A DNA stretch of 64,000 nt from an uncultured delta proteobacterium (lineage in GTDB: Bacteria > Desulfobacterota > RBG-13-43-22). Below are positions 1-64,000 of this stretch, piece by piece. The translations under genes and the position numbers were made by a program. Under the pieces are notes generated by a model. The model worked only from the letters and a program-made list of their open reading frames with translations, had not been told where the DNA came from and ran no database searches. The stretch lies in contig CAWDKY010000017.1 of NCBI GenBank assembly GCA_963802945.1, positions 384,001 through 448,000 of the forward strand, read 5' to 3'. Each line of letters opens with the position of its first letter. The first letter of the stretch is position 1.

Positions 1-43
1 CGCCCATCCGGCCGCCGGCTCCGGCGATAATGGTTTTTATCAT
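1..43 (-). CDS. dapB: 4-hydroxy-tetrahydrodipicolinate reductase, 5' end only (runs off window)
   Basis: Minus strand reads MIKTIIAGAGGRMG, the GxxGRMG nucleotide-binding start of DapB, directly after dapF. Confidence 0.8.
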   Translation of the reverse strand, partial: MIKTIIAGAGGRMG

Positions 44-110
44 ATTAGTCTCCCTGAGTAATCACTCCAATAGGTTTATAAATTATCCATTCCCTAAGAA
101 AAACTTTTAA

Positions 111-950
111 TTAATCTTCTACTGCTTCCTGATACACTTCCCCTTCAAAGATCAAACGGACTTCTCCTTCCAAATAAACCTTTTTAATACTTGTTCCGGG
201 TTTTCCTTCCACATAAACGGTTAAAACCTCTCCCCCTCGCGTTTGTATTTTCACCGGGGAGCGGCATTTGTTCTTAAAAAAGGCGATACTGGCTGCGGCC
301 ACTGATCCTGTACCGCAGGCTAGGGTTTCCCCTTCCACACCCCTTTCATAGGTCCGCACAAAAAGCATTCCAGGATCTTTTATTTGGACAAAATTGACAT
401 TGGTCCCGGCAGGTCTAAAATACTCATGAAAACGAATCCGGTGCCCTAACTTTACTACATCAACAGCCTCAATGTTTTCCACCCAGACCAGAGCATGTGG
501 AACACCTGTATTAATGAAATCCAGGGTAACCCGTTTCTTCGCAACTGAAATGGTCTGATCCAGTTTAATCCCTTCAGGCCGGGTTAACTGGAGTTTTATT
601 TTTGATCCTTCCACCCAGGCTTGGATAGGACCGGCCAGGGTTTCAAAGGTCATCTCCGGCCCGGCAATGCCTTGAAGAAAGGCAAAGCGGGCCGTACACC
701 TACCCCCATTGCCGCACATCTCAGCTTCACTTCCATCGGCATTAAAAAAGCGCCATTTAAAATCGTAGCGATCCGAAGGTTCAATAAAAATCATTCCGTC
801 GGCCCCGACCGAAACCATCCTTCTGCAAAGGGCCCGGGTCAAGGATACCATTCTGTTTTCGGGAACGACTTTTAAGCGGTTATCCACCAGAATGAAATCA
901 TTTCCTGATCCACTAATCTTGGCAATTTTAAGAAAAGGTTTCGCAGTCAT
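111..950 (-). CDS. dapF: Diaminopimelate epimerase
   Basis: GSGNDF, EMCGNGGRC, NTGVPH and ERGVEGETLACGTG motifs. Confidence 0.97.
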   Translation of the reverse strand: MTAKPFLKIAKISGSGNDFILVDNRLKVVPENRMVSLTRALCRRMVSVGADGMIFIEPSDRYDFKWRFFNADGSEAEMCGNGGRCTARFAFLQGIAGPEMTFETLAGPIQAWVEGSKIKLQLTRPEGIKLDQTISVAKKRVTLDFINTGVPHALVWVENIEAVDVVKLGHRIRFHEYFRPAGTNVNFVQIKDPGMLFVRTYERGVEGETLACGTGSVAAASIAFFKNKCRSPVKIQTRGGEVLTVYVEGKPGTSIKKVYLEGEVRLIFEGEVYQEAVED

Positions 951-2207
951 TTAAAATTGTGGAATCTTCTCCAAAGCCGTCATTTGGGCATAGGTTTCCC
1001 GTTTGCGGACAACTCGAAACTGATCCCCTTGGACCATGATCTCGGCTGGTTTGGGCCTGGCATTATAGTTGCTGGCCATAGAAAAACTGTAAGCCCCGGC
1101 GCTCATGACGGCCAGAAGCTCTCCGGATTTGGGAAGGGGCAAAATGCGGTCCCGAGCTAAAAAATCACTGCTTTCACAGATCGGTCCGACCACATCAGCC
1201 TGGATCTTGGTCCGATTCTTTCGGATTACCGGCTGGATGTGGTGATAAGAACCGTATAAGGCCGGACGAAGCAAATCATTCATGCCGGCATCGACAATAA
1301 TAAAATTTTTTTCCTCCCCCTTTTTCACATAGAGAACCTTGGTCACCAGGATACCGGCATTGCCGACAATGGCCCTGCCTGGTTCCAGAATAAGGGTGTA
1401 GGGCGTTTGGCCTAATTCATGGAGAACGGCCCGGGCATAGTCTTTTGGATGAGGAGGCTCCTCCTGGTCATAAGTGATACCCAAGCCTCCTCCTAAGTCG
1501 ACATATTGAATCTCGATTTCCATTTTTTTCAATTGGGCCATCAGCTTTTTTAATTTCCGGATGGCTGCCAAAAAAGGATGAGTGGCCAACAATTGGGAGC
1601 CTAAATGGAAATCAACCCCGGCAATATGGATATGCGGCAAATTTTTAGCCAGCTGATATTCTTCCAGCGACTGATGAATATTGATCCCGAACTTGTTTTT
1701 TTTGAGTCCGGTGGAAATATAGGGATGGGTTTTGGGATCGATATCAGGATTGACCCGGATGCCGATGGAAGCTTTCCGCTTCGTTCGGCCGGCGATTTCA
1801 TTGACTAATTTCAATTCCTCAGGAGATTCAATGTTCAAGAGCAGAATTTTTTCTTTTAAGGCATAGCGGATCTCTTCCGAAGATTTACCCACGCCGGAAT
1901 AAACAATCCGTTCCGGAGGAATGCCGGCTTTCAAGGCCCGGTAGAGTTCTCCACCGGAGACGATATCGGTCCCGCCTCCCAACCGGCCAAAAAGGTTCAA
2001 TAGGGCCAGATTGGAATTGGCTTTCTGAGAATAGCAGACCAGATGAGGCGTTTTGGAAAAAGCCTGATCGAAAGCCTTAAAATGACGTTCTAAGGTAGCT
2101 TGACTGTAAATGTAACAAGGGGTACCCGCCTGGTTGGCGATCTTTTGAATAGGCACAGATTCGGCAAAGAGCCTGTTTCGTTTGTATTGAAAATGGTGCA
2201 TAAACAT
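951..2207 (-). CDS. lysA: Diaminopimelate decarboxylase
   Basis: YSQKAN (PLP lysine), HLGSQ, GGGLG, EPGR, GPICESSD and GAYSFSMASNYN motifs. Confidence 0.97.
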   Translation of the reverse strand: MFMHHFQYKRNRLFAESVPIQKIANQAGTPCYIYSQATLERHFKAFDQAFSKTPHLVCYSQKANSNLALLNLFGRLGGGTDIVSGGELYRALKAGIPPERIVYSGVGKSSEEIRYALKEKILLLNIESPEELKLVNEIAGRTKRKASIGIRVNPDIDPKTHPYISTGLKKNKFGINIHQSLEEYQLAKNLPHIHIAGVDFHLGSQLLATHPFLAAIRKLKKLMAQLKKMEIEIQYVDLGGGLGITYDQEEPPHPKDYARAVLHELGQTPYTLILEPGRAIVGNAGILVTKVLYVKKGEEKNFIIVDAGMNDLLRPALYGSYHHIQPVIRKNRTKIQADVVGPICESSDFLARDRILPLPKSGELLAVMSAGAYSFSMASNYNARPKPAEIMVQGDQFRVVRKRETYAQMTALEKIPQF

Positions 2208-2278
2208 AAATCCCTATTTTAATTAGTAGTCAGAATTCAGATTTCTAACTTCTATCTTCTGACTCCTGAATTCTGGCT

Positions 2279-3364
2279 TCAGGGGTTAAAGGTTATTTCA
2301 ACTTCTTTAGACCTTGAACCTTCCAAAAGGGCTGGCGGGCTTCCCACCGCACTGACCGAATACAAATAAGTTGCTCCCGGTTTTACTTGTTGGTCTTCAA
2401 AGGTCGTATCTTTAACCGTCTCTGGGGTAATTCTTGTGGGTGTTTTTTCATTCTTCATTCTTTTGTAAATATGGTATCCGCTGGGGATCAGGGAATCAAT
2501 TCCCTTCCAGCGAAGCTCCACCCCGTTGGGCATTAAAAAAGCTATCAAATCCTCAACAGGCGGGGGAGGGGCGATGCGTGAATAAACGATCCCCTTTTCT
2601 TCCGATCCCTCACTTTCCAGGAGATTTCCATAGACCTTACGCAGGGCTTTGACGCGATATTCATAGGAGACTCCTTCCTGGAGTTCGGAATCGAGATAGG
2701 CCGTCTTTTCTATCGGCTGAGGGTTGACCTTATTCCAGGGCCCCTTCTCCATCTTCCGTTCAAGGGTATAGCCTGCCAGACCTTCCGGGGGGCTGCCGTC
2801 CAATAACGATGAAGAGGGGAGCCATGAGATCAGAAGCCCCTGCTGATCGGGTTTCACTTGAAGTTCTGAAGGCGGCTTAAGGGGAAGATCCCAGGCCAGG
2901 CGCAGGGTTTTTGAAGGTTTACTGGCTGCCTCCTTTTTCGTAACGGCCGTCACTTGAAAATAATAGGTATTGCCTGGCTTGAGCTTTTCAAGGGTCAGTT
3001 GAACCTGATCCGTTTCAATTCTGATATCCGGCAGTTCAGGGCCTTTCAAGTCAATCCAACGGGTCTCCTGAAATTGTTCCGGACAAGTGGGACAAAAATC
3101 CTTGGTCGGCCATTCTCCTTTAAGAAACTTAAATCCTTTCAGATCCTTTAAAGGACTGTTGTCGGTATTTTCCTTAGGGATGGGCCAGGTGATGATCAGG
3201 GATTTCCCCTTGACCTGATAACTGAGGGGATCAACCCCGTTGGGGGTCACCTTTACCGGAACGACCGGATTGGCCTTTAGCCCGCAGGCCGTCAGGGCAA
3301 AAAACAAACAAACCCAAATGACTGCGGTCAGCTTTTGCTTCAGAGGTAAATTTATAAGGAACAT
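2279..3364 (-). CDS. Lipoprotein with fibronectin type III-like repeats
   Basis: Lipobox LTAC then GLKANP; three Fn3-like segments ending YYFQVTAV, YEYRVKAL, YLYSVSAV. Confidence 0.75.
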   Translation of the reverse strand: MFLINLPLKQKLTAVIWVCLFFALTACGLKANPVVPVKVTPNGVDPLSYQVKGKSLIITWPIPKENTDNSPLKDLKGFKFLKGEWPTKDFCPTCPEQFQETRWIDLKGPELPDIRIETDQVQLTLEKLKPGNTYYFQVTAVTKKEAASKPSKTLRLAWDLPLKPPSELQVKPDQQGLLISWLPSSSLLDGSPPEGLAGYTLERKMEKGPWNKVNPQPIEKTAYLDSELQEGVSYEYRVKALRKVYGNLLESEGSEEKGIVYSRIAPPPPVEDLIAFLMPNGVELRWKGIDSLIPSGYHIYKRMKNEKTPTRITPETVKDTTFEDQQVKPGATYLYSVSAVGSPPALLEGSRSKEVEITFNP

Positions 3365-4767
3365 ATTTTTTTCTCCATTTCCCTCAGGGCCTTTTTGACC
3401 TGTCTGGGGGATGTTCCTCCCTGCGAATCCCGTTGGGACATGGCTGAACGAAGATCCAGCACGGTTTTGACATCCTGATCAAAAATGGGATGAAAGGTTT
3501 TAAAGACCGGGAACGGGATGTCTTTTAACTCCAACCCCTTTTTTTGGGCATAAGCCACGAGGGTGCCCACGATGTGATGTGCGCTCCTGAAATCCAACCC
3601 TTTTTTTACCAGATAATCGGCTAGGTCCGTGGCCAGAAGATACCCTGTCTCGGCGGCTTTCTGCATCGAATCGGCTTTGAAACGGATATTCGACCAGAGA
3701 CCGCATAGGACCCGCGTGCTGTTCAATAAGGTTTCCGCCGAATCAAAGACTGGCTCTTTATCCTCTTGCAAATCCCGATTATAGGTCATCGGCAGACCCT
3801 TCATGATCGTAAACATCCCCATCAGATGGCCGTAAACCCGACCGGTTTTCCCTCGAATCAGTTCCGGGACATCAGGATTTTTTTTCTGAGGCATGATGCT
3901 GCTGCCGGTGCAAAAGGCATCACTGATCTCTACAAAATCAAATTCAGAACCGGACCAAAGGATCAATTCTTCAGACATTCGGGAATAGTGCATCATCAAA
4001 ATCGCCCCGGCAGACAGGAATTCGATAACGAAATCCCGGTCGCTGACCGCATCCATGCTGTTGGAGGAAATTTGATCAAAACCCAGTTCCTGCGCCACCC
4101 ACCTGCGGTCAAGGGGAAAGGAAGTGCCGGCCAGGGCCGCACTGCCCAGGGGGAGGACATTGACTCGTCTCAAGACTTCGCTCAGACGTTCTTGATCCCG
4201 GCAAAACATCTCCAGATAAGCCAGCAGATGATGGCCGAGGATTACCGGTTGGGCCCGCTGTAAATGGGTGTAACCGGGCAGAATCAGATGGCCTTGATTT
4301 TTGGCCCTGGTCCAAGCAATACCTTTTGCAGGGATTGGAGTTCCTGTTTTAAAACTTGTATCCGGTTTCGCAGATAGAGTCTTAAATCCAGGGCCACCTG
4401 GTCATTGCGGCTTCGGGCAATATGGAGTTTGCCGCCTGTCGGGCCCGATCTTTTGAATCAGTCGTTTTTCAACAAACATGTGGACGTCTTCGTCTTCTAT
4501 GGGGAAAGTCAGCTTGCCTTGTTCCCATTCCTGATAGATTTCCAGAAGACCGGTGCGAATTTTTTTGGCTTCTTTGATGGAGAGGATCCCTTGCCGAGTC
4601 AGCATTTTCAAATGGGCCATACTGCCGATCAGATCATAAGGCAGCAGACGATAATCAAAGGGCAAGGAAGCGGTAAAAACTTCGACCAGCGGATCGACGG
4701 CCTCGGAAAAGCGGCCGGCCCAGGGTTTATCTGCTTTTTTCTTTTTTCCTGCCTGGGGAGGTTTCAT
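3352..4767 (-). CDS. argH: Argininosuccinate lyase, split by frameshifts near 4440 and 4310 (probable sequence indels)
   Basis: WAGRF and EDVH in ORF 4402-4767; off-frame [11 protein letters not shown] and [11 protein letters not shown]; [12 protein letters not shown] in ORF 3352-4209. Confidence 0.92.
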
Positions 4768-4858
4768 ATTAAATCCTAATGTTTTTTTGAGTGCCTTACT
4801 CTTTTTCCTTCAATTTTCTGCTTCAGGATTCCGACTCCTGGATTCTAAATTCTCTAAG

Positions 4859-6049
4859 TTATGCCTTTGTTAACAGCTTTCTAATTTTCAGCCTCAATCC
4901 ATTGAGCCGGATAAAACCCTCGGCATCTTTTTGGTGATAGACCTGATCTTCTTCAAAGGTGGCAAAGTCCATCCGGTACAGGGATTGTCCCGATTTCCTC
5001 CCGGCCACCATGGCGTTTCCTTTATAGAGCTTTAACCGGGCAGTTCCTGAAACCCTGGCCTGGGCTTCATCCATCAATTTTTGAAGGAGCTCGCGCTCCG
5101 GAGAAAACCAATATCCATAATAGACCATCTCCGCATATCGTGGGATTAGGGAATCCCGGATGTGCATGACCTCCCGATCCAGGGTCAGAGATTCAATGGC
5201 TTGATGAGCGGTGCGGATCAAGGTCCCTCCGGGGGTTTCATAAACTCCGCGGGATTTCATGCCCACATAACGGTTTTCCACCAAGTCCACCCGCCCTATC
5301 CCGTGTTTTCCGCCTAGGCGGTTAAGGAAAGACAACAATTCGGCCGGCTTCATGACTTGGCCATTGACGGCCGTGGGATTCCCTTGTTCAAAGGTGATCT
5401 CTACGTATTCCGGGCGATCCGGGGCTTTCTCCGGCGACTGGGTCATCTGAAAAATGGCTTCCGGTGGTTCTATCCAGGGATCCTCAAGTATTCCCCCCTC
5501 AAAACTGATATGCAGCAGATTGGCATCGGAACTATACGGCCTCTCCGGGGTGATCGGTATCGGTATCCCGTGCTTTTGGGCATAAGCGATCAGGGCCGAA
5601 CGGGAGTCCAAGTCCCATTCCCTCCAGGGGGCGATGATTTTAAGACTGGGATTAAGGGCCATGCAGGTCAATTCAAAACGAACCTGGTCATTCCCCTTAC
5701 CGGTAGCCCCATGACTGACCGCTTCGGCCCCTTCGGCCTCGGCCACCATCACCTGGTGCTTAGCGATGATCGGCCGGGCCAAGGATGTGCCCAGGAGATA
5801 AAATTGCTCATAGATGGCATTGGCCCGGAAGGCCGGAAAGCAATACTGACTGACAAATTCTTCCTTCAAATCCCTGGACACAAACTTGGTTGCTCCGGTC
5901 TTTAGGGCCTTTTTTTCTATGGCCCCCCAGTCCTCTTCCTGGCCCAGGTCGGCCGAAAAGGCGATGACTTCCGCCTGATAGGTTTCTTGAAGCCATTTTA
6001 ATATGACCGAGGTATCCAAACCCCCAGAGTAAGCAAGGACGATTTTCAT
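4859..6049 (-). CDS. argG: Argininosuccinate synthase
   Basis: [24 protein letters not shown] and [11 protein letters not shown] motifs. Confidence 0.98.
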
Positions 6050-6202
6050 TATTTCTTTCCCCCCATTAACGCCTTGAAGGGTTCAGGACTTTGGTAACCC
6101 CAGTTAAGAGTTCGGTGTTCAAAGTAATGAGATTTTACTTCGAACTAACTACTCCAAACCAATAACTATCTCTTCCTGAATCTTCTCCCGTATATTATTT
6201 TC

Positions 6203-7120
6203 TTAACTACTACTATTTGATAATAGATACTCCAGCAATGCTTTATGCACATGGAGCTTATTTTCCGCCTGGTCGAAGACCGCAGAATTGGGGCCTTCCA
6301 GGACTTCTTCGGTAATCTCCTCTCCCCTATGAGCCGGCAAGCAGTGCAGGACCAGGCAGTCGGGCCTGGCGAAGGATAGAAGGGTTTTATTGAGCTGGAA
6401 GCCCTTGAACAATTTTATTCGTTCGGCGGCCTGATCTTCCTGACCCATACTGGTCCAGACATCGGTATTGATTACCTGGGCGTTTCGAACAGCCTCGACT
6501 GGATCATCGGTTAAGCTGATTCTCTCTCCGGCTTCTTTCTTGGCCCGATACCAGATTTCTTTATTGGGTTCAAATCCCTTGGGACAGGCCAGCACCAACT
6601 GAAATGGAAACAGACAGGCCGCTTCAATCCAGGAATGAGCGACGTTATTGCCATCTCCCAGCCAGGCGACCTTCATTCCCTGGAAATTGTTTTCTCGCTC
6701 CCAAATCGTATACAAGTCACTCAATATCTGGGCCGGATGATAAAGATCGCTTAAGGCATTAATAACCGGGATAGCGGCAAATCGGGCCAGTTCGTCAAGG
6801 GTATTCTGAGAAAAAGTGCGAACCACCAGGCCGTCTAAATACCGGGATAAGACCCGGGCCGTATCTTTCAAGGGTTCGTTGCGGGCCATCTGGGTATCCT
6901 GACTGCTGATAAAGACCGCCTGTCCTCCGGTCTGAATAATAGCTACTTCAAAGGAAATCCGCGTTCGGGTGGATGGTTTTTCAAAAAGGAGGCCAACGGT
7001 TTTTCCTTGCAAAGGACTTTCTTCTACTTGTCCTTCTTTATAGGCCTCGGTTCTCTCCCAGATGGCCTTTATCTCATTGGCGTTCAGATCCAATAACTTC
7101 AGGAAATCACGTTTACTCAT
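6203..7120 (-). CDS. argF: Ornithine carbamoyltransferase
   Basis: FEKPSTRTR, HPAQ, WTSMG and HCLP motifs. Confidence 0.97.
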   Translation of the reverse strand: MSKRDFLKLLDLNANEIKAIWERTEAYKEGQVEESPLQGKTVGLLFEKPSTRTRISFEVAIIQTGGQAVFISSQDTQMARNEPLKDTARVLSRYLDGLVVRTFSQNTLDELARFAAIPVINALSDLYHPAQILSDLYTIWERENNFQGMKVAWLGDGNNVAHSWIEAACLFPFQLVLACPKGFEPNKEIWYRAKKEAGERISLTDDPVEAVRNAQVINTDVWTSMGQEDQAAERIKLFKGFQLNKTLLSFARPDCLVLHCLPAHRGEEITEEVLEGPNSAVFDQAENKLHVHKALLEYLLSNSSS

Positions 7121-7136
7121 TTTGGATGACCCCCCA

Positions 7137-8345
7137 TCATTTCATCTCTTGAAAAATATCACGCAGTGTTTGAATCAAGGCATCGATTTCATTTTTCTTG
7201 ACGATCAAGGGAGGGACAAAACGAAGGATGGTATCCTGTGTGCAGTTGATTAAAAATCCTTTCTGAAAACAGGCATCCACTATGGGCTTGCCGGGCCTAT
7301 CCAGGGCCATACCCAAAAGCAAACCCAGGCCCCGGACATCAAGTATTTGAGGGAATTCATCCTTCAATCGGAGCAGTTGGCCCTTGAAGTACTCGCCGAT
7401 CTTTTTCACCCGGGGAAGAAATCCCTCTTCCAGGAGGATCGAAAGAACAACCCGGGCTGCGGCCGTAACCAGGGGATTGCCCCCGAAAGTGGCGGCATGC
7501 GTTCCCGGCTGGAAAACGGCGGCTACCTCATCCGTGGCCAGCAAGGCCCCGATCGGCAAGCCGTTCCCCAGGGCTTTGGCCAAGGTCATGATATCCGGTT
7601 GGGTCCCAAACTGTTTATGGCAGAACAGGGTGCCTGTGCGGCCCAGACCGGTTTGGACCTCGTCCAGGATCAGCAAGGCCTGACGCTCCCGGCAGAGTTT
7701 TTTAACGGCTTTAAGAAATCCCTTGTCCGGAACTTTTATCCCCCCTTCCCCTTGAATAGGCTCCATCATTACGGCACAGACCGAATCATTCCAAGTTTGG
7801 TCCAAGGCGGGAAGGTCATCAAAAGGGACAAAGGAAAAACCAGGCAGCAGCGGCCCGAACCCCTTTTGAAACTTTTCCTGGCCAGTGGCCGAGAGGGAAC
7901 CCAGGGTCCGGCCATGAAAGCTGTTTTTCATGCAGATAATCGTTGTCTTTTGCGGCCCGAATTTTTCCGTGGAATAGCGGCGGGCCAGCTTGATCGCCCC
8001 TTCATTAGCCTCTGTGCCGCTGTTGCAGAAAAAGGCCTTGTCGGCAAAAGAATGTTTGACCAACAGCTCGGCCAGGTCGATCTGGTTTTCAATGTGATAA
8101 AGGTTTGAGGTGTGCAGCAGCTTTCCCGCCTGGGCTTTGATGGCCTTAGTCACCCGTGGGTGGCTGTGACCTAAGGCCGTTACCGCGATACCAGCTAAAA
8201 AATCCAGATAAACACGCCCGTCTTGATCCCAGATCCGGCATCCCTGCCCTTTTTCAAAGGCCACTGGGATCCGTCCATAGGTGGGCATTAAAACTTTGTC
8301 GGCGCGTTCGACAATTTGATTGATTGATTCAATTTGGTTTCCCAT
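7137..8345 (-). CDS. argD: Acetylornithine aminotransferase
   Basis: FHGRT, EPIQGEGG, DEVQTG and TLAKALG motifs; position in arg operon. Confidence 0.95.
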   Translation of the reverse strand: MGNQIESINQIVERADKVLMPTYGRIPVAFEKGQGCRIWDQDGRVYLDFLAGIAVTALGHSHPRVTKAIKAQAGKLLHTSNLYHIENQIDLAELLVKHSFADKAFFCNSGTEANEGAIKLARRYSTEKFGPQKTTIICMKNSFHGRTLGSLSATGQEKFQKGFGPLLPGFSFVPFDDLPALDQTWNDSVCAVMMEPIQGEGGIKVPDKGFLKAVKKLCRERQALLILDEVQTGLGRTGTLFCHKQFGTQPDIMTLAKALGNGLPIGALLATDEVAAVFQPGTHAATFGGNPLVTAAARVVLSILLEEGFLPRVKKIGEYFKGQLLRLKDEFPQILDVRGLGLLLGMALDRPGKPIVDACFQKGFLINCTQDTILRFVPPLIVKKNEIDALIQTLRDIFQEMK

Positions 8346-8365
8346 CGATAAACCCTTTTTTTCGG

Positions 8366-8485
8366 TCCAAGGTTCAAGGTTAAAAAAAGAGTAGGGGATG
8401 TCAGATTTCTTTAATCAATGATATCGTGTGTTGAACCCTGTACCCTATACCTTATACCCTGTACCTTGTACCTTGAACCGTTATC
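8366..8485. repeat. Inverted heptamer tandem arrays (AAGGTTC-type / TGTACCT-type)
   Basis: TCCAAGG TTCAAGG ... TTGAACC CTGTACC CTATACC TTATACC CTGTACC TTGTACC TTGAACC. Confidence 0.8.
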
Positions 8486-9382
8486 TTATGTTATTTCCGT
8501 CCCAACCCCCCGATCGGTAAAGAGTTCCAGAATGACCGCATTCGCCACCCGACCGTCGATGATGTGGGCCTTTTCAACCCCGTCAGCAAGGGCATCCAGA
8601 CAGCAATTGACTTTGGGGATCATTCCGCCGCTGATCGTCCCATCTTCGATCAGCCTGGGGATTTCTTCCCTTTTCAAGGTGGAGATCAGATTTCCATTTT
8701 TGTCCTTGACGCCTTCCACGTCGGTCAGCAGTATCAGTTTTTGGGCCTTTAAGGCTGCAGCCACTTTCCCGGCTACCAGGTCGGCGTTGATATTGTAGGT
8801 CCGCCCCATTTCTCCGATCCCGATAGGAGCGATCACCGGGATAAAATGATGGTTTTCCAGGGTGGTGATGATCTCCGTGTTGACTTTTACCACTTCACCC
8901 ACCATGCCGATATCGATCAACTCCGGGGGATCATCCGGCCCTCCGCTTTTAAAAAGATTCATTTGTTGGGCAATAAGCAGTTGACCGTCTTTGCCGCTCA
9001 AACCGATGGCCTTGCCTCCCTGTTGATTGATCAGGTGTACGATCTCTTTATTGATCTTACCCCCCAGGACCATCTCGACCACATCCATGGTCTGGCTGTC
9101 GGTGACCCGGACCCCTTGTACAAACCGGGAAGAGATGTTCATCTGATCCAGCACCTTTTTGATCTGGGGGCCTCCGCCGTGAACCACCACCGGGTTCAGA
9201 CCGATGTATTTCATCAGGACCATGCTTTTGGCAAAGCCGGTCTTAAGGTCTTCGTCCACCATGGCATGTCCGCCGTACTTGATCACCATGGTCTGCTGGT
9301 AGAATCGCTTGATGTAGGGCAAGGCCTCCATCAGGATGGAAGCCTTCTCCGGATAAAGGGTGTTATTTTTGTCTTCGGTCAT
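8486..9382 (-). CDS. argB: Acetylglutamate kinase
   Basis: [21 protein letters not shown] and GGMIPKV motifs. Confidence 0.97.
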
Positions 9383-9438
9383 AACAATTCCATTAAGAAA
9401 ATGAATTTGTACAGTTGGTGCCCGGTTTCATTAACCGG

Positions 9439-10819
9439 TTATAAAATATAGCGGCTCAAATCTTCATTCTCTTCAATAGCCGACAATTTATTCCGCACAT
9501 ATTCGGCATTGATCGTGCAGGTCTTTTCCGTCCAATCCGGGGCTTCAAAAGAAAGATCGTCCAGCAATCTCTCCATAATGGTATGGAGTCGACGGGCTCC
9601 GATATTTTCCGTCCGTTGATTGACGTGAAAGGCAATGCGGGCGATCTCGGCCACAGCTTCGGGTAAAAAGGTCAGGGTGATGCCCTCGGTTTTTATCAAC
9701 TCGCAATATTGGGTGATCAAGGCCGACTGGGGCTCGGTCAAAATACGAATAAAGTCCTCCTGGGTCAAGGAATTCAATTCCACCCGGATAGGAAACCGTC
9801 CCTGTAGTTCGGGGATCAGATCCGAGGGTTTGGAATTATGGAAGGCCCCGGAGGCGACAAACAGGATATGATCGGTTCGTACCATCCCGTATTTGGTGGT
9901 CACCGTGGACCCTTCGACGATAGGCAGCAGATCCCGCTGAACTCCTTCCCGGGAGACATCCGGCCCATGACTGGAACCTCTTCCGGCGATTTTGTCGATC
10001 TCATCCAAAAAGATGATTCCGGTTTGTTCCACCTTGCGGATGGCTTCTTCCGTCACCTTATCCATATCAATCAGCCGCTGAAGATTCCTCCTGAATCAAC
10101 ATCTCGAAGGCCTCGGGAACCTTGACCTTGCGGCGTTTGGTTTTCTTGGGGAATAGATTGCCGAACATATCTTTCATATTGAAGTCCATCTCTTCCATCC
10201 CCACGGAAGAAAAAATCTCAACCATGGGAACCGAGCGTTGCGTGACTTCCATATCCACATAGCGCTCTTCCAACTTTCCTTCTTGAAACAACGTCCTCAA
10301 TTTTTCCCTGGTGGATAAAGGTTCGGGACTGGGTTTTCGAACCACCTCCAAAATTTTTTCCTGCCCGGAAGGTTCTTCAGGCTTTGGGGATTCGGTCTTG
10401 GGAGGAAGCAGCAAGTCCAATAAGCGCTCTTCGGCGATCTCCCTGGCCTTGGACATGACCTTTTGTTTTTCTTCGGCCTTGATCATATTGATGGCCAGTT
10501 CGGTCAAGTCCCGGATCATGGATTCCACATCTCTTCCGACATAGCCTACTTCCGTAAATTTGGTGACTTCCACCTTCAGGAATGGGGATTGGGCCAATCG
10601 GGCCAGCCGCCTGGAGATCTCGGTTTTCCCTACACCGGTGGGGCCGATCATAATAATGTTTTTGGGAGCGATTTCATCCCGAATCGGTTCTGGAACTTGC
10701 TGCCTGCGCCAGCGATTCCGCAAGGCGATGGCTACCGTACGTTTGGCCGCATCTTGACCGACAATATATTTGTCCAATTCAGAGACGATTTCTCTGGGTG
10801 TTAAATACTCGTTGACCAA
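9439..10819 (-). CDS. hslU: ATP-dependent protease ATPase subunit HslU, single frameshift near 10080
   Basis: GPTGVGKTE and GYVGRDVES in the 5' ORF; [15 protein letters not shown] and C-terminal DLSRYIL in the 3' ORF. Confidence 0.95.
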
Positions 10820-10820
10820 T

Positions 10821-11348
10821 CTATAATTCCTCCAATACAATCTGTTCGTTGGTGTATATGCACAGAGAGGCGGCAATCTTCATGGCCTCCCGGGCGATTT
10901 CAGCGGCGGAAAGGGTGGAAAAACCTATCAAGGCTCGGGCGGCAGCCAAAGCCATGGGGCCGCCGGAACCAATGGCCGCCACCGCCTCATCGGGTTCCAT
11001 AACATCGCCTGTTCCGGACAGCATCAGAATGTGATCCTGATCAGCGGCCAGCAATAAGGCTTCCAGACGTCGTAATATCTTGTCGGTGCGCCAATCTTTG
11101 GCCATTTCCACGGCCGCTCTGGTCAAGTTTCCGTTAAACTGCTCCAGTTTGGCTTCCAGCTTTTCGAACAGGGTCAGGGCATCGGCCGTGGCCCCGGAAA
11201 ATCCGGTCAGGATTTGATCATGATAAAGCCGGCGGATTTTTTTGGCCCGGTGTTTCATCACGGTCTGCCCCATGGTCACCTGACCGTCGCCGGCAATGAC
11301 GACTTTCCCCTGATGACGCAAGGCCAGAATGGTTGTTCCTTCAAACAT
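10821..11348 (-). CDS. hslV: ATP-dependent protease peptidase subunit HslV
   Basis: N-terminal TTILA, GDGQVT, IGSGG and CIYTN motifs. Confidence 0.97.
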
Positions 11349-11349
11349 C

Positions 11350-12255
11350 TTACCCCCTTGGATGGGCCTTTTGATATACTTCCAGTAAACGGCTCATGCT
11401 GATATGCGTATATTTTTGGGTTGTGGAAAGGGATGAATGTCCCAACAGTTCCTGAACAATTCGCAGGTCGGCCCCGGCATTCAGCAGATGGGTTGCAAAG
11501 CTGTGACGCAAGGAATGCGGGCTGATGGCCGGAGACAGATTTCCCTTGACCACCCTTTTTTTTAACCGGCGGGCAATGGTCCGATCGCTCACCCTTTCCC
11601 CGAACCGATTCAGGAATACGGCCTGAGGATCGGTTATCTTAAATTCCGATCGTTGTTCGGCCTGCTTCAGGGCCTGACGATAGTTCAATAAAGATTGAAT
11701 GGCCTTCCGTCCCATGGGGACGACCCTTTCCTTCCCCCCTTTGCCGATGACCCGGAGCAATCCGAGGGAAAGATCCAGGGAGCTCCAATTCAAATGGGTT
11801 AATTCGGACAAACGTAATCCGGAGGCATAAAACAACTCCAGAAAAGCCTGGTCCCGGAGTTCCAATATGGAATCGGTGACCGGCTCCTGCAGCAGGACAT
11901 CAACCTCTTTTTCCGACAGGAAGGGAGGGATCGTTTTCTCAATCTTAGGTGTTCGAACCTGGGCTATCGGGTTTTCCAGGATCCATCCTTTTTTCTGGGC
12001 ATAGCCGAAACAGGAGCGAAGGGCAGCCATCTTGCGAGCCACCGAGCTTTTCTTGTTTTTTTTATGGAGAAGGGCCAAGAAACCCCTTAATAAAGGCAGA
12101 TCCAACTGACTTGTTTCCTCTATCCCCTGGGTTTCCAGGTAATTCAAAAATTCCATCAAGTCCTGGCGGTATCCACGTAAGGAATTAGACGACAGCCTGC
12201 GTTCGGCCTCATTCTGTTTTAGAAAGTCTTCAATAATTTGACGAATTAGGATCAT
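11350..12255 (-). CDS. xerC: Tyrosine recombinase XerC
   Basis: [24 protein letters not shown] and [12 protein letters not shown] motifs; xerC-hslVU context. Confidence 0.9.
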
Positions 12256-12426
12256 CGGTCATTTTGCCTTCAAAATTTAATATTTAACCACAAATTTACA
12301 AAAATGTCTATAAAAAATAAATCGTTGCCTTCCTTCATTTTCTTGTGGGTTTGAGAAAAAACGGCTTATTTGTTGGATGGTGTTCGTCCGAGAATAGTTA
12401 TTTTCGTATAAGCACAATAGTAGACT

Positions 12427-13243
12427 TTATAACTGGATTTTGGCCCCTGCCTTCAGATCTTCTGCTTTCATAAGATAGAGGGCGTCGAGTAGTGCGGTCT
12501 GGAAGCTGCCGGGGCCCGAGGAATTGGCAGCAGCCTGTTCACCGGCCAGACCAAAATAAGATAGTCCGCAGGTAGCCGCTTGCAGGGGATCAGGCTCAAT
12601 GGTCAGAAAAGCGCCTATCATCGCCGTTGCCGTACATCCTGTTCCGGTGATGCAACCCATCATTTCATGCCCGTTCAGCACACGATAGACTCGCTTCCCG
12701 TCGGTGATCAAATCCACTGCCCCGGTAATGGCCAGTGTTGTCTTAAGTTCCTTGGCCAAGGACATAGCCGTCTCAGCGGCCTGGTCCACGGTATGAACGG
12801 AATCCACGCCTTTGGTCGAAGATTCCGACACCTTCTCCGGCCAGAGAGAGGATCTCCGAAGCATTGCCTCGAATGACCTGAATTGAAATCTCTTTCATAA
12901 TTCGCTTGGCGGAATCGGTGCGCAGTCGGGTGGCCCCGGAACCGACCGGATCCAGGATCACCGGGACCTTTAGTGTATTGGCCCGTTTTCCGGCCTTCAA
13001 CATGGCTTCGATCCAGGGAAGACTCAAGGTGCCGATATTGAGCACCAGGGCCTTGGCCAGGGCAACCATTTCCTCTACTTCTTCGATCGCATGGGCCATC
13101 ACCGGAGAAGCCCCACAGGCCAGCAGGGCATTGGCCGTATAGTTCATGACAACATAGTTGGTGATGTTATGAACCAGCGGTTTTTTTTTACGAACAAGAA
13201 TCAAATTCTTTGCAGCCTTTTCAGCCATGGTCTGGTCGAACAT
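12427..13243 (-). CDS. thiM: Hydroxyethylthiazole kinase, frameshift near 12840
   Basis: HNITNYV, GASPVMA and IRGNASEI in the 5' ORF; KGVDS and ITGTGC in the 3' ORF. Confidence 0.92.
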
Positions 13244-13327
13244 ATGAATGTTGCCTCCTTAATGGTTTTCTCTAATTTAGTAATTCGGTCGATACAAAGG
13301 ATTCAGGGGTCAAGAAAAGGTCCAAGG

Positions 13328-13485
13328 TTGAAGAACTTGTAATAAGCTGTCACCCCGGTGAAAACCGAGGTCCAAGGTTTTTAAGTAATTAAAATCCTGG
13401 ATTCCGACTGGAGTTTATCCCGCACTTGATGCGGGGTCGGAGTGACGAAAACAGGCTTCCGGCAACTTTTTTACGAGTTCAACAA
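13328..13485. mobile_element. MITE-like element, family B, with internal REP-like hairpins
   Basis: Imperfect terminal IR TTGAAGAACTTGTAATAAG / CTTTTTTACGAGTTCAACAA; internal GTCACCCCGGTGAAAACCGAGGTCCA and TGGATTCCGAC...GTCGGAGTGAC; related copy at 26288. Confidence 0.65.
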
Positions 13486-13574
13486 GGTTTAAGGTTCAAA
13501 AAACCCGTGTACCGTGAACCTTATACCGTATACCGATAGTTTCTTTGCATCCTCGACCTTTGAATCCTGGAATC

Positions 13575-14609
13575 CTATGCCTGCAATCGAAAATGATCCC
13601 AGCCCGAGGGTTTAGCCGGATGTCTTGTCCCATCAGGGAAAAGTAAAGAGATCTGATCGGCATCCCCGGTGATCCTCCCCACTTGCGTCAGGGGGATCGT
13701 AAGGCCTCCTTGAGCCATGATGGAGCGGATGGAGGCCACATGCTCAGGGCGGCAAGTAATCACCAGTTCGTAATCATCGCTTTCCCCCAGAACGAAGTCA
13801 TGTGGGTCTTTGCGGAACAAAAGGGCCGTCTGGCCGAGTGCTTCACTGACCGGAAGTTTTTCTTGGAATAATTCGGCTCCAACTTGACTTTCAACACAAA
13901 TATGCCCCAGATCTCCCAGGAATCCATCGCTGGTGTCAATCATGGCCGTAGCCAGTCCTGCTTGGGCTATGGCCGCCCCCAAATGGGCCTGGTGCGAAGG
14001 GGTGTTGTAAATCTTGACCAGGGGATGATTCTTTATCTCCGGGTCATCCGGGGTTTGAAGAAGGAGCAAAAGCCCGGCAGCCGCCTGGCCTGGATATCCG
14101 GTGACCAGGATTACATCTCCCGGCCTGGCCCCGGAACGCCGCACGGCCTTTCCCTGTTCCGCCTCTCCGATCAGAGTGATGTCGATAAACATCCCATTTC
14201 CTGATCGGGTGAGGTTGCCGCCGATGATCGAGGCGCCGAAAGGATGCAATTCCAAAAGAAACCCCCGATATATCTCTTCGATATCCTGGACCAACATATC
14301 ACCCCTTAATCCAAGAGAGATGAGGGCATAAAGAGGCTTGCCTCCCATGGCTCCGATGTCACTGATGTTGAGGGTCATGGCCCGTCGTCCCAAATCAAGC
14401 GGATCGATACGACCGGTCAAATAATGACGGCCTTCCACCAGGCAATCGCAGGTGACCAAAAGTTCATAACCTGGGCGAGGAAGGAAAGAAGCCGTATCGT
14501 CGCCGATTCCTAAAGTCACCCGTTCTGATCGAAGACCCTCTCGGTTCAGAAGATCACTGATCCTCTGAATCAACCCGAACTCGCCGATATCCATGATCCG
14601 CTCAGACAT
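13575..14609 (-). CDS. thiL: Thiamine-phosphate kinase
   Basis: GEFGLI, GIGDD, NISDIGAMGG, DTSDG, EsDDYEL and C-terminal GWDHF motifs. Confidence 0.95.
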   Translation of the reverse strand: MSERIMDIGEFGLIQRISDLLNREGLRSERVTLGIGDDTASFLPRPGYELLVTCDCLVEGRHYLTGRIDPLDLGRRAMTLNISDIGAMGGKPLYALISLGLRGDMLVQDIEEIYRGFLLELHPFGASIIGGNLTRSGNGMFIDITLIGEAEQGKAVRRSGARPGDVILVTGYPGQAAAGLLLLLQTPDDPEIKNHPLVKIYNTPSHQAHLGAAIAQAGLATAMIDTSDGFLGDLGHICVESQVGAELFQEKLPVSEALGQTALLFRKDPHDFVLGESDDYELVITCRPEHVASIRSIMAQGGLTIPLTQVGRITGDADQISLLFPDGTRHPAKPSGWDHFRLQA

Positions 14610-15240
14610 GACGGCTTGACTCCATTACCTTCCGCAAAATTCTAGCGGCTTCTTTTGGGTCTTCCTGACAACAGACCGCGGAGATGACGGCAATCCCATA
14701 GGCCCCGGTCTTCAACACCTGGGGAGTATTCTCTTGGTTGATACCTCCGATAGCGATAATCGGCAAATCGATCTCTTTGACCACTTGTTTCAGGAGATCA
14801 AGCCCACTGGCTGGGGCAGCGTCTTCTTTAGAGATTGTGGGAAAGACAGGGCCAAAGCCCACATAATCCGCACCTTCCAGGAGGCATTTACGGGCCTCTT
14901 CCAGGGTGCCGGCCGACCCACCGATGACGGCCTTTTGACCAAGGATTTTTCTGGCTAGAGGGATGGGGAAGTCATCCTGGCCCAGATGAATCCCATCGGT
15001 CTGAGAGGCCAGGGCTATATCCAAACGGTCATTGACGATAAAGGTCACCCCTGCTCTTCGGCAAACGGCCTGCATCTGCTCGGTAACCCGGATCATCTCC
15101 TTGGTCGGCCCTGATTTCTGGCGATACTGGATGGTGTCAGCCCCGCCGGCTATGGCCAGTTCGGCAAGCTCCTGATGGGAGAAATGGGATTGAAGCAGGG
15201 TATCGGTCAAGACATGAAATCTTCCAATTTTTTTCATCAT
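14602..15240 (-). CDS. thiE: Thiamine phosphate synthase
   Basis: QYRQK, IVNDR, GIHLGQDD and AIGGI motifs. Confidence 0.95.
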   Translation of the reverse strand: MMKKIGRFHVLTDTLLQSHFSHQELAELAIAGGADTIQYRQKSGPTKEMIRVTEQMQAVCRRAGVTFIVNDRLDIALASQTDGIHLGQDDFPIPLARKILGQKAVIGGSAGTLEEARKCLLEGADYVGFGPVFPTISKEDAAPASGLDLLKQVVKEIDLPIIAIGGINQENTPQVLKTGAYGIAVISAVCCQEDPKEAARILRKVMESSRHV

Positions 15241-15374
15241 GATCGCCCTACTATTGTTGCCATGCTCACCCTCTTAGTCGTGTTTGCCTATTGGCTATTT
15301 ATACTCTATTGATACAGAGGGCACCAGAAAAATTGTTGAAATGCCATGTGGAGTGATAAATTAAAGGAGAGGGA

Positions 15375-15462
15375 TCATCCGAGAACCCGACTCAAGGCCT
15401 GACGAAGTTTTGCCACGGTAAACGGTTTCTGGACGAAACCTGCAGGTCCTCTGCCGGCAATA
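15375..15462 (-). pseudogene. Relic 3' end of a response-regulator receiver domain
   Basis: Minus frame LIAGRGPAGFVQKPFTVAKLRQALSRVLG* matches the receiver beta5-KP-alpha5 end; no upstream domain or start. Confidence 0.55.
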
Positions 15463-15514
15463 AGATAAAGGATTTTTCCCAAAACCTGAAATCTGGAGGA
15501 TATCAGATACCCTC

Positions 15515-16201
15515 TTAGATAATGGAAAGAAGTTCAATCGTAAAAATGAGCACGGCATTCGGCCCTATCAAAGGGGTCCCTCGTTCCCCATAGGCCAGTT
15601 TTGCAGGAACAAATAGCTGCCATTTGGAACCGACCTTCATCAATTGAAGCGCTTCGGTCCAGCCCGGGATTACTCCGTTGACTGGAAAGGTGGCCGGTTC
15701 TCCCCGCTTGTAGGAATTGTCGAATTCGGTGCCGTCGATGAGGGTGCCTTGGTAATGGGTGGTCACCTTATCGGTTGCCTTGGGTTTTTTACCGGTGCCT
15801 TCTTTAATAACTTTGTATTGTAACCCGCTGGGTAAGGTTTTTACACCTTTCTTTTTTCTGTTCTCAGCCAGAAAGGCTTCCCCTTCCTTCTTATTCTTAT
15901 CACCAAGCAATTTCATTTTCTCGATCTGTTTGGCCGTTATTTCTTTTTGAAAAGCGGTTAGAACTGTGCGTATCTCTTCTTCGCTCAACAGGGGTTTAGT
16001 CCCTGAATGGGCATCTTTGAATCCTTTGGTGAAGAGATCCGGGTCGATATCCGCGGGCAGTTGTTTTATGTTCTTCCCTTCAATCAGCCCAAGGGCATAG
16101 CTGGTCTTATCTTTCTGGCTTTTCAGTGTCCCATTCTCGGCTCCAAAGACCTGTGTCACCAGGAGCAAAATCCCCAGCAGCCCGATTAAACTTGATTTCA
16201 T
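15515..16201 (-). CDS. FKBP-type peptidyl-prolyl cis-trans isomerase (FkpA/Mip-like, signal peptide)
   Basis: SYALG, SGLQY, HYQGTLIDGTEFD, VIPGWTEALQLM and LAYG motifs. Confidence 0.95.
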   Translation of the reverse strand: MKSSLIGLLGILLLVTQVFGAENGTLKSQKDKTSYALGLIEGKNIKQLPADIDPDLFTKGFKDAHSGTKPLLSEEEIRTVLTAFQKEITAKQIEKMKLLGDKNKKEGEAFLAENRKKKGVKTLPSGLQYKVIKEGTGKKPKATDKVTTHYQGTLIDGTEFDNSYKRGEPATFPVNGVIPGWTEALQLMKVGSKWQLFVPAKLAYGERGTPLIGPNAVLIFTIELLSII

Positions 16202-16254
16202 TTAAACTCCTTTTCGAATATTTTTTAGAAAGCACGCCTTATTATGATATTTGG

Positions 16255-16283
16255 ATTTCTATCATTTTTTGACGGGCTTGTCA
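16255..16283 (-). promoter_or_regulatory. Putative sigma70 promoter of the FKBP gene
   Basis: TTGACA-N17-TAGAAA on the minus strand. Confidence 0.5.
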
Positions 16284-16286
16284 AAC

Positions 16287-16352
16287 AGGGAACGTAAAAG
16301 CTAAGGGGCGCAGCAGCTTCTTGCCGCGTCCTTCTTGAGTGACTTGTTAGCC
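16287..16352 (-). mobile_element. Integron attC site (66 bp) closing the MBL cassette
   Basis: Minus strand GGCTAAC-AAGTC-ACTCAAGAAGGACGCGGCA...TGCTGCGCCCCTTAGC-TTTTAC-GTT: R''/L''/L'/R' layout with the extra C in L''. Confidence 0.85.
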
Positions 16353-16433
16353 ATCATTTCCTTTTGTGCTGATTTATTGCCGAATATAACTGAAAAATTT
16401 TAATCTGCTAAACCGTAGGCGTATAGTTCAATT

Positions 16434-17285
16434 TTACTTGTAATACTTAGCAAGATTGTTTTCTAGGATGAAAGAATCAAACGGCATACCGTGGGCTGGA
16501 AATATTTTTTTTGCACCTTTTTTTAGAATTTTCTTCCAGCTTTCAAATACTAGTTTGAGATCGATATAAAATATAGGGCGATAATCTGCGCCAGCGTAAT
16601 TTAATAAATTCATCGCTGCATCCCCGCAGAATACTCGTCCATCTTCCATCACGACTGAGATAGAATCATTGGTGTGCCCAGGTGTATTTATTATTATTCC
16701 ATTGCTCCCAATGCTTTTTAAAAACTTTAAATCATCCCTATTTATAATAACATCATTTTTTGTAAGACTGACAGGTGGAAATTTATAGTCTCTGTGCTTG
16801 AATAAATTATATATTGATGTGAGGATATAAATCCTCTTGTTGATTGTTTTGCCCCTAACGCTCACTTTTCCATTTTCTAAATTTGATAAACCTTCTTTGT
16901 TTACAATTACCCTTGCCCCGGAATTCCTTATTAGATCGGCAGCAAAACCACAGTGATCGTCATGACTGTGCGTTAATAAAAGATATTTTATATCCTTTAA
17001 ATCAATTTTGATCTGATTTAGTGCCTGGATAAATTTACTATAATCGCTTTGATATCCAGTATCAATTAATAGATATCCATCTCTGCAGGGTAATAGATAA
17101 GATGTTGTGACTCCGGTTGTAATTCCATAAAATTTTTTGTCTTCTCTATCAAAATATTGCGTAACCATCTTATTGGGATCAGGATTTTCTAAAATATGGC
17201 CGTAAAATTTCAATGCTGCAAATAAAATAATTACTCCAGTTAGAATTGCAGCTATCTTAATAAATGTCTTTAAAAACTTATTCAT
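16434..17285 (-). CDS. MBL-fold metallo-hydrolase with N-terminal membrane anchor (gene cassette)
   Basis: IDTG, THSHDDH, TPGHT, GDA and PAHG motifs; markedly AT-rich; lies between two attC sites. Confidence 0.85.
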   Translation of the reverse strand: MNKFLKTFIKIAAILTGVIILFAALKFYGHILENPDPNKMVTQYFDREDKKFYGITTGVTTSYLLPCRDGYLLIDTGYQSDYSKFIQALNQIKIDLKDIKYLLLTHSHDDHCGFAADLIRNSGARVIVNKEGLSNLENGKVSVRGKTINKRIYILTSIYNLFKHRDYKFPPVSLTKNDVIINRDDLKFLKSIGSNGIIINTPGHTNDSISVVMEDGRVFCGDAAMNLLNYAGADYRPIFYIDLKLVFESWKKILKKGAKKIFPAHGMPFDSFILENNLAKYYK

Positions 17286-17304
17286 TGAATTCTCCTTTTT
17301 GCTT

Positions 17305-17395
17305 AGCTAATGCGGCGTTGACCCGTGGCACGAAGGTTGCGGGGCTGAAGGCCCATGCAAGCAAGTGACATCGGTGTCCAATGGCCTGGTTAGTG
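17305..17395 (-). mobile_element. Degenerate integron attC site (~91 bp) upstream of the MBL cassette
   Basis: Minus strand CACTAAC-CAGGCCA-TTGGACACCGATGTCAC...GTGCCACGGGTCAA-CGCCGC-ATTAGCT; R' has A for G and is followed directly by RBS and ATG. Confidence 0.7.
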
Positions 17396-17596
17396 CCGCC
17401 AGCGGTGGAGCCAATAATATAATTAAGTAGTTTTTCCGAATTGTACCAGAAAATGATCTGATCTGTAAGAAAATATTGATAAATAGTTGTTGGTTAGCGA
17501 AAATTCTAACTGTAAACATCTCAAATTGAACAAATACACCTTTTTCTACTCTTCTACGAAATCATTCCTTAAATTATTGACGGCTTGCATCTGTCC

Positions 17597-17739
17597 TTAG
17601 AGTAGTGTAACAGTAATCACTTTTCAGTCTCGTCATTCCGGACTTGATCCGGAATCCAGTCTTTACAACCTGGCTTCCCGCTTTCGCGGGAATGACGGCA
17701 TTTGGCTATTGTAGAATTTTTATTAATTCACTACCCTAA
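17597..17739. mobile_element. MITE-like element, family A, with paired REP-like hairpins
   Basis: Terminal IR TTAGAGTAGTG / CACTACCCTAA; internal GTCATTCCGGACTTGATCCGGAATCCA and TGGCTTCCCGCTTTCGCGGGAATGAC; inverted copy at 22598. Confidence 0.7.
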
Positions 17740-17762
17740 AGGGATGGAGAAAGGTTTGTTTA

Positions 17763-18299
17763 CTATTTCCCCAATTCTTTCCCGGCTGCTTGAACATAGG
17801 CCTGAAAGGATTGATTTCCAAAGAGAACAAAGCCGACCCGGTCGAATACCGGATTCTCTCGGAGATAGTCGGCCACGGTCGTTACGGCGATGCGGGCGGC
17901 TTCATCCAGAGGATATCCGTAAGCACCGGTGCTGAGTGATGGGAAAGCCACGGACCGGATTCCTTTTTTATGGGCCAGTTTCAGGCTTTCATGATAAGCA
18001 CTGGCTAATAGTCTGGCTTCACCCCTGTTCCCGCCCTGATAAATGGGACCAACGGTATGGATGACATACTTGGCCTTGAGATTGCCGCCGGTGGTGATCA
18101 CCGCCTGTCCGGTGGGGCAGCCGCCGAGCTTACGGCATTCCTCCATGATCGCCGGGCCGCCGGCCTGGTGGATAGCCCCGTCAACTCCGCCGCCGCCAGC
18201 CAAACGGGAATTGGCGGCATTGACAATGGCCTCAGTTGTTTGAAGGGTTATATCCCCTTCTTCTAAAAAGAAAATGGTTTTGCCGATTTTTGCTTCCAT
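17763..18299 (-). CDS. Macro domain O-acetyl-ADP-ribose deacetylase (YmdB-like)
   Basis: GDIT, AIVNAAN, GGGGVDGAIH, HTVGP and STGAYGYP motifs. Confidence 0.93.
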   Translation of the reverse strand: MEAKIGKTIFFLEEGDITLQTTEAIVNAANSRLAGGGGVDGAIHQAGGPAIMEECRKLGGCPTGQAVITTGGNLKAKYVIHTVGPIYQGGNRGEARLLASAYHESLKLAHKKGIRSVAFPSLSTGAYGYPLDEAARIAVTTVADYLRENPVFDRVGFVLFGNQSFQAYVQAAGKELGK

Positions 18300-18400
18300 G
18301 ATGGGTCCCTCCTTCCGCCTACCTTGAAGATAGCGAATTCAAGAAAAATTTTCAAACTTATTTTAGATTATTAATTAATAAGTTACAGTCATCTTTGTAT

Positions 18401-18429
18401 TTGACAAACCCATGAAGATATTTTAAAAT
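18401..18429 (+). promoter_or_regulatory. Putative sigma70 promoter of the ilv/leu operon
   Basis: TTGACA-N17-TAAAAT upstream of the first gene of the plus-strand run. Confidence 0.65.
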
Positions 18430-18457
18430 AAAATTTATCCTTTTAACGGAGTTGATT

Positions 18458-18688
18458 ATGGAAAAGAGAGATCAAGAGTTGATTGACCAACTTGTTCCTA
18501 ACAACCAGGAACTACAGAAGTTAGTGAAAGAACACAAAGAATTTGAGTCCCAGTTGGGAGAATTCAGTAAAAGATTGTATCTTTCCGATGAGGAAAATCG
18601 AGAAAAGAAACGGATTCAAAAATTAAAATTGGCCGGCCGCGACCGGATTGAACAGATATTGAAAGACCACCGGGCAAAGGGGAAATAA
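18458..18688 (+). CDS. Small coiled-coil protein (DUF465/YdcH-like)
   Basis: LVKEH...[10 protein letters not shown] pattern; RBS GGAG; upstream of ilvB. Confidence 0.7.
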
Positions 18689-18690
18689 CA

Positions 18691-20379
18691 TTGAGATTCA
18701 GCGGTGCGCAAATCTTAATTGAAAGCTTGATCCAGGAAGGGGTAACTTCCATTTTCGGCTACCCCGGAGGGAGTGTTACCGATATTTACGACTGCCTGGA
18801 AAAAAGCCCTATCCGCCACTATCTGGTTCGCCATGAACAAGGGGCAGTCCATATGGCCGATGGCTATGCCCGGAGTTCGGGAAAAGTAGGGGTCTGTCTG
18901 GTGACCTCAGGTCCGGGGGCCACTAATACGGTAACAGGAATTGCCTCAGCCTTCATGGATTCCATTCCAGTGGTGGTGTTTACCGGGCAGGTCCCGACTC
19001 CAATGATAGGCAATGACGCCTTTCAGGAAGTGGATATTGTCGGCATTACCCGGCCGTGTACCAAACACAATTATTTAGTCAAAAAGGTCGAAGATCTGGC
19101 TAGGACCATTAAGGAAGCCTTTTATCTGGCCCGTTCCGGCAGACCGGGACCGGTCCTGGTGGATTTACCCAAAGATGTGCTGCAAAACAAGGCGGAATTC
19201 AAATATCCTAAAAAAGTGGAAATGCACAGCTATAGGCCGACCTATAGCGCTCATACCGGGCAGATCGAAAAAGCGGCCGCCCAGATATTGAAGGCCAAGA
19301 GGCCGGTTATTTATGCCGGCGGTGGGGTGATCTCCTCCCATTCCTCCCCGGAACTCAAAGCCATGGCTGAAACCATGACGATCCCGGTGACCACAACCCT
19401 GATGGGACTCGGTGCCTTTCCGGGCAGTCACCCCCTTTGGTTGGGCATGCTGGGAATGCACGGGACCTATTGGGCCAATATGGCTGTGGACCAGAGCGAT
19501 CTCTTGATCGCCGTGGGTGCGCGATTTGACGACCGGGTTACTGGGAAGGTGGATCTTTTTGCCACCGAGGCCCGGATCATCCATATTGACATTGATCCGA
19601 CATCGATCCGAAAGAATGTCTCGGTGGATATCCCGATCGTCGGAGATTGCAAGGATGCCCTGAACAAGCTGAATCAATCCCTTCACAAGCAAGGGAAATC
19701 AGACTGGCGAAAGATTCGTCAACCCTGGCTGGAACAAATCAAAGAATGGAAAGAGACCCATCCCTTGAGTTATGAGCAGGGGAAAAACGAAATAAAACCC
19801 CAATATGTGGTTGAGAAAATTTATGAGGTAACCAAAGGGCAAGCCATCATTGCTACTGAAGTGGGGCAGAATCAGATGTGGGCCGCTCAATTTTATCATT
19901 TCGATCAGCCCAACTCTTTTATCACCTCCGGCGGATTGGGGGTCATGGGTTTTGGTTTTCCGGCCGCTATCGGGGCACAGGTGGCCTGCCCGGATCGAAT
20001 CGTCATTGATATTGCCGGGGACGGAAGCATCCAGATGAATATCCAGGAGATGGCCACGGTCGTCGCCAATCAGCTGCCGGTGAAGATTGCCATACTCAAT
20101 AACGGCTACTTGGGTATGGTTCGGCAATTTCAGGAACTTTTTTATGAAAAAAGATATGCCCAGACTTTCCTTAAAGGAAATCCTGATTTTGTAAAATTGG
20201 CCGAAGCCTATGGGGCAACAGGCCTTCGGGCCTCCAGACCTGAAGAGGTGGTTCCGGTTATAGAAAAGGCCTTGGCCGTCAAAGGCCCGGTGATCATGGA
20301 TTTTGCCGTCTGTCCGGAAGAATGTGTGGCTCCTATGGTCCCGGCAGGGAAGGGCATGACCGAGATGCTGTTGGTGTAG
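18691..20379 (+). CDS. ilvB: Acetolactate synthase large subunit
   Basis: [24 protein letters not shown] and GDGSIQMN (ThDP) motifs. Confidence 0.97.
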
Positions 20380-20387
20380 TTTTAAAA

Positions 20388-20475
20388 GGATTCTAGGGGA
20401 CAAGGGGTCAAGGACCGTAGGGCGGAGTGAAAGGCCTGGAAGTTAAAACCCTCGACCCCTTGAATCCTCGAATCT
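20388..20475. repeat. Inverted octamer tandem arrays
   Basis: GGATTCTA GGGGACAA GGGGTCAA ... CCCTCGAC CCCTTGAA TCCTCGAA. Confidence 0.7.
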
Positions 20476-20488
20476 TTGGGGTTTTATT

Positions 20489-21028
20489 ATGGAAAACAAT
20501 CAAGATCAAAAGCACACGATTTCTGCCCTGGTGGATAACGAGCCGGGGGTCCTGTCCCGAGTGACGGGCTTATTCAGCGGCCGGGGATTTAATATTGAAA
20601 GCCTCTGCGTGGCCGAGACCATGGATCCTCTGGTCTCCCGAATCACCCTGGTGACCCGTGGAAACGATCAGATCATCGAACAGATCACCAAACAACTCAA
20701 TAAGCTGGTCAATGTGATCAAGGTCATGGATCTCACCGGCACCGAATTTGTGGAAAGGGAGATGGCCTTGATCAAGGTCCGGGCCGAGGCCCAAACCCGG
20801 GCTGAAATTCTGCGGATCGTGGATATCTTCCGCTGTAAGGTGGTGGATGTAAGTCCACAGTTTTATACGATTGAAGTTACCGGAAATGAGGGTAAAATCA
20901 GGGCCATTCTTGATTTGCTCAATCACCTTGGTATCAAGGAGATTGCCAGAACCGGAGCTATTGCCATGGCCAGGAGCAAAAAAGAGGTTTTTCCAAAAAA
21001 AGAAAAGAAAGCCCCCTCTGAGATTTAA
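20489..21028 (+). CDS. ilvN: Acetolactate synthase small subunit
   Basis: ACT domain NEPGVLSRVTGLFSGRGFNIESL; EIARTG. Confidence 0.97.
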   Translation: MENNQDQKHTISALVDNEPGVLSRVTGLFSGRGFNIESLCVAETMDPLVSRITLVTRGNDQIIEQITKQLNKLVNVIKVMDLTGTEFVEREMALIKVRAEAQTRAEILRIVDIFRCKVVDVSPQFYTIEVTGNEGKIRAILDLLNHLGIKEIARTGAIAMARSKKEVFPKKEKKAPSEI

Positions 21029-21141
21029 GAAATGAACGGGTTTCAAATATTGAAGGTTCAAGGTCCAAGGCCTGCGGGTAGGCAGGAGGTTCAAGGAAAA
21101 CCATACACCGTATACCTTGCACCCTATACCGATTTTTAGTT

Positions 21142-21779
21142 ATGCGTATTCCGATAGCCAGTCAGGGATATCCATTTATTGCTTTTGGACTGATGGGGGT
21201 TGTTTTTTTTCTTTGGCTGGACCTCCCCGTAGGTTGGGGAATATTCGGTCTGCTGACTCTGTTCGTAATTTCTTTCTTTAGGGACCCTGAACGGAAATCT
21301 CCACAGAAAGAAAAAGCCATATTAGCTCCTGCTGACGGGAAAGTCCTGCTAATTGAGGATAAAGGAGGTGACCCCATTTTCCACTGGGGGGACGATAAAG
21401 GTCAGTATTTTTATGTCGGTTTTTAACTGCCATGTTAATAGGATCCCGGTGAGCGGAACAATAGAAAATGTTTTTTATCGGGCAGGTAAATTTTACATCG
21501 GCCAATCAAGAGCGGGCCTCGGCCCAAAATGAACAAAATGCCTTACTCCTGCGCACCAACGAAGGACAGGAGATCGGTATCGTTCAGGTGGCCGGTCTGC
21601 TCGCCCGGAGGATAGTCTGCTGGGTGCGTAGCGGTGACACGGTTAAACGAGGTGAACGTTTCGGATTGATCCGGTTTGGTTCTCGGGTGGATCTTTTTTT
21701 GCCGCCATCGGTCCGGATTCTAATCCATCGGGGAGACAAGGTTAAAGCCGGGCTGACCATTTTAGGAGAATTGCCATGA
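21142..21779 (+). CDS. psd: Phosphatidylserine decarboxylase proenzyme, frameshifts near 21365 and 21492
   Basis: FFRDPER, APADGKV, off-frame [13 protein letters not shown], and IRFGSRVD cleavage motif. Confidence 0.9.
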
Positions 21780-22545
21780 GAAGTCAAAAATCAAAGGAAT
21801 AAAAATCGGAAGGATCGAAGAAGGGGCATTTTTGTACTTCCCAATCTGGTGACTACGGCCAGCCTTTTTTGTGGTTTTTATGCCGTTATTGCGGCCATTG
21901 CCGGGAATTTTTATCAGGCCGCCATTTCGGTCTTGATTGCCGCAGTTTTGGATGGTCTGGATGGGCGTATCGCCCGTCTGACCCGAACGACCAGCTCCTT
22001 TGGCGTTCAGTATGATTCGTTGTCCGATATGATTGCCTTTGGGCTGGCCCCGGGAGTTCTGGTTTTTCTATGGGCCTTAAAACCGTTCAACCGATACGGA
22101 TGGATGGCCGCCTTTCTCTATGTGGTTTGCGGGGCTTTACGTTTGGCCCGGTTCAATGTTCAAGCAGGGCAAATCAGCAATAAATATTTTGTCGGCCTTC
22201 CCATTCCGGCTGCGGCCAGTATCGTTGCCACGACTATTTTGTTCATCTATCAGATTGGCGGGACAGGATCGACTGGATATCTTTTGGTGTTGATTATGAT
22301 ATATGTCCTGTCATTTCTAATGGTCAGCAATTTCCCCTATCCCAGTTTTAAAGGAATGAAATTGGGGGAACGAAGATCTTTTAACTTTATGGTGGCTGTT
22401 GTTTTGGTGTTTGTTCGTGGTCGCCTTGGAACCTTTTGTTATGTTATCCCTTGGGGTTTTAGGATATGTGTTATCGGGCCCGATATTGTTTGTTTATAGG
22501 CTGAAAAAGAAACCGGTGCCGGAACCAGTGGAGAGAACAGTTTGA
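21776..22545 (+). CDS. pssA: CDP-diacylglycerol--serine O-phosphatidyltransferase, frameshifts near both ends
   Basis: LPNLVT, DGLDGRIAR...YDSLSD, LRLARFN and FVGLPIP motifs. Confidence 0.92.
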
Positions 22546-22597
22546 ATACGATAATCGGTTTTTGATACTGGATAAAAACGAAAAGCGATACTGGATA

Positions 22598-22735
22598 CTA
22601 GTGTAGTGTTTCAATATTCCCTTTACAATTATGCCGTCATTCCCGCGAAAGCGGGAATCCAGGTTGAAAAGATTGGATTCCGGATCAAGTCCGGAATGAC
22701 AAAGCTGTAAACTTATTACAGATACACTACACTAG
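22598..22735. mobile_element. MITE-like element, family A
   Basis: Perfect 12-bp terminal IR CTAGTGTAGTGT / ACACTACACTAG; internal GTCATTCCCGCGAAAGCGGGAATCCA and TGGATTCCGGATCAAGTCCGGAATGAC; interrupts a GATACTG tandem array. Confidence 0.75.
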
Positions 22736-22783
22736 ATAAAGGCAATCCAGCATCCAGCATCCAAAAGTGAGGGACTAAAAAAA

Positions 22784-24325
22784 ATGGCTGAGCGAATTAT
22801 TATTTTCGATACAACCTTAAGGGACGGAGAGCAGTCCCCTGGGGCCAGTATGAATAAGGCAGAGAAGTTGAGTCTGGCCCGCCAATTGGAAAAATTAAAG
22901 GTCGATGTCATTGAGGCCGGATTCCCGATCACCTCCCAAGGCGATTTTGAGGCCGTTTCTTTGATCTCCAAAGAGGTCAGAGGATTGACCGTTGCCGCTT
23001 TGGCCAGGGCGGAGAAGGTGGATATCGATCGGGCCTGGGGGGCCATAAAAGGAGCGGCCGATCCCCGGATACATATTGTGATCGCCACGTCGGACTTGCA
23101 TTTACAATACAAACTGAAGAAAACCAGAAGCGAGGTCCTGGAGATCATTCAGCGTGCCGTTTCCCATGCCCGGCGATACACTTCGAATATCGAATTTTCA
23201 GCAGAAGACGCCTCACGGACCGATCCTTCTTTTCTGGCCAGGGCGGCCCAGACGGCCATCAAGGCCGGGGCCACGACCATCAATATTCCTGATACCGTGG
23301 GCTATGCCCTGCCTGAAGAATTCGGGGAGCTGATACGGACCGTTCGGGAAAAGGTTTCGGACGATGGCCGGGTGGTCTGGAGTGTGCATTGCCATAATGA
23401 TTTGGGACTGGCTGTGGCCAATTCTTTGGCAGCCATTCACAATGGAGCCCGGCAGGTGGAAGTGACTATCAATGGCATTGGAGAAAGAGCCGGGAACACC
23501 TCTTTGGAAGAACTGGTGATGGCTATTCATACCCGGAAGGATCGGATGCCTTACACGACCAAGATTGAAAAAAAACAGATCTATTCGGCCAGTCGTTTGG
23601 TCAGCCGGATCACCGGGCTGGTTGTTCAGGCCAATAAGGCCGTGGTCGGGGCCAATGCCTTTGCCCATGAATCGGGGATCCATCAGGACGGCGTGCTTAA
23701 AAAGAGGACCACTTATGAAATATTGACTCCCAAAGACATCGGTCTGGACAAGAGCATCTTGGTTTTAGGGAAACATTCAGGCAGACATGCCTTTCAAGAT
23801 CGCCTGAAGGATATGGGATATGTTTTGAATCAGGAGGACATGCAAAAGGTCTTTGATCGTTTCAAGGAACTGGCCGACAAGAAAAAAGAAGTGGTCAACG
23901 AAGATATTGAGGCCTTGATCGCCGATGAGATCCTGATGATCCCGGATACATTTAAATTGATTTATTTGAGCGTGATCAGCGGAAACATGGCCGTGCCCAC
24001 GGCCACGGTCAAGATCGAAGTCAATGGAGAGATCATCCAGAAGGCCGGTTTCGGGGTCGGTCCGATTGATGCCACTTTCAACACCATCAATAAGATAATC
24101 CGGACCCGTACCAAGGTTGGCAAACTTTTGAGTTTTTCAGTCAATGCTATTACCGGCGGCATGGATGCCCAGGGACAGGTTAATGTCCGGTTGGAACAAG
24201 GCGGCAAGATCGTCCTGGGCAAGGGATCGGATTCCGATATTATCACCGCCAGCGCCAAGGCATATTTGAATGCCTTGAATCGCCTGGAATATTTAAGGAA
24301 AAATCCGATTAAAAAATTATCGTAA
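22784..24325 (+). CDS. leuA: 2-isopropylmalate synthase
   Basis: DTTLRDGEQ, HCHNDLG, GERAGN and HESGIHQDG motifs. Confidence 0.97.
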   Translation: MAERIIIFDTTLRDGEQSPGASMNKAEKLSLARQLEKLKVDVIEAGFPITSQGDFEAVSLISKEVRGLTVAALARAEKVDIDRAWGAIKGAADPRIHIVIATSDLHLQYKLKKTRSEVLEIIQRAVSHARRYTSNIEFSAEDASRTDPSFLARAAQTAIKAGATTINIPDTVGYALPEEFGELIRTVREKVSDDGRVVWSVHCHNDLGLAVANSLAAIHNGARQVEVTINGIGERAGNTSLEELVMAIHTRKDRMPYTTKIEKKQIYSASRLVSRITGLVVQANKAVVGANAFAHESGIHQDGVLKKRTTYEILTPKDIGLDKSILVLGKHSGRHAFQDRLKDMGYVLNQEDMQKVFDRFKELADKKKEVVNEDIEALIADEILMIPDTFKLIYLSVISGNMAVPTATVKIEVNGEIIQKAGFGVGPIDATFNTINKIIRTRTKVGKLLSFSVNAITGGMDAQGQVNVRLEQGGKIVLGKGSDSDIITASAKAYLNALNRLEYLRKNPIKKLS

Positions 24326-24329
24326 AAAA

Positions 24330-24420
24330 GAATACAGAATTCAGAAGTCAGAATTCAGAATGAAAAAATAAATTCAGTAGTTCCTTTTCTGTATTCTAGC
24401 TTCTGACTGCTGGATTCTAA
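24330..24420. repeat. Inverted heptamer tandem arrays (CAGAATT-type)
   Basis: CAGAATT CAGAAGT CAGAATT CAGAATG ... TTCTGTA TTCTAGC TTCTGAC TGCTGGA TTCT. Confidence 0.8.
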
Positions 24421-24433
24421 AGGTGTATTTGTC

Positions 24434-25711
24434 ATGTCCCAAACCATTACCGAAAAAATATTGGCTGCTCATGCCGGGATGAAGACCGTTCATCCGGGGC
24501 AATTGATTGAAGCCAGGGTGGATCTGGCCCTGGGCAATGATATTACCGCTCCAATCGCCATAAAGGTTTTTCATAAGGCAGGCGGTAAAAAGGTCTTTGA
24601 TCCGAAAAAGGTGGTTATCGTTCCCGATCATTTTGTGCCCAACAAGGATATCGCAGCAGCCGAACAATGTCGGGAAATGCGTCTCTTTGCCCGGGAGCAA
24701 AAACTGCCCCATTATTTTGAGTTGGGGGAGATGGGGATAGAACATGCCTTACTCCCGGAAAAAGGGCTGGTCCTGCCCGGGGATCTGGTTATCGGGGCTG
24801 ACAGCCATACCTGTACCTATGGGGCCTTGGGGGCCTTTGCCAGCGGTATGGGGAGCACGGACCTGGGTGCGACCATGATCACCGGCCGAACCTGGTTGAA
24901 GGTCCCAGAGACCATCAAGCTCGTTTATCAGGGTAAACCCAAGCCCTGGGTTTCCGGAAAGGACCTAATCCTTTATACCATCGGCGATCTCGGTGTGGAT
25001 GGGGCCCGTTATCAGGCAATGGAATTTACAGGCCCGGCCCTGGCCGCATTTTCCATGGCCGATCGTTTCACGATGGCCAATATGGCCGTTGAGGCCGGGG
25101 CCAAGAACGGCATATTTATCCCGGATGATAAGACCCTGGCTTATGTTCAGGAACGTTCAAAGAAAAAAGGGAAGATCTATAGTTCCGATTCAGGGGCGGA
25201 ATATCGGGAAATAAGGCACTATAACTTGGGGGAAATCGAACCCCAGGTGGCTTTCCCGCATCTGCCGGAGAACGCCCGGCCTATATCCAAGGTAGGGAAG
25301 GTCTCTATTGATCAAGCAGTCATCGGGTCCTGCACCAACGGCCGGCTGGAGGATTTGCGTATCGCCGCTAAGGTGCTGAAAGGTCATAAGGTGGCCAAGG
25401 GAGTCCGGTTGATCATCATCCCGGCCACCCCCTGGATCTATCGTCAGGCCATGGTAGAAGGTCTGTTTGATATCTTTTTGGAAGCCGGTGGAGTAATCAG
25501 CACGCCAACCTGCGGTCCTTGCCTCGGAGGTTATATGGGTATTCTGGCCCAAGGAGAACGGGCCATTGCCACGACCAATCGGAATTTTGTCGGTCGTATG
25601 GGTCATCCCAAAAGCGAGGTCTATCTGGCTGGGCCGGCTGTTACTGCTGCCTCGGCCGTTTTGGGGATTATCGGGCCGGTGGAGGCCTTGCCGAAGGTGA
25701 AGAAAAAATAA
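24434..25711 (+). CDS. leuC: 3-isopropylmalate dehydratase large subunit
   Basis: [23 protein letters not shown] and TNRNF motifs. Confidence 0.96.
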
Positions 25712-25792
25712 GTTCAGAGTTCGGAGAAAACCTTATCTCCTCAAGAAATTTTTTGAAAGTAAAGAGCACATTCATATAAAAAAGGGGAAGCA

Positions 25793-26326
25793 ATGAAGTA
25801 CAGTGGAAGGGTCTGGAAGTTTGGAGACCATGTGGATACAGATGTGATTATACCGGCTCGATATCTGAACACATCGGATTCCAAGGAGCTGGGGCGACAC
25901 TGCATGGAAGATGCCGACCCCGATTTTTTAAAGAAGATCCATAAAGGAGACATTATTGTGGCCGGAAGAAATTTCGGCAGCGGTTCTTCGAGAGAACATG
26001 CCCCCATAGCTATTAAGGCGGCGGGGATTTCTTGTGTCATTGCCGAAAATTTCGCCCGTATTTTTTATCGCAATGCTTTTAATATGGGGCTTCCGATATT
26101 CGAATCTCCGGAAGCAGCCCAACACATTCAAGAAGGAGATTGGGTGGGGGTGAATGCGCAAACCGGAGTGATTGAAGATCAAACCTTGCATAAAAAATTC
26201 CAGGCCGAACCGATTCCTCCCTTTATGCAAGAATTGATTCATGACGGAGGTTTGATAAAGCACATAAAAAAAGTTCAAAGTTTAAAGTTGATGGACTCGG
26301 GAAAAGTCGTCAAAAACCCATTTTAG
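25793..26326 (+). CDS. leuD: 3-isopropylmalate dehydratase small subunit
   Basis: [22 protein letters not shown] and FARIFYRN motifs. Confidence 0.96.
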
Positions 26327-26423
26327 TCATTCCCGTGAAAACGGGAATCCAGTAAGATTATTCAGTTCATAGTCTCCTGGACCCCGGCTTTCGCCGGGGT
26401 GACGACTTTTTAGAGTTTAGCAA
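26288..26423. mobile_element. MITE-like element, family B, overlapping the leuD 3' end
   Basis: IR TTGATGGACTCGGGAAAAGTCGTCA / TGACGACTTTTTAGAGTTTAGCAA; internal GTCATTCCCGTGAAAACGGGAATCCA and TGGACCCCGGCTTTCGCCGGGGTGAC. Confidence 0.65.
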
Positions 26424-26489
26424 AGTAAATGGACTTCCAATGATTGGATCAAAGTTAAAATATTGGATAAAAGATCTAAAGGAAAAACG

Positions 26490-27549
26490 ATGAGCAAAAC
26501 TTTTAAGATTGCAGTCATTTCTGGAGACGGCACCGGACCGGAGGTGGTGGCCGAAGGCTTGAAAGTGCTGAAAGTGGTCGAGCAGAAAGGGGAAGGAGCT
26601 TTTCAATTCATTCCTTTTGATCTGGGCGGTGATCGCTATTTGAAGACCGGTGATATATTGCCGGATACCGAATTGGCCGAGTTAAAAAATATGGACGCCA
26701 TTTATCTTGGGGCCATCGGCCATCCGGAAGTCAAGCCCGGTATCTTGGAAAAAGGTTTGCTGCTCCGACTGCGCTTTGAACTGGATCAATATATCAATTT
26801 ACGGCCGGTTATTCTTTATCCCGGCGTAGAAACACCCTTAAGAAATAAAGGGTCTGAAGACATCGATTTCATAGTCATCAGGGAAAACACCGAAGGTCTT
26901 TATGCCGGGTCCGGGGGCTTTCTGAAAAAAGGGACCGCCGATGAAGTGGCCATCCAGGAATCCGTCAATACCCGTAAGGGGGTGGAGCGGTGTATTCGCT
27001 ATGCCTTTGAGCTTTGCCAAAAGCGGAATCAGGAAACGCAAACTCACCTTGTGCGGGAAGACCAATGTCCTGACTTTTGCCTTTGATCTCTGGGAGCGGG
27101 TTTTTCATGAGGTGGCAGAAGAATATCCCCAGGTCACCATCGATTACGCCCATGTAGATGCCGTCTGTATGTGGATGGTGAAAAATCCGGAATGGTTCGA
27201 TGTGATCGTCACCGATAATATGTTCGGAGATATTATCACCGATCTGGGAGCCATGATCCAGGGGGGAATGGGTATTGCCGCCGGCGGGAACATCAATCCC
27301 CAGGGGGTGTCCATGTTTGAACCGATCGGCGGATCGGCCCCAAAATATGCGGGTAAGAATGTCATTAATCCTCTGGCGGCCATCGGGGCCGCCCAGATGA
27401 TGCTGGCTCACCTGGGGTTGAATCAGGCCGCCCGGCGGGTGGAAAAGGCCATTCGGGCAGTGGTTAAAAACAATATCAAGGATCTGACCGCCGGCAAAAT
27501 GGGATACACAACCCAGGAGGTCGGAGACTTGGTGGTGAAGAATTTATAA
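26490..27549 (+). CDS. leuB: 3-isopropylmalate dehydrogenase, frameshift near 27030
   Basis: [12 protein letters not shown] and RENTEGLY in the 5' ORF; NMFGDIITD and FEPIGGSAP in the 3' ORF. Confidence 0.93.
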
Positions 27550-27620
27550 GCTCACAGCCAACAGCCTTCAGCTTTCAGAACCCCTTTTTCTTTGCTGACG
27601 GCTGATCGCTGAGAGCTAAT
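27548..27620. repeat. Inverted heptamer tandem arrays (CAGCTTT-type)
   Basis: AGCTCAC AGCCAAC AGCCTTC AGCTTTC ... GCTGACG GCTGATC GCTGAGA GCT. Confidence 0.75.
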
Positions 27621-27641
27621 TGCTTAAAAGGAAGGTGCATC

Positions 27642-28659
27642 ATGAGTAGATTATGGAATGTGGCAGTGGCCGGGGCCACCGGAGCGGTGGGGAATCAGAT
27701 GATCCGTTGTCTGGAGGAAAGGAATTTCCCTGTAAAAAATATCAAGTTCTTGGCTTCGACCCGCTCCGTCGGCAAAAGCCTCCCATTCAAGGGGACGCTG
27801 ATTGCGGTTGAAGAATTGAAGGAGGATTCCTTCAAAGGGGTGGACATCGCCCTGTTTTCCGCCGGGGCTTCGACCAGCTTGAAGTTTGCACCTCTGGCAG
27901 CCCAGTCCGGCTGTGTGGTGATTGATAATTCCAGCGCCTTCCGGATGGATCCCAAGATTCCTTTGGTTGTTCCTGAATGCAATGCCAAGCGTGTCCGCCA
28001 GGGCCCGGGTATTATTGCCAACCCGAATTGTTCGACCATTCAGATGGTAGTGGCCCTGAAGCCGATTCATGTCAAGCTGGGGATAAAACGAATCATCGTC
28101 TCCACCTACCAGGCCGTATCCGGGACCGGGCAGAAGGCGATTTTTGAATTAAGGGATCAGATTGTGGATTTAGCGGCGGGCAAGGAACCGGTGATCAAGG
28201 TGTATCCCTATCAAATTGCCTATAACTGTTTGCCGCATATCGATGTGTTTCTGGACAATGGTTATACCAAGGAAGAAATGAAGATGGTTAACGAAACCCG
28301 AAAGATCCTGGAAGATGATTCCATCAAGATCTCGGCTACCACGGTTCGGGTTCCGGTTTATTACGGCCATTCGGAAGCGGTCAATATTAAAACCGATAAA
28401 AAGACCACCCCGCAGGAAGTAAGAAAACTGCTTGCAAAAGGCCCCTGGCGTGGTTGTCGTGGATGATATCGCCAACAAGGTTTATCCGACGGCTTTGATG
28501 TCCGAAGGGAAGGACGAGGTCTTTGTCGGCCGGATTCGGGAAGATTTTTCCGATAGAAACGGGATCGCCATGTGGATCGTGTCCGATAATATCCGCAAAG
28601 GGGCGGCTACCAACGCCGTCCAGATCGCAGAAATCTGGGCCCAAAAGGCGGGTCGTTAA
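27642..28659 (+). CDS. asd: Aspartate-semialdehyde dehydrogenase, frameshift near 28440
   Basis: GATGAVG, NPNCST, YQAVSG and GHSE motifs; DNIRKGAATNAVQIAE in the 3' ORF. Confidence 0.95.
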
Positions 28660-28761
28660 CATAGAGTTCGAGGGATGAAGGAGGCAAGATGAGGGACGAG
28701 TTTAAGCAGTAGTTTGGCAAGCTGTTGCGTCTTTCATTTTTCGTCCCTCGTTGGTATTTTT

Positions 28762-29319
28762 ATGAGGATCATCGCCGGTTCATGCAAAGGACGCCGTTTG
28801 GCTCCGCTGAAAGGAAGTCAAACACGTCCGACTCAAGACCGGATCCGAGAAGCGATTTTTAATATTTTGGAACCCAGTGGTCCTTTTCTCCATGTGGCCG
28901 ATTTGTTTGCCGGGAGCGGGGCCATGGGCTTGGAGGCCTTAAGTCGTTGGGGGGGAAAGGCGGTCTTTGTTGAATCCTCCCGACCGGCAATGGATAGTCT
29001 CCGGGAAAATATTCATCGTTTGAAATTGGAGGACCAATCCCGCTTGATCCAACGGGATCTGGCTCGAGGGGTTCAATTTTTAGCCAAAATCAACGGTCCC
29101 TTCGACCTAATTTTTTCCGATCCTCCCTATGGACAAGGCTGGTGTAATTTGATAATCTCATCACTGCTGAGCCCTCCGATGCTCAAACCAACCGGGATTT
29201 TGGTTCTGGAACACGATTTAAAGGAGCCTATTCCGGAGAAGGTGGGGGATTGGGGGATAAGGGATCAACGCCGATATGGGAGGACCAGGGTGTCCTTTTA
29301 TCATTTAATGAAGAGGTGA
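28762..29319 (+). CDS. rsmD: 16S rRNA (guanine966-N2)-methyltransferase
   Basis: MRIIAG, TRPT, DLFAGSGAMGLEALSR and DPPY motifs; precedes coaD. Confidence 0.93.
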   Translation: MRIIAGSCKGRRLAPLKGSQTRPTQDRIREAIFNILEPSGPFLHVADLFAGSGAMGLEALSRWGGKAVFVESSRPAMDSLRENIHRLKLEDQSRLIQRDLARGVQFLAKINGPFDLIFSDPPYGQGWCNLIISSLLSPPMLKPTGILVLEHDLKEPIPEKVGDWGIRDQRRYGRTRVSFYHLMKR

Positions 29320-29327
29320 AAATCCAG

Positions 29328-29900
29328 ATGAGTCGTGTAGCCATTTATCCGGGGTCTTTTGATCCCATTACCAATGGGCATCTTAGTTTGCTTCGTCGGG
29401 GCCTTCAGATATTCGATAAAATTATTGTTGCCATTGCCATCAATCCGGAAAAGAAGCCTTTGTTCAGCCTGGAAGAACGGATCGACATCCTTAAAACGGT
29501 TTTGAAGGATTATCCCCGGATTCAGATCGATCATTTTCAGGGATTGTTGGTGGACTATGTCCAACGACAGGAAACCAACATCGTTTTAAGGGGACTCCGG
29601 GCCATGTCGGATTTTGAATACGAATTTCAGTTGGCCCTGATGAATCGAAAGCTGACCCAAAAAGTTGAGACGGTTTTTATGATGACTGACTATAGATGGT
29701 TCTATATCAGTTCCACTATTATCAAAGAGGCCGCCTCGCTGGGAGGCAATATTGACGGATTGGTTCCGGAATTTGTCAACCAGCGGCTGAGAGAAAAATT
29801 CGGATTCCCTCCGAAATCTTCGGCTAATAATCATACCAAATCCAATAACCGATTAAAGAATTTCGCCCGTAATTCCAGACAAAAGGAAATCTGGGGATAA
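29328..29900 (+). CDS. coaD: Phosphopantetheine adenylyltransferase
   Basis: YPGSFDPITNGH, RGLRAMSDFEYE and ISST motifs. Confidence 0.97.
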   Translation: MSRVAIYPGSFDPITNGHLSLLRRGLQIFDKIIVAIAINPEKKPLFSLEERIDILKTVLKDYPRIQIDHFQGLLVDYVQRQETNIVLRGLRAMSDFEYEFQLALMNRKLTQKVETVFMMTDYRWFYISSTIIKEAASLGGNIDGLVPEFVNQRLREKFGFPPKSSANNHTKSNNRLKNFARNSRQKEIWG

Positions 29901-29943
29901 CACCTCATGTTTTTTTTCTCTGCCGAATAAATGGAAAAATAGA

Positions 29944-30389
29944 ATGCCCGAATTCGTACCTGTGGAGACATTGAAACAAATGGTCGGACAAGAAAACGGC
30001 CTCAGCGACTGGGTGCTTATTGATCAGGACCGGATCAACCAGTTTGCGGACATCACCGGACAAAAAGCTTGGATCCATGTGGATATCGACAGGGCCAAGG
30101 AAGGGCCGTTCGGCGGTCCTATCGGGCACGGAGACTTTTTACTCTCCCTGATTCCGGTATTTAGCGCCTCAGCGAAATATGCACCGGCCGGTGTCAAAAT
30201 GGCCTGAATAAGGTCCGCTATCTTAATCCCGTTCCTGTCAATGCACGGGTGCGTTCCCGAATGGTTATCTCCGGTGTTGAAGAAAAACAATACGGCCGAA
30301 TGCTTATGACCACGACTCATACCGTCGAAATAGAAGGCCAGGAAAAATCGGCCTGCATCGCCGAAAGCCTGGCCATGCTTTTTTTTTAA
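29944..30389 (+). pseudogene. MaoC-family dehydratase disrupted by a short internal deletion
   Basis: INQFADITG..WIHVD..GPFGGPIGHG, then stop at 30205; GLNKVRYLNPVPV...ACIAE continues in another frame; the usual NY before GLNKVR is missing. Confidence 0.8.
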
Positions 30390-30435
30390 AAGAATGACGC
30401 TTTTGCCTTCCTGTTGCCTTTCCGCTGGGAATTGA

Positions 30436-31347
30436 TCAGTTCTTTTTCTGTTTTCGAATTTTACAGCTTTCTATGGTGTTCTCACAAGGTTCTTCACAAG
30501 GCTCGATATGGATGATGATGTCCATGGAAGGGATCGTGCGGGCTATTTCGGATTCCAGTTCAGCCGTTCGTTCATGGGCTTCCTCGACCTTAAGCATCCG
30601 ACAGAACAAGACGTGTAAATCGCCATAGATTTTACTGCCTGACGTTCGGGTTCGAAGTTTATGAAAACCGGCATAAGGGAAGGGCATGCTTTCCAGAATG
30701 GTAATCAGCTTCTCTTCTGTGGCTTGGGGAATGCTCGAATCCATCAAGCCGACCAGGGCCTTTTTGGCAATGATCACTGCCGAGTAAATAATAATAGCGC
30801 CGACGATGACGGCAAAAAGCAAATCAAAAAAGATCTGCCCGGTAAAATAGGTTAATAAGATGGCTAATAAAGCGGCCGTATTGGAGTAAAGGTCGCTGGT
30901 GTAATGGAGAGCATCGGCTTTAAGGGCCGGGGAACCGGTGGCTTCCCCGATTTTTTTCAGACGCCTGGAAATAATAAAACTGAAACCCAGGGAGAGGATC
31001 ATCACCCCTAAATCCAGGATAGAATAGTTTATTTTTTGAGATTCAATCCATTTGTGTATCGAGGTAATGATGATATAACTGCCGGAAAAAACGATAACCA
31101 GGGTTTGAAAAATCGCCGCCAGATTTTCTGCTTTTCCATGGCCATAGGGGTGATCCTGATCGGCCGGCTGGCTGGCCTTGCGAATAGCCCAAAAATTCAT
31201 GGCCGACATACTGACATCCAAAAAGCTGTCCAGGCCGGAAGAGAGGATGGCCATGGAGCCGGAAAAGAATCCAGCCGTAAACTTACATCCGGCCAGGATA
31301 GCGGCTGAACAAATGGCAAACAGGAATGCTTTTTGTTTTATGTCCAT
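30436..31347 (-). CDS. Cation diffusion facilitator family transporter (FieF-like)
   Basis: DSFLD, DHPYGHGKAE, ADALHYTSD and IHIEP motifs; multiple TM segments. Confidence 0.92.
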   Translation of the reverse strand: MDIKQKAFLFAICSAAILAGCKFTAGFFSGSMAILSSGLDSFLDVSMSAMNFWAIRKASQPADQDHPYGHGKAENLAAIFQTLVIVFSGSYIIITSIHKWIESQKINYSILDLGVMILSLGFSFIISRRLKKIGEATGSPALKADALHYTSDLYSNTAALLAILLTYFTGQIFFDLLFAVIVGAIIIYSAVIIAKKALVGLMDSSIPQATEEKLITILESMPFPYAGFHKLRTRTSGSKIYGDLHVLFCRMLKVEEAHERTAELESEIARTIPSMDIIIHIEPCEEPCENTIESCKIRKQKKN

Positions 31348-31371
31348 GGTTTGAAAAAAGTTTGGTATCGA

Positions 31372-32424
31372 CTAGGTCGAGACGACAATCCTTCCTGCCT
31401 TTCGGGCGTTTACTTCTCCGATTATAGAGGCCAGTGTTATTTCCTTTTTATGTAATCGGGTCAGCAAAGATTGAGCTTTATCGGCCGAAACGGCTATCAA
31501 CAATCCCCCGGAAGTTTGAGCATCGGAGAGGATGTCGAGCAGATAACCGGGTATGGCCGGATCGATTTGCAGAGAGCGATGACAAAAATTACGATTGGCG
31601 TGTGTCCCAGCCGGGACCAGACCCATTCGGGAATATTCCAGGGCATAAGGGATGATGGGAACTCGGGAAGCAAACAGGGTCATACCGCATTTGCTGGCCT
31701 GGGCCATTTCCAGGGCGTGACCCAGCAGACCGAAACCGGTGATATCAGTGCAGGCATGGACTCCGCATTTCTGCATGACTTCCGCTCCGATTCGATTGGA
31801 TTCCAGCATGACCCGGATCATGGCTTTCTCCGCCTCAGCGGAGGCCGCTTTTCCTTTTAAGGCCGTGGCAATGATGCCGGTGCCGATGGGTTTGGTCAGG
31901 ATCAGTTGATCCCCGGGTCGGGCCCCGGCATTGGTCAGGACTTTATCAGGATGGATGATCCCGGTCACGGATAGACCATATTTCAATTCCAGATCATCAA
32001 CACTGTGGCCCCCGACCAACAAGGCCCCGGCTTCATGAATTTTTTCCAGACCCCCCTTCAGAATTTCCTTTAAAACCGATTTTTCCAGGCTCTTTTTTGG
32101 AAAACAGACGATATTCATGGCCGTCAAAGGTCTGCCGCCCATGGCATAGATATCGCTGAGGGCATTCACGGCCGCAATTTGGCCGAAGGTATAAGGGTCA
32201 TTGACAATGGGAGTGAAAAAATCAAGGGTCTGGATCAAGGCCAGATCATCTCGCAGTTTATAGACTCCGGCATCGTCCGAGGTCTCCCTTCCGACCAATA
32301 AATTGGGATCGGTTTCCAAAGGCAAGTCGGCCAAAATTTCCTGCAGGTCTCCCGGACCCAGTTTTGAAGCTCAGCCGGCAGCCCGGGCGCCGTTGACCAA
32401 ATTAATGGGTTGTTTTTTTCTCAT
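31372..32424 (-). CDS. selD: Selenide, water dikinase; selenoprotein form with UGA at codon 18
   Basis: MRKKQPINLVNGARAAG-UGA(32371-32373)-ASKLGPGDL in frame with DDAG, DFFTP, DITGFGLLGH and QTSGGLL. Confidence 0.95.
32341..32370 (-). promoter_or_regulatory. Putative bacterial SECIS hairpin of selD
   Basis: Just 3' of the UGA: CTG-GGTC-CGGGA-GACC-TGCAG stem with a G-rich apical loop. Confidence 0.7.
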
Positions 32425-32435
32425 TGATTCTCCTG

Positions 32436-33326
32436 TTAAATTTCCTTTAAAATAAAATCCTTAAATTCCTGAGCCAAAGGTGAAAGGGTCCTTTGTTTCA
32501 GGGTGATGAGATAAAAATTTCGAGACAGTGGGAGTTTCCTGACCTTGATTTCTTGAAGCCGGCCCTGTTCCAGATCCTCAGAGACCGCCCGTCGGGAAAT
32601 AATCGAAATCCCTAGGCCGGCCTTCACGGCCTGTCGAACAGCTTCATTGCTTCCCATTTCAGCCGCTACCTGGAGATCTTTCAGGTCGAGATGGACTTTT
32701 TTTAGAGCCAATTCCAAAGCTTTCCGAGTTCCTGATCCTGGTTCTCGAAGAATGAAAGGAAGGCTGAAAAGATCTTTGGCCTCGACGGTCTTTTGTTTTC
32801 CCTTGATCTGTTTTGGGCTGGAGATGCAAACCATTTCATCTGTGGTCAGCAAATGACTGGAAATCCGCCGGTGTTCAATCAAGGCCCCGACTACTCCCAA
32901 CTCAATGGTGCCTTCCAGGACTTTCTCTTGAATATACTGGGTATCTCCAATCCACAATCGAATGCGTATTCCCGGAAATTGTTTTTTAAGGCGTCCGAAG
33001 AGGCCGGGTAAAATATATTGACCGGGGATATTGCTGCCTCCGATCAAAAGATCTCCCACCCCCTTGTCCCGAAATTGTTGCATGGCCCTCAACGAATCCT
33101 GCCGCAGGGCCAACATCTGCTTGGCGTATTGGTAAAGGAACCGGCCGGCCTTGGTGGGCACCACTTCTTTCCCTTGACGATCAAAGAGGGACAGCCCCAG
33201 ATCCTGTTCCAAAAGTCGGATATGTTCACTGACCGTGGGTTGTGAAAGATAGAGAGACTGGCCGGCTTTGGAAAAACTTTTCAGCTCGTAAGCCTTGGTA
33301 AAAACTTCCAGTCGTCTAAAATCCAT
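32436..33326 (-). CDS. LysR-family regulator (CysL / selenium-metabolism-associated type)
   Basis: HTH SFSKAGQSLYLSQPTVS; SNIPGQY and REPGSGTR motifs; directly upstream of selD. Confidence 0.9.
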   Translation of the reverse strand: MDFRRLEVFTKAYELKSFSKAGQSLYLSQPTVSEHIRLLEQDLGLSLFDRQGKEVVPTKAGRFLYQYAKQMLALRQDSLRAMQQFRDKGVGDLLIGGSNIPGQYILPGLFGRLKKQFPGIRIRLWIGDTQYIQEKVLEGTIELGVVGALIEHRRISSHLLTTDEMVCISSPKQIKGKQKTVEAKDLFSLPFILREPGSGTRKALELALKKVHLDLKDLQVAAEMGSNEAVRQAVKAGLGISIISRRAVSEDLEQGRLQEIKVRKLPLSRNFYLITLKQRTLSPLAQEFKDFILKEI

Positions 33327-33593
33327 TTAAGTGAATCTCCGAAAGCTCAAAGTTGAAAGCTCAAAGCAACTTCTTACGGCCCTATTTTTATATTAATATA
33401 AAGAGTATAAGATAAGCCCCAAGAGGGGTCAAGGGGAAAAACCAGGAGAAAAACTTAAGTGGAAAGCAAGGGCGATCTGGCGATCCGAGGGAACCCCGTA
33501 ATCTCAATCAAAGTTTTCCTTATAGAAGGGAAATAAGCCAATTTTTTAAAAAGGACTTTTCCCTTACTTTCTCCTTTGTGGCTATACGGCCTG

Positions 33594-34829
33594 TTAGTTG
33601 ATTTTTCGGAGGGCTGGAATAAAGAAGAACAATAGAATGGTGATCCCAATGCAGGTGAGGGCGATGACCGCAAGACCGAATTGCGGGCCTAAGGCTTCTG
33701 CAAGACCGCCGGCCAAAACAGCACCGACCGAAACAAAGCCTCTATCCAGGCTCATGAGACTTAAAACGCGTCCGTGGAAATTTTGTGGTGATTCTTCGAA
33801 TAAAAGAGAGATGTTTAATGAATTATAGGTGGTCGTCATGCCCCCGGCGATGATGAGAGCAATGGCGGAAAGGAAGAACCACCGGCTCTGTGAAAGGAGC
33901 AACAGGGCCATTCCGAAGATAACCAAGAAAACCATCAGTATCAAACCTCGCCGGGGTAATTGTCGGATAGAGGCCATCGTCAGGGAGCCGATCAGGGCAC
34001 CCATACCGGTGAGAGCCAGCATCCACCCGGCTCCGGAACGTCCGATATGCAGGACATTAAGTGCCAGGAGGGGCACGAATACCTGATGATAGGGTAGGCC
34101 GATTACGAAAATGACCAGGGCCATACCTACCAGATATAATACACGGCGGTTAGCCGCCATATAGCGGAATCCCTCCAGCAGGTCATGAAGTATTGAAGTC
34201 TTTTCATCAACCCCAGGTTTTTCCACTAAGGCAATTTTAGCGGTCGTCCAGATGACAAAAATAAAAATGACGGCATTCAACAGATAGACCTGCCCGTAGT
34301 CAAGAAAAATAAGCAATACCCCGGCCAGGCTGGCGCCCAATACACGCATGGTATTCATAGCGGCGGTATTCAGAGCGACGGCGTTGAGTATGATGTCTGA
34401 CGGAACCAGGCGAGGTATCAAGGATTGCCTGGCCGGCTGGTTAAAAGCCATAGAGCCGCCAGAGATAAAAGCAGTCACGAAAACGTGCCAGACCGCAATA
34501 CGTCCGGTGAGTATAAGGATAGCGAGAATGAGATGCATGATCATTGTGACCGATTGGCTGATCATCAACACAAACCGTTTGTTATACCTGTCGGCGATAA
34601 CACCGGCCAGAAGTCCGAAAAGAAACTGGGGTACCATTCTCACGGCGACTACAAATCCGACCTGAAGGGGGGAGCCGGTCAACTCGAGGATAAGAAGAGG
34701 GCGCACGACTTGTTCCATCCACATCGTTGCCGAATGACCGAGTTGTCCCAGCCACATATAACGGTAACCGGGATAGTGGAGAGCTTGGAAGGTACCGGGC
34801 ACTTTTGTTCCTTTTTTATCAGTTCTCAA
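33594..34829 (-). CDS. MFS transporter
   Basis: About 12 hydrophobic segments; motif A GVIADRYNKR; PARQSLIP. Confidence 0.9.
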   Translation of the reverse strand: MRTDKKGTKVPGTFQALHYPGYRYMWLGQLGHSATMWMEQVVRPLLILELTGSPLQVGFVVAVRMVPQFLFGLLAGVIADRYNKRFVLMISQSVTMIMHLILAILILTGRIAVWHVFVTAFISGGSMAFNQPARQSLIPRLVPSDIILNAVALNTAAMNTMRVLGASLAGVLLIFLDYGQVYLLNAVIFIFVIWTTAKIALVEKPGVDEKTSILHDLLEGFRYMAANRRVLYLVGMALVIFVIGLPYHQVFVPLLALNVLHIGRSGAGWMLALTGMGALIGSLTMASIRQLPRRGLILMVFLVIFGMALLLLSQSRWFFLSAIALIIAGGMTTTYNSLNISLLFEESPQNFHGRVLSLMSLDRGFVSVGAVLAGGLAEALGPQFGLAVIALTCIGITILLFFFIPALRKIN

Positions 34830-34879
34830 ACGATAGGCTTTATTTTTTTTAGGAAAACCCCGATTCTGCCGGGACTCTC

Positions 34880-35070
34880 AGAGTTTGACCATTCCGGGAG
34901 AATAAGGAAGCCTCCAACCTGTGAATCGCTCAATGTCTACAAAAGAGGACGCTTTCAATAAAGGCTTGAAAAGTTTAACCCATACCACGTGGAAATGTAA
35001 ATACCGGATTGTGTGGATACCGTAATATCGGAAAAAGAAATTACCTGGGCAAATACGCAGAAATTTGGGA
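34880..35070 (+). pseudogene. IS200/IS605-family tnpA 5' relic with presumed left-end sequence
   Basis: 34966-35070 translates LKSLTHTTWKCKYRIVWIP*YRKKKLPGQIRRNLG, like the TnpA N-terminus; premature TAA and truncation. Confidence 0.75.
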
Positions 35071-35361
35071 TCTCTATTGAAGGGGTTAACATCCCAGGAA
35101 ACAATAATAGTTGGTGACCCTAGTTTACAGGCGGCAGGGCACGAAAGTCTGGTGATCCAAGGAACCCGTGGGCTCTTGATCATGGACTTCTTCATAAAAA
35201 GGAAGTCGAGAATCCGATGAATCTATTTGAAGCTCGAGGGAATTGGGCTTGGGTGTGGATCTCTAATTGAACATGAATAGCGAGCACATCCTCGCCCCGT
35301 AGTTAACTTGTCTGCTGTGTCAAAAATAATGGGAGTTGTTGTACTAGTTCTCTGAATAGGG

Positions 35362-35407
35362 TGGAGCTGGCGATGGGATTTGAACCCGCGGCCTGCTGAT
35401 TACGAAT
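35362..35407 (-). repeat. att site: duplicated 3' part of tRNA-Thr
   Basis: 46-bp direct repeat of 42663-42708 with 2 mismatches; lacks the 5' half of the tRNA. Confidence 0.92.
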
Positions 35408-35547
35408 TTTTTCTTATTTCTAAATTTGACACGCCAATTATCAACAATTTATCAAAATAATTATAAAAAGTAACAGGACAGTTCGGGAACATTTTCTATT
35501 AAAAAGACAGTTTCTAACCCTTTTCTTCCGCCAGATTTCCGCTATAT

Positions 35548-35575
35548 TTGACAACTATGTAGGTTCTGTTATAAT
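35548..35575 (+). promoter_or_regulatory. Consensus sigma70 promoter
   Basis: TTGACA-N16-TATAAT with TG extension, before RBS GGAGG and ATG at 35602. Confidence 0.6.
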
Positions 35576-35601
35576 TTCTAAAAATTTATGGAGGGAATAA
35601 T

Positions 35602-36096
35602 ATGAAATAGATTGCATTAAGTTTAACAGGTTTGGAAATATTTTTTATTGTAACTACTATTTTATCCCTTATTTTAAATGTGATTCAATTTATGATTGGT
35701 TATAAAAATAAATAAAATATATTTAGACCAATTTATAGTTCGTTGATAGCTATATTTAATGATGTTAAAGCAATCACAATGCGTGCCCAATTAGAACTAC
35801 ATGTACTTGCTAACCCCAAAAACCCACACACTATAGAGACGTTAAAATGGCATGCAAGTTCTTTTACCCAATCGTTTATAACCAACATGCGAGGTTTACA
35901 GGAAGCAATTGTTGGTCTTTTGGTAACGTTGAATCCAAAGGACAGAGAGGGTAAAGAGGTTTTTAGGGCATCTGAATATGGACAAACAGAAGATGAAAAA
36001 AAATTAAAAAGAGAATTTACAGCAAATTTTGTGCGTCAGCAATTTCCACACCTTCAAGGGAATATTAAACCAGAAGAAAAACCAGAAATAAAATAA
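35602..36096 (+). pseudogene. Hypothetical membrane-anchored protein with two in-frame stops
   Basis: ATG 35602 is in frame with ORF 35743-36096; TAG at codon 3, TAA near 35713; hydrophobic N-terminal stretch. Confidence 0.55.
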
Positions 36097-36186
36097 TAAA
36101 TAGAATATTATTTTTACTTTTGAGGTGGTCCCCAAAAACTGGACAATATGATAAGCTCTGAGTCAACGAGACGAAAGGAGTTGACC

Positions 36187-36468
36187 ATGAGCAAGAAACG
36201 AAAGCAACACCCCCCGGAATTTAAAGCCAAAGTCGCCTTGGCGGCCATTCGTAACGAGGAGACCATCTCCGAACTGGCTGCCCGATTCGGTGTTCATCCC
36301 ACCATGATTCACAGCTGGAAACGAGCCCTGTTGGAAGGGGCCTCAGACCTCTTTGATAAGGGCCATAAAGCCCGCCAGGACATCGAATCTCAGGTCGATG
36401 AACTGTATCGCCAGATCGGACGCCTCAAGGTGGAACGCGATTTTTTATCCAAAAAGCTCAATCTCTAA
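36187..36468 (+). CDS. IS3-family transposase OrfA
   Basis: RKQHPPEFKAKVALAA HTH; LYRQIGRLKVERDFL. Confidence 0.9.
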   Translation: MSKKRKQHPPEFKAKVALAAIRNEETISELAARFGVHPTMIHSWKRALLEGASDLFDKGHKARQDIESQVDELYRQIGRLKVERDFLSKKLNL

Positions 36469-36513
36469 GCCGAAAACAACGGAAGTCTATGATCGACCTT
36501 AAGGATCCCAAAC

Positions 36514-37624
36514 GGCAGATTCTACTTCAAAGTGCACCACTAAGAGCCTGACAGAAGACCGCATGAGGGGTCTGGTAGTGGAGACATTTTCTGGGGCGAT
36601 TATTTAGTTTTTTAACGACAAAAGCAATCTCTTTTTCCGATATCTTTTGGAAATCAGTTCCTTTTGGGAAATATTGTCTTAACAGACCATTTGTATTTTC
36701 ATTGATTCCCCGCTGCCAAGCTGCATAGGGGTCTGCGAAATAGACTTTTAACCCGGTTTTATTTTCGAGCTCTTTGAAATTAGAAAATTCTTTACCATTA
36801 TCAACGGTGAGGGTATGGCGTAGGGTCCGGGGAGCTTTCCGAAAGGATTTAATGCTTTGCTGAGTCATGGTGTTGGAGGTCTTGTCCGAGAGCTTGGCTG
36901 CCAATAGATAACGGCCTTTACGCTCGACATGAGTGGCCAGGCCCCCTTTTCCTTTTCCACCTTCCAGCGTGTCCCCTTCCCAGTCCCCAAACCGTTGGCG
37001 TAAATCAACCAGGGATGGACGTTGATCAATGGAAACACGCCCAGGGATAAAACGTCTTCCCGAGCCATAGCGTCTTTGTTTGCGGCGTTTTTTGTGACGG
37101 CGTCTCTGATAGCAGTAGAGATCGCCACCTTGTTGAGCATCTTGAAATATCCACCGATAAATAGTTTCCTGGCAGATACGCATGGTTTTATCGTTTGGGT
37201 GATCAAGCTTTAGGTGAGCAGCAATAACTTCCGGAGGCCATTCGATACGGATTTTAGCTTCAACATATTCAACCAGCGTACGGTGATCATGCCGGCGATA
37301 ATGCCGGGCTTTATGACGCCGCTCAATGGCCCGGGGTTGTGTGAAATCGTACCAGTATATTCTTTCAGGATAGGTTGGGCCGTTACGTTTGATCTCCCGA
37401 CTAATGGTGGCATGGTCTCGCCCGAGACGACGTCCAATCTCCCGTAGCGAAAAACCGGCCACCTTCAAATGGCTGATGACATATCGATCTTTTTCTGTAA
37501 GATGGGTATAGGGCATGATGGGTCCCTTTCTGGGGTGCGTGTTGGTCGTGCTTCACACACTACCAGAAAATCCCATCATGTCCTGCGGTTATCTAATGTG
37601 GCGCACTTGCAAGTAGAATCTGCC
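36514..37624 (-). mobile_element. IS30-family insertion sequence (1111 bp)
   Basis: 27-bp IR GGCAGATTCTACTTCAAAGTGCACCAC / GTGGCGCACTTGCAAGTAGAATCTGCC around a single transposase. Confidence 0.93.
36527..37516 (-). CDS. IS30-family transposase
   Basis: [41 protein letters not shown] and LNNRPRK motifs. Confidence 0.95.
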
Positions 37625-38436
37625 AAGTAAGCGTCTGCAATCAGTGCCGGTTATTGAATCTGAACCGGTCTTCCGTCTATTACCAGCCAGTGAAAACCTC
37701 GTCCCAGGACTTGGCCTGGATGCGGTTAATCGATGAGCAATATCTGAAGGCGCCCTTTTACGGATCACGATCCATGACGCTTCATTTTCGGAGGTTGGGC
37801 TATAACATCAACCGGAAACGCATCCGAAGGCTGATGCGACGTATGGGGATAGAGGCGGTCTATCCCAAGCCGAAAACCAGCCGGCCTCATCCAGATCACA
37901 AGATCTATCCCTACCGGCTTAGAGAGCTAACCATTGATCGACCCAATCAGGTTTGGGCCGCGGATATCACCTATGTCCCCATGTCCCGGGGTTTTATGTT
38001 TCTGGTGGCGATCATAGACTGGTACAGTCGAAAGGTCCTGTCCTTTAAACTGTCCAATACCCTGGATACGGATTTTTGTCTGGAGGCCGTCCAGGAGGCC
38101 ATTCAGATCTATGGACCTCCCGAAATCTTTAATACCGATCAAGGAGCCCAGTTTACCATCTGGGCCTTTACCGGCTTATTAGAACAACACCAGATTCTCA
38201 TCAGTATGGACGGCCGAGGCCGGGTCCAGGACAATATTTTTATTGGACGACTCTGGTGGACAGTCAAATATCAGTTCCTCTATCTCCGGAGCTTCGACAA
38301 CGGTTCCGCACTGCGTGTTGGGTTGAAGGAGTGGTTCCAGGTCTACAACCAGGAACGCCCCCACCAAACATTTGATATTCTAACCCTGGATGAGGTATAT
38401 TATGGCTTAACTGCTCCAGTGATCCAGGCAGCCTGA
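37625..38436 (+). pseudogene. IS3-family transposase OrfB, separated from OrfA
   Basis: FYGSR, WAADITY and NTDQGAQF motifs; DNIFIGRLW has Gly at the expected catalytic Glu. Confidence 0.88.
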
Positions 38437-38691
38437 GGCCTGTAATAAAGACAAGACTCAAAGCTTATTCACATGTTCAGGTTGTCCAACTACTGGGGTC
38501 CAACACCAGGTCCCGCGGCCATTAATGTAAATACTAGTTCGAAATCACGTTATTCTTGCAAAAAAGAGCAGGTATTGCGCCTTATGCCCTTCTGGGACAG
38601 GAAAAATGGCGTAGAGGTTTCCCACGCAGAGCGTAGGAGTTGGCTAAATTAGAAATTAGAAATCTCCTTTCAAAGGAGATAGAGAATAACA

Positions 38692-39775
38692 TTGTCCCGA
38701 ATTAAAAATCTATCCTCTCCGGTAAAATGCTTGATATTTTTTTTGATCCTGGGGACACTTTTTGCCACAGGCGAGTTTTCGATTCGGATTTATGCGAGAT
38801 CCCACTGGAAACGGGCGATCAGGATCGGGGATCTCTGCCGTTTCGATGATTCCCTGGGCTATCGACTCAAGGAGAATTATGATGGAGGAAGCTTTAAGGT
38901 TAATTCAAAAGGGATAGTTGGGCCAGAATATACGATTGATAAAAAAACATCATATAGAATTATAGTTCTGGGGGATTCATGTTCTTTTACTCCACAGCCT
39001 GATTCATGGCCTTTTGAATTAGAGAAAAGCCTTAATGAGGCGGGGAAAGATAAAACTCTAAAGAGTAAAGTCTGGAGCTTTGAAGTAATAAATGGGTCGG
39101 TTTCGGGATATACAAGCCTTCAATGCGCCGAATGGTATACTACGGAGCTTTCGGATTATAAGCATGAAGCAACGTTGATAATGGTGGGATGGAATGATAT
39201 GTGGTCATATAATCCATTTACTCCCCGCTACACCGAATTTAATCAGAACCGAAAATATAAACAACGTTTCATAGATAAGATTTCTTCGCTCTATACTGTC
39301 AGGGCAGTCATTTCTGTCCTGCGCATGTTTGGAGCGAGGGGCAAATCTTATGACAGTGAGCTGACACCTGACCAGGTCAGCCGGTTCAAAGATTTTTCTC
39401 CGAGCTATTATGAAGAAAGCCTTCGTGAAATTATTAAGAAGGCGAGAGAATCAGGCAGCCAGCCGTTTCTTGTTGAGCGCCCCGCGATTCTTAATGATCA
39501 TATGACATTCAATGAAATCAATCGCTGTCACTTCCCTTTCAAGGTTCCTCATAATGTCGAGATTTTAAAAAAGCTCGATTTGATTTATAATAATGCAATG
39601 GAAAAAGTGGCCCAGGAAGAGAAAGTCGAGATTTTACGCACACGACAGCTTTTTACAACCGATGCAAGAAAGGAAGCATTTTAACGATACCTGTCATTTT
39701 GATTCAGATGCGAGCAGCCGGATCGGCAAGGAAGTCGCGGATGAATTAATTCAAAAGATGGGTTGGAATAAATAA
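38692..39775 (+). CDS. SGNH/GDSL hydrolase with N-terminal membrane anchor, frameshift near 39680
   Basis: LGDSCS, SVSGYTS and VGWND motifs; catalytic DTCH lies in the shifted frame. Confidence 0.8.
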
Positions 39776-39934
39776 AGAAACACAGATTCTTTAACCGGAA
39801 ATGCTTAAATTGGTTGTCGTTGATTTTATTTCCTGAGGGTTGTAAAATTACGTAAGGGATGAAGGCAAGTCTTAATTGGTATGGGAATACTTTTATTAGA
39901 CTTGAAGTTAAAAATCCGCTTCTCTCGATAATTT

Positions 39935-40391
39935 ATGGACAAAATATTTTTTAAGATTATCTCCGGTGGCCAGACAGGGATTGATAGGGCAGTTCTCGAC
40001 GTGGCCTTAGAATTTGGCATTCCTTGTGGAGGCTGGTGTCCGAATGGCCGAAAGGCTGAGGATGGCCCAATGGACCCAAGGTATCCCCTTAAAGAAACAT
40101 AGGACAGAGAAGAAGGTAAGGGAAGCTGATGGAACCCTTATTTTGACTAAGGGACCAGTAAAAGAGGGAACTGCCCTAACAGTACAGTTAGCCATTGAAT
40201 ATGAAAAACCTTACCTGATAATTGACTTAGACAACAAAATAGATCCCCTTATGATCAGAGAGTGGGGAGAGAAAAACGAGATTGAAATTCTTAATGTTGC
40301 CGGGCCAAGGGAAAGCAGGGTTCCGGGGATTTATGACCAGGCAGTTGATTTTCTAAAGAAGGTGTTAATTCCCGTAAATTCTGAGTCATGA
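39935..40391 (+). pseudogene. Putative molybdenum-carrier (SLOG superfamily) protein with internal deletion/frameshift
   Basis: [29 protein letters not shown], then other frame RTEKKVREADGTL..LNVAGPRES. Confidence 0.8.
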
Positions 40392-40588
40392 AGATTAAAA
40401 ACACTTTGAAACGAGAATACGCTGTCCTTGAAAAAGAGGTCCGGGAAATTCAAACCCTGGCCAACTCCCTTGATTCAAAAGACCCGAAACAGTTAGAAAC
40501 CGACCTCTGGAACCTCGAAAACAAAATCAATGATTTGAGGTCGTTTATCTGGAACCATTTGATTGGAGAGAAGCAAGATGAGAAGTAA
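40388..40588 (+). CDS. Small coiled-coil hypothetical protein
   Basis: 66 aa ORF with ATGA overlap; heptad-like pattern. Confidence 0.45.
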   Translation: MKIKNTLKREYAVLEKEVREIQTLANSLDSKDPKQLETDLWNLENKINDLRSFIWNHLIGEKQDEK

Positions 40589-40785
40589 CCAATAGGCACC
40601 GTGAGGATGAAAGCTGACAATACAGGAATCCATTTTGAACCAAAATATTTAAAGAACAGGTAATCTAAAAGGGCCAAAAAACTTGACCTTAAACAGAGAT
40701 GAAAACTGATAATACTGGATAGGCCGACGACTTTCTACCGGCCCGCATTCCTTCAGGCTTTAGAGGAACCAAGGAGGGTAAGCAT

Positions 40786-40992
40786 ATGGGAAGACTTTTG
40801 ATAGTCTTTCTTCTGTTTTTGATTCCTGGTCTCTTTATCTTCATTGCCAAGGTGCAAATCCCATGGGAGAGGGTTAACGTATTTTGGCTGATGGCGTTTA
40901 TATTCCATATCCCCTTAATGCTGTTTTTTATTTCTGCGGTCATGGTAGAAATAATGGATAGTATGAGAAAGAAAAGATCAGAAATTCTCTGA
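40786..40992 (+). CDS. Small two-TM hypothetical protein
   Basis: RBS AAGGAGG; two hydrophobic segments with a basic tail. Confidence 0.5.
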   Translation: MGRLLIVFLLFLIPGLFIFIAKVQIPWERVNVFWLMAFIFHIPLMLFFISAVMVEIMDSMRKKRSEIL

Positions 40993-41136
40993 TGCGAATA
41001 AGCTGGGCACCGGAAAATGTTATAGCTCGTGGTAGGGCCGAGAGAAAGCAGAGTTCCGGGGATTCATAACCAGGCGGCGCTCATGACGTGAGCCTAGCGG
41101 TAATAAATCTTGGATAGATTTGAAAAGGGAGATCGT

Positions 41137-41577
41137 ATGAAGAAATTTATAATTGTGATGTTAGCGTGTATGCTGGCGGGATGTGCAATTAATAGTGATC
41201 TGAAACAAAAAAAGAGTGATATCTCTGTTGTCAAAGTGGGCGCAAAACAATATGAAATAGAAAATCAATTGGGAAAGGCATTAGAAACCAAGACGGAGGG
41301 AAACACCAAGACTTGTGTCTATTATGTGTATTATGTTGAATGGGGCAATTATTATGTCAAATCGGGCGATCCGATTGCTAGACAGGGTGTATTGGACGCC
41401 ATAGGAGATTGGACGCTTCTGAAAATTTCGGGTAGTAAAGATGAAGCTGATAAAATAATAAAATTTAAATTCACAATTACGTATCTTGATGATTTTTGTA
41501 CAAATATCAAGGTATTGCCTCTTGAAACAGAGAATCCAGGAGATTTGGGAAAGGGTAAGGAGAACCAGAAACCATAG
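41137..41577 (+). CDS. Hypothetical lipoprotein
   Basis: MKK, hydrophobic core and LAGC lipobox. Confidence 0.65.
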   Translation: MKKFIIVMLACMLAGCAINSDLKQKKSDISVVKVGAKQYEIENQLGKALETKTEGNTKTCVYYVYYVEWGNYYVKSGDPIARQGVLDAIGDWTLLKISGSKDEADKIIKFKFTITYLDDFCTNIKVLPLETENPGDLGKGKENQKP

Positions 41578-41792
41578 ACCAAAGAAGGCTAGAAAAAAAA
41601 TAAGAAACAGGAATGTGTTTTACTTGCCTGTGCAGCAGAGGTAATCACCATTTCTAATCATAATCCTTAACTTTTTTATGAAACAATTTAGTAGGAGGTG
41701 AAGTCCCCAGGCAGAAGGGTCTGCCATTTCTTTTCATACTCTTACAAAAAGAACCTATACGGGCTAATCTGACCCTTATTCTGGAGGTCACA

Positions 41793-42341
41793 ATGAGAAA
41801 ACCCATTGCCCCTTTTTTCCTTTTTACAGTTTTTATTTTATTGTTCATCCCTTCCTTGTCCTATCCCCTAAATCTAATCCTGAACAATACTCCGGTCCAG
41901 GTCTATTTCAGCCCTAACGGGGGAGCTGCCGAAGCCATTATTCAAGAGATCGATCAAGCCAAGACAGAAATCCTGGTCCAAGCCTATACCTTCACCTCTC
42001 AGCCAATAGCCAACGCCCTTCTTTCAGCCCACAAGCGAGGAATAAAGGTTCAGGTTATTCTGGATAAGAGCCAGAGGTCTGAAAAGTACACTTCCGTGAG
42101 CTTTATGGCTAATGTAGGTATTCCAACCTATATTGATGACCGCCACGCCATCGCCCACAATAAAATTATGGTCATTGACAGGGAGACGGTTATCACAGGG
42201 TCCTTTAATTTCACTAAAGCGGCAGAAAAGAGAAATGCTGAAAATCTCTTGATCGTCAAGTCTAAAGAACTGGCCAAACCATATATGGACAACTGGAACC
42301 AATATAAGGGTCATTCCGAGCCCTACCAAGCTAGGTATTAG
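41793..42341 (+). CDS. Phospholipase D-family nuclease (Nuc-like), signal peptide
   Basis: YFSP, single HKD motif HNKIMVID, GSFNFT and NAEN. Confidence 0.9.
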   Translation: MRKPIAPFFLFTVFILLFIPSLSYPLNLILNNTPVQVYFSPNGGAAEAIIQEIDQAKTEILVQAYTFTSQPIANALLSAHKRGIKVQVILDKSQRSEKYTSVSFMANVGIPTYIDDRHAIAHNKIMVIDRETVITGSFNFTKAAEKRNAENLLIVKSKELAKPYMDNWNQYKGHSEPYQARY

Positions 42342-42404
42342 GGGGATAAATATGGCTTTGTGTAGATATTTGGAGAAACATGCTTGGCCTAATGGATGAG
42401 TTAA

Positions 42405-42570
42405 GACAAAATATTTCAAGGATTATCTTTGTGGCCAGACAGGAGTTGATAGGGCTGCTCTGGAGGTCTCCTTGGAATTTGGTATTCCTTGTAGGAGTTG
42501 GTGTTCCCAGGGGAGATTATTAGAAGAAGAAGGGTTCAAATCGACCGGCAAATTATATCCGATTAATCCT
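42405..42570 (+). pseudogene. Second, degraded 5' fragment of the molybdenum-carrier/SLOG gene
   Basis: GTGGCCAGACAGG...TTGATAGGGC...GAATTTGG..ATTCCTTGT is similar to 39937-40045. Confidence 0.7.
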
Positions 42571-42662
42571 TAGATGTCTTTCTTTTTCACTTTTATAATT
42601 AGTTATAGGTTAGCAATAAATTAAAATAGTTCAGGTAAATTATGTATAACCTATTTAAAATA

Positions 42663-42737
42663 TGGAGCCGGCGATGGGATTTGAACCCGCGACCTGCTGA
42701 TTACGAATCAGCTGCTCTACCCCTGAGCTACGCCGGC
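42663..42737 (-). tRNA. tRNA-Thr (anticodon CGT)
   Basis: GCCGGCGTAGCTCAGGGGTAGAGCAGCTGATTCGTAATCAGCAGGTCGCGGGTTCAAATCCCATCGCCGGCTCCA folds as a cloverleaf with encoded CCA. Confidence 0.97.
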
Positions 42738-42923
42738 TCGAAAAGAATAATTCCATAGTTGACTGGAATTGTCAATAAGAGGATGGGTGGGCGTATCTTA
42801 TTATAAAAAAGATAGGAGGAAGAGACTTAGAGGAAGGGCAAGAAAAGTAGATCGTATTGAAATTGTGTCTCAGGGATGATACTATTCCTTTCATCAAGAT
42901 CAAATTCAAGAGGAGAAGAGATT

Positions 42924-44522
42924 ATGAACCTGGGGAATAGGCAGGCGCATTACGGTTTGGATCATCATGGGATAAAGAACGTAGGGAGGGTTTACTGGAA
43001 TCCGCCCACTCCGGTTCTTTATGAAGAGATCGTCCGTCGAAGGGAAGGGGTCATAGCCCATCTGGGGCCTATGGTCGTTAGAACCGGGCACTATACCGGC
43101 CGGTCTCCCAATGATAAGCGGATTGTTCGGGAAAAAACCAGTGAAAAGAAAATCTGGTGGGGTCCGGTCAATATCCCTATGGAACCGGAAAAGTTTGAAG
43201 TCCTCTATTTTCGGCTGTTGGCCTATTTTCAGGGCAGGGATGTTTTTGTCCAGGACTGCTATGCCGGTGCCGATCCCAAATATCAGGTACCGGTCCGAAT
43301 CATCACCGAAACCGCCTGGCACAATCTTTTTGCCAGGAATATGTTCGTTCAGATCGATGACCGATCGAAACTGAATCATCATGTCCCCCAATTCACCATT
43401 ATCAATGTCCCCAGATTTCATGCCATGCCTGAATTGGACGGGACCAATTCCGAGGCTTTTATCATCGTTAATTTCGGAAAAAGGTTGATTTTAATCGGCG
43501 GCACCAGCTTCGCCGGAGAGATCAAGAAATCCGTCTTTACTGTTTTGAATTATCTCTATCCTCAGGAAAAGGTTATGTCCATGCATTGTTCGGCCAATGT
43601 GGGGGAGAAAGGAGACGTGGCCATTTTTTTCGGTCTGTCCGGAACCGGAAAGACCACCCTTTCGGCTGATCCGGAACGTTTATTAATTGGGGACGATGAA
43701 CACGGCTGGAGCGATAAAGGGATCTTTGATTTTGAAGGGGGATGTTACGCCAAGGTCATCCGCCTTTCCCCGGAAGCCGAGCCTGAAATTTATGAGTGCA
43801 CCCGAAGATTCGGTACGATCCTCGAGAATGTGGCTATTGATAACGAGACCCGTCGGATCGATTTGAACGACGGCTCTTTAACGGAAAACACCCGGGCGGC
43901 TTATCCTATCAGTCATATCCCCCGGGCCATTCGCTCCGGTGTTGCCGGTCACCCTAAAAATATCATTATGCTCACTTATGATGCCTTTGGGGTTTTGCCG
44001 CCTATCGCCAAATTAACTCCGGAACAGGCCATGTATCAGTTCCTTTCCGGTTATACGGCCAAAGTGGCCGGGACCGAGAAAGGATTGGGAAAAGAGCCCC
44101 AGGCCACCTTCAGTGCCTGTTTTGGCGCCCCCTTTATGGCTCTGCCCCCAACAGTCTATGCCGGACTGCTGGGGGAACGGATCCAAAAGCATAAGGTGAA
44201 ATGCTGGCTGGTCAATACAGGTATGTCCGGCGGTCCTTTCGGGGTCGGGGAACGGATCAGGATTGCCTATACCCGGGCCATGATCCATCAGGCTTTACAA
44301 GGGAAATTGGATGATGTTCCCACGCGAACCGATCCTATTTTCAATCTTCGGATTCCACGATCCTGTCAAGGGGTGCCCAAGGCAATACTTGACCCCCGGA
44401 CCACCTGGCGTAAACCAGGGGAGTATGATGCCAAGGCAAGGGATCTGGCTGAAAGATTCAGGGAGAACTTTAAACCTTTTGCCTCCCAGGTCTCATCCAA
44501 GGTAAAGAAAGCCGGCCCTTAA
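42924..44522 (+). CDS. pckA: Phosphoenolpyruvate carboxykinase (ATP)
   Basis: TGRSP, GEIKKS, FGLSGTGKTTLS, IGDDEHGW, EGGCYAK and NTRAAYP motifs. Confidence 0.97.
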   Translation: MNLGNRQAHYGLDHHGIKNVGRVYWNPPTPVLYEEIVRRREGVIAHLGPMVVRTGHYTGRSPNDKRIVREKTSEKKIWWGPVNIPMEPEKFEVLYFRLLAYFQGRDVFVQDCYAGADPKYQVPVRIITETAWHNLFARNMFVQIDDRSKLNHHVPQFTIINVPRFHAMPELDGTNSEAFIIVNFGKRLILIGGTSFAGEIKKSVFTVLNYLYPQEKVMSMHCSANVGEKGDVAIFFGLSGTGKTTLSADPERLLIGDDEHGWSDKGIFDFEGGCYAKVIRLSPEAEPEIYECTRRFGTILENVAIDNETRRIDLNDGSLTENTRAAYPISHIPRAIRSGVAGHPKNIIMLTYDAFGVLPPIAKLTPEQAMYQFLSGYTAKVAGTEKGLGKEPQATFSACFGAPFMALPPTVYAGLLGERIQKHKVKCWLVNTGMSGGPFGVGERIRIAYTRAMIHQALQGKLDDVPTRTDPIFNLRIPRSCQGVPKAILDPRTTWRKPGEYDAKARDLAERFRENFKPFASQVSSKVKKAGP

Positions 44523-44545
44523 TTTCTCAGACCAAAGGGTGTTAA

Positions 44546-46033
44546 CTAAAATTCATAATCCCAAGGCCAGTCCGGCAGATTCTTTAGCTCAGGGTGCTCC
44601 TTCCAGCCAGGGATTCGGGCGATCCTTTTGGCAATGGCCTTATATCTTTTCCAGTCGGCACTGCCAAAAACATGCATCTTTTGGGCGGCCAGAGAGCCCT
44701 CACCGTGAATATGGGCCTGATCGACGTTATGACTGGTCAGGTCCTTGGCCAGTCGAATGGCCTTGAGTCGATCTTCGGTCGATACCCCGGCCTTGCCGGC
44801 CAGATACTTCTCGATAAAAGGTCTTTCCTTGGAATTCATCCAATCTTTGTAGGAAGGGACCGTGGCGATAAGGCCGCCGGTGATATCGGCTAAAAATTTG
44901 GAATTCTCGGCGCACTCATCGGCCTTTCTGAACTTAGCGATGTTGGTATAGACCGTATTGGGGGCGACTAACCCAATATCGGGAAACACATCGGGATGTT
45001 CACAGGCCGCCCTGGCCATGACATCCAGAATCACCGTGTCCATGGCCATCCAGGCCAGTTTCTCCTGGATATGAGGATAGCGGTCTATTCCATTATATTC
45101 GGCCATCAGGGCCGCCGTACCCAGTTTAAGCTCCCGTTCCACGGCTATGGCTGAAGCCCCGTAAAGGCGATGGAAGACGCCGAACAGCCAGGCTTGGTCC
45201 CGGGAAAACTGATATTCGCCGCACATAAACACCCTGTTCCAGGGAACAAAGACATCATCAAAGACAATCAGGCATTCACTGATCTTGGCCCCTTTTCCGC
45301 TGTCAGGCCAATTCCACTGGGCCTCTTCACCTCTTTCCGGATACTTCCCCGGTGAAGTGATCAGGGTAATCCCTTTGGCATTGACCGGGGTGGCAAAGAC
45401 CACGGCATAGTCCTTATCTTCTTCCCGATGGGCCCGGCAAGGAGAAACAATCAGCTCATTGGCATCCGGGGTGGTACTGATGTGCATCTTGGCCCCCCGA
45501 ACCCATATGCCGTCCTTCTGCCGGTCCACAATCCGGACATAGAAGTCCTTATGTTGTTCCTGAGCCGATGGGCGAAGACTCCGGTTCCCCTTGACATCGG
45601 TGATCGCTCCGGTAATGGCCGGGTCGGTCTTTTTCAGATGCTGACGATAGTCCTCTACGGCATCGGTATAGTGGGTGCCTAATTCCCTGTCCATTCTGGC
45701 CGCCACGACTCCGGTGGCCGCCAGGGCATCAGGGCCCATACCGCTCATATTGGCCCCGATTCGATGGGCGGTCATATAAATCTCCCTACGGCGCACAAGA
45801 TCTTCAGCGGTTTTGGGCTGGGTCCAAACGAACATCCTTCTCTCCCCGTCCTCTTCCACGGTGAAGAGGTCCCGCCACTCCGGGTCATTGGCCAGGACAT
45901 AACTCAAGGCCCTGCGGGCAATGGCCCCCTTCATGGCCGGATGTTTGGTTATGTCGGGGATTTGCTCGCCATCGAGAAAAATCACCCTTCCATCATTCAA
46001 ACTTTTAACATACTGCTCCGGTGTTCTAATCAT
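44546..46033 (-). CDS. 4-hydroxybutyryl-CoA dehydratase / HpaB-family flavoprotein (copy 1)
   Basis: TDVKGNRS, GAKMHIS, DYAVVFA, FDDVFVPWNRVF, FHR and HGEGS motifs. Confidence 0.85.
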   Translation of the reverse strand: MIRTPEQYVKSLNDGRVIFLDGEQIPDITKHPAMKGAIARRALSYVLANDPEWRDLFTVEEDGERRMFVWTQPKTAEDLVRRREIYMTAHRIGANMSGMGPDALAATGVVAARMDRELGTHYTDAVEDYRQHLKKTDPAITGAITDVKGNRSLRPSAQEQHKDFYVRIVDRQKDGIWVRGAKMHISTTPDANELIVSPCRAHREEDKDYAVVFATPVNAKGITLITSPGKYPERGEEAQWNWPDSGKGAKISECLIVFDDVFVPWNRVFMCGEYQFSRDQAWLFGVFHRLYGASAIAVERELKLGTAALMAEYNGIDRYPHIQEKLAWMAMDTVILDVMARAACEHPDVFPDIGLVAPNTVYTNIAKFRKADECAENSKFLADITGGLIATVPSYKDWMNSKERPFIEKYLAGKAGVSTEDRLKAIRLAKDLTSHNVDQAHIHGEGSLAAQKMHVFGSADWKRYKAIAKRIARIPGWKEHPELKNLPDWPWDYEF

Positions 46034-46483
46034 AAAAGCCTCCTTTAAATTTAAAGGTAAACATGATCCCCATGAACTTCAAAAGTTTAAAATGTCCTTC
46101 TGCGGTCTAGGGATAGTCTCCCAAGGTTTTAATATTTATTCGACTTTGTTGAGGTTCGATAGGACCCTCGACACTATTATTTATCCTGATCATCCTATTC
46201 CCTTCCCTGCAGTATTTCGATTTGCCATATATTTCCTCCAATTCTTTTATAAGAATTTGATAAGAACTTATTTATTGACGAGAGGAGTATAAAATAAGGA
46301 AAATACACGGTCAAGGAGAAAAAAAGAATAGAAGGCAAGGGGAGAAAAGGAGCCTTTTGAAGAGAATGGGACTTTACAGGCTTAGACTTTGCAACCTGTT
46401 TTAGATTTGGTGTTTTAATCCTCATCATTCCCTGGTATAAGACTCAAAACGGATTTAAAACAAAAAAAGGAGGTTTGAGTAAA

Positions 46484-47266
46484 ATGAAAGTTGCCGATAA
46501 AGTCGTTGTTGTTACGGGCGGGGCCAGCGGCATCGGCAGGGCTTTTTGCCGACGGTTTGCTCAGGAAGGCGCCAAAGGCGTCACTGTGGCTGATATTAAC
46601 GAAAAGGGAGCTATGGCCGTTGCCGATGAAATCAAGGGATTGGCGCTGAAATGTGATGTCAGCAATGAAGATGATATTATAAACGTGGTAAAGCGAACCG
46701 AAGAAAAATACGGTCCTGTTGATCTGTTTTGCTCCAATGCCGGAATATCGGTTAGAGGAGGCCTTGAGCTTCCCAATGATATCTGGCAAAAGATGTGGGA
46801 AGTCCATGTAATGGCCCATGTCTACGCAGCGAGGGCAGTTATTCCCGGAATGATTGAACGGGGCGGCGGCTATCTTCTTAATACGGCCTCTGCCGCGGGC
46901 CTGCTGAATACTATCGCAACCCCTTGCTATGCTGCAACCAAACACGCGGCCGTGGGTTTGGCCGAAAATATCGCCATCATGTACGGCGATCAGGGGATTA
47001 AAGTTTCAGTGGTTTGTCCACAGGCCGTTCGCTCCGGGATGACTCGGGAAGCGGAGAGTGTAGCGGCTGTCGACGGCAGGTTAGAACCGGAAGCGGTCGC
47101 CGATTTGGTGATTGAAGCCTTGGCTGATGAAAGATTTCTGATTCTGCCCCATCCTGAGGTCAAGACCTATTTGGAGCGAAAGACCTCCGACTATGACCGA
47201 TGGCTTACCGGTATGCGCCGACTCCGGTCTCGATACCTCCAAGGAGAGTCTTTAAAGTCCAAATGA
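46484..47266 (+). CDS. SDR family oxidoreductase
   Basis: TGGASGIG, SNAG and YAATK motifs. Confidence 0.93.
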   Translation: MKVADKVVVVTGGASGIGRAFCRRFAQEGAKGVTVADINEKGAMAVADEIKGLALKCDVSNEDDIINVVKRTEEKYGPVDLFCSNAGISVRGGLELPNDIWQKMWEVHVMAHVYAARAVIPGMIERGGGYLLNTASAAGLLNTIATPCYAATKHAAVGLAENIAIMYGDQGIKVSVVCPQAVRSGMTREAESVAAVDGRLEPEAVADLVIEALADERFLILPHPEVKTYLERKTSDYDRWLTGMRRLRSRYLQGESLKSK

Positions 47267-47351
47267 TCCATTAGGATAGGCGCCGGCCCTCCCTTATAAA
47301 GTCCAATGAAAACAGGTAGACAATAAACTTAGAAAAAAGAAAGGAGCACCC

Positions 47352-48155
47352 ATGGAATACAAAACCGTTATTGTAAGTAAGAAGGAGCATATTGCCACCA
47401 TTACTTTGAATCGTCCGGAGAAATTGAATGCTTTGAATCCTCAACTGGTACAAGACTTTCGTAAAGCCGTCATCGAAGTGGATGATGACGATGACGTAAG
47501 AGCCATCATTATTACCGGAGCCGGTCGGGCTTTCAGCGCCGGGATGGACTACAAAGAAGATTTTCAAGCTGGGATCGATAAGAGAAAAGAAAAAGGTGTT
47601 GACCCATCAAGGAGGTTTTTAGGAATAGGGAAAGGTTTGTATCCTCTGGAGAAGGTGAGGGCGCCGGTGATCGTAGCCTTGAATGGTTATGCCATGGGCG
47701 CCGGATTTACCGCAATCGCTTTACGAGGTGATATCAGGATTGCTTCGGAAGAAGTTAAAATACAGCTTACATTTTCGCGAATCGGGTTGATGATAGAAGC
47801 CGGATCAACTTATCTATTGCCCCGCTTAATAGGTATGGGAAAGGCTTGCGAATTAGCCTTTACTGCCAGAACAATTGATGCCAAAGAGGCCTTAGAACTG
47901 CGCCTGGTAGATAAAGTAGTCCCGGCCGACGAATTGATGAAAACAACCTGGGAAATGGCCAAGGCGATTGCCTTGGTATCACCCATGTCAAATCGACTTG
48001 CCAAGCGAGCGCTATATCTGGGACTGAAAAGTGATATGGACACCGCCGAACACTTCGAAGAAATCGGACAAAGCTTTCTCGGATCTACTGCAGACTATGA
48101 AGAAGCGGTCAAGGCCTTTCTGGAAAAGAGGCCGCCCGAATTTAAGAACAGATAA
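47352..48155 (+). CDS. Enoyl-CoA hydratase/isomerase family protein
   Basis: LNRPEKLNA, AFSAGMD, NGYAMGAG and AFLEKRPP motifs. Confidence 0.93.
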   Translation: MEYKTVIVSKKEHIATITLNRPEKLNALNPQLVQDFRKAVIEVDDDDDVRAIIITGAGRAFSAGMDYKEDFQAGIDKRKEKGVDPSRRFLGIGKGLYPLEKVRAPVIVALNGYAMGAGFTAIALRGDIRIASEEVKIQLTFSRIGLMIEAGSTYLLPRLIGMGKACELAFTARTIDAKEALELRLVDKVVPADELMKTTWEMAKAIALVSPMSNRLAKRALYLGLKSDMDTAEHFEEIGQSFLGSTADYEEAVKAFLEKRPPEFKNR

Positions 48156-48344
48156 TAAACAGGTTCGGAAACCGGTTTACAGAAGCGTCCGCCACAGGTG
48201 CGGTAATTCTTGGAACAGATTGGGCGGGCTTACTGCGAAAATCATTCGAGTCGAGTAGGCCGGTTTCTCCCCATACGGTAAACTAAAATTGGTCCTTGTT
48301 AGCCGGTTAGTTTCCCCGACGGCGGCACAATCAGTCAGCCAATA

Positions 48345-48731
48345 TCATTTTTTCTCGGCGAGTTGAACCAACACACCATGGGCGGATTTGGGGTGCACAA
48401 AAACCTGAGGGCTGCCTACACCAATGAGTTGTACACCGGCATCCTGCATGGTTTTTACCGTTGCCGCCAGGTCATCGACCGCCAGAGAGATGGTGTGAAC
48501 TCCTTCTCCACTTCTTTCGATCGCTTTACCCACGGCTGAATTAGGACCAAAAGGGGCCACGACTTCTAAAAACCCCCCATTAGGGAAGGGGAAAAAGGCC
48601 TGCTTGATACCCAAAGCTTCGGACTCCGAGGTGCGCTCCAGTTTCATTCCCAATTTATCCCTAAAGGTGCTTATGCCTTCCTCAATATTTTTCACACGCA
48701 CAACCATATGATCTATTCCTTTAATCGCCAT
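48345..48731 (-). CDS. VOC family protein (methylmalonyl-CoA epimerase-like)
   Basis: IDHMVV, LEVVAP, GEGVHTI and FVHPKSAHGVLVQL motifs; RBS AAAGGAG before ATG 48731. Confidence 0.85.
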   Translation of the reverse strand: MAIKGIDHMVVRVKNIEEGISTFRDKLGMKLERTSESEALGIKQAFFPFPNGGFLEVVAPFGPNSAVGKAIERSGEGVHTISLAVDDLAATVKTMQDAGVQLIGVGSPQVFVHPKSAHGVLVQLAEKK

Positions 48732-49063
48732 TTTTTCTCCTTTCTCAATAAAATTAAGTATGAACAGTTTTATCTCGGGTAATAATCGATTGCCAATTCC
48801 TTTCTTCTCCGCTTGGGGAGATGCCTTAGATTGGCTGGCGGCCCTGACCTCTCCTCTACCCAACCAGAAGAAACCAATGATCCGATACCATGGCCCTATA
48901 ATACCGTTTCTCGGGAGATTCGTCAAAAAGAAAATCAACTTGACCATATCCTTTTCCTTGTTTTATACTCTTCCATCAAAAAGGAAATACCCGAGAAGAA
49001 AGTTATTAAGAAATTTCATAAAATGACTCAGGGAATGAATATCTAATTATTATGAGAGAATGA

Positions 49064-50002
49064 TTGATGGGAATTTTTCACTGTCCTTTTGGCTGCCCTT
49101 ATTACGAAGATGAAGGGTGTATAGATTGTGGCCTGTGCCTGGCCACTACCAGCGAAGAGATGGTTGAGGCTTCAAAGAAAATTCGAGCCTATCTAAAGGC
49201 CCATGCCCAGCAGGGAAGGCCAATACAAAAGATCGCTGTTTGCGGCAAAGGCGGGGTGGGTAAAAGCACCGTTGTGACCCTAATGGCCAAGGCCCTGGTC
49301 GGCCTGAATTATAACGTGCTGGTCTTGGATACGGATGAATCCAATCCGGGCCTATACCGGTCCCTGGGTTTTGATAAAACACCTAAACCTCTCTACTCCT
49401 TGATGAGCCGTTTCTCCTATAAGGGACAGCCGGAAGAGGATACCCAGTGGATCATGCTGCCTGAAATAAAAATAACGGATATTCCGCCGACCTATATCCC
49501 TGCACAAAACGGTTTAAAGTTTCTGATGGTGGGCAAGATTGAAGACCCTTTTCAGGGCTGTGCCTGCTCCCTGGCTGATGTCACCAGGGGATTTGTTTCC
49601 AGGTTATCCCTGATGGAAAATGAAATCATCCTGATTGATATGGAAGCCGGGGTCGAGAGCTTCGGCCGGGGTGTGGAAAGAAGTGTCGATCTGGTCTTAT
49701 CCATCGTTGAGCCCTCTTTTGAATCCATGGCCCTGGCGGAAAAAATTGTCTATATGGCCGAGGGCATGGGAATAAACCGAGCAGGTGCCCTGCTGAACAA
49801 AGTTCCCTCTGAAGCTATCAAAGAAAAAATGATCAAGGAACTTGAAAAAAGAAATGTTCAGACCCTGGGAACCATTCATTTTGACCAAAAGGTGCAGGAG
49901 GCGGGATTTGAAGGGAGGCCGCCGACTCATTCCAAAGCCGATGAGGAGGTTGAAAAAATAACACAAGTATTAATCAACGTTGTCCAACAAACAACTAATT
50001 AG
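49064..50002 (+). CDS. CooC/AcsF-like P-loop ATPase with extra Cys-rich N-terminus
   Basis: GKGGVGKST, GCAC and DMEAG motifs; N-terminal HCPFGCPYYEDEGCIDCGLC. Confidence 0.85.
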   Translation: MMGIFHCPFGCPYYEDEGCIDCGLCLATTSEEMVEASKKIRAYLKAHAQQGRPIQKIAVCGKGGVGKSTVVTLMAKALVGLNYNVLVLDTDESNPGLYRSLGFDKTPKPLYSLMSRFSYKGQPEEDTQWIMLPEIKITDIPPTYIPAQNGLKFLMVGKIEDPFQGCACSLADVTRGFVSRLSLMENEIILIDMEAGVESFGRGVERSVDLVLSIVEPSFESMALAEKIVYMAEGMGINRAGALLNKVPSEAIKEKMIKELEKRNVQTLGTIHFDQKVQEAGFEGRPPTHSKADEEVEKITQVLINVVQQTTN

Positions 50003-50069
50003 TTTCCATCCGGAAATCTTATTTTCGGATGGAAACTATTTCATCTCAATTGAAGGAGGGACCGAGAAC

Positions 50070-51155
50070 ATGACGGTTGAAGATTCCTATCAAATTTTAA
50101 TGAACAATTTAAAGTATCCCGCTTCCAATCGCCTGCGGGCCTTATTGGAATATTTATTAACCCCTGAACAGGCCCAAATGGCCGCTGCCCTTCCTGGAAC
50201 AGCGGCTGAAGTGGCGGAGAAAACAGGATTTGATCTGGAGGTGGTCAAGAAAGAACTGGATGCCCTTTTCTATGCCGGGGTCATTTTTCCCAAGGGCGAT
50301 TTTAATGACCGGCAATATTACCGCTTCGCCCGTTCCGTCGGGCAACTTCATGATGCCAGCCAGGCGCCTAAAGGGATCGATGTGGTCAAGGACCGCGAAT
50401 ATTTCCGGTTATGGCACGATTTCGTCATGAATGAATGGTATCCGGACCGGGGAAGGGCCTTTGCCGAGTCCCCGCAGCCTTTTGCCCGGATCATCCCGGC
50501 TTATAAGGCCATTAAAGACCTGCCGGACGTTCTACCCTGTGAAGATGTCCGCGAAATCTTTAAAGCCCAGAGACGCATCGCGGTCGTGCCCTGCTCCTGC
50601 AGGTATCGCACTACCTCTGTGGGCGAACACTGCGCCCATACGGCCGAAGAGGATGTCTGGCACTGTCTCCAATTCAACCGCGGGGCCGACTATGCCATGG
50701 CCAGAGAAGCCGGAAAAGAATTGAGTCTGGATGAAGCCTTAGCGCTTCTGGATAAAGTGGAAGAAGACGGACTCCTTCATACCTGGCAGAACAATGCCGC
50801 GCTGACCGGTATGGCGGTCGCTTGTCAGTGCTGCCGGGATTGCTGCATGAACGCGGTTCCCATGGATATCATCAAAGAACCCTTGGATAAGATGTGGGCC
50901 AAAAGCCGCTTCATAGCCACCGTGGATGAAAAGGCCTGTATCGGCTGCCAGACCTGTGTGGATCGATGCCAGTTCGACGCCATTGAAATGGTTAAAGCGG
51001 AAGGGGTTACCAAATCAAAAAAACTAAAAGCCAAAGTTGATCCCGAAGCCTGCTTCGGGTGCGGGGTTTGTGTGGTGGGCTGCGATAAAGCCCAGGCCTT
51101 GTCCATGAAGCTGGTTCGGCCACCGGACCATATTCCGCCAGTCAAGGAAGCTTAA
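50070..51155 (+). CDS. Cys-rich 4Fe-4S dicluster domain protein
   Basis: CSCR and CQCCRDCC; C-terminal CIGCQTCVDRCQ and CFGCGVCVVGC ferredoxin motifs. Confidence 0.85.
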   Translation: MTVEDSYQILMNNLKYPASNRLRALLEYLLTPEQAQMAAALPGTAAEVAEKTGFDLEVVKKELDALFYAGVIFPKGDFNDRQYYRFARSVGQLHDASQAPKGIDVVKDREYFRLWHDFVMNEWYPDRGRAFAESPQPFARIIPAYKAIKDLPDVLPCEDVREIFKAQRRIAVVPCSCRYRTTSVGEHCAHTAEEDVWHCLQFNRGADYAMAREAGKELSLDEALALLDKVEEDGLLHTWQNNAALTGMAVACQCCRDCCMNAVPMDIIKEPLDKMWAKSRFIATVDEKACIGCQTCVDRCQFDAIEMVKAEGVTKSKKLKAKVDPEACFGCGVCVVGCDKAQALSMKLVRPPDHIPPVKEA

Positions 51156-51157
51156 GA

Positions 51158-51250
51158 AAGGTATAAGGTACAAGGTGTAAGGTTTAAAGAAAATCGTACA
51201 CCTTGTACCTGTTGTCTTTTGAGCTACTAAATCCTTGAATCCTCGAACCC
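51158..51250. repeat. Heptamer and octamer tandem arrays
   Basis: AAGGTAT AAGGTAC AAGGTGT AAGGTTT ... ACACCTT GTACCTG; ATCCTTGA ATCCTCGA. Confidence 0.75.
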
Positions 51251-51260
51251 TGTTTTCGTA

Positions 51261-51320
51261 CTAAAAGTCGTAATCCCAGGGCCAGTCCGGGCGATTCTTT
51301 GACCGATGATGTCCCTCATG
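51261..51320 (-). pseudogene. Relic 3' end of a third AbfD/HpaB-like gene
   Basis: Translates ...KNRPDWPWDYDF*, versus KNLPDWPWDYEF* at the end of 44546-46033. Confidence 0.75.
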
Positions 51321-51330
51321 CGGTCTTTTT

Positions 51331-52599
51331 CTATTCCAGTGTTTCATGCACCTTCCACATGTCTTCGTCTGTGAAACAACGCTCGCTCTCATCCGGGTGC
51401 ATGGCATCTTGTTCAAGTCTGCGCCGGTCGTATGAGGCGTTCAACACCTCGTCATAGTATTCGTGTTGAATGAGCAGGTTCATGATCTGGCTGGTGCCGG
51501 TCCAGATCATGGACAATCGAGTGTCCCTTAAAGCCCGTTCAATAGGATAGACATCCGTATAACCTATGCCGCCCATGATCTGCATGGCGTTATTGACCAC
51601 CTGCCAAGCCGCTTCGGTCGCAAACCGCTTGGCTTCGCTGACTAAGCGGCGTACATTAGGGCTGTTCTCATCTGCCGCCCTGGCGGCAAAATAGGACAGG
51701 GCCCGGGCCGCATCCAGTTGGGTGATCGAGTCGGCCACTAAAAAGTTGATGGCCTGAAACCGTCGTATCTCCTGGCCAAAGGCCTTGCGCCGATTGGAGT
51801 ATCTCAAGGCCAGGTCTAATGCCCCCCACACGCCCAGGCAACCGGCCGCCGAGGTCAAACGCTCGGGGATCATCATCTGATTAAAACACAAGGCACCGCC
51901 ATGGAGTTCTCCGACCAGGTTCTCTTTGGGAACACGGACATTGCGAAACACCAGCCGGCCGGTCCCACCGCCTTTGCATCCCAAGAGACCATAGAGATAT
52001 TCGGTCTTAACCCCAGGCCCTTTTTCGATGATCATCAGGCTGATTCTGGAGTAGCGATTAGCACCGGGTTCGAAATTGGTCCGGCAATAGACCAGAAAAA
52101 AATCGGCACCTTCCGCCCCGACCACAAAACGTTTCTGTCCATTGACAATAAAATGATCTCCTTCAAGATCAGCTCTGGTGGTGGCCCCAAAAAAGTCAGA
52201 ACCGCCTCTGGGTTCGGTCAGGGCCTCGGCCGCGATGAGTTTCCCTTCGAGATAGGGTTTGAGGTATTTTTCTTTCAGCTTTTCCGTGCCGAAACGATTC
52301 AGGGCTTCGCCCACAATGGACGGCATCACAAAGGCACAACCCAGGGCCATGCCCAGGCAGCCGATTTCCTCGGTAGCCGCTATTTCCGCCACCCAGCTCA
52401 TTTCCCGGCCGCCGTATATTTTGGGGAACCGTAGGCCGCGAAGATTGAGGGCGGCCAGCTTTTCCACAAATTCTCTCGGATAGGTAATCTCGTCCTTGTC
52501 CATCTTTCTGAGAAAATCGCTGGTGATCTCTTCACGAACGAACCTCTTAACTTCGTCTCTTAATGCCCTTTCTTCAGACGTCAGTAAAAAATCGTACAT
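51331..52599 (-). CDS. Acyl-CoA dehydrogenase family protein
   Basis: LTEPRGGSD, NGQKRF, RKAFGQ, QIMGGIGY and IWTGTSQI motifs. Confidence 0.93.
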   Translation of the reverse strand: MYDFLLTSEERALRDEVKRFVREEITSDFLRKMDKDEITYPREFVEKLAALNLRGLRFPKIYGGREMSWVAEIAATEEIGCLGMALGCAFVMPSIVGEALNRFGTEKLKEKYLKPYLEGKLIAAEALTEPRGGSDFFGATTRADLEGDHFIVNGQKRFVVGAEGADFFLVYCRTNFEPGANRYSRISLMIIEKGPGVKTEYLYGLLGCKGGGTGRLVFRNVRVPKENLVGELHGGALCFNQMMIPERLTSAAGCLGVWGALDLALRYSNRRKAFGQEIRRFQAINFLVADSITQLDAARALSYFAARAADENSPNVRRLVSEAKRFATEAAWQVVNNAMQIMGGIGYTDVYPIERALRDTRLSMIWTGTSQIMNLLIQHEYYDEVLNASYDRRRLEQDAMHPDESERCFTDEDMWKVHETLE

Positions 52600-52860
52600 A
52601 ACAGCCTCCTTTGGCCAATACGAAAACAATGGCGATGGTTCTATTTTTCTTTCTTTTTGTCAATAATTAAACCGTCCCCATTTCTATTTCTTCTATTCCC
52701 CAAACATCGGACATTTTCTTTTCAACGGTCTGGCTCTTATCAGGTCTTTATCAATAAAGTAATAAAAGGGCCAAGAGAAGACTTGACCCCTTTACTATAC
52801 ACAGGATGTCCTTCTTTTCTCAAGAATATGTACAATTAAGATGAGACTCCACTATCGCAG

Positions 52861-52990
52861 TTGTCTGTCAAAGAACTTTGGGTTAAAATTCATTCCCTGG
52901 CTACGGCCAGGTAGCCTCTGAGAACCGCCCGGTGCGGACCCGCATGCCGGGTGGTGTGGGGAGGGGGAGAGAACTCCCCCTTTACCCGAC
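52861..52990 (+). mobile_element. 3' remnant of a class C (attC-targeting type) group II intron: end of IEP plus domains V-VI
   Basis: LSVKELWVKIHSLATAR*, then GAACCGCCCGGTGCGGACCCGCATGCCGGGTGGTGTGG (short DV, CGC triad) and DVI ending CCCGAC, abutting TAGCTG. Confidence 0.85.
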
Positions 52991-53688
52991 TAGCTGCTTA
53001 ACTTCCAGGCCGCCTCCGGATATGAAAGATAATAGACATTATTGAAACCACGGTTATCACATTTAATATCATCCCCTAAGCGAGCTTTGCCTGAGTTGAA
53101 TATTCTGTCACTCACAAGGAGCAGCCTTACGTCCGATATATTCTTTGCATACTTTGGAAGGTTCTTTGCTTTTCCATTTATGGCTCTATCAACAAGGTCT
53201 TTATCAATATTACTCACCCAGCCGACTTTGTTAGATACGTAATTCCACCTTTTGTATTCCCCTAACTGATCCGGAAGTCTCCGAACATAAATTACACAAC
53301 CGTTATAGGGCTCGATCCGCTTTTGTTCAAACTCTGATAGTTGCGGTACCTCCTTTGTGATCGCGTTCAATAGTTTATCGTGATGACCGATATCACCCAA
53401 TAAATCGGCTTTGATGGAGGAGCAATTTGCCTTGTAATAAGCATCGGCCAATTTTTTGATGTTTTTCAGGTTATTCTTTTCATCAGCTTTTTTTGTAGAT
53501 CCCCTGCTTGACTCGTCGAGATATATTTCTCTGACCTCTAACCCAAATTTCTCCAATTCTGTTGTCACGATCAGGTCAGGCCAACTGACTTCATCAGGAG
53601 AAGGCTCAACTTTCCACGACTCAACAAGCAATTCACCTGTTTTCTTGGCATAAATTAATTCAAGACTTTTCTGATGTTGCGTGGTCAT
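52990..53688 (-). CDS. Hypothetical protein with a PD-(D/E)xK-like motif, probable gene cassette
   Basis: WPDLIV...FGLEVRE; AT-rich; begins after GGTAGCTG and ends in the complementary CAGCTA. Confidence 0.65.
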   Translation of the reverse strand: MTTQHQKSLELIYAKKTGELLVESWKVEPSPDEVSWPDLIVTTELEKFGLEVREIYLDESSRGSTKKADEKNNLKNIKKLADAYYKANCSSIKADLLGDIGHHDKLLNAITKEVPQLSEFEQKRIEPYNGCVIYVRRLPDQLGEYKRWNYVSNKVGWVSNIDKDLVDRAINGKAKNLPKYAKNISDVRLLLVSDRIFNSGKARLGDDIKCDNRGFNNVYYLSYPEAAWKLSS

Positions 53689-53699
53689 GATCTCTCTTG

Positions 53700-53757
53700 C
53701 AGCTACCGCCATAAGTCTGACCGGCCGCTTTGGGGCCAATCCTGGCGCTTGTTGACC
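53700..53757 (-). mobile_element. Degenerate attC-like site
   Basis: Minus strand GGTCAAC-AAGCG...GATTGGCC-CCAAAGC-GGCCGGTC...GGTAGCT; GC-rich hairpin in an AT-rich context; box spacing irregular. Confidence 0.45.
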
Positions 53758-53845
53758 CTTTTTCCCATTCGTTGGGAAGCACAAGGGTCGTGTGCCATTA
53801 TTTGCGAGGTTCAGAGAGCAATTAGTTTTTCTTTTTGATGTTGTA

Positions 53846-54478
53846 TTATTGCCTTCTTTTAACGTTTTTCAACCTTAACTCTTTCCTCTCTTGAAACATT
53901 TTTTCTAATTTTGCTTTTTGTTCGGGTGATGCATCAAGAATTTTCTTGCGCCATTCCATATCATATTCTAAATCCATTTTTGCATTTAACAACATTAGTT
54001 TAAGAAATCCAGTTATTCCATTGTGCCCATTTTTTTTTACTTTTTCATCATAAACTTTATTTAAGTCATTTTTAATTCTAGATAGTTCAATTGCTTTTTC
54101 AAGGTCTGCGACTTGACCCTCATAATCTAAAACAGCACCTTTTGAAACTGAACGAGTAAAATAATTATTGCAATCTTTTGGAGATAACTGAATTGCTTTA
54201 TCAAAATCCTCTATTGCATCATAGTGATATTTTAATCCTTGTAAGCATGATGCACGCATGCCATACAAATCTGCAATATCGTGATTAAAATATTTTTCAA
54301 ATTTATTTTCAAGAGCTAAATCAAAATACGTCAATGCATCACATGGCTGTCTTTTAAGCCAGAGTTGTTTTCCCTTTTCAAAATAGTTAAGTCCATCCCA
54401 TTTGATCTTAGATTCAAAATCATCAGATTTAGAATTATCTTAATTTTTTCTTTTGAATATCCTTGTGAACCAACTCAT
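53846..54478 (-). pseudogene. Tetratricopeptide-repeat protein with premature TAA at codon 13
   Basis: RBS GGAGG, ATG 54478 in frame with ORF 53846-54334; TPR-like AIEDFDKAIQLSP and ADLEKAIEL. Confidence 0.65.
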
Positions 54479-54548
54479 ATTTTAAATCCTCCCCTTCCTA
54501 TCGCTGCTATCTGAGGTCAAACTCGCCTTTAGATTGGAAATTAGTGGA

Positions 54549-54570
54549 AATTAGGGACACATCCCTAATT
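54549..54570. repeat. REP-like perfect hairpin
   Basis: AATTAGGGA-CACA-TCCCTAATT, preceded by a GGAAATTAG tandem. Confidence 0.5.
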
Positions 54571-54637
54571 CTGATCGTTCACTGAGCAATAAAATTTAGG
54601 TAAAAGTATAACTACTACAGGGTTTATTGTAAGTTTC

Positions 54638-55183
54638 CTATTTCCCCTTTATCAGATCTCGCAGGTTAGGGGGGAGCTGAGCTGTGAGTTCGGGAAACGC
54701 TTCGATGATTCTCAAAATATCGGCCAAGTCTTTTTGCCGTTTGCTTCTTCTGCGGGTTTCATCGGTGTAGGCCCACACTTTTCCCTGCAACACATTTTCC
54801 AGGGTGGCCACTTTCAAATCATAACCAAGTATATTGCGAACCATTGCATTGGTAAGAAAACCCTGATAACGGATATCGGTCTGAACTTGAATTCGCAAGT
54901 CCGAACCGGGTCCGCTGATGTTGATACTGTGTTCAAACCGTTCCACCGTCAACTGGTGGCTTTTGGAGGCATTGATAACGGCCTCGATATCATCAACAGC
55001 TACCACAATATCAATATCCAAACTCACCACGGGTTCCACATAAGCATTGACAGCCAGCCCCCCAATCAGGGAGTAACGAGAACCAGTTTCCCTGAGGATG
55101 GAAAGGAACTGCTGGAGGATGTCTGATTTCCCCTTAGCGATAGAATTCAGGAATTCTTTGCTTGTCATTGCTCCCTCACTCAT
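54638..55183 (-). CDS. Nucleotidyltransferase-fold protein (AbiEii/DUF6036-like)
   Basis: LIGGLAV...SLDIDIVV (GG plus DxD) and C-terminal K..A...R.K...D pattern. Confidence 0.7.
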   Translation of the reverse strand: MSEGAMTSKEFLNSIAKGKSDILQQFLSILRETGSRYSLIGGLAVNAYVEPVVSLDIDIVVAVDDIEAVINASKSHQLTVERFEHSINISGPGSDLRIQVQTDIRYQGFLTNAMVRNILGYDLKVATLENVLQGKVWAYTDETRRRSKRQKDLADILRIIEAFPELTAQLPPNLRDLIKGK

Positions 55184-55353
55184 TCAAAATAGTTAACTCA
55201 TTATAAATCATAAATAATTTCTTGACAATTTTTTTTAATTGTCTTTATTTTGTCTTTCAGACAGTCTGCAGCCTATTTGATTTCCATGTCTTTTAAGGGA
55301 GCCTGGGGAGAGAGGAATTATATTAATTCAGGTAAAAACCGGATAAAAGGTTA

Positions 55354-55397
55354 CGATAATATGAGTTGACACGCTCATATTATCGCGATAAAATGAG
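55354..55397 (+). promoter_or_regulatory. Promoter with a triple 12-bp operator upstream of the AAA/DUF4143 gene
   Basis: CGATAATATGAG-TTGACACG-CTCATATTATCG-CGATAAAATGAG; TTGACA-N17-TAAAAT; ATG 7 nt after the -10 box. Confidence 0.75.
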
Positions 55398-55400
55398 CCC

Positions 55401-56669
55401 ATGAAAACCAATGATTATGTCCCTCGCAGCCTCGAAAACTATGCCTTTGATGAAAGCTTGACCGGAAGACACATGGTTTTTTTGGCCGGGGCGCGGCAGG
55501 TGGGAAAGACCATGCTGGCCCGCCATTGGCTGGAAAAGAAAGGCAGCTCCTCTCTTTATTTTAACTGGGACGATATTAAAACCCGCCAAACTTACCTGTC
55601 TGACAGCCGGTTTTTTGAGTCCCCGGCCCGAGCACTGGGCCTTGCCGATCCCTGGATTGTGTTTGACGAAATCCACAAACGCAACCATTGGCGGGATATT
55701 CTTAAAGGGGCCTATGACCTTTTCTCAAAAGAATTCAGATTCCTGATAACCGGAAGCGCCCGACTGGATTTGTTTCGAAGATCCGGGGACTCCCTGGTCG
55801 GCCGGTACAATCTGTTTCATATGTTTCCTTTTACCCTTAAAGAGGTTACCTCTTTGAGGAAATCTTCCTGTTTTTTAGAAGAAGATAATTTTGGATCTAT
55901 GGTTTCAGTTTTCGAAAAACAGGTCTCCTCACGATTATCTCCTGAAATCGATGAGGCTTACAATATCCTCTGGAGAAACGGCCCCTTTCCCGAGCCCTTT
56001 TTAAAGCAAAACGATCGGTTCAGCCGTAAATGGCACCAGGATTACATGAGTCTGGTCGTTCGTCAGGATTTGAAGGATTTAACCAGGGTAGCAGAACTAG
56101 ATAAGATCGAGCACCTGATTTCCCTTCTTCCGTCCCGTGTCATGTCCCCCATTTCCATGGCCAACCTATCCCGTGAACTGGAGGTGGCCCATACTACGGT
56201 AAAAAACTGGCTGGAACAATTGAAGAGGCTTTATCTTTTATTTTCGGTAGATCCTTGGACCCAAAAGATTTCTCGTGGTTTGAAAAGAGAAAAAAAATGG
56301 TATTTTCTGGATTGGTATTATGTCCCGGCAGGGGCGGCCCGCCTGGAAAATATAATAGCCGCCAATCTCTACCAGGTCTGTCAAACCCTTACCGACAGAG
56401 GGCTTGGCTTATATCGGCTTTATTATATAAGGACTTTGGACAAAAAAGAGATCGACTTCCTGGTGACGGTGGGCCGAAAACCAGTCCTTTGTGTGGAGGT
56501 TAAAACCGGAGAGTCCAAAATTTCCAATACGCTCATCAATCGTCAAAGATGGTTCCCCAACCAACCCACGCTGGGGGTTCAGGTTGTGGAAAAAGGGGGG
56601 ACCCTTAAAAGGCTTCAGGGAGATACCTGGATCATCGGTATCGATCGATTTTTATCACTACTGGATTAA
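55401..56669 (+). CDS. AAA_14 ATPase with DUF4143 / C-terminal PD-(D/E)xK-like domain
   Basis: GARQVGKT, FDEIH, TGS, GPFPE, KWYFLD and EIDF...VEVK motifs. Confidence 0.88.
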   Translation: MKTNDYVPRSLENYAFDESLTGRHMVFLAGARQVGKTMLARHWLEKKGSSSLYFNWDDIKTRQTYLSDSRFFESPARALGLADPWIVFDEIHKRNHWRDILKGAYDLFSKEFRFLITGSARLDLFRRSGDSLVGRYNLFHMFPFTLKEVTSLRKSSCFLEEDNFGSMVSVFEKQVSSRLSPEIDEAYNILWRNGPFPEPFLKQNDRFSRKWHQDYMSLVVRQDLKDLTRVAELDKIEHLISLLPSRVMSPISMANLSRELEVAHTTVKNWLEQLKRLYLLFSVDPWTQKISRGLKREKKWYFLDWYYVPAGAARLENIIAANLYQVCQTLTDRGLGLYRLYYIRTLDKKEIDFLVTVGRKPVLCVEVKTGESKISNTLINRQRWFPNQPTLGVQVVEKGGTLKRLQGDTWIIGIDRFLSLLD

Positions 56670-56777
56670 AAAGTATTTCACTTCAAGGTCCTATAAAAAA
56701 GACAAAACTCAATTTTTTCGTCCCTGTTCAGGGTAACCTTTAACAGATTTAAGAATTTAAGAAAGGAGCTTAATCAA

Positions 56778-57599
56778 ATGGACCAGGTTACGAAAAATGT
56801 TTTTGTGGAAACCGGCTATCGGGGCTGTAATCCCGGTTTTGTGGTCACTTCGGAAGGGGTGGTGATGGTCGATACCCCGCAGATCCCGAGAGATGCCCTG
56901 GCCTATAGGGAGATCGTTTTAAAGCACGGCAAACCGATTTATCTGATCAATACCGAACCTCACGGCGATCATTATACGGGTAACTTCTTTTTTGAGGCAA
57001 TTTGTGTGGCCCAGGAAGGGACCAGGGAAGTAATGATGCAAGCCCAGCTCCCGGCGTTTAAAGAAAGGATGAAATTACTGGACCCCGGTTTTGATCAACT
57101 GGAAACCTATCGGATCAAATTTCCCTCCATTACCTTCGGCCAATCGATGTGGCTGTATGTGGGTAATCATACCTTTGAATTGATACACCTGCCGGGCCAC
57201 ACGGCCAGTGAAACGGTGGTCTTTATTCCAGAGGAACGAACGGTTTTCACCGGAGACAACATCTTTAACCGGGTCCAGACGTTTCTTCATGAGGCCTTAC
57301 CCAAGGAGTGGCTTGAATCTTTGGAGGTTCTTAAAAAACTGGAGGCCGATTATTATATCCCCGGACACGGGGAGGTTTGCACCAAGGCCTATCTGTACGA
57401 ACAGGCCTCTTTCATCAAGGAATGGATTGCTTCTATCCATGAAGCGATCAAGCGAGGATGGTCCTTGGAAGAGGCCCAGCAGCGCATCTCTTTTCTGGAC
57501 CGCTATCCCATGGGACAAGGGTTGGAGGCCTTTGGGCCGGAATTGCAGAAAATGAACGTGGCCCGACTTTATGCCTTGGCAGGGGAGGGGAGGATTTAA
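56778..57599 (+). CDS. MBL-fold metallo-hydrolase (cyclase-like)
   Basis: VDTP, NTEPHGDHYTGN, PGHT, FTGD and PGHG motifs. Confidence 0.85.
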   Translation: MDQVTKNVFVETGYRGCNPGFVVTSEGVVMVDTPQIPRDALAYREIVLKHGKPIYLINTEPHGDHYTGNFFFEAICVAQEGTREVMMQAQLPAFKERMKLLDPGFDQLETYRIKFPSITFGQSMWLYVGNHTFELIHLPGHTASETVVFIPEERTVFTGDNIFNRVQTFLHEALPKEWLESLEVLKKLEADYYIPGHGEVCTKAYLYEQASFIKEWIASIHEAIKRGWSLEEAQQRISFLDRYPMGQGLEAFGPELQKMNVARLYALAGEGRI

Positions 57600-57752
57600 T
57601 TAAAAGGAAGTTTGGAGCTCAGAGTTCGGAGTTTAGCGTTCAGATCGCTCGGCTTTGCCGAGCTTTAAGAAAGGCTTCCAGTGGAAGCCGGAGTTCGGCG
57701 AAACCGGTTTCAAATTTTCTTGATGCCTTCTAGGGTATGAAGATTAAGGTAA

Positions 57753-57787
57753 AAAAGAAAGGGCGGGGTTGACCCGCCCTTTCTTTT
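57753..57787. terminator. Bidirectional intrinsic terminator
   Basis: AAAAGAAAGGGCGGG-GTTGA-CCCGCCCTTTCTTTT between convergent genes. Confidence 0.85.
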
Positions 57788-57813
57788 AGAAAATCTTATC
57801 TCAGGCCTTATGC

Positions 57814-59262
57814 CTATTTTACAGCCTTAAGTAAGGAATCAGGCATTGTCCAAGGTGGCGTAATCGGTTGCTGATAATCGGGATGATCCGTGGGAATGCC
57901 AAGATTACGCCTGGCAGCGGCCTTAAATCTTTCCCAATCGGCCATCTGATAGACCACCATCCTCTGGGTGGCCAGGGATCCTTCGGCGTGAATCGTCAGG
58001 ACGCCGCCGAAGGTGGAGCCCAGTTGAATAACGGCGTTTATGGCCTTGATCCGGTCTTCAGCCGGGAACCTGGCGTCGCCCTGGAGATATTTATCCATAT
58101 AGGCCTTCACGGTGGGGTTCTGATAATCCTTCTGGGAAGGCATTGTGGCGGCGATCCCGCCGGTTATATCCTGAACATACTTCATGGCTTCATGCCATTG
58201 GGAAGCAAACCAGTACTTGGCGCAGTTGGTATAAACCGGATTCGGTAAAGCGAATTTCGTCTCCGGATCGATAACCGGCGCCAGGGCAGCGGCTTTTCCC
58301 AGGGCCTCGGTTACATCGGCATACATGGCCAGCCAGGCCAGCATATCCTGAATACGGGTAGCATGCGTCAATCCATTATATTCGGCCATTATCATGGCCA
58401 AGCCGGCAACAAACTGCAGTTGCACGTGTTTATAGGTGGCGGCGGTGAGACGATGATAACGGGCGAAAGAGGTGGCATACACCCTCGAGAATTGCCATTC
58501 GCCGCAGAGAAATACCCTTTCCCAGGGGACAAAGACGTTATCGAAAATGATCATGGGATGGCCGCCGTTTGTTGTCCCGGCAGAGGCCAGGAAGCTTACG
58601 CCCTTGGCTCCGCAAGGAACAGCACAGGAAACGGCATAATCTTTCCCTGCTTCATTGTGATTACGGGAGGGAACTAAAATCAATTCATTAGAAAGAATCG
58701 AGTCGCTGATGTGCAGTTTACAACCGACGATGGTTATTCCTTCCTTGTTTTTGTCTACTACACGGACGTAGAAGTCTTTATGGGCCTGCTTCGGGTCTTC
58801 GGCATGCAGTCTCCTGTTGCCTTTGGGGTCGCTGACCGCAGCGCACAGGCCCGGATCGTTTTTCTTGCACCAAGCCCGGTAAGATTTCATGTTTTCGGAA
58901 TAATGGGTACCCATAGCCGCATCCAGCCTTTCACAGGCATAGGCCACGCCATTCAAACTGTCGATACCCGTAAGACGGGAACCACCGATGCGGTTACGAC
59001 TTAGGGTCTGAACAATCGTTCTTCGCCTTTGGAGGTCCTCGCCCGTTTTGGGCACATTAAATGAGAAGGAAACTTCCTCACCATCTTCCATCATATTGAA
59101 CAGGGAACGATACTCGGGCTGGGTAGAAATCCAGAACTCGGAAGCGGAGCGCTCCACCGCCTCTTTGTATCGGGTCGGCACATCTTTTATCAGTTCGCCG
59201 TCCTGATACACGACCCTTCCGTCTCTTAAACTTTGAACATACTGTTCCGGTGTCTTAACCAT
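57814..59262 (-). CDS. 4-hydroxybutyryl-CoA dehydratase / HpaB-family flavoprotein (copy 2)
   Basis: SDPKGNR, GCKLHIS, DYAVS, FDNVFVPWERVF, YHR and HAEGS motifs. Confidence 0.85.
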   Translation of the reverse strand: MVKTPEQYVQSLRDGRVVYQDGELIKDVPTRYKEAVERSASEFWISTQPEYRSLFNMMEDGEEVSFSFNVPKTGEDLQRRRTIVQTLSRNRIGGSRLTGIDSLNGVAYACERLDAAMGTHYSENMKSYRAWCKKNDPGLCAAVSDPKGNRRLHAEDPKQAHKDFYVRVVDKNKEGITIVGCKLHISDSILSNELILVPSRNHNEAGKDYAVSCAVPCGAKGVSFLASAGTTNGGHPMIIFDNVFVPWERVFLCGEWQFSRVYATSFARYHRLTAATYKHVQLQFVAGLAMIMAEYNGLTHATRIQDMLAWLAMYADVTEALGKAAALAPVIDPETKFALPNPVYTNCAKYWFASQWHEAMKYVQDITGGIAATMPSQKDYQNPTVKAYMDKYLQGDARFPAEDRIKAINAVIQLGSTFGGVLTIHAEGSLATQRMVVYQMADWERFKAAARRNLGIPTDHPDYQQPITPPWTMPDSLLKAVK

Positions 59263-59467
59263 AGTTTTTCCTTTCTATAACAGAAATTATTTCTTAAAAA
59301 TTTAGAACCATTATTTTATTTTTCGTAAAAAACTACCTTTTTCTGACTTCCATCACCCCCTCCAACCTTATCCGTAACCCTTAGGATCGGCAAAAGGTTC
59401 GCTTACCATAATACGGAAATTAATTTGAATCAAGATATTTTCAATTTAAAATAAAAAATGAAAAAAA

Positions 59468-59926
59468 TTATATATCTTCCCTCAAGCTGCATCCCAGTTT
59501 CTTAGCCAAGCGCGCCAAATCTTCTTGCTCTTGCTCTGTAAGAACAGAAGCCATTTCAGTAAGATACTCGGCATGCTTCACAAAGGAATCATCGAATATC
59601 TTTTTCCCTTTTGGAGTGAATCGAACAACAATGGCCCGCCGATCGTCATTACTGGGAATACGTTCCACCAGGCCTTCTTTTTCCAGATTGTCCACAACGA
59701 CCGTCATATTCCCGCCGCTCACCAGCATTTTTTTACACAGCTCTCCCATGTTCAAGGGACCAAGGTGTCCCAAGCATTCAATAACTGCATATTGGGCGGC
59801 CGTGATTCCAAAATTTTTTAAATGTTCGGCATTTTTTTTATTGAAGCTGGCGTAGGCCCTCTGCAGTTTCACCCACATGCCGAGGGCCCTGTCGATTTTT
59901 TTTCCGTATTTAACTGTATTTTTCAT
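59468..59926 (-). CDS. MarR family transcriptional regulator (MhqR-like)
   Basis: LVSGGNMTVVVDNLEKEGLVER...DRR...TPKG winged HTH. Confidence 0.92.
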   Translation of the reverse strand: MKNTVKYGKKIDRALGMWVKLQRAYASFNKKNAEHLKNFGITAAQYAVIECLGHLGPLNMGELCKKMLVSGGNMTVVVDNLEKEGLVERIPSNDDRRAIVVRFTPKGKKIFDDSFVKHAEYLTEMASVLTEQEQEDLARLAKKLGCSLREDI

Positions 59927-59940
59927 TTTCTGAGACCCAA

Positions 59941-60738
59941 TCAGGCTTTCATGCCGGGCAGGTTGAGCGAGGCGGTATTGCCTCCATCCACCGGAAGGGC
60001 TTGGCCGGTAATGTAACTGGCTTCATCGCTGGCCAGGAAAAGTATCGCACTGGCAACCTCCTCAGGCCGGCCGTAACGCCTCAGTTCGCAACGGTATCCC
60101 ATTTTTTCAATTTTTCCCGAAGCGCGGGCATATTCAAAGACCCGTTTGGTCATTCCCGTTTCAATCAGGCCCGGACAAACGGCGTTCACCCGGACATTGA
60201 ATCCTCCCAGGTCGCAGGCCGAGGTCATGGTAAAATTGATCAGGGCTGCTTTACTGGCGCTGTAAGCGTTGCCTCCGGCACCTCCGCGAATTCCGGCAAC
60301 CGATGATGTATTGACAATGGCGCCGCTTTTCCTGGCCATCATATGCCCGGCCACATGCTTGGTTGCAAAAACCGCCCCTAGAACATTGACCTCAAAAACC
60401 CTTTTCCAGATTTCCTCATTCTCAGACTCTAATTTCGCCAGGTCTCCGCCGGTGCCGGCGTTGTTGCAGAGGATGTCGATTTGGGAATAGGTTTTCAGGG
60501 CGAGATCGATCAGGGCCTTGATCTCATTTTCTACCGCTACGTTGGTTTTTTTAGCTGTGGCTTCTCCTCCTGCGTTGACCACCATATCGAAGGTTTCTTT
60601 CAGGCCGGCTTCATTGATATCCGCCAGAACCAGTTTGGCCCCCTCGGCGGCAAACAGGAGGGCCGTGGCCCGGCCTATCCCATCGGCGGCCCCGGTGATG
60701 ATAGCCACCTTTCCAGCTAATCTTCCCTTTCTTTCCAT
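59941..60738 (-). CDS. SDR family oxidoreductase
   Basis: TGAADGIG, NNAG and YSASK motifs. Confidence 0.93.
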   Translation of the reverse strand: MERKGRLAGKVAIITGAADGIGRATALLFAAEGAKLVLADINEAGLKETFDMVVNAGGEATAKKTNVAVENEIKALIDLALKTYSQIDILCNNAGTGGDLAKLESENEEIWKRVFEVNVLGAVFATKHVAGHMMARKSGAIVNTSSVAGIRGGAGGNAYSASKAALINFTMTSACDLGGFNVRVNAVCPGLIETGMTKRVFEYARASGKIEKMGYRCELRRYGRPEEVASAILFLASDEASYITGQALPVDGGNTASLNLPGMKA

Positions 60739-60867
60739 TAAATTAAATCTCCTTTTGCTTGGTGTCTATAGGCTGAAGGCGAATAGACTGAAGCAGAAAC
60801 CAAAACCCGGGGATTAGGGTTTAAACTCCCGTCAGTCTTCGGCCTTCGATCTATTCTCCTAAAATTT

Positions 60868-61650
60868 TTACTCCAGGGAACCGGCTGTCCCGACCATGGA
60901 TCCGCCGTCTATGACAATGGTTATCCCGGTCACGTATCTTGAGGCGTCTGAGGCCAAATAAAGCACAGCACCGGCTACGTCATCCGGCTGCCCCAAGAAA
61001 TCCAAGGGCATACGTTGGAGGGCAGCGGCTCCAACGGCCGGGTCTTTCCACAAGGCCTCGCTGAGACGGGTCTCGATCACACCCGGGGCAATGGCATTGA
61101 CCCGGATACCATACTGACCCCATTCCCTGGCCATGCATTGGGTCAACATGATCAAGCCGGCCTTGGTAACGCAGTAAATACTTAATCCACTGGCCCTAAG
61201 CCCGGCGACCGAGGCCGTGTTGATAATATTACCTCCACCTTTCCCCTTCATGACTTTGGCCACCATCTGAGCCAGAAAGAACTGCCCCTTTAAATTGACA
61301 TTCATGGTTGTGTCCCAGGCCCACTCCTCCGCTTCCAAAAGGGTTCCCGGATAGGGGTTGGTGCCGGCGTTGTTGAATAAAATATCAATACGACCGAATT
61401 CTTTGACCACTTGGACGACCAATTTTTTCTGATCTTCAAGCTTGGCTACGTGGGCGGCAATGGCCACGCCCTTTCTATTTTTGGCTTTGATCTCATCGGC
61501 CACTATATCCAGATCAGCCTGCTTCCGGCTGCTGACAACGACATCAGCACCCGCATCAGCAAAGGCCAGGGCACAGGCCCTGCCGATGCCGCGGCTACCA
61601 CCGGTGATAAGGGCCACCTTGCCCTCTAATGAAAACCTCTTGCTGTCCAT
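60868..61650 (-). CDS. SDR family oxidoreductase (DHRS4-like)
   Basis: TGGSRGIG, NNAGTNP and YCVTK motifs. Confidence 0.93.
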   Translation of the reverse strand: MDSKRFSLEGKVALITGGSRGIGRACALAFADAGADVVVSSRKQADLDIVADEIKAKNRKGVAIAAHVAKLEDQKKLVVQVVKEFGRIDILFNNAGTNPYPGTLLEAEEWAWDTTMNVNLKGQFFLAQMVAKVMKGKGGGNIINTASVAGLRASGLSIYCVTKAGLIMLTQCMAREWGQYGIRVNAIAPGVIETRLSEALWKDPAVGAAALQRMPLDFLGQPDDVAGAVLYLASDASRYVTGITIVIDGGSMVGTAGSLE

Positions 61651-61808
61651 CTTTTTGCTCCTTTCCAAATGTTATGTATTTCGTGTAAGAGATTAAAAAA
61701 AATATTTAAAGTTTAAAGTATATTTTTATCATGATAACATCGTCAAACGCAACAGGATTTTTTCAATCTAAAAATAATGGCTTAATCCGTGAATAAACGA
61801 GGGAGATT

Positions 61809-63542
61809 TCAGGCCCTGCCCAAATTTTTGGCCTTCTCCAGATATTCAGGTAACCGTTTCCTGATAGCGATCTTATCGTATTTGCCCACACTCGTTTTGG
61901 GTATCTCATCGCAGAAAACAATATAATCGGGCAGCATCCATTTGGCCAGCTTCCCGGTTCCTACACCCTCGGTTTCCAAGTAGTTAAGAAGATCTTCTTC
62001 GCTCTTATTAGCCCCAGGAAGGCATCGGGCCAGACACATGGGCCTCTCTCCCCACTTCTCGTCCGGAACACCCACATAGGTGGCTTCAAGCACAAAGTCG
62101 GCATTACAGGTCAGGTTCTCCAAAAGAACAGTAGGCACCATCTCAGCCCCGCTCCGGATCACGTCCGTTATCCGGTCGACGATGATGATATAGCCCTCCT
62201 CATCGACCTTGGCGGCATCGCCGGTATGAAACCAGCCGTTACGCCAGGCAGTGGTGGTTCTCTCCGGATCCTTGAAGTATTTCTCCATGATCCAGTGGCC
62301 TCTTAAAACGATCTCGCCGATGGTCTCGTTATTGTGGGGGACTTCCTTGCCGTCCTCACCTATGACCCTGGCATCGATGGCCGCCGGATTGGCCAAACCG
62401 GTCTTGACCCTGATCTGATCCAGTTGTTCCTTCGGCCAATCCACCATGTTACGTTTGATAGTCGCACCGATAACTCCGGCCAGGGTCTCCGTCATACCGT
62501 AACCGGAGCCGACGGTGAATTGGGGGAATATTTTTTCGGCCTTGGCCTTCAGGCCCAGAGGCAGGGCGGCTCCACCAGTGCCTACGGTGATCAAACTGCT
62601 CAAATCATATTTGTGAAAGTCCGGATACTCAATGAGCATAGCCAGCATCGTCGGCACCATGGATGTGGCGGTCACTTTTTCCGTTTGCACCAGATCACAG
62701 AAATTCTCAGGGGTGAACCGGCCGGGAAAAACTATTCTGGAGGCCATATAGACATAGGCAAAAGGTGCCTGCCAGGCATGAATATGAAACAGCGGGACAT
62801 TGATCAAAACCACCATGGTGTTGGGGTTCGGTGGCTCATCCGGCAGTCTCGGCAGTAAAAATCGATTGCCCGTCGTGTATAAGGTCTGTAAAAAAAGCTG
62901 TCGATGGGTGAAAAGAGTTCCCTTGGGTAAGCCTGTTGTCCCTGTGGTATAGTAAAGAACGGAATAGGTGTCTTCATTAAAATCGGGCCAATCGAAGTTC
63001 GACGGTTGTTGCTTTAACAGTTCTTCGTATTCATAGAGAGGCTCTATTCTGGTTTTGGGTTTCCCGGGCTTATCGGAAATATAAATGAATTTCTGAACGG
63101 TAGGTTTTATCCGGTCGTAGAGTGCTTCAACCAAGGGCAGGAGGGCATCATCAAAGAAGAGGATTTTGTCTTCGGAATGGGTTATGGTGTAGGCCATGTG
63201 ATCCAAAGAGAGCCGGATGTTGATCGGATGAGACACTGCTCCGGTGCAGGTGGTAGCGTAAATGATTTCCAGGTGCCAGTGGTGGTTGAGGGACATGGTT
63301 GCTACCCGGTCGCCGGGCCGGCCGGGCTTTCCGGGATTGACTCCCAGACTTTTCAAGGCATGGGCCAGACGGCAGGTTCGCTCATGCCACTGCCGCCAGG
63401 TGAATCGGAAATATTTGCCGGCGTCATTTCTGTAAACCACGCCTATATCATCCGGGTATAAAGACAACGGCCTTAAGAAACAATTCTTAAGCAGCAACGG
63501 GTAATGGATGGTGTACTCAGGATAGCTAATTTCCTCTGTCAT
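61809..63542 (-). CDS. Acyl-CoA synthetase (AMP-forming, medium/long-chain or 3-methylmercaptopropionate type)
   Basis: YTTGTTGLPKG, GYGMTE, FHTGD, KWGERP and PKTSVGK motifs. Confidence 0.93.
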   Translation of the reverse strand: MTEEISYPEYTIHYPLLLKNCFLRPLSLYPDDIGVVYRNDAGKYFRFTWRQWHERTCRLAHALKSLGVNPGKPGRPGDRVATMSLNHHWHLEIIYATTCTGAVSHPINIRLSLDHMAYTITHSEDKILFFDDALLPLVEALYDRIKPTVQKFIYISDKPGKPKTRIEPLYEYEELLKQQPSNFDWPDFNEDTYSVLYYTTGTTGLPKGTLFTHRQLFLQTLYTTGNRFLLPRLPDEPPNPNTMVVLINVPLFHIHAWQAPFAYVYMASRIVFPGRFTPENFCDLVQTEKVTATSMVPTMLAMLIEYPDFHKYDLSSLITVGTGGAALPLGLKAKAEKIFPQFTVGSGYGMTETLAGVIGATIKRNMVDWPKEQLDQIRVKTGLANPAAIDARVIGEDGKEVPHNNETIGEIVLRGHWIMEKYFKDPERTTTAWRNGWFHTGDAAKVDEEGYIIIVDRITDVIRSGAEMVPTVLLENLTCNADFVLEATYVGVPDEKWGERPMCLARCLPGANKSEEDLLNYLETEGVGTGKLAKWMLPDYIVFCDEIPKTSVGKYDKIAIRKRLPEYLEKAKNLGRA

Positions 63543-64000
63543 GGTTTGATTCCCCTTTGTTGATATAATTTTTGTTTTTATCGAAAACCTTTCGAGTTGC
63601 CGAGCAGGCCCAAAACAAAATCAGGTCTTCCCAATGATCCCCCGAAACCCTCGAATAAAACAAGAGGAGTATAAGCTGGTTGGGGAAAGGGGGTCAAGGG
63701 TAAAAATAAGGGAAAAATAAGGTAGGAAAATGGGGGAAAAAGAGTTGGGTAAAACAGGATTTGATGTTGACATAAGATGCCCTCTCGATCATACTGCCGT
63801 CTGCTGAAAAAGAATTTGATCGTGTTGTTTAAGTCTAATTTGAAACGTGGAACATCATAAAGACCTTAAAGGCCAGGCCCTCTTATTCCTCCTTTTTCTC
63901 TGGTTTCTCTGGTTCTGCAATCTGGGAGTTCGGGTCATCTTCTCGCCCATTTTACCTTTAGTTGAAGATGAGTTTGCCGTCGGTCATGCCCGGGCCGGCA

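Follow-up and report, generated by a model that had tools for sequence, protein, structure and literature searches.

The [4Fe-4S] cluster of 4-hydroxybutyryl-CoA dehydratase (AbfD) is bound by C99, C103, C299, and H292, and the side chains of T190, E257, Y296, and E455 matter for its dehydratase activity, according to bioRxiv 10.1101/2020.02.05.935528. The 64,000-nucleotide stretch of DNA analyzed here (the window) encodes two AbfD-like flavoproteins, copy 1 (P0001) and copy 2 (P0002), in which the His is the only one of these ligands that remains. This raises the question of what such proteins catalyze, if they catalyze anything. The original prediction considered them neither radical dehydratases nor typical monooxygenases, and suggested a possible new acyl-CoA redox or isomerase activity, or a role as partner subunits.

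Gene integrity and selection

The open reading frames of copy 1 and copy 2 are intact and open at the coordinates originally predicted (Table 1), and the two proteins share 42% identity. The closest solved structures for both are those of AbfD (1u8v, 6vjr), with matches to 1u8v of 200 bits for copy 1 and 161 bits for copy 2. Nine pairwise comparisons covering both copies gave dN/dS values of 0.043–0.096, indicative of strong purifying selection; the values for copy 2 alone are 0.043–0.069, and its orthologues are 50–99% identical. Orthologues are found in MAGs from both Thermodesulfobacteriota and Chloroflexota.

Table 1. Positions in the window of the two genes, their diagnostic motifs, and neighboring genes
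Feature	Position	Strand	Annotation
Copy 1 (P0001)	44546..46033	-	495 aa; EGS-clade AbfD-like flavoprotein; HpaB_N and HpaB
Copy 1 HGEGSLA, residues 443–449	44687..44707	-	Glu445 at AbfD Ala460; proposed catalytic base
Copy 1 FHRLYGASA, residues 287–295	45149..45175	-	His288 (= AbfD H292) and Tyr291 (= Y296) retained
Copy 1 GANMSGMGPD, residues 93–102	45728..45757	-	In place of the AbfD CxxxC ligand helix
Short-chain dehydrogenase (SDR)	46475..47266	+	Pfam adh_short 2.2e-44; divergent from copy 1
Enoyl-CoA hydratase/isomerase (ECH; crotonase family)	47352..48155	+	Pfam ECH_1 3.8e-52
Acyl-CoA dehydrogenase (ACAD) family protein	51331..52629	-	Pfam Acyl-CoA_dh_N/M/1; 5 kb from copy 1
Copy 2 (P0002)	57814..59262	-	482 aa; EGS-clade protein; HpaB_N and HpaB
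Copy 2 HAEGSLA	57970..57990	-	Carries the near-invariant Glu of the clade
Copy 2 YHRLTAATYK	58429..58458	-	His retained; C299 replaced by Tyr; K300 retained
Copy 2 GGSRLTGID	58960..58986	-	In place of CxxxC
MarR-family regulator	59468..59926	-	Pfam MarR 2.1e-16; directly upstream of copy 2
SDR	59941..60738	-	Pfam adh_short_C2 1.2e-62
SDR	60868..61668	-	Pfam adh_short_C2 5.7e-63
AMP-forming acyl-CoA ligase	61809..63542	-	Pfam AMP-binding 1.2e-62; first gene of the copy 2 row

Loss of the cluster site

The cluster columns were read by aligning each copy with HMMER to 1u8v, the sequence of an AbfD crystal structure. In copy 1, C99 is replaced by A94, C103 by G98, and C299 by Ser; in copy 2, C99 falls in a gap, C103 is replaced by Leu, and C299 by Tyr, while H292 is retained in both. 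The motifs on which the original prediction rested are all present in the open reading frames, and the [4Fe-4S] site is lost from both copies with only its His left. Because the same substitutions occur in dozens of orthologues and purifying selection on both genes is strong, the loss of the ligands is not a chance event. The losses extend to other side chains. At the positions of T190, E257, Y296, and E455, copy 1 has Ser, Glu, Tyr, and Ala, and copy 2 has Ser, His (or Pro, given a one-residue ambiguity in the alignment), Ala or Thr, and Leu. Consequently, E455 is lost in both copies, and Y296 and E257 are lost in copy 2.

The wider family shows the same division. All three ligand Cys are present in 34 of 34 canonical AbfD-type rows, whereas the cysteine-poor forms, which group in a clade named here the EGS clade, never have Cys at the C99 column (0 of 48 rows) and do so at the C103 column in five of the 48; the ligand His is retained in 47 of 48. 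The claim that all three Cys are gone thus holds for copy 1 and copy 2 and fails for the clade, some members of which keep a relic Cys. The motifs common to AbfD and both copies (GAxTDxKGxR, GAKxH[IQ][ST], and DIxGG) are intact, in agreement with the earlier description of the FAD-fold motifs, and KDFYVR is present in both copies. By Pfam, PDB, and fold matches the copies have an ACAD-like fold, and the flavin and active-site framework that they keep is of the AbfD type.

The EGS clade

The genome contains 13 paralogues of the family. At one end of the series is a true AbfD (756 bits, 1.3e-226 to 1u8v); others keep two ligand Cys or one as relics, and three have none. Close relatives of copy 1 retain one or two. 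The H-x-E-G-S motif is found in seven of the 13; the observation first made on two proteins is real, and its scope is wider than those two. The EGS rows lie together on one side of a branch with SH-aLRT support of 92 (48 rows), which becomes 99 when the long row of the C28 paralogue of this genome is left out (47 rows). In an ACAD-rooted tree the corresponding support is 95 (28 rows), and the rooting sets HpaB-1 on one side and the EGS and canonical sequences together on the other. The trees separate the EGS clade from both the canonical AbfD-type clade and true HpaB, and this placement, together with the absence of the cluster ligands, bears out the proposal of a distinct subfamily. The EGS clade is a large, unstudied sister branch of AbfD within the HpaB/AbfD flavoprotein family. 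No characterized member of the clade, or paper on one, was found in the literature, and the database name of its proteins, 4-hydroxybutyryl-CoA dehydratase, is probably wrong.

A glutamate possibly at the acyl-CoA dehydrogenase base position

The column of AbfD A460 is occupied by Glu in 47 of 48 EGS rows, with Asp in the remaining one, and by Ala, Gly, or Leu in the other 41 rows (AbfD, HpaB). The ACADs have a catalytic Glu at the start of their last helix (E376 in MCAD), and structural and profile comparisons suggest that the EGS Glu may lie within about one residue of this position. The equivalence was read at range level, from the first and last aligned residues only, and the C-terminal-domain model used is a domain-only AF2 model with a pLDDT of 57 in the block that holds the Glu. 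Residues 11–196 of this fragment align with chain residues 247–396 of MCAD 1ege, and residues 12–197 with 248–396 of 1t9g; if the last helix is assumed to be ungapped, both ranges would place fragment residue 176 (Glu445) on E376 to within one residue. The same model aligned to 1u8v (1–206 with 274–490) places Glu445 on A460. With the full model, the alignment to MCAD 3mdd extends to residue 434 of the model and 367 of the chain, falling nine residues short of E376. When residues 380–495 alone were compared by hhalign, the best local match paired EGSLAAQKMHV with the ACAD segment EGNNQVQRNII (score 14.3), a weak match with an E of 0.035 for one comparison. In full-length hhalign, by contrast, the ACAD Y-E-G loop was paired with residues ~414–416 of copy 1, and the match stopped at 429 (439 in a rerun with low mact), short of the EGS motif at 443–451. 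The Pfam families Acyl-CoA_dh_N/M/1 were not detected in either copy at E ≤ 0.001.

Gene neighborhoods

Copy 1, which is probably monocistronic, is convergent with PEPCK and divergent from the SDR–hydratase pair; all NCBIfam matches of the nearby ACAD family protein are below cut-off. Copy 2 is the last gene of a minus-strand row that runs ligase, SDR, SDR, MarR, copy 2, and the ligase exceeds the NF004837 cut-off (482.2 bits against 476). The order ligase-SDR(-SDR)-MarR-copy 2 is retained in only three of 37 related loci (L116, L117, L118), and an SDR cluster adjoins EGS genes in eight of 25 loci. Other paralogues in the genome adjoin genes for 3-hydroxyacyl-CoA dehydrogenase, ECH, CoA transferases, and AMP ligases. 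A survey of the 149 proteins encoded at most two genes from an EGS gene at 47 other loci identified AMP-binding proteins (9), ADP-forming acyl-CoA synthetase domains (6), CoA-transferase III (4), SDRs (5), and the D component of 2-hydroxyacyl-CoA dehydratase (4). CoA-activating proteins are only 19 of the 149, and the context of EGS genes is heterogeneous. The presence of a glycyl radical enzyme and its activase near EGS genes in five of 25 loci indicates an anaerobic setting. None of the EGS paralogues has an adjacent ETF gene, the eight ETF-domain matches of the genome being elsewhere. The gene neighborhoods and the Glu at the putative base position are consistent with the acyl-CoA redox or isomerase role originally suggested; the undescribed biochemistry put forward with it is a prediction.

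Alternative explanations

The copies could hold an Fe-S cluster or another metal through different ligands and carry out an AbfD-like Lewis-acid or radical dehydration. The candidate ligands would be His288 and Cys such as C199, C254, and C344 in copy 1, and C132, C140, C181, C213, C217, and C347 in copy 2. The near-universal retention of the ligand His fits this reading, as does the frequency of Cys in the copy-1 subclade (28 rows; 86% at 199, 89% at 254, 100% at 271, 96% at 344, and 68% at the C299 equivalent), where C254 of copy 1 adjoins E253, the counterpart of the AbfD active-site E257. The copy-2 subclade (19 rows) has six Cys columns at 68–84%, among them a CxxxC at 213–217. However, the candidate columns are not invariant, with Ala, Val, Ser, or Thr in individual rows, and all six Cys are missing from the three basal rows of the copy-2 type. 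The column of C271 also holds Cys in 88% of the canonical rows, and the four ligands given in bioRxiv 10.1101/2020.02.05.935528 do not include it. Copy 1 and a 91% orthologue lack the C299-equivalent Cys and the next His that most of the subclade keeps, and no set of three to four Cys is common to copy 1 and copy 2, making an alternative metal site unlikely.

It is likewise unlikely that the copies are HpaB-like oxygenase components that receive reduced flavin from a separate reductase for micro-oxic hydroxylation of an aromatic or other substrate, although their Pfam domains are named HpaB_N and HpaB and the EGS paralogue C28 has a PF01613 flavin-reductase gene and a nitroreductase gene as its neighbors. 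This reductase gene is split across two frames, and in five of five congeners the contig that carries the C28 orthologue has no PF01613 match. The genome has six PF01613 matches, all outside the window, in line with the earlier remark that the window holds no HpaC-type reductase. None of the 13 genome matches exceeds the cut-off of TIGR02309 (480.2; copy 1 182.6 bits, copy 2 122 bits) or TIGR02310 (885.2; 108.6 and 84.9 bits). The Arg, Tyr, and His of the HpaB motifs bind phenol; these motifs, GR[ST]PDY and ATH, are found in all proteins that pass TIGR02309 and in all seven HpaB-1-type reference rows, but in the copies AbfD-type motifs take their place, which upholds the original view that these are not typical HpaB monooxygenases. 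The grouping of the EGS clade with canonical AbfD, away from HpaB-1, and the oxygen sensitivity of the neighboring glycyl radical enzymes also argue against oxygenase function. Less probable still is that the copies are pseudoenzymes, regulators, or partner subunits that hetero-oligomerize with a cluster-bearing paralogue, as the loss of residues important in AbfD and the many paralogues in one genome might suggest. Against this stand dN/dS values near 0.05 with orthologues across two phyla, and a new near-invariant Glu that points to an active site together with His-Arg, Ser186, and the motifs of the flavin framework, all of them retained. In this genome and the loci examined, an EGS gene is never directly beside a cluster-bearing paralogue. 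The suggested partner-subunit role is not supported: no paralogue was seen to be consistently paired with an EGS gene, and the two genes evolve as enzymes do.

Proposed chemistry

The loss of the Fe-S site together with the gain of a Glu at the putative ACAD base position makes a different chemistry on CoA esters probable. The favored explanation, to which we assign about an even chance, is that the copies are cluster-free FAD enzymes predicted to act on acyl-CoA esters by ACAD-like acid-base and hydride chemistry. An acyl-CoA made by the product of a neighboring gene (a CoA ligase, synthetase, or transferase) would bind over the FAD, and Glu445 (copy 1 numbering), possibly with His288, would take the C2 proton. 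The cluster-independent reaction that follows could be an alpha,beta-dehydrogenation of the ACAD type or a reduction in the opposite direction, a shift of the double bond from delta3 to delta2 as in the second activity of AbfD, or gamma-elimination of a good leaving group. The substrates of copy 1 and copy 2 probably differ. Neither radical dehydration of 4-hydroxyacyl-CoA nor O2-dependent phenol hydroxylation is expected.

Comparison with known systems

The HpaB-type enzymes (TIGR02309/TIGR02310; Thermus 2yyg, E. coli 6qyi) differ from the EGS proteins, whose genes have no conserved reductase partner. The identity of the copies to ACADs (MCAD 3mdd/1ege/1t9g, SCAD, and glutaryl-CoA dehydrogenase 3mpi) is 8–22%. 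A feature that may be common to ACADs and the EGS proteins is a Glu, followed by G-[ST]-x-x-x-Q-[KR], where the helix matched to the last helix of ACADs starts, an equivalence read at range level; the acyl-CoA context is also similar. In contrast to ACADs, EGS proteins have about 100 additional residues, including a C-terminal arm, and an AbfD-type His288-Arg289.

The copies resemble AbfD in length, domain order, and HpaB_N+HpaB/ACAD-like fold, in the GAxTDxKGxR, GAKxH, DIxGG, and H-R motifs, in the retained His292 and a hydroxylated side chain (Ser) at the T190 position, in their CoA-ester gene context, and in trees that join EGS with canonical AbfD against HpaB-1. Unlike AbfD, they lack the three Cys ligands and E455 and carry the near-invariant Glu of the clade in place of Ala460, and copy 2 also lacks Y296 and E257. 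Finally, the EGS proteins form a separate clade, while the genome encodes its own true AbfD.

Sequence relationships of the two proteins

Copy 1 and copy 2, the two AbfD-like proteins of the window, share 42% identity across their whole length and match the Pfam HpaB_N and HpaB domains strongly. The closest solved structures are 4-hydroxybutyryl-CoA dehydratases for both copy 1 (1u8v, 4.1e-58; 6vjr, 1.2e-56) and copy 2 (1u8v, 2.7e-46; 6vjr, 1.8e-44), followed by Thermus HpaB (7.3e-52 and 3.8e-31, respectively). Both proteins score far under the two curated NCBIfam HpaB cut-offs (TIGR02309: 182.6 bits for copy 1 and 122 bits for copy 2, cut-off 480.2).

According to a preprint on the Nitrosopumilus enzyme (10.1101/2020.02.05.935528), the [4Fe-4S] cluster of AbfD is ligated by Cys99, Cys103, Cys299 and His292, while Thr190, Glu257, Tyr296 and Glu455 matter for dehydratase activity. 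In the HMMER alignment of copy 1 to the crystal sequence 1u8v, which provides the residue numbers, Cys99, Cys103 and Cys299 are replaced by Ala, Gly and Ser, Glu455 is replaced by Ala, and His292, Tyr296 and Glu257 are kept. In copy 2, Cys99 falls in a gap, Cys103, Tyr296 and Cys299 become Leu, Ala and Tyr, and His292 is kept. These alignments bear out the original prediction that both proteins have lost the three cluster cysteines and retained the histidine, and every motif quoted for the two copies is found in the open reading frames.

Features of the window, of other contigs (C) of the same genome and of gene loci (L)
Feature	Location	Strand	Description
Copy 1	window 44546-46033	-	intact ORF, 495 aa
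Copy 2	window 57814-59262	-	intact ORF, 482 aa
P-loop/ferredoxin pair	window 49064-51155	+	MinD/CbiA-type P-loop protein, then 391-aa protein whose only family match is a C-terminal 2x[4Fe-4S] ferredoxin domain
ACAD-family protein	window 51331-52629	-	all NCBIfam scores below cut-off
Mobile/defence-type genes	window 36527-38436; 54638-56669		two rve-integrase transposases, AbiEii-like nucleotidyltransferase, AAA_14/DUF4143 ATPase
ACAD-like ORFs	C64:7755-9017; C16:307011-308273		near-identical, 420 aa
GRE and activase	C34:92694-96105 (L076:694-4105); C32:132585-138271 (L078:6585-12271)		GREs of 800 and 815 aa
Split genes	L078:7622-9437; L077:17403-18365 with L078:3325-4128; L079:11467-12538; C28:48844-49318		two AMP-binding ligases, enoyl-CoA hydratase, flavin reductase; two overlapping frames

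Paralogues, trees and the loss of cluster ligands

The source assembly (4.37 Mb, 72 contigs) contains 13 family members (12 full length) and one short fragment. The CxxxC and H...C pattern is present in six of the 13, and the paralogue on contig C33, which adjoins a thiolase gene, matches 1u8v at 756 bits (1.3e-226) and is a true AbfD orthologue. Two paralogues have lost the first ligand cysteine and retain the second and third, two more, 69-70% identical to copy 1, retain the third alone, and three (copy 1, copy 2 and one on contig C28) have none. In place of the H-G-[AG]-G-S-P motif of the others, the seven Cys-poor paralogues share H-x-E-G-S-[LM]-A-x-Q.

Two trees were built to place these proteins. 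The first (89 rows; IQ-TREE quick search, LG+G4) contained the paralogues, sampled database relatives of both copies, AbfD-type proteins of named genomes and seven HpaB-1-type references, four of which exceed the TIGR02309 cut-off. It resolved an HpaB-1 group (7 rows, SH-aLRT 100), a canonical group with the three ligand cysteines (34 rows, SH-aLRT 99) and a Cys-poor branch carrying the H-x-E-G-S glutamate, here called the EGS clade (48 rows, SH-aLRT 92, rising to 99 without the long C28 row). A second tree of 75 rows, with six acyl-CoA dehydrogenases (ACADs) of the same genome as outgroup, placed the root between HpaB-1 and the EGS and canonical groups together (support 95 and 99, respectively), a rooting that is provisional because long branches meet at the root, as the tool warned.

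The site-by-site counts follow the same division. All 34 canonical rows have Cys at the three ligand columns; among the 48 EGS rows, Cys is found at the Cys99 column in none and at the Cys103 column in five, while His occupies the His292 column in 47. The column of Ala460 holds Glu in 47 EGS rows and Asp in one, and Ala, Gly or Leu in all 41 other rows. The Cys299 equivalent persists in 68% of the copy 1 subclade (28 rows). Since these relic cysteines lie at exactly homologous positions, the sequences suggest a stepwise loss of ligands from a cluster-bearing ancestor. Copies 1 and 2 belong to a distinct branch on the AbfD side, undescribed as far as found, and the proposal of a separate subfamily holds in both the trees and the site comparison with AbfD and HpaB references.

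A divergent group within the canonical clade (L067-L073; Ignavibacteriales, FCB group, Thermoplasmatota and Bacillota) keeps all three cysteines, has Tyr at the His292 ligand position, and carries G-T-C-T-G-G-R-C and H-G-G-G-S-P motifs.

A glutamate probably at the ACAD catalytic-base position

Structural alignments of the full copy 1 model to ACADs end at model residues 434-436; for MCAD (3mdd) the end lies at chain residue 367, nine positions short of the catalytic Glu376. As these alignments stop before Glu445 (copy 1 numbering), residues 270-495 were folded alone (82-row alignment, pLDDT 87). With this domain model the alignments extend to the ACAD chain C-termini, pairing fragment residues 11-196 with 247-396 of 1ege and 12-197 with 248-396 of 1t9g, with similar results for 8sgp and 8sgs. 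These pairings give range ends only; with an ungapped last helix, residue 176 of the fragment, which is Glu445, would sit on the catalytic glutamate of the ACADs to within one residue. In the alignment of the domain model to 1u8v (1-206 on 274-490), Glu445 falls on Ala460, in agreement with the sequence alignment. A local profile match of clade residues 380-495 to the ACAD C-terminus pairs EGSLAAQKMHV with EGNNQVQRNII (score 14.3, E 0.035; alternative 9.4).

Two results run counter to this equivalence: the block bearing Glu445 has a pLDDT of only 57 in the domain model, and full-length hhalign places the ACAD Y-E-G loop on copy 1 residues ~414-416. The latter placement was set aside in favor of the structural ranges but stands as counter-evidence. 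We rate it as likely that Glu445 is the equivalent of the ACAD catalytic glutamate.

The ACAD-family protein of the window has I-W-T-G-T where typical ACADs of the genome have I-Y-E-G-T, and is therefore without a glutamate at the usual catalytic position. The ACAD-like ORFs on contigs C64 and C16 carry S-I-H-A-A-G-S-P-E near the C-terminus, resembling the H-G-A-G-S-P loop of AbfD.

Gene context

The PEPCK gene converges on copy 1, and on the other side an SDR gene and an enoyl-CoA hydratase gene are transcribed divergently from it, followed by genes for a VOC/glyoxalase-fold protein, the MinD-like/ferredoxin-domain pair and an ACAD. Copy 2 is the last gene of a row with an acyl-CoA ligase (NF004837, just over cut-off), two SDRs and a MarR gene. 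Other EGS paralogues adjoin 3-hydroxyacyl-CoA dehydrogenase and hydratase, CoA transferases and split AMP ligases, and two adjoin a PFL2/glycerol-dehydratase family glycyl radical enzyme (GRE) and its activase. Among 25 copy-1-type loci, an SDR cluster occurs in eight, an AMP-ligase cluster in seven, and GRE with activase in five. Of 37 metagenome loci with a copy 2 orthologue (at least 6 kb), only the three closest (88-94% identity) have the gene order of the window; the neighbors in the rest include an ADP-forming acyl-CoA synthetase (6), another AMP ligase (4) and a TetR gene (6). At 47 loci, the 149 proteins encoded no more than two genes away from an EGS gene include members of the AMP-binding (9), TetR (7), Succ_CoA_lig/CoA_binding (6), SDR (5), CoA_transf_3 (4), HGD-D (4) and OYE (3) families. 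The sole common thread of these neighborhoods, and a loose one, is CoA-ester metabolism.

The GREs on contigs C34 and C32 fall under every NCBIfam equivalog cut-off (best PDB match 1r8w, 1.2e-124), and their pairing with an EGS gene recurs in L022, L026 and L029. Homologues of the 391-aa ferredoxin-domain protein are also encoded close to the EGS paralogue at C17:51559 and at L013. The split genes are either assembly frameshift errors or real pseudogenes; the contamination figure of the assembly is 6.72%. Mobile and defence-type genes lie among the metabolic genes of the window, and the G+C content of the window falls to 0.39-0.43 at 16-18 kb, 34-36 kb and 38-42 kb.

Distribution

A profile of the clade separates the copies within the genome (EGS at least 610 bits, canonical at most 419). 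Among the other genomes of the genus, 12 of 13 have EGS-level matches, as do three of seven from other genera of the family; none of 20 genomes representing 20 further families of the phylum has one. The nearest named relative, a Thermodesulfobacteriota MAG from peat, has a protein 97% identical to copy 1, and relatives at 67-91% identity occur in Dehalococcoidia/Chloroflexota and 'Deltaproteobacteria' MAGs. At three loci of Chloroflexia/Dehalococcoidia MAGs (L014, L015, L103) the match to copy 1 is 91% at the protein level with dS of ~1.0, reflecting either inter-phylum gene transfer or mis-binning; one of these Chloroflexota MAGs, G042, has at least five family members. The expansion in one peat Thermodesulfobacteriota genus and the presence in Dehalococcoidia MAGs point to unrecognised steps of anaerobic carbon turnover. 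Among the sequencing runs listed as matching 57814-63542, none was RNA; peat, soil and sediment runs gave only small DNA shares, none above 0.14.

A 50%-identity library yielded 205 superfamily representatives at E<=1e-30. Among the 106 full-length representatives from the best 150, the canonical pattern is present in 52, EGS[LM] in 14, Glu at this position in six more and an HpaB-like pattern in five, the rest being other Cys-less proteins. AbfD look-alikes without the cluster are therefore common and, within the reach of the searches, unstudied. A search for characterised members produced none: no NCBIfam model exceeded its cut-off, the PDB held nothing nearer than ~30% identity, and relatives bore only automatic names, as did the 4HBD clusters of the ESM Atlas. 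Full-text search found no paper on Cys-less AbfD homologues, and PMC13101534, PMC8364193, PMC13495136 and PMC12583861 offered nothing relevant to the clade; the 347-sequence 4HBD phylogeny of 10.1101/2020.02.05.935528 may include some. Wetland and sediment metagenome papers appear to draw on 4-hydroxybutyryl-CoA dehydratase when studying dark CO2 fixation, and cluster-free look-alikes could inflate such counts.

Mechanistic proposals

Several functions can be considered for the EGS proteins. A two-component monooxygenase-type enzyme would be consistent with the C28 paralogue, which is flanked by a PF01613 flavin reductase gene and a nitroreductase. The reductase gene is split over two frames, no PF01613 gene occurs on the contig of the C28 orthologue in five congeners, and the window has no PF01613 match, as the original prediction had stated. 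HpaB-1-type rows carry GR[ST]PD[YFH] (7 of 7) and ATH (all five printed), in place of which EGS rows carry the AbfD-type GAxTDxKGxR, GAKxH and DIxGG; these motifs speak against an HpaB-type monooxygenase, and a monooxygenase-type function is unlikely.

A metal centre built from other ligands is rather improbable as well. Copy 1 has five cysteines and copy 2 has eight, and conserved cysteines do exist elsewhere in the proteins: Cys199, Cys254, Cys271 and Cys344 in the copy 1 subclade (86-100%) and six other columns, including a CxxxC, in the copy 2 subclade (68-84%). None of these columns is invariant: single rows have Ala, Val, Ser or Thr instead, and the cysteines are missing from basal members, which argues against an obligatory cluster. 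The search for alternative cysteine ligands, which had been named as a test of the prediction, turned up subclade-specific candidates but no constant set. That the proteins are non-catalytic is very improbable; dN/dS ranges from 0.045 to 0.096 for copy 1 and from 0.043 to 0.069 for copy 2.

The most likely working model, to which we give about an even chance, is that the EGS proteins are cluster-free FAD enzymes whose substrates are acyl-CoA esters and whose base is Glu445, perhaps along with His288 (copy 1 numbering). A wider scenario is more doubtful. It holds that a cluster-bearing, AbfD-like ancestor would have shed its [4Fe-4S] cluster in steps, leaving the relic ligand cysteines of the paralogues, and that a carboxylate would have been put back at the ACAD catalytic-base position, giving a new class of cluster-free flavoenzymes with a reaction so far undescribed in the fold. 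Candidate reactions, all with unusual acyl-CoA esters as substrates, would be beta,gamma- or alpha,beta-dehydrogenation, double-bond migration or gamma-elimination. In some lineages the EGS enzymes might be tied to GRE pathways of anaerobic degradation in peat and sediments.

The glutamate at the likely ACAD base position offers a concrete mechanistic hypothesis that can be tested with one point mutant. AbfD is the textbook flavin/[4Fe-4S] radical dehydratase, and a large sister branch without the cluster, together with intermediates that keep one or two ligands, provides a natural series in which to study the role of the cluster and how a radical enzyme may become an ordinary acid-base flavoenzyme.
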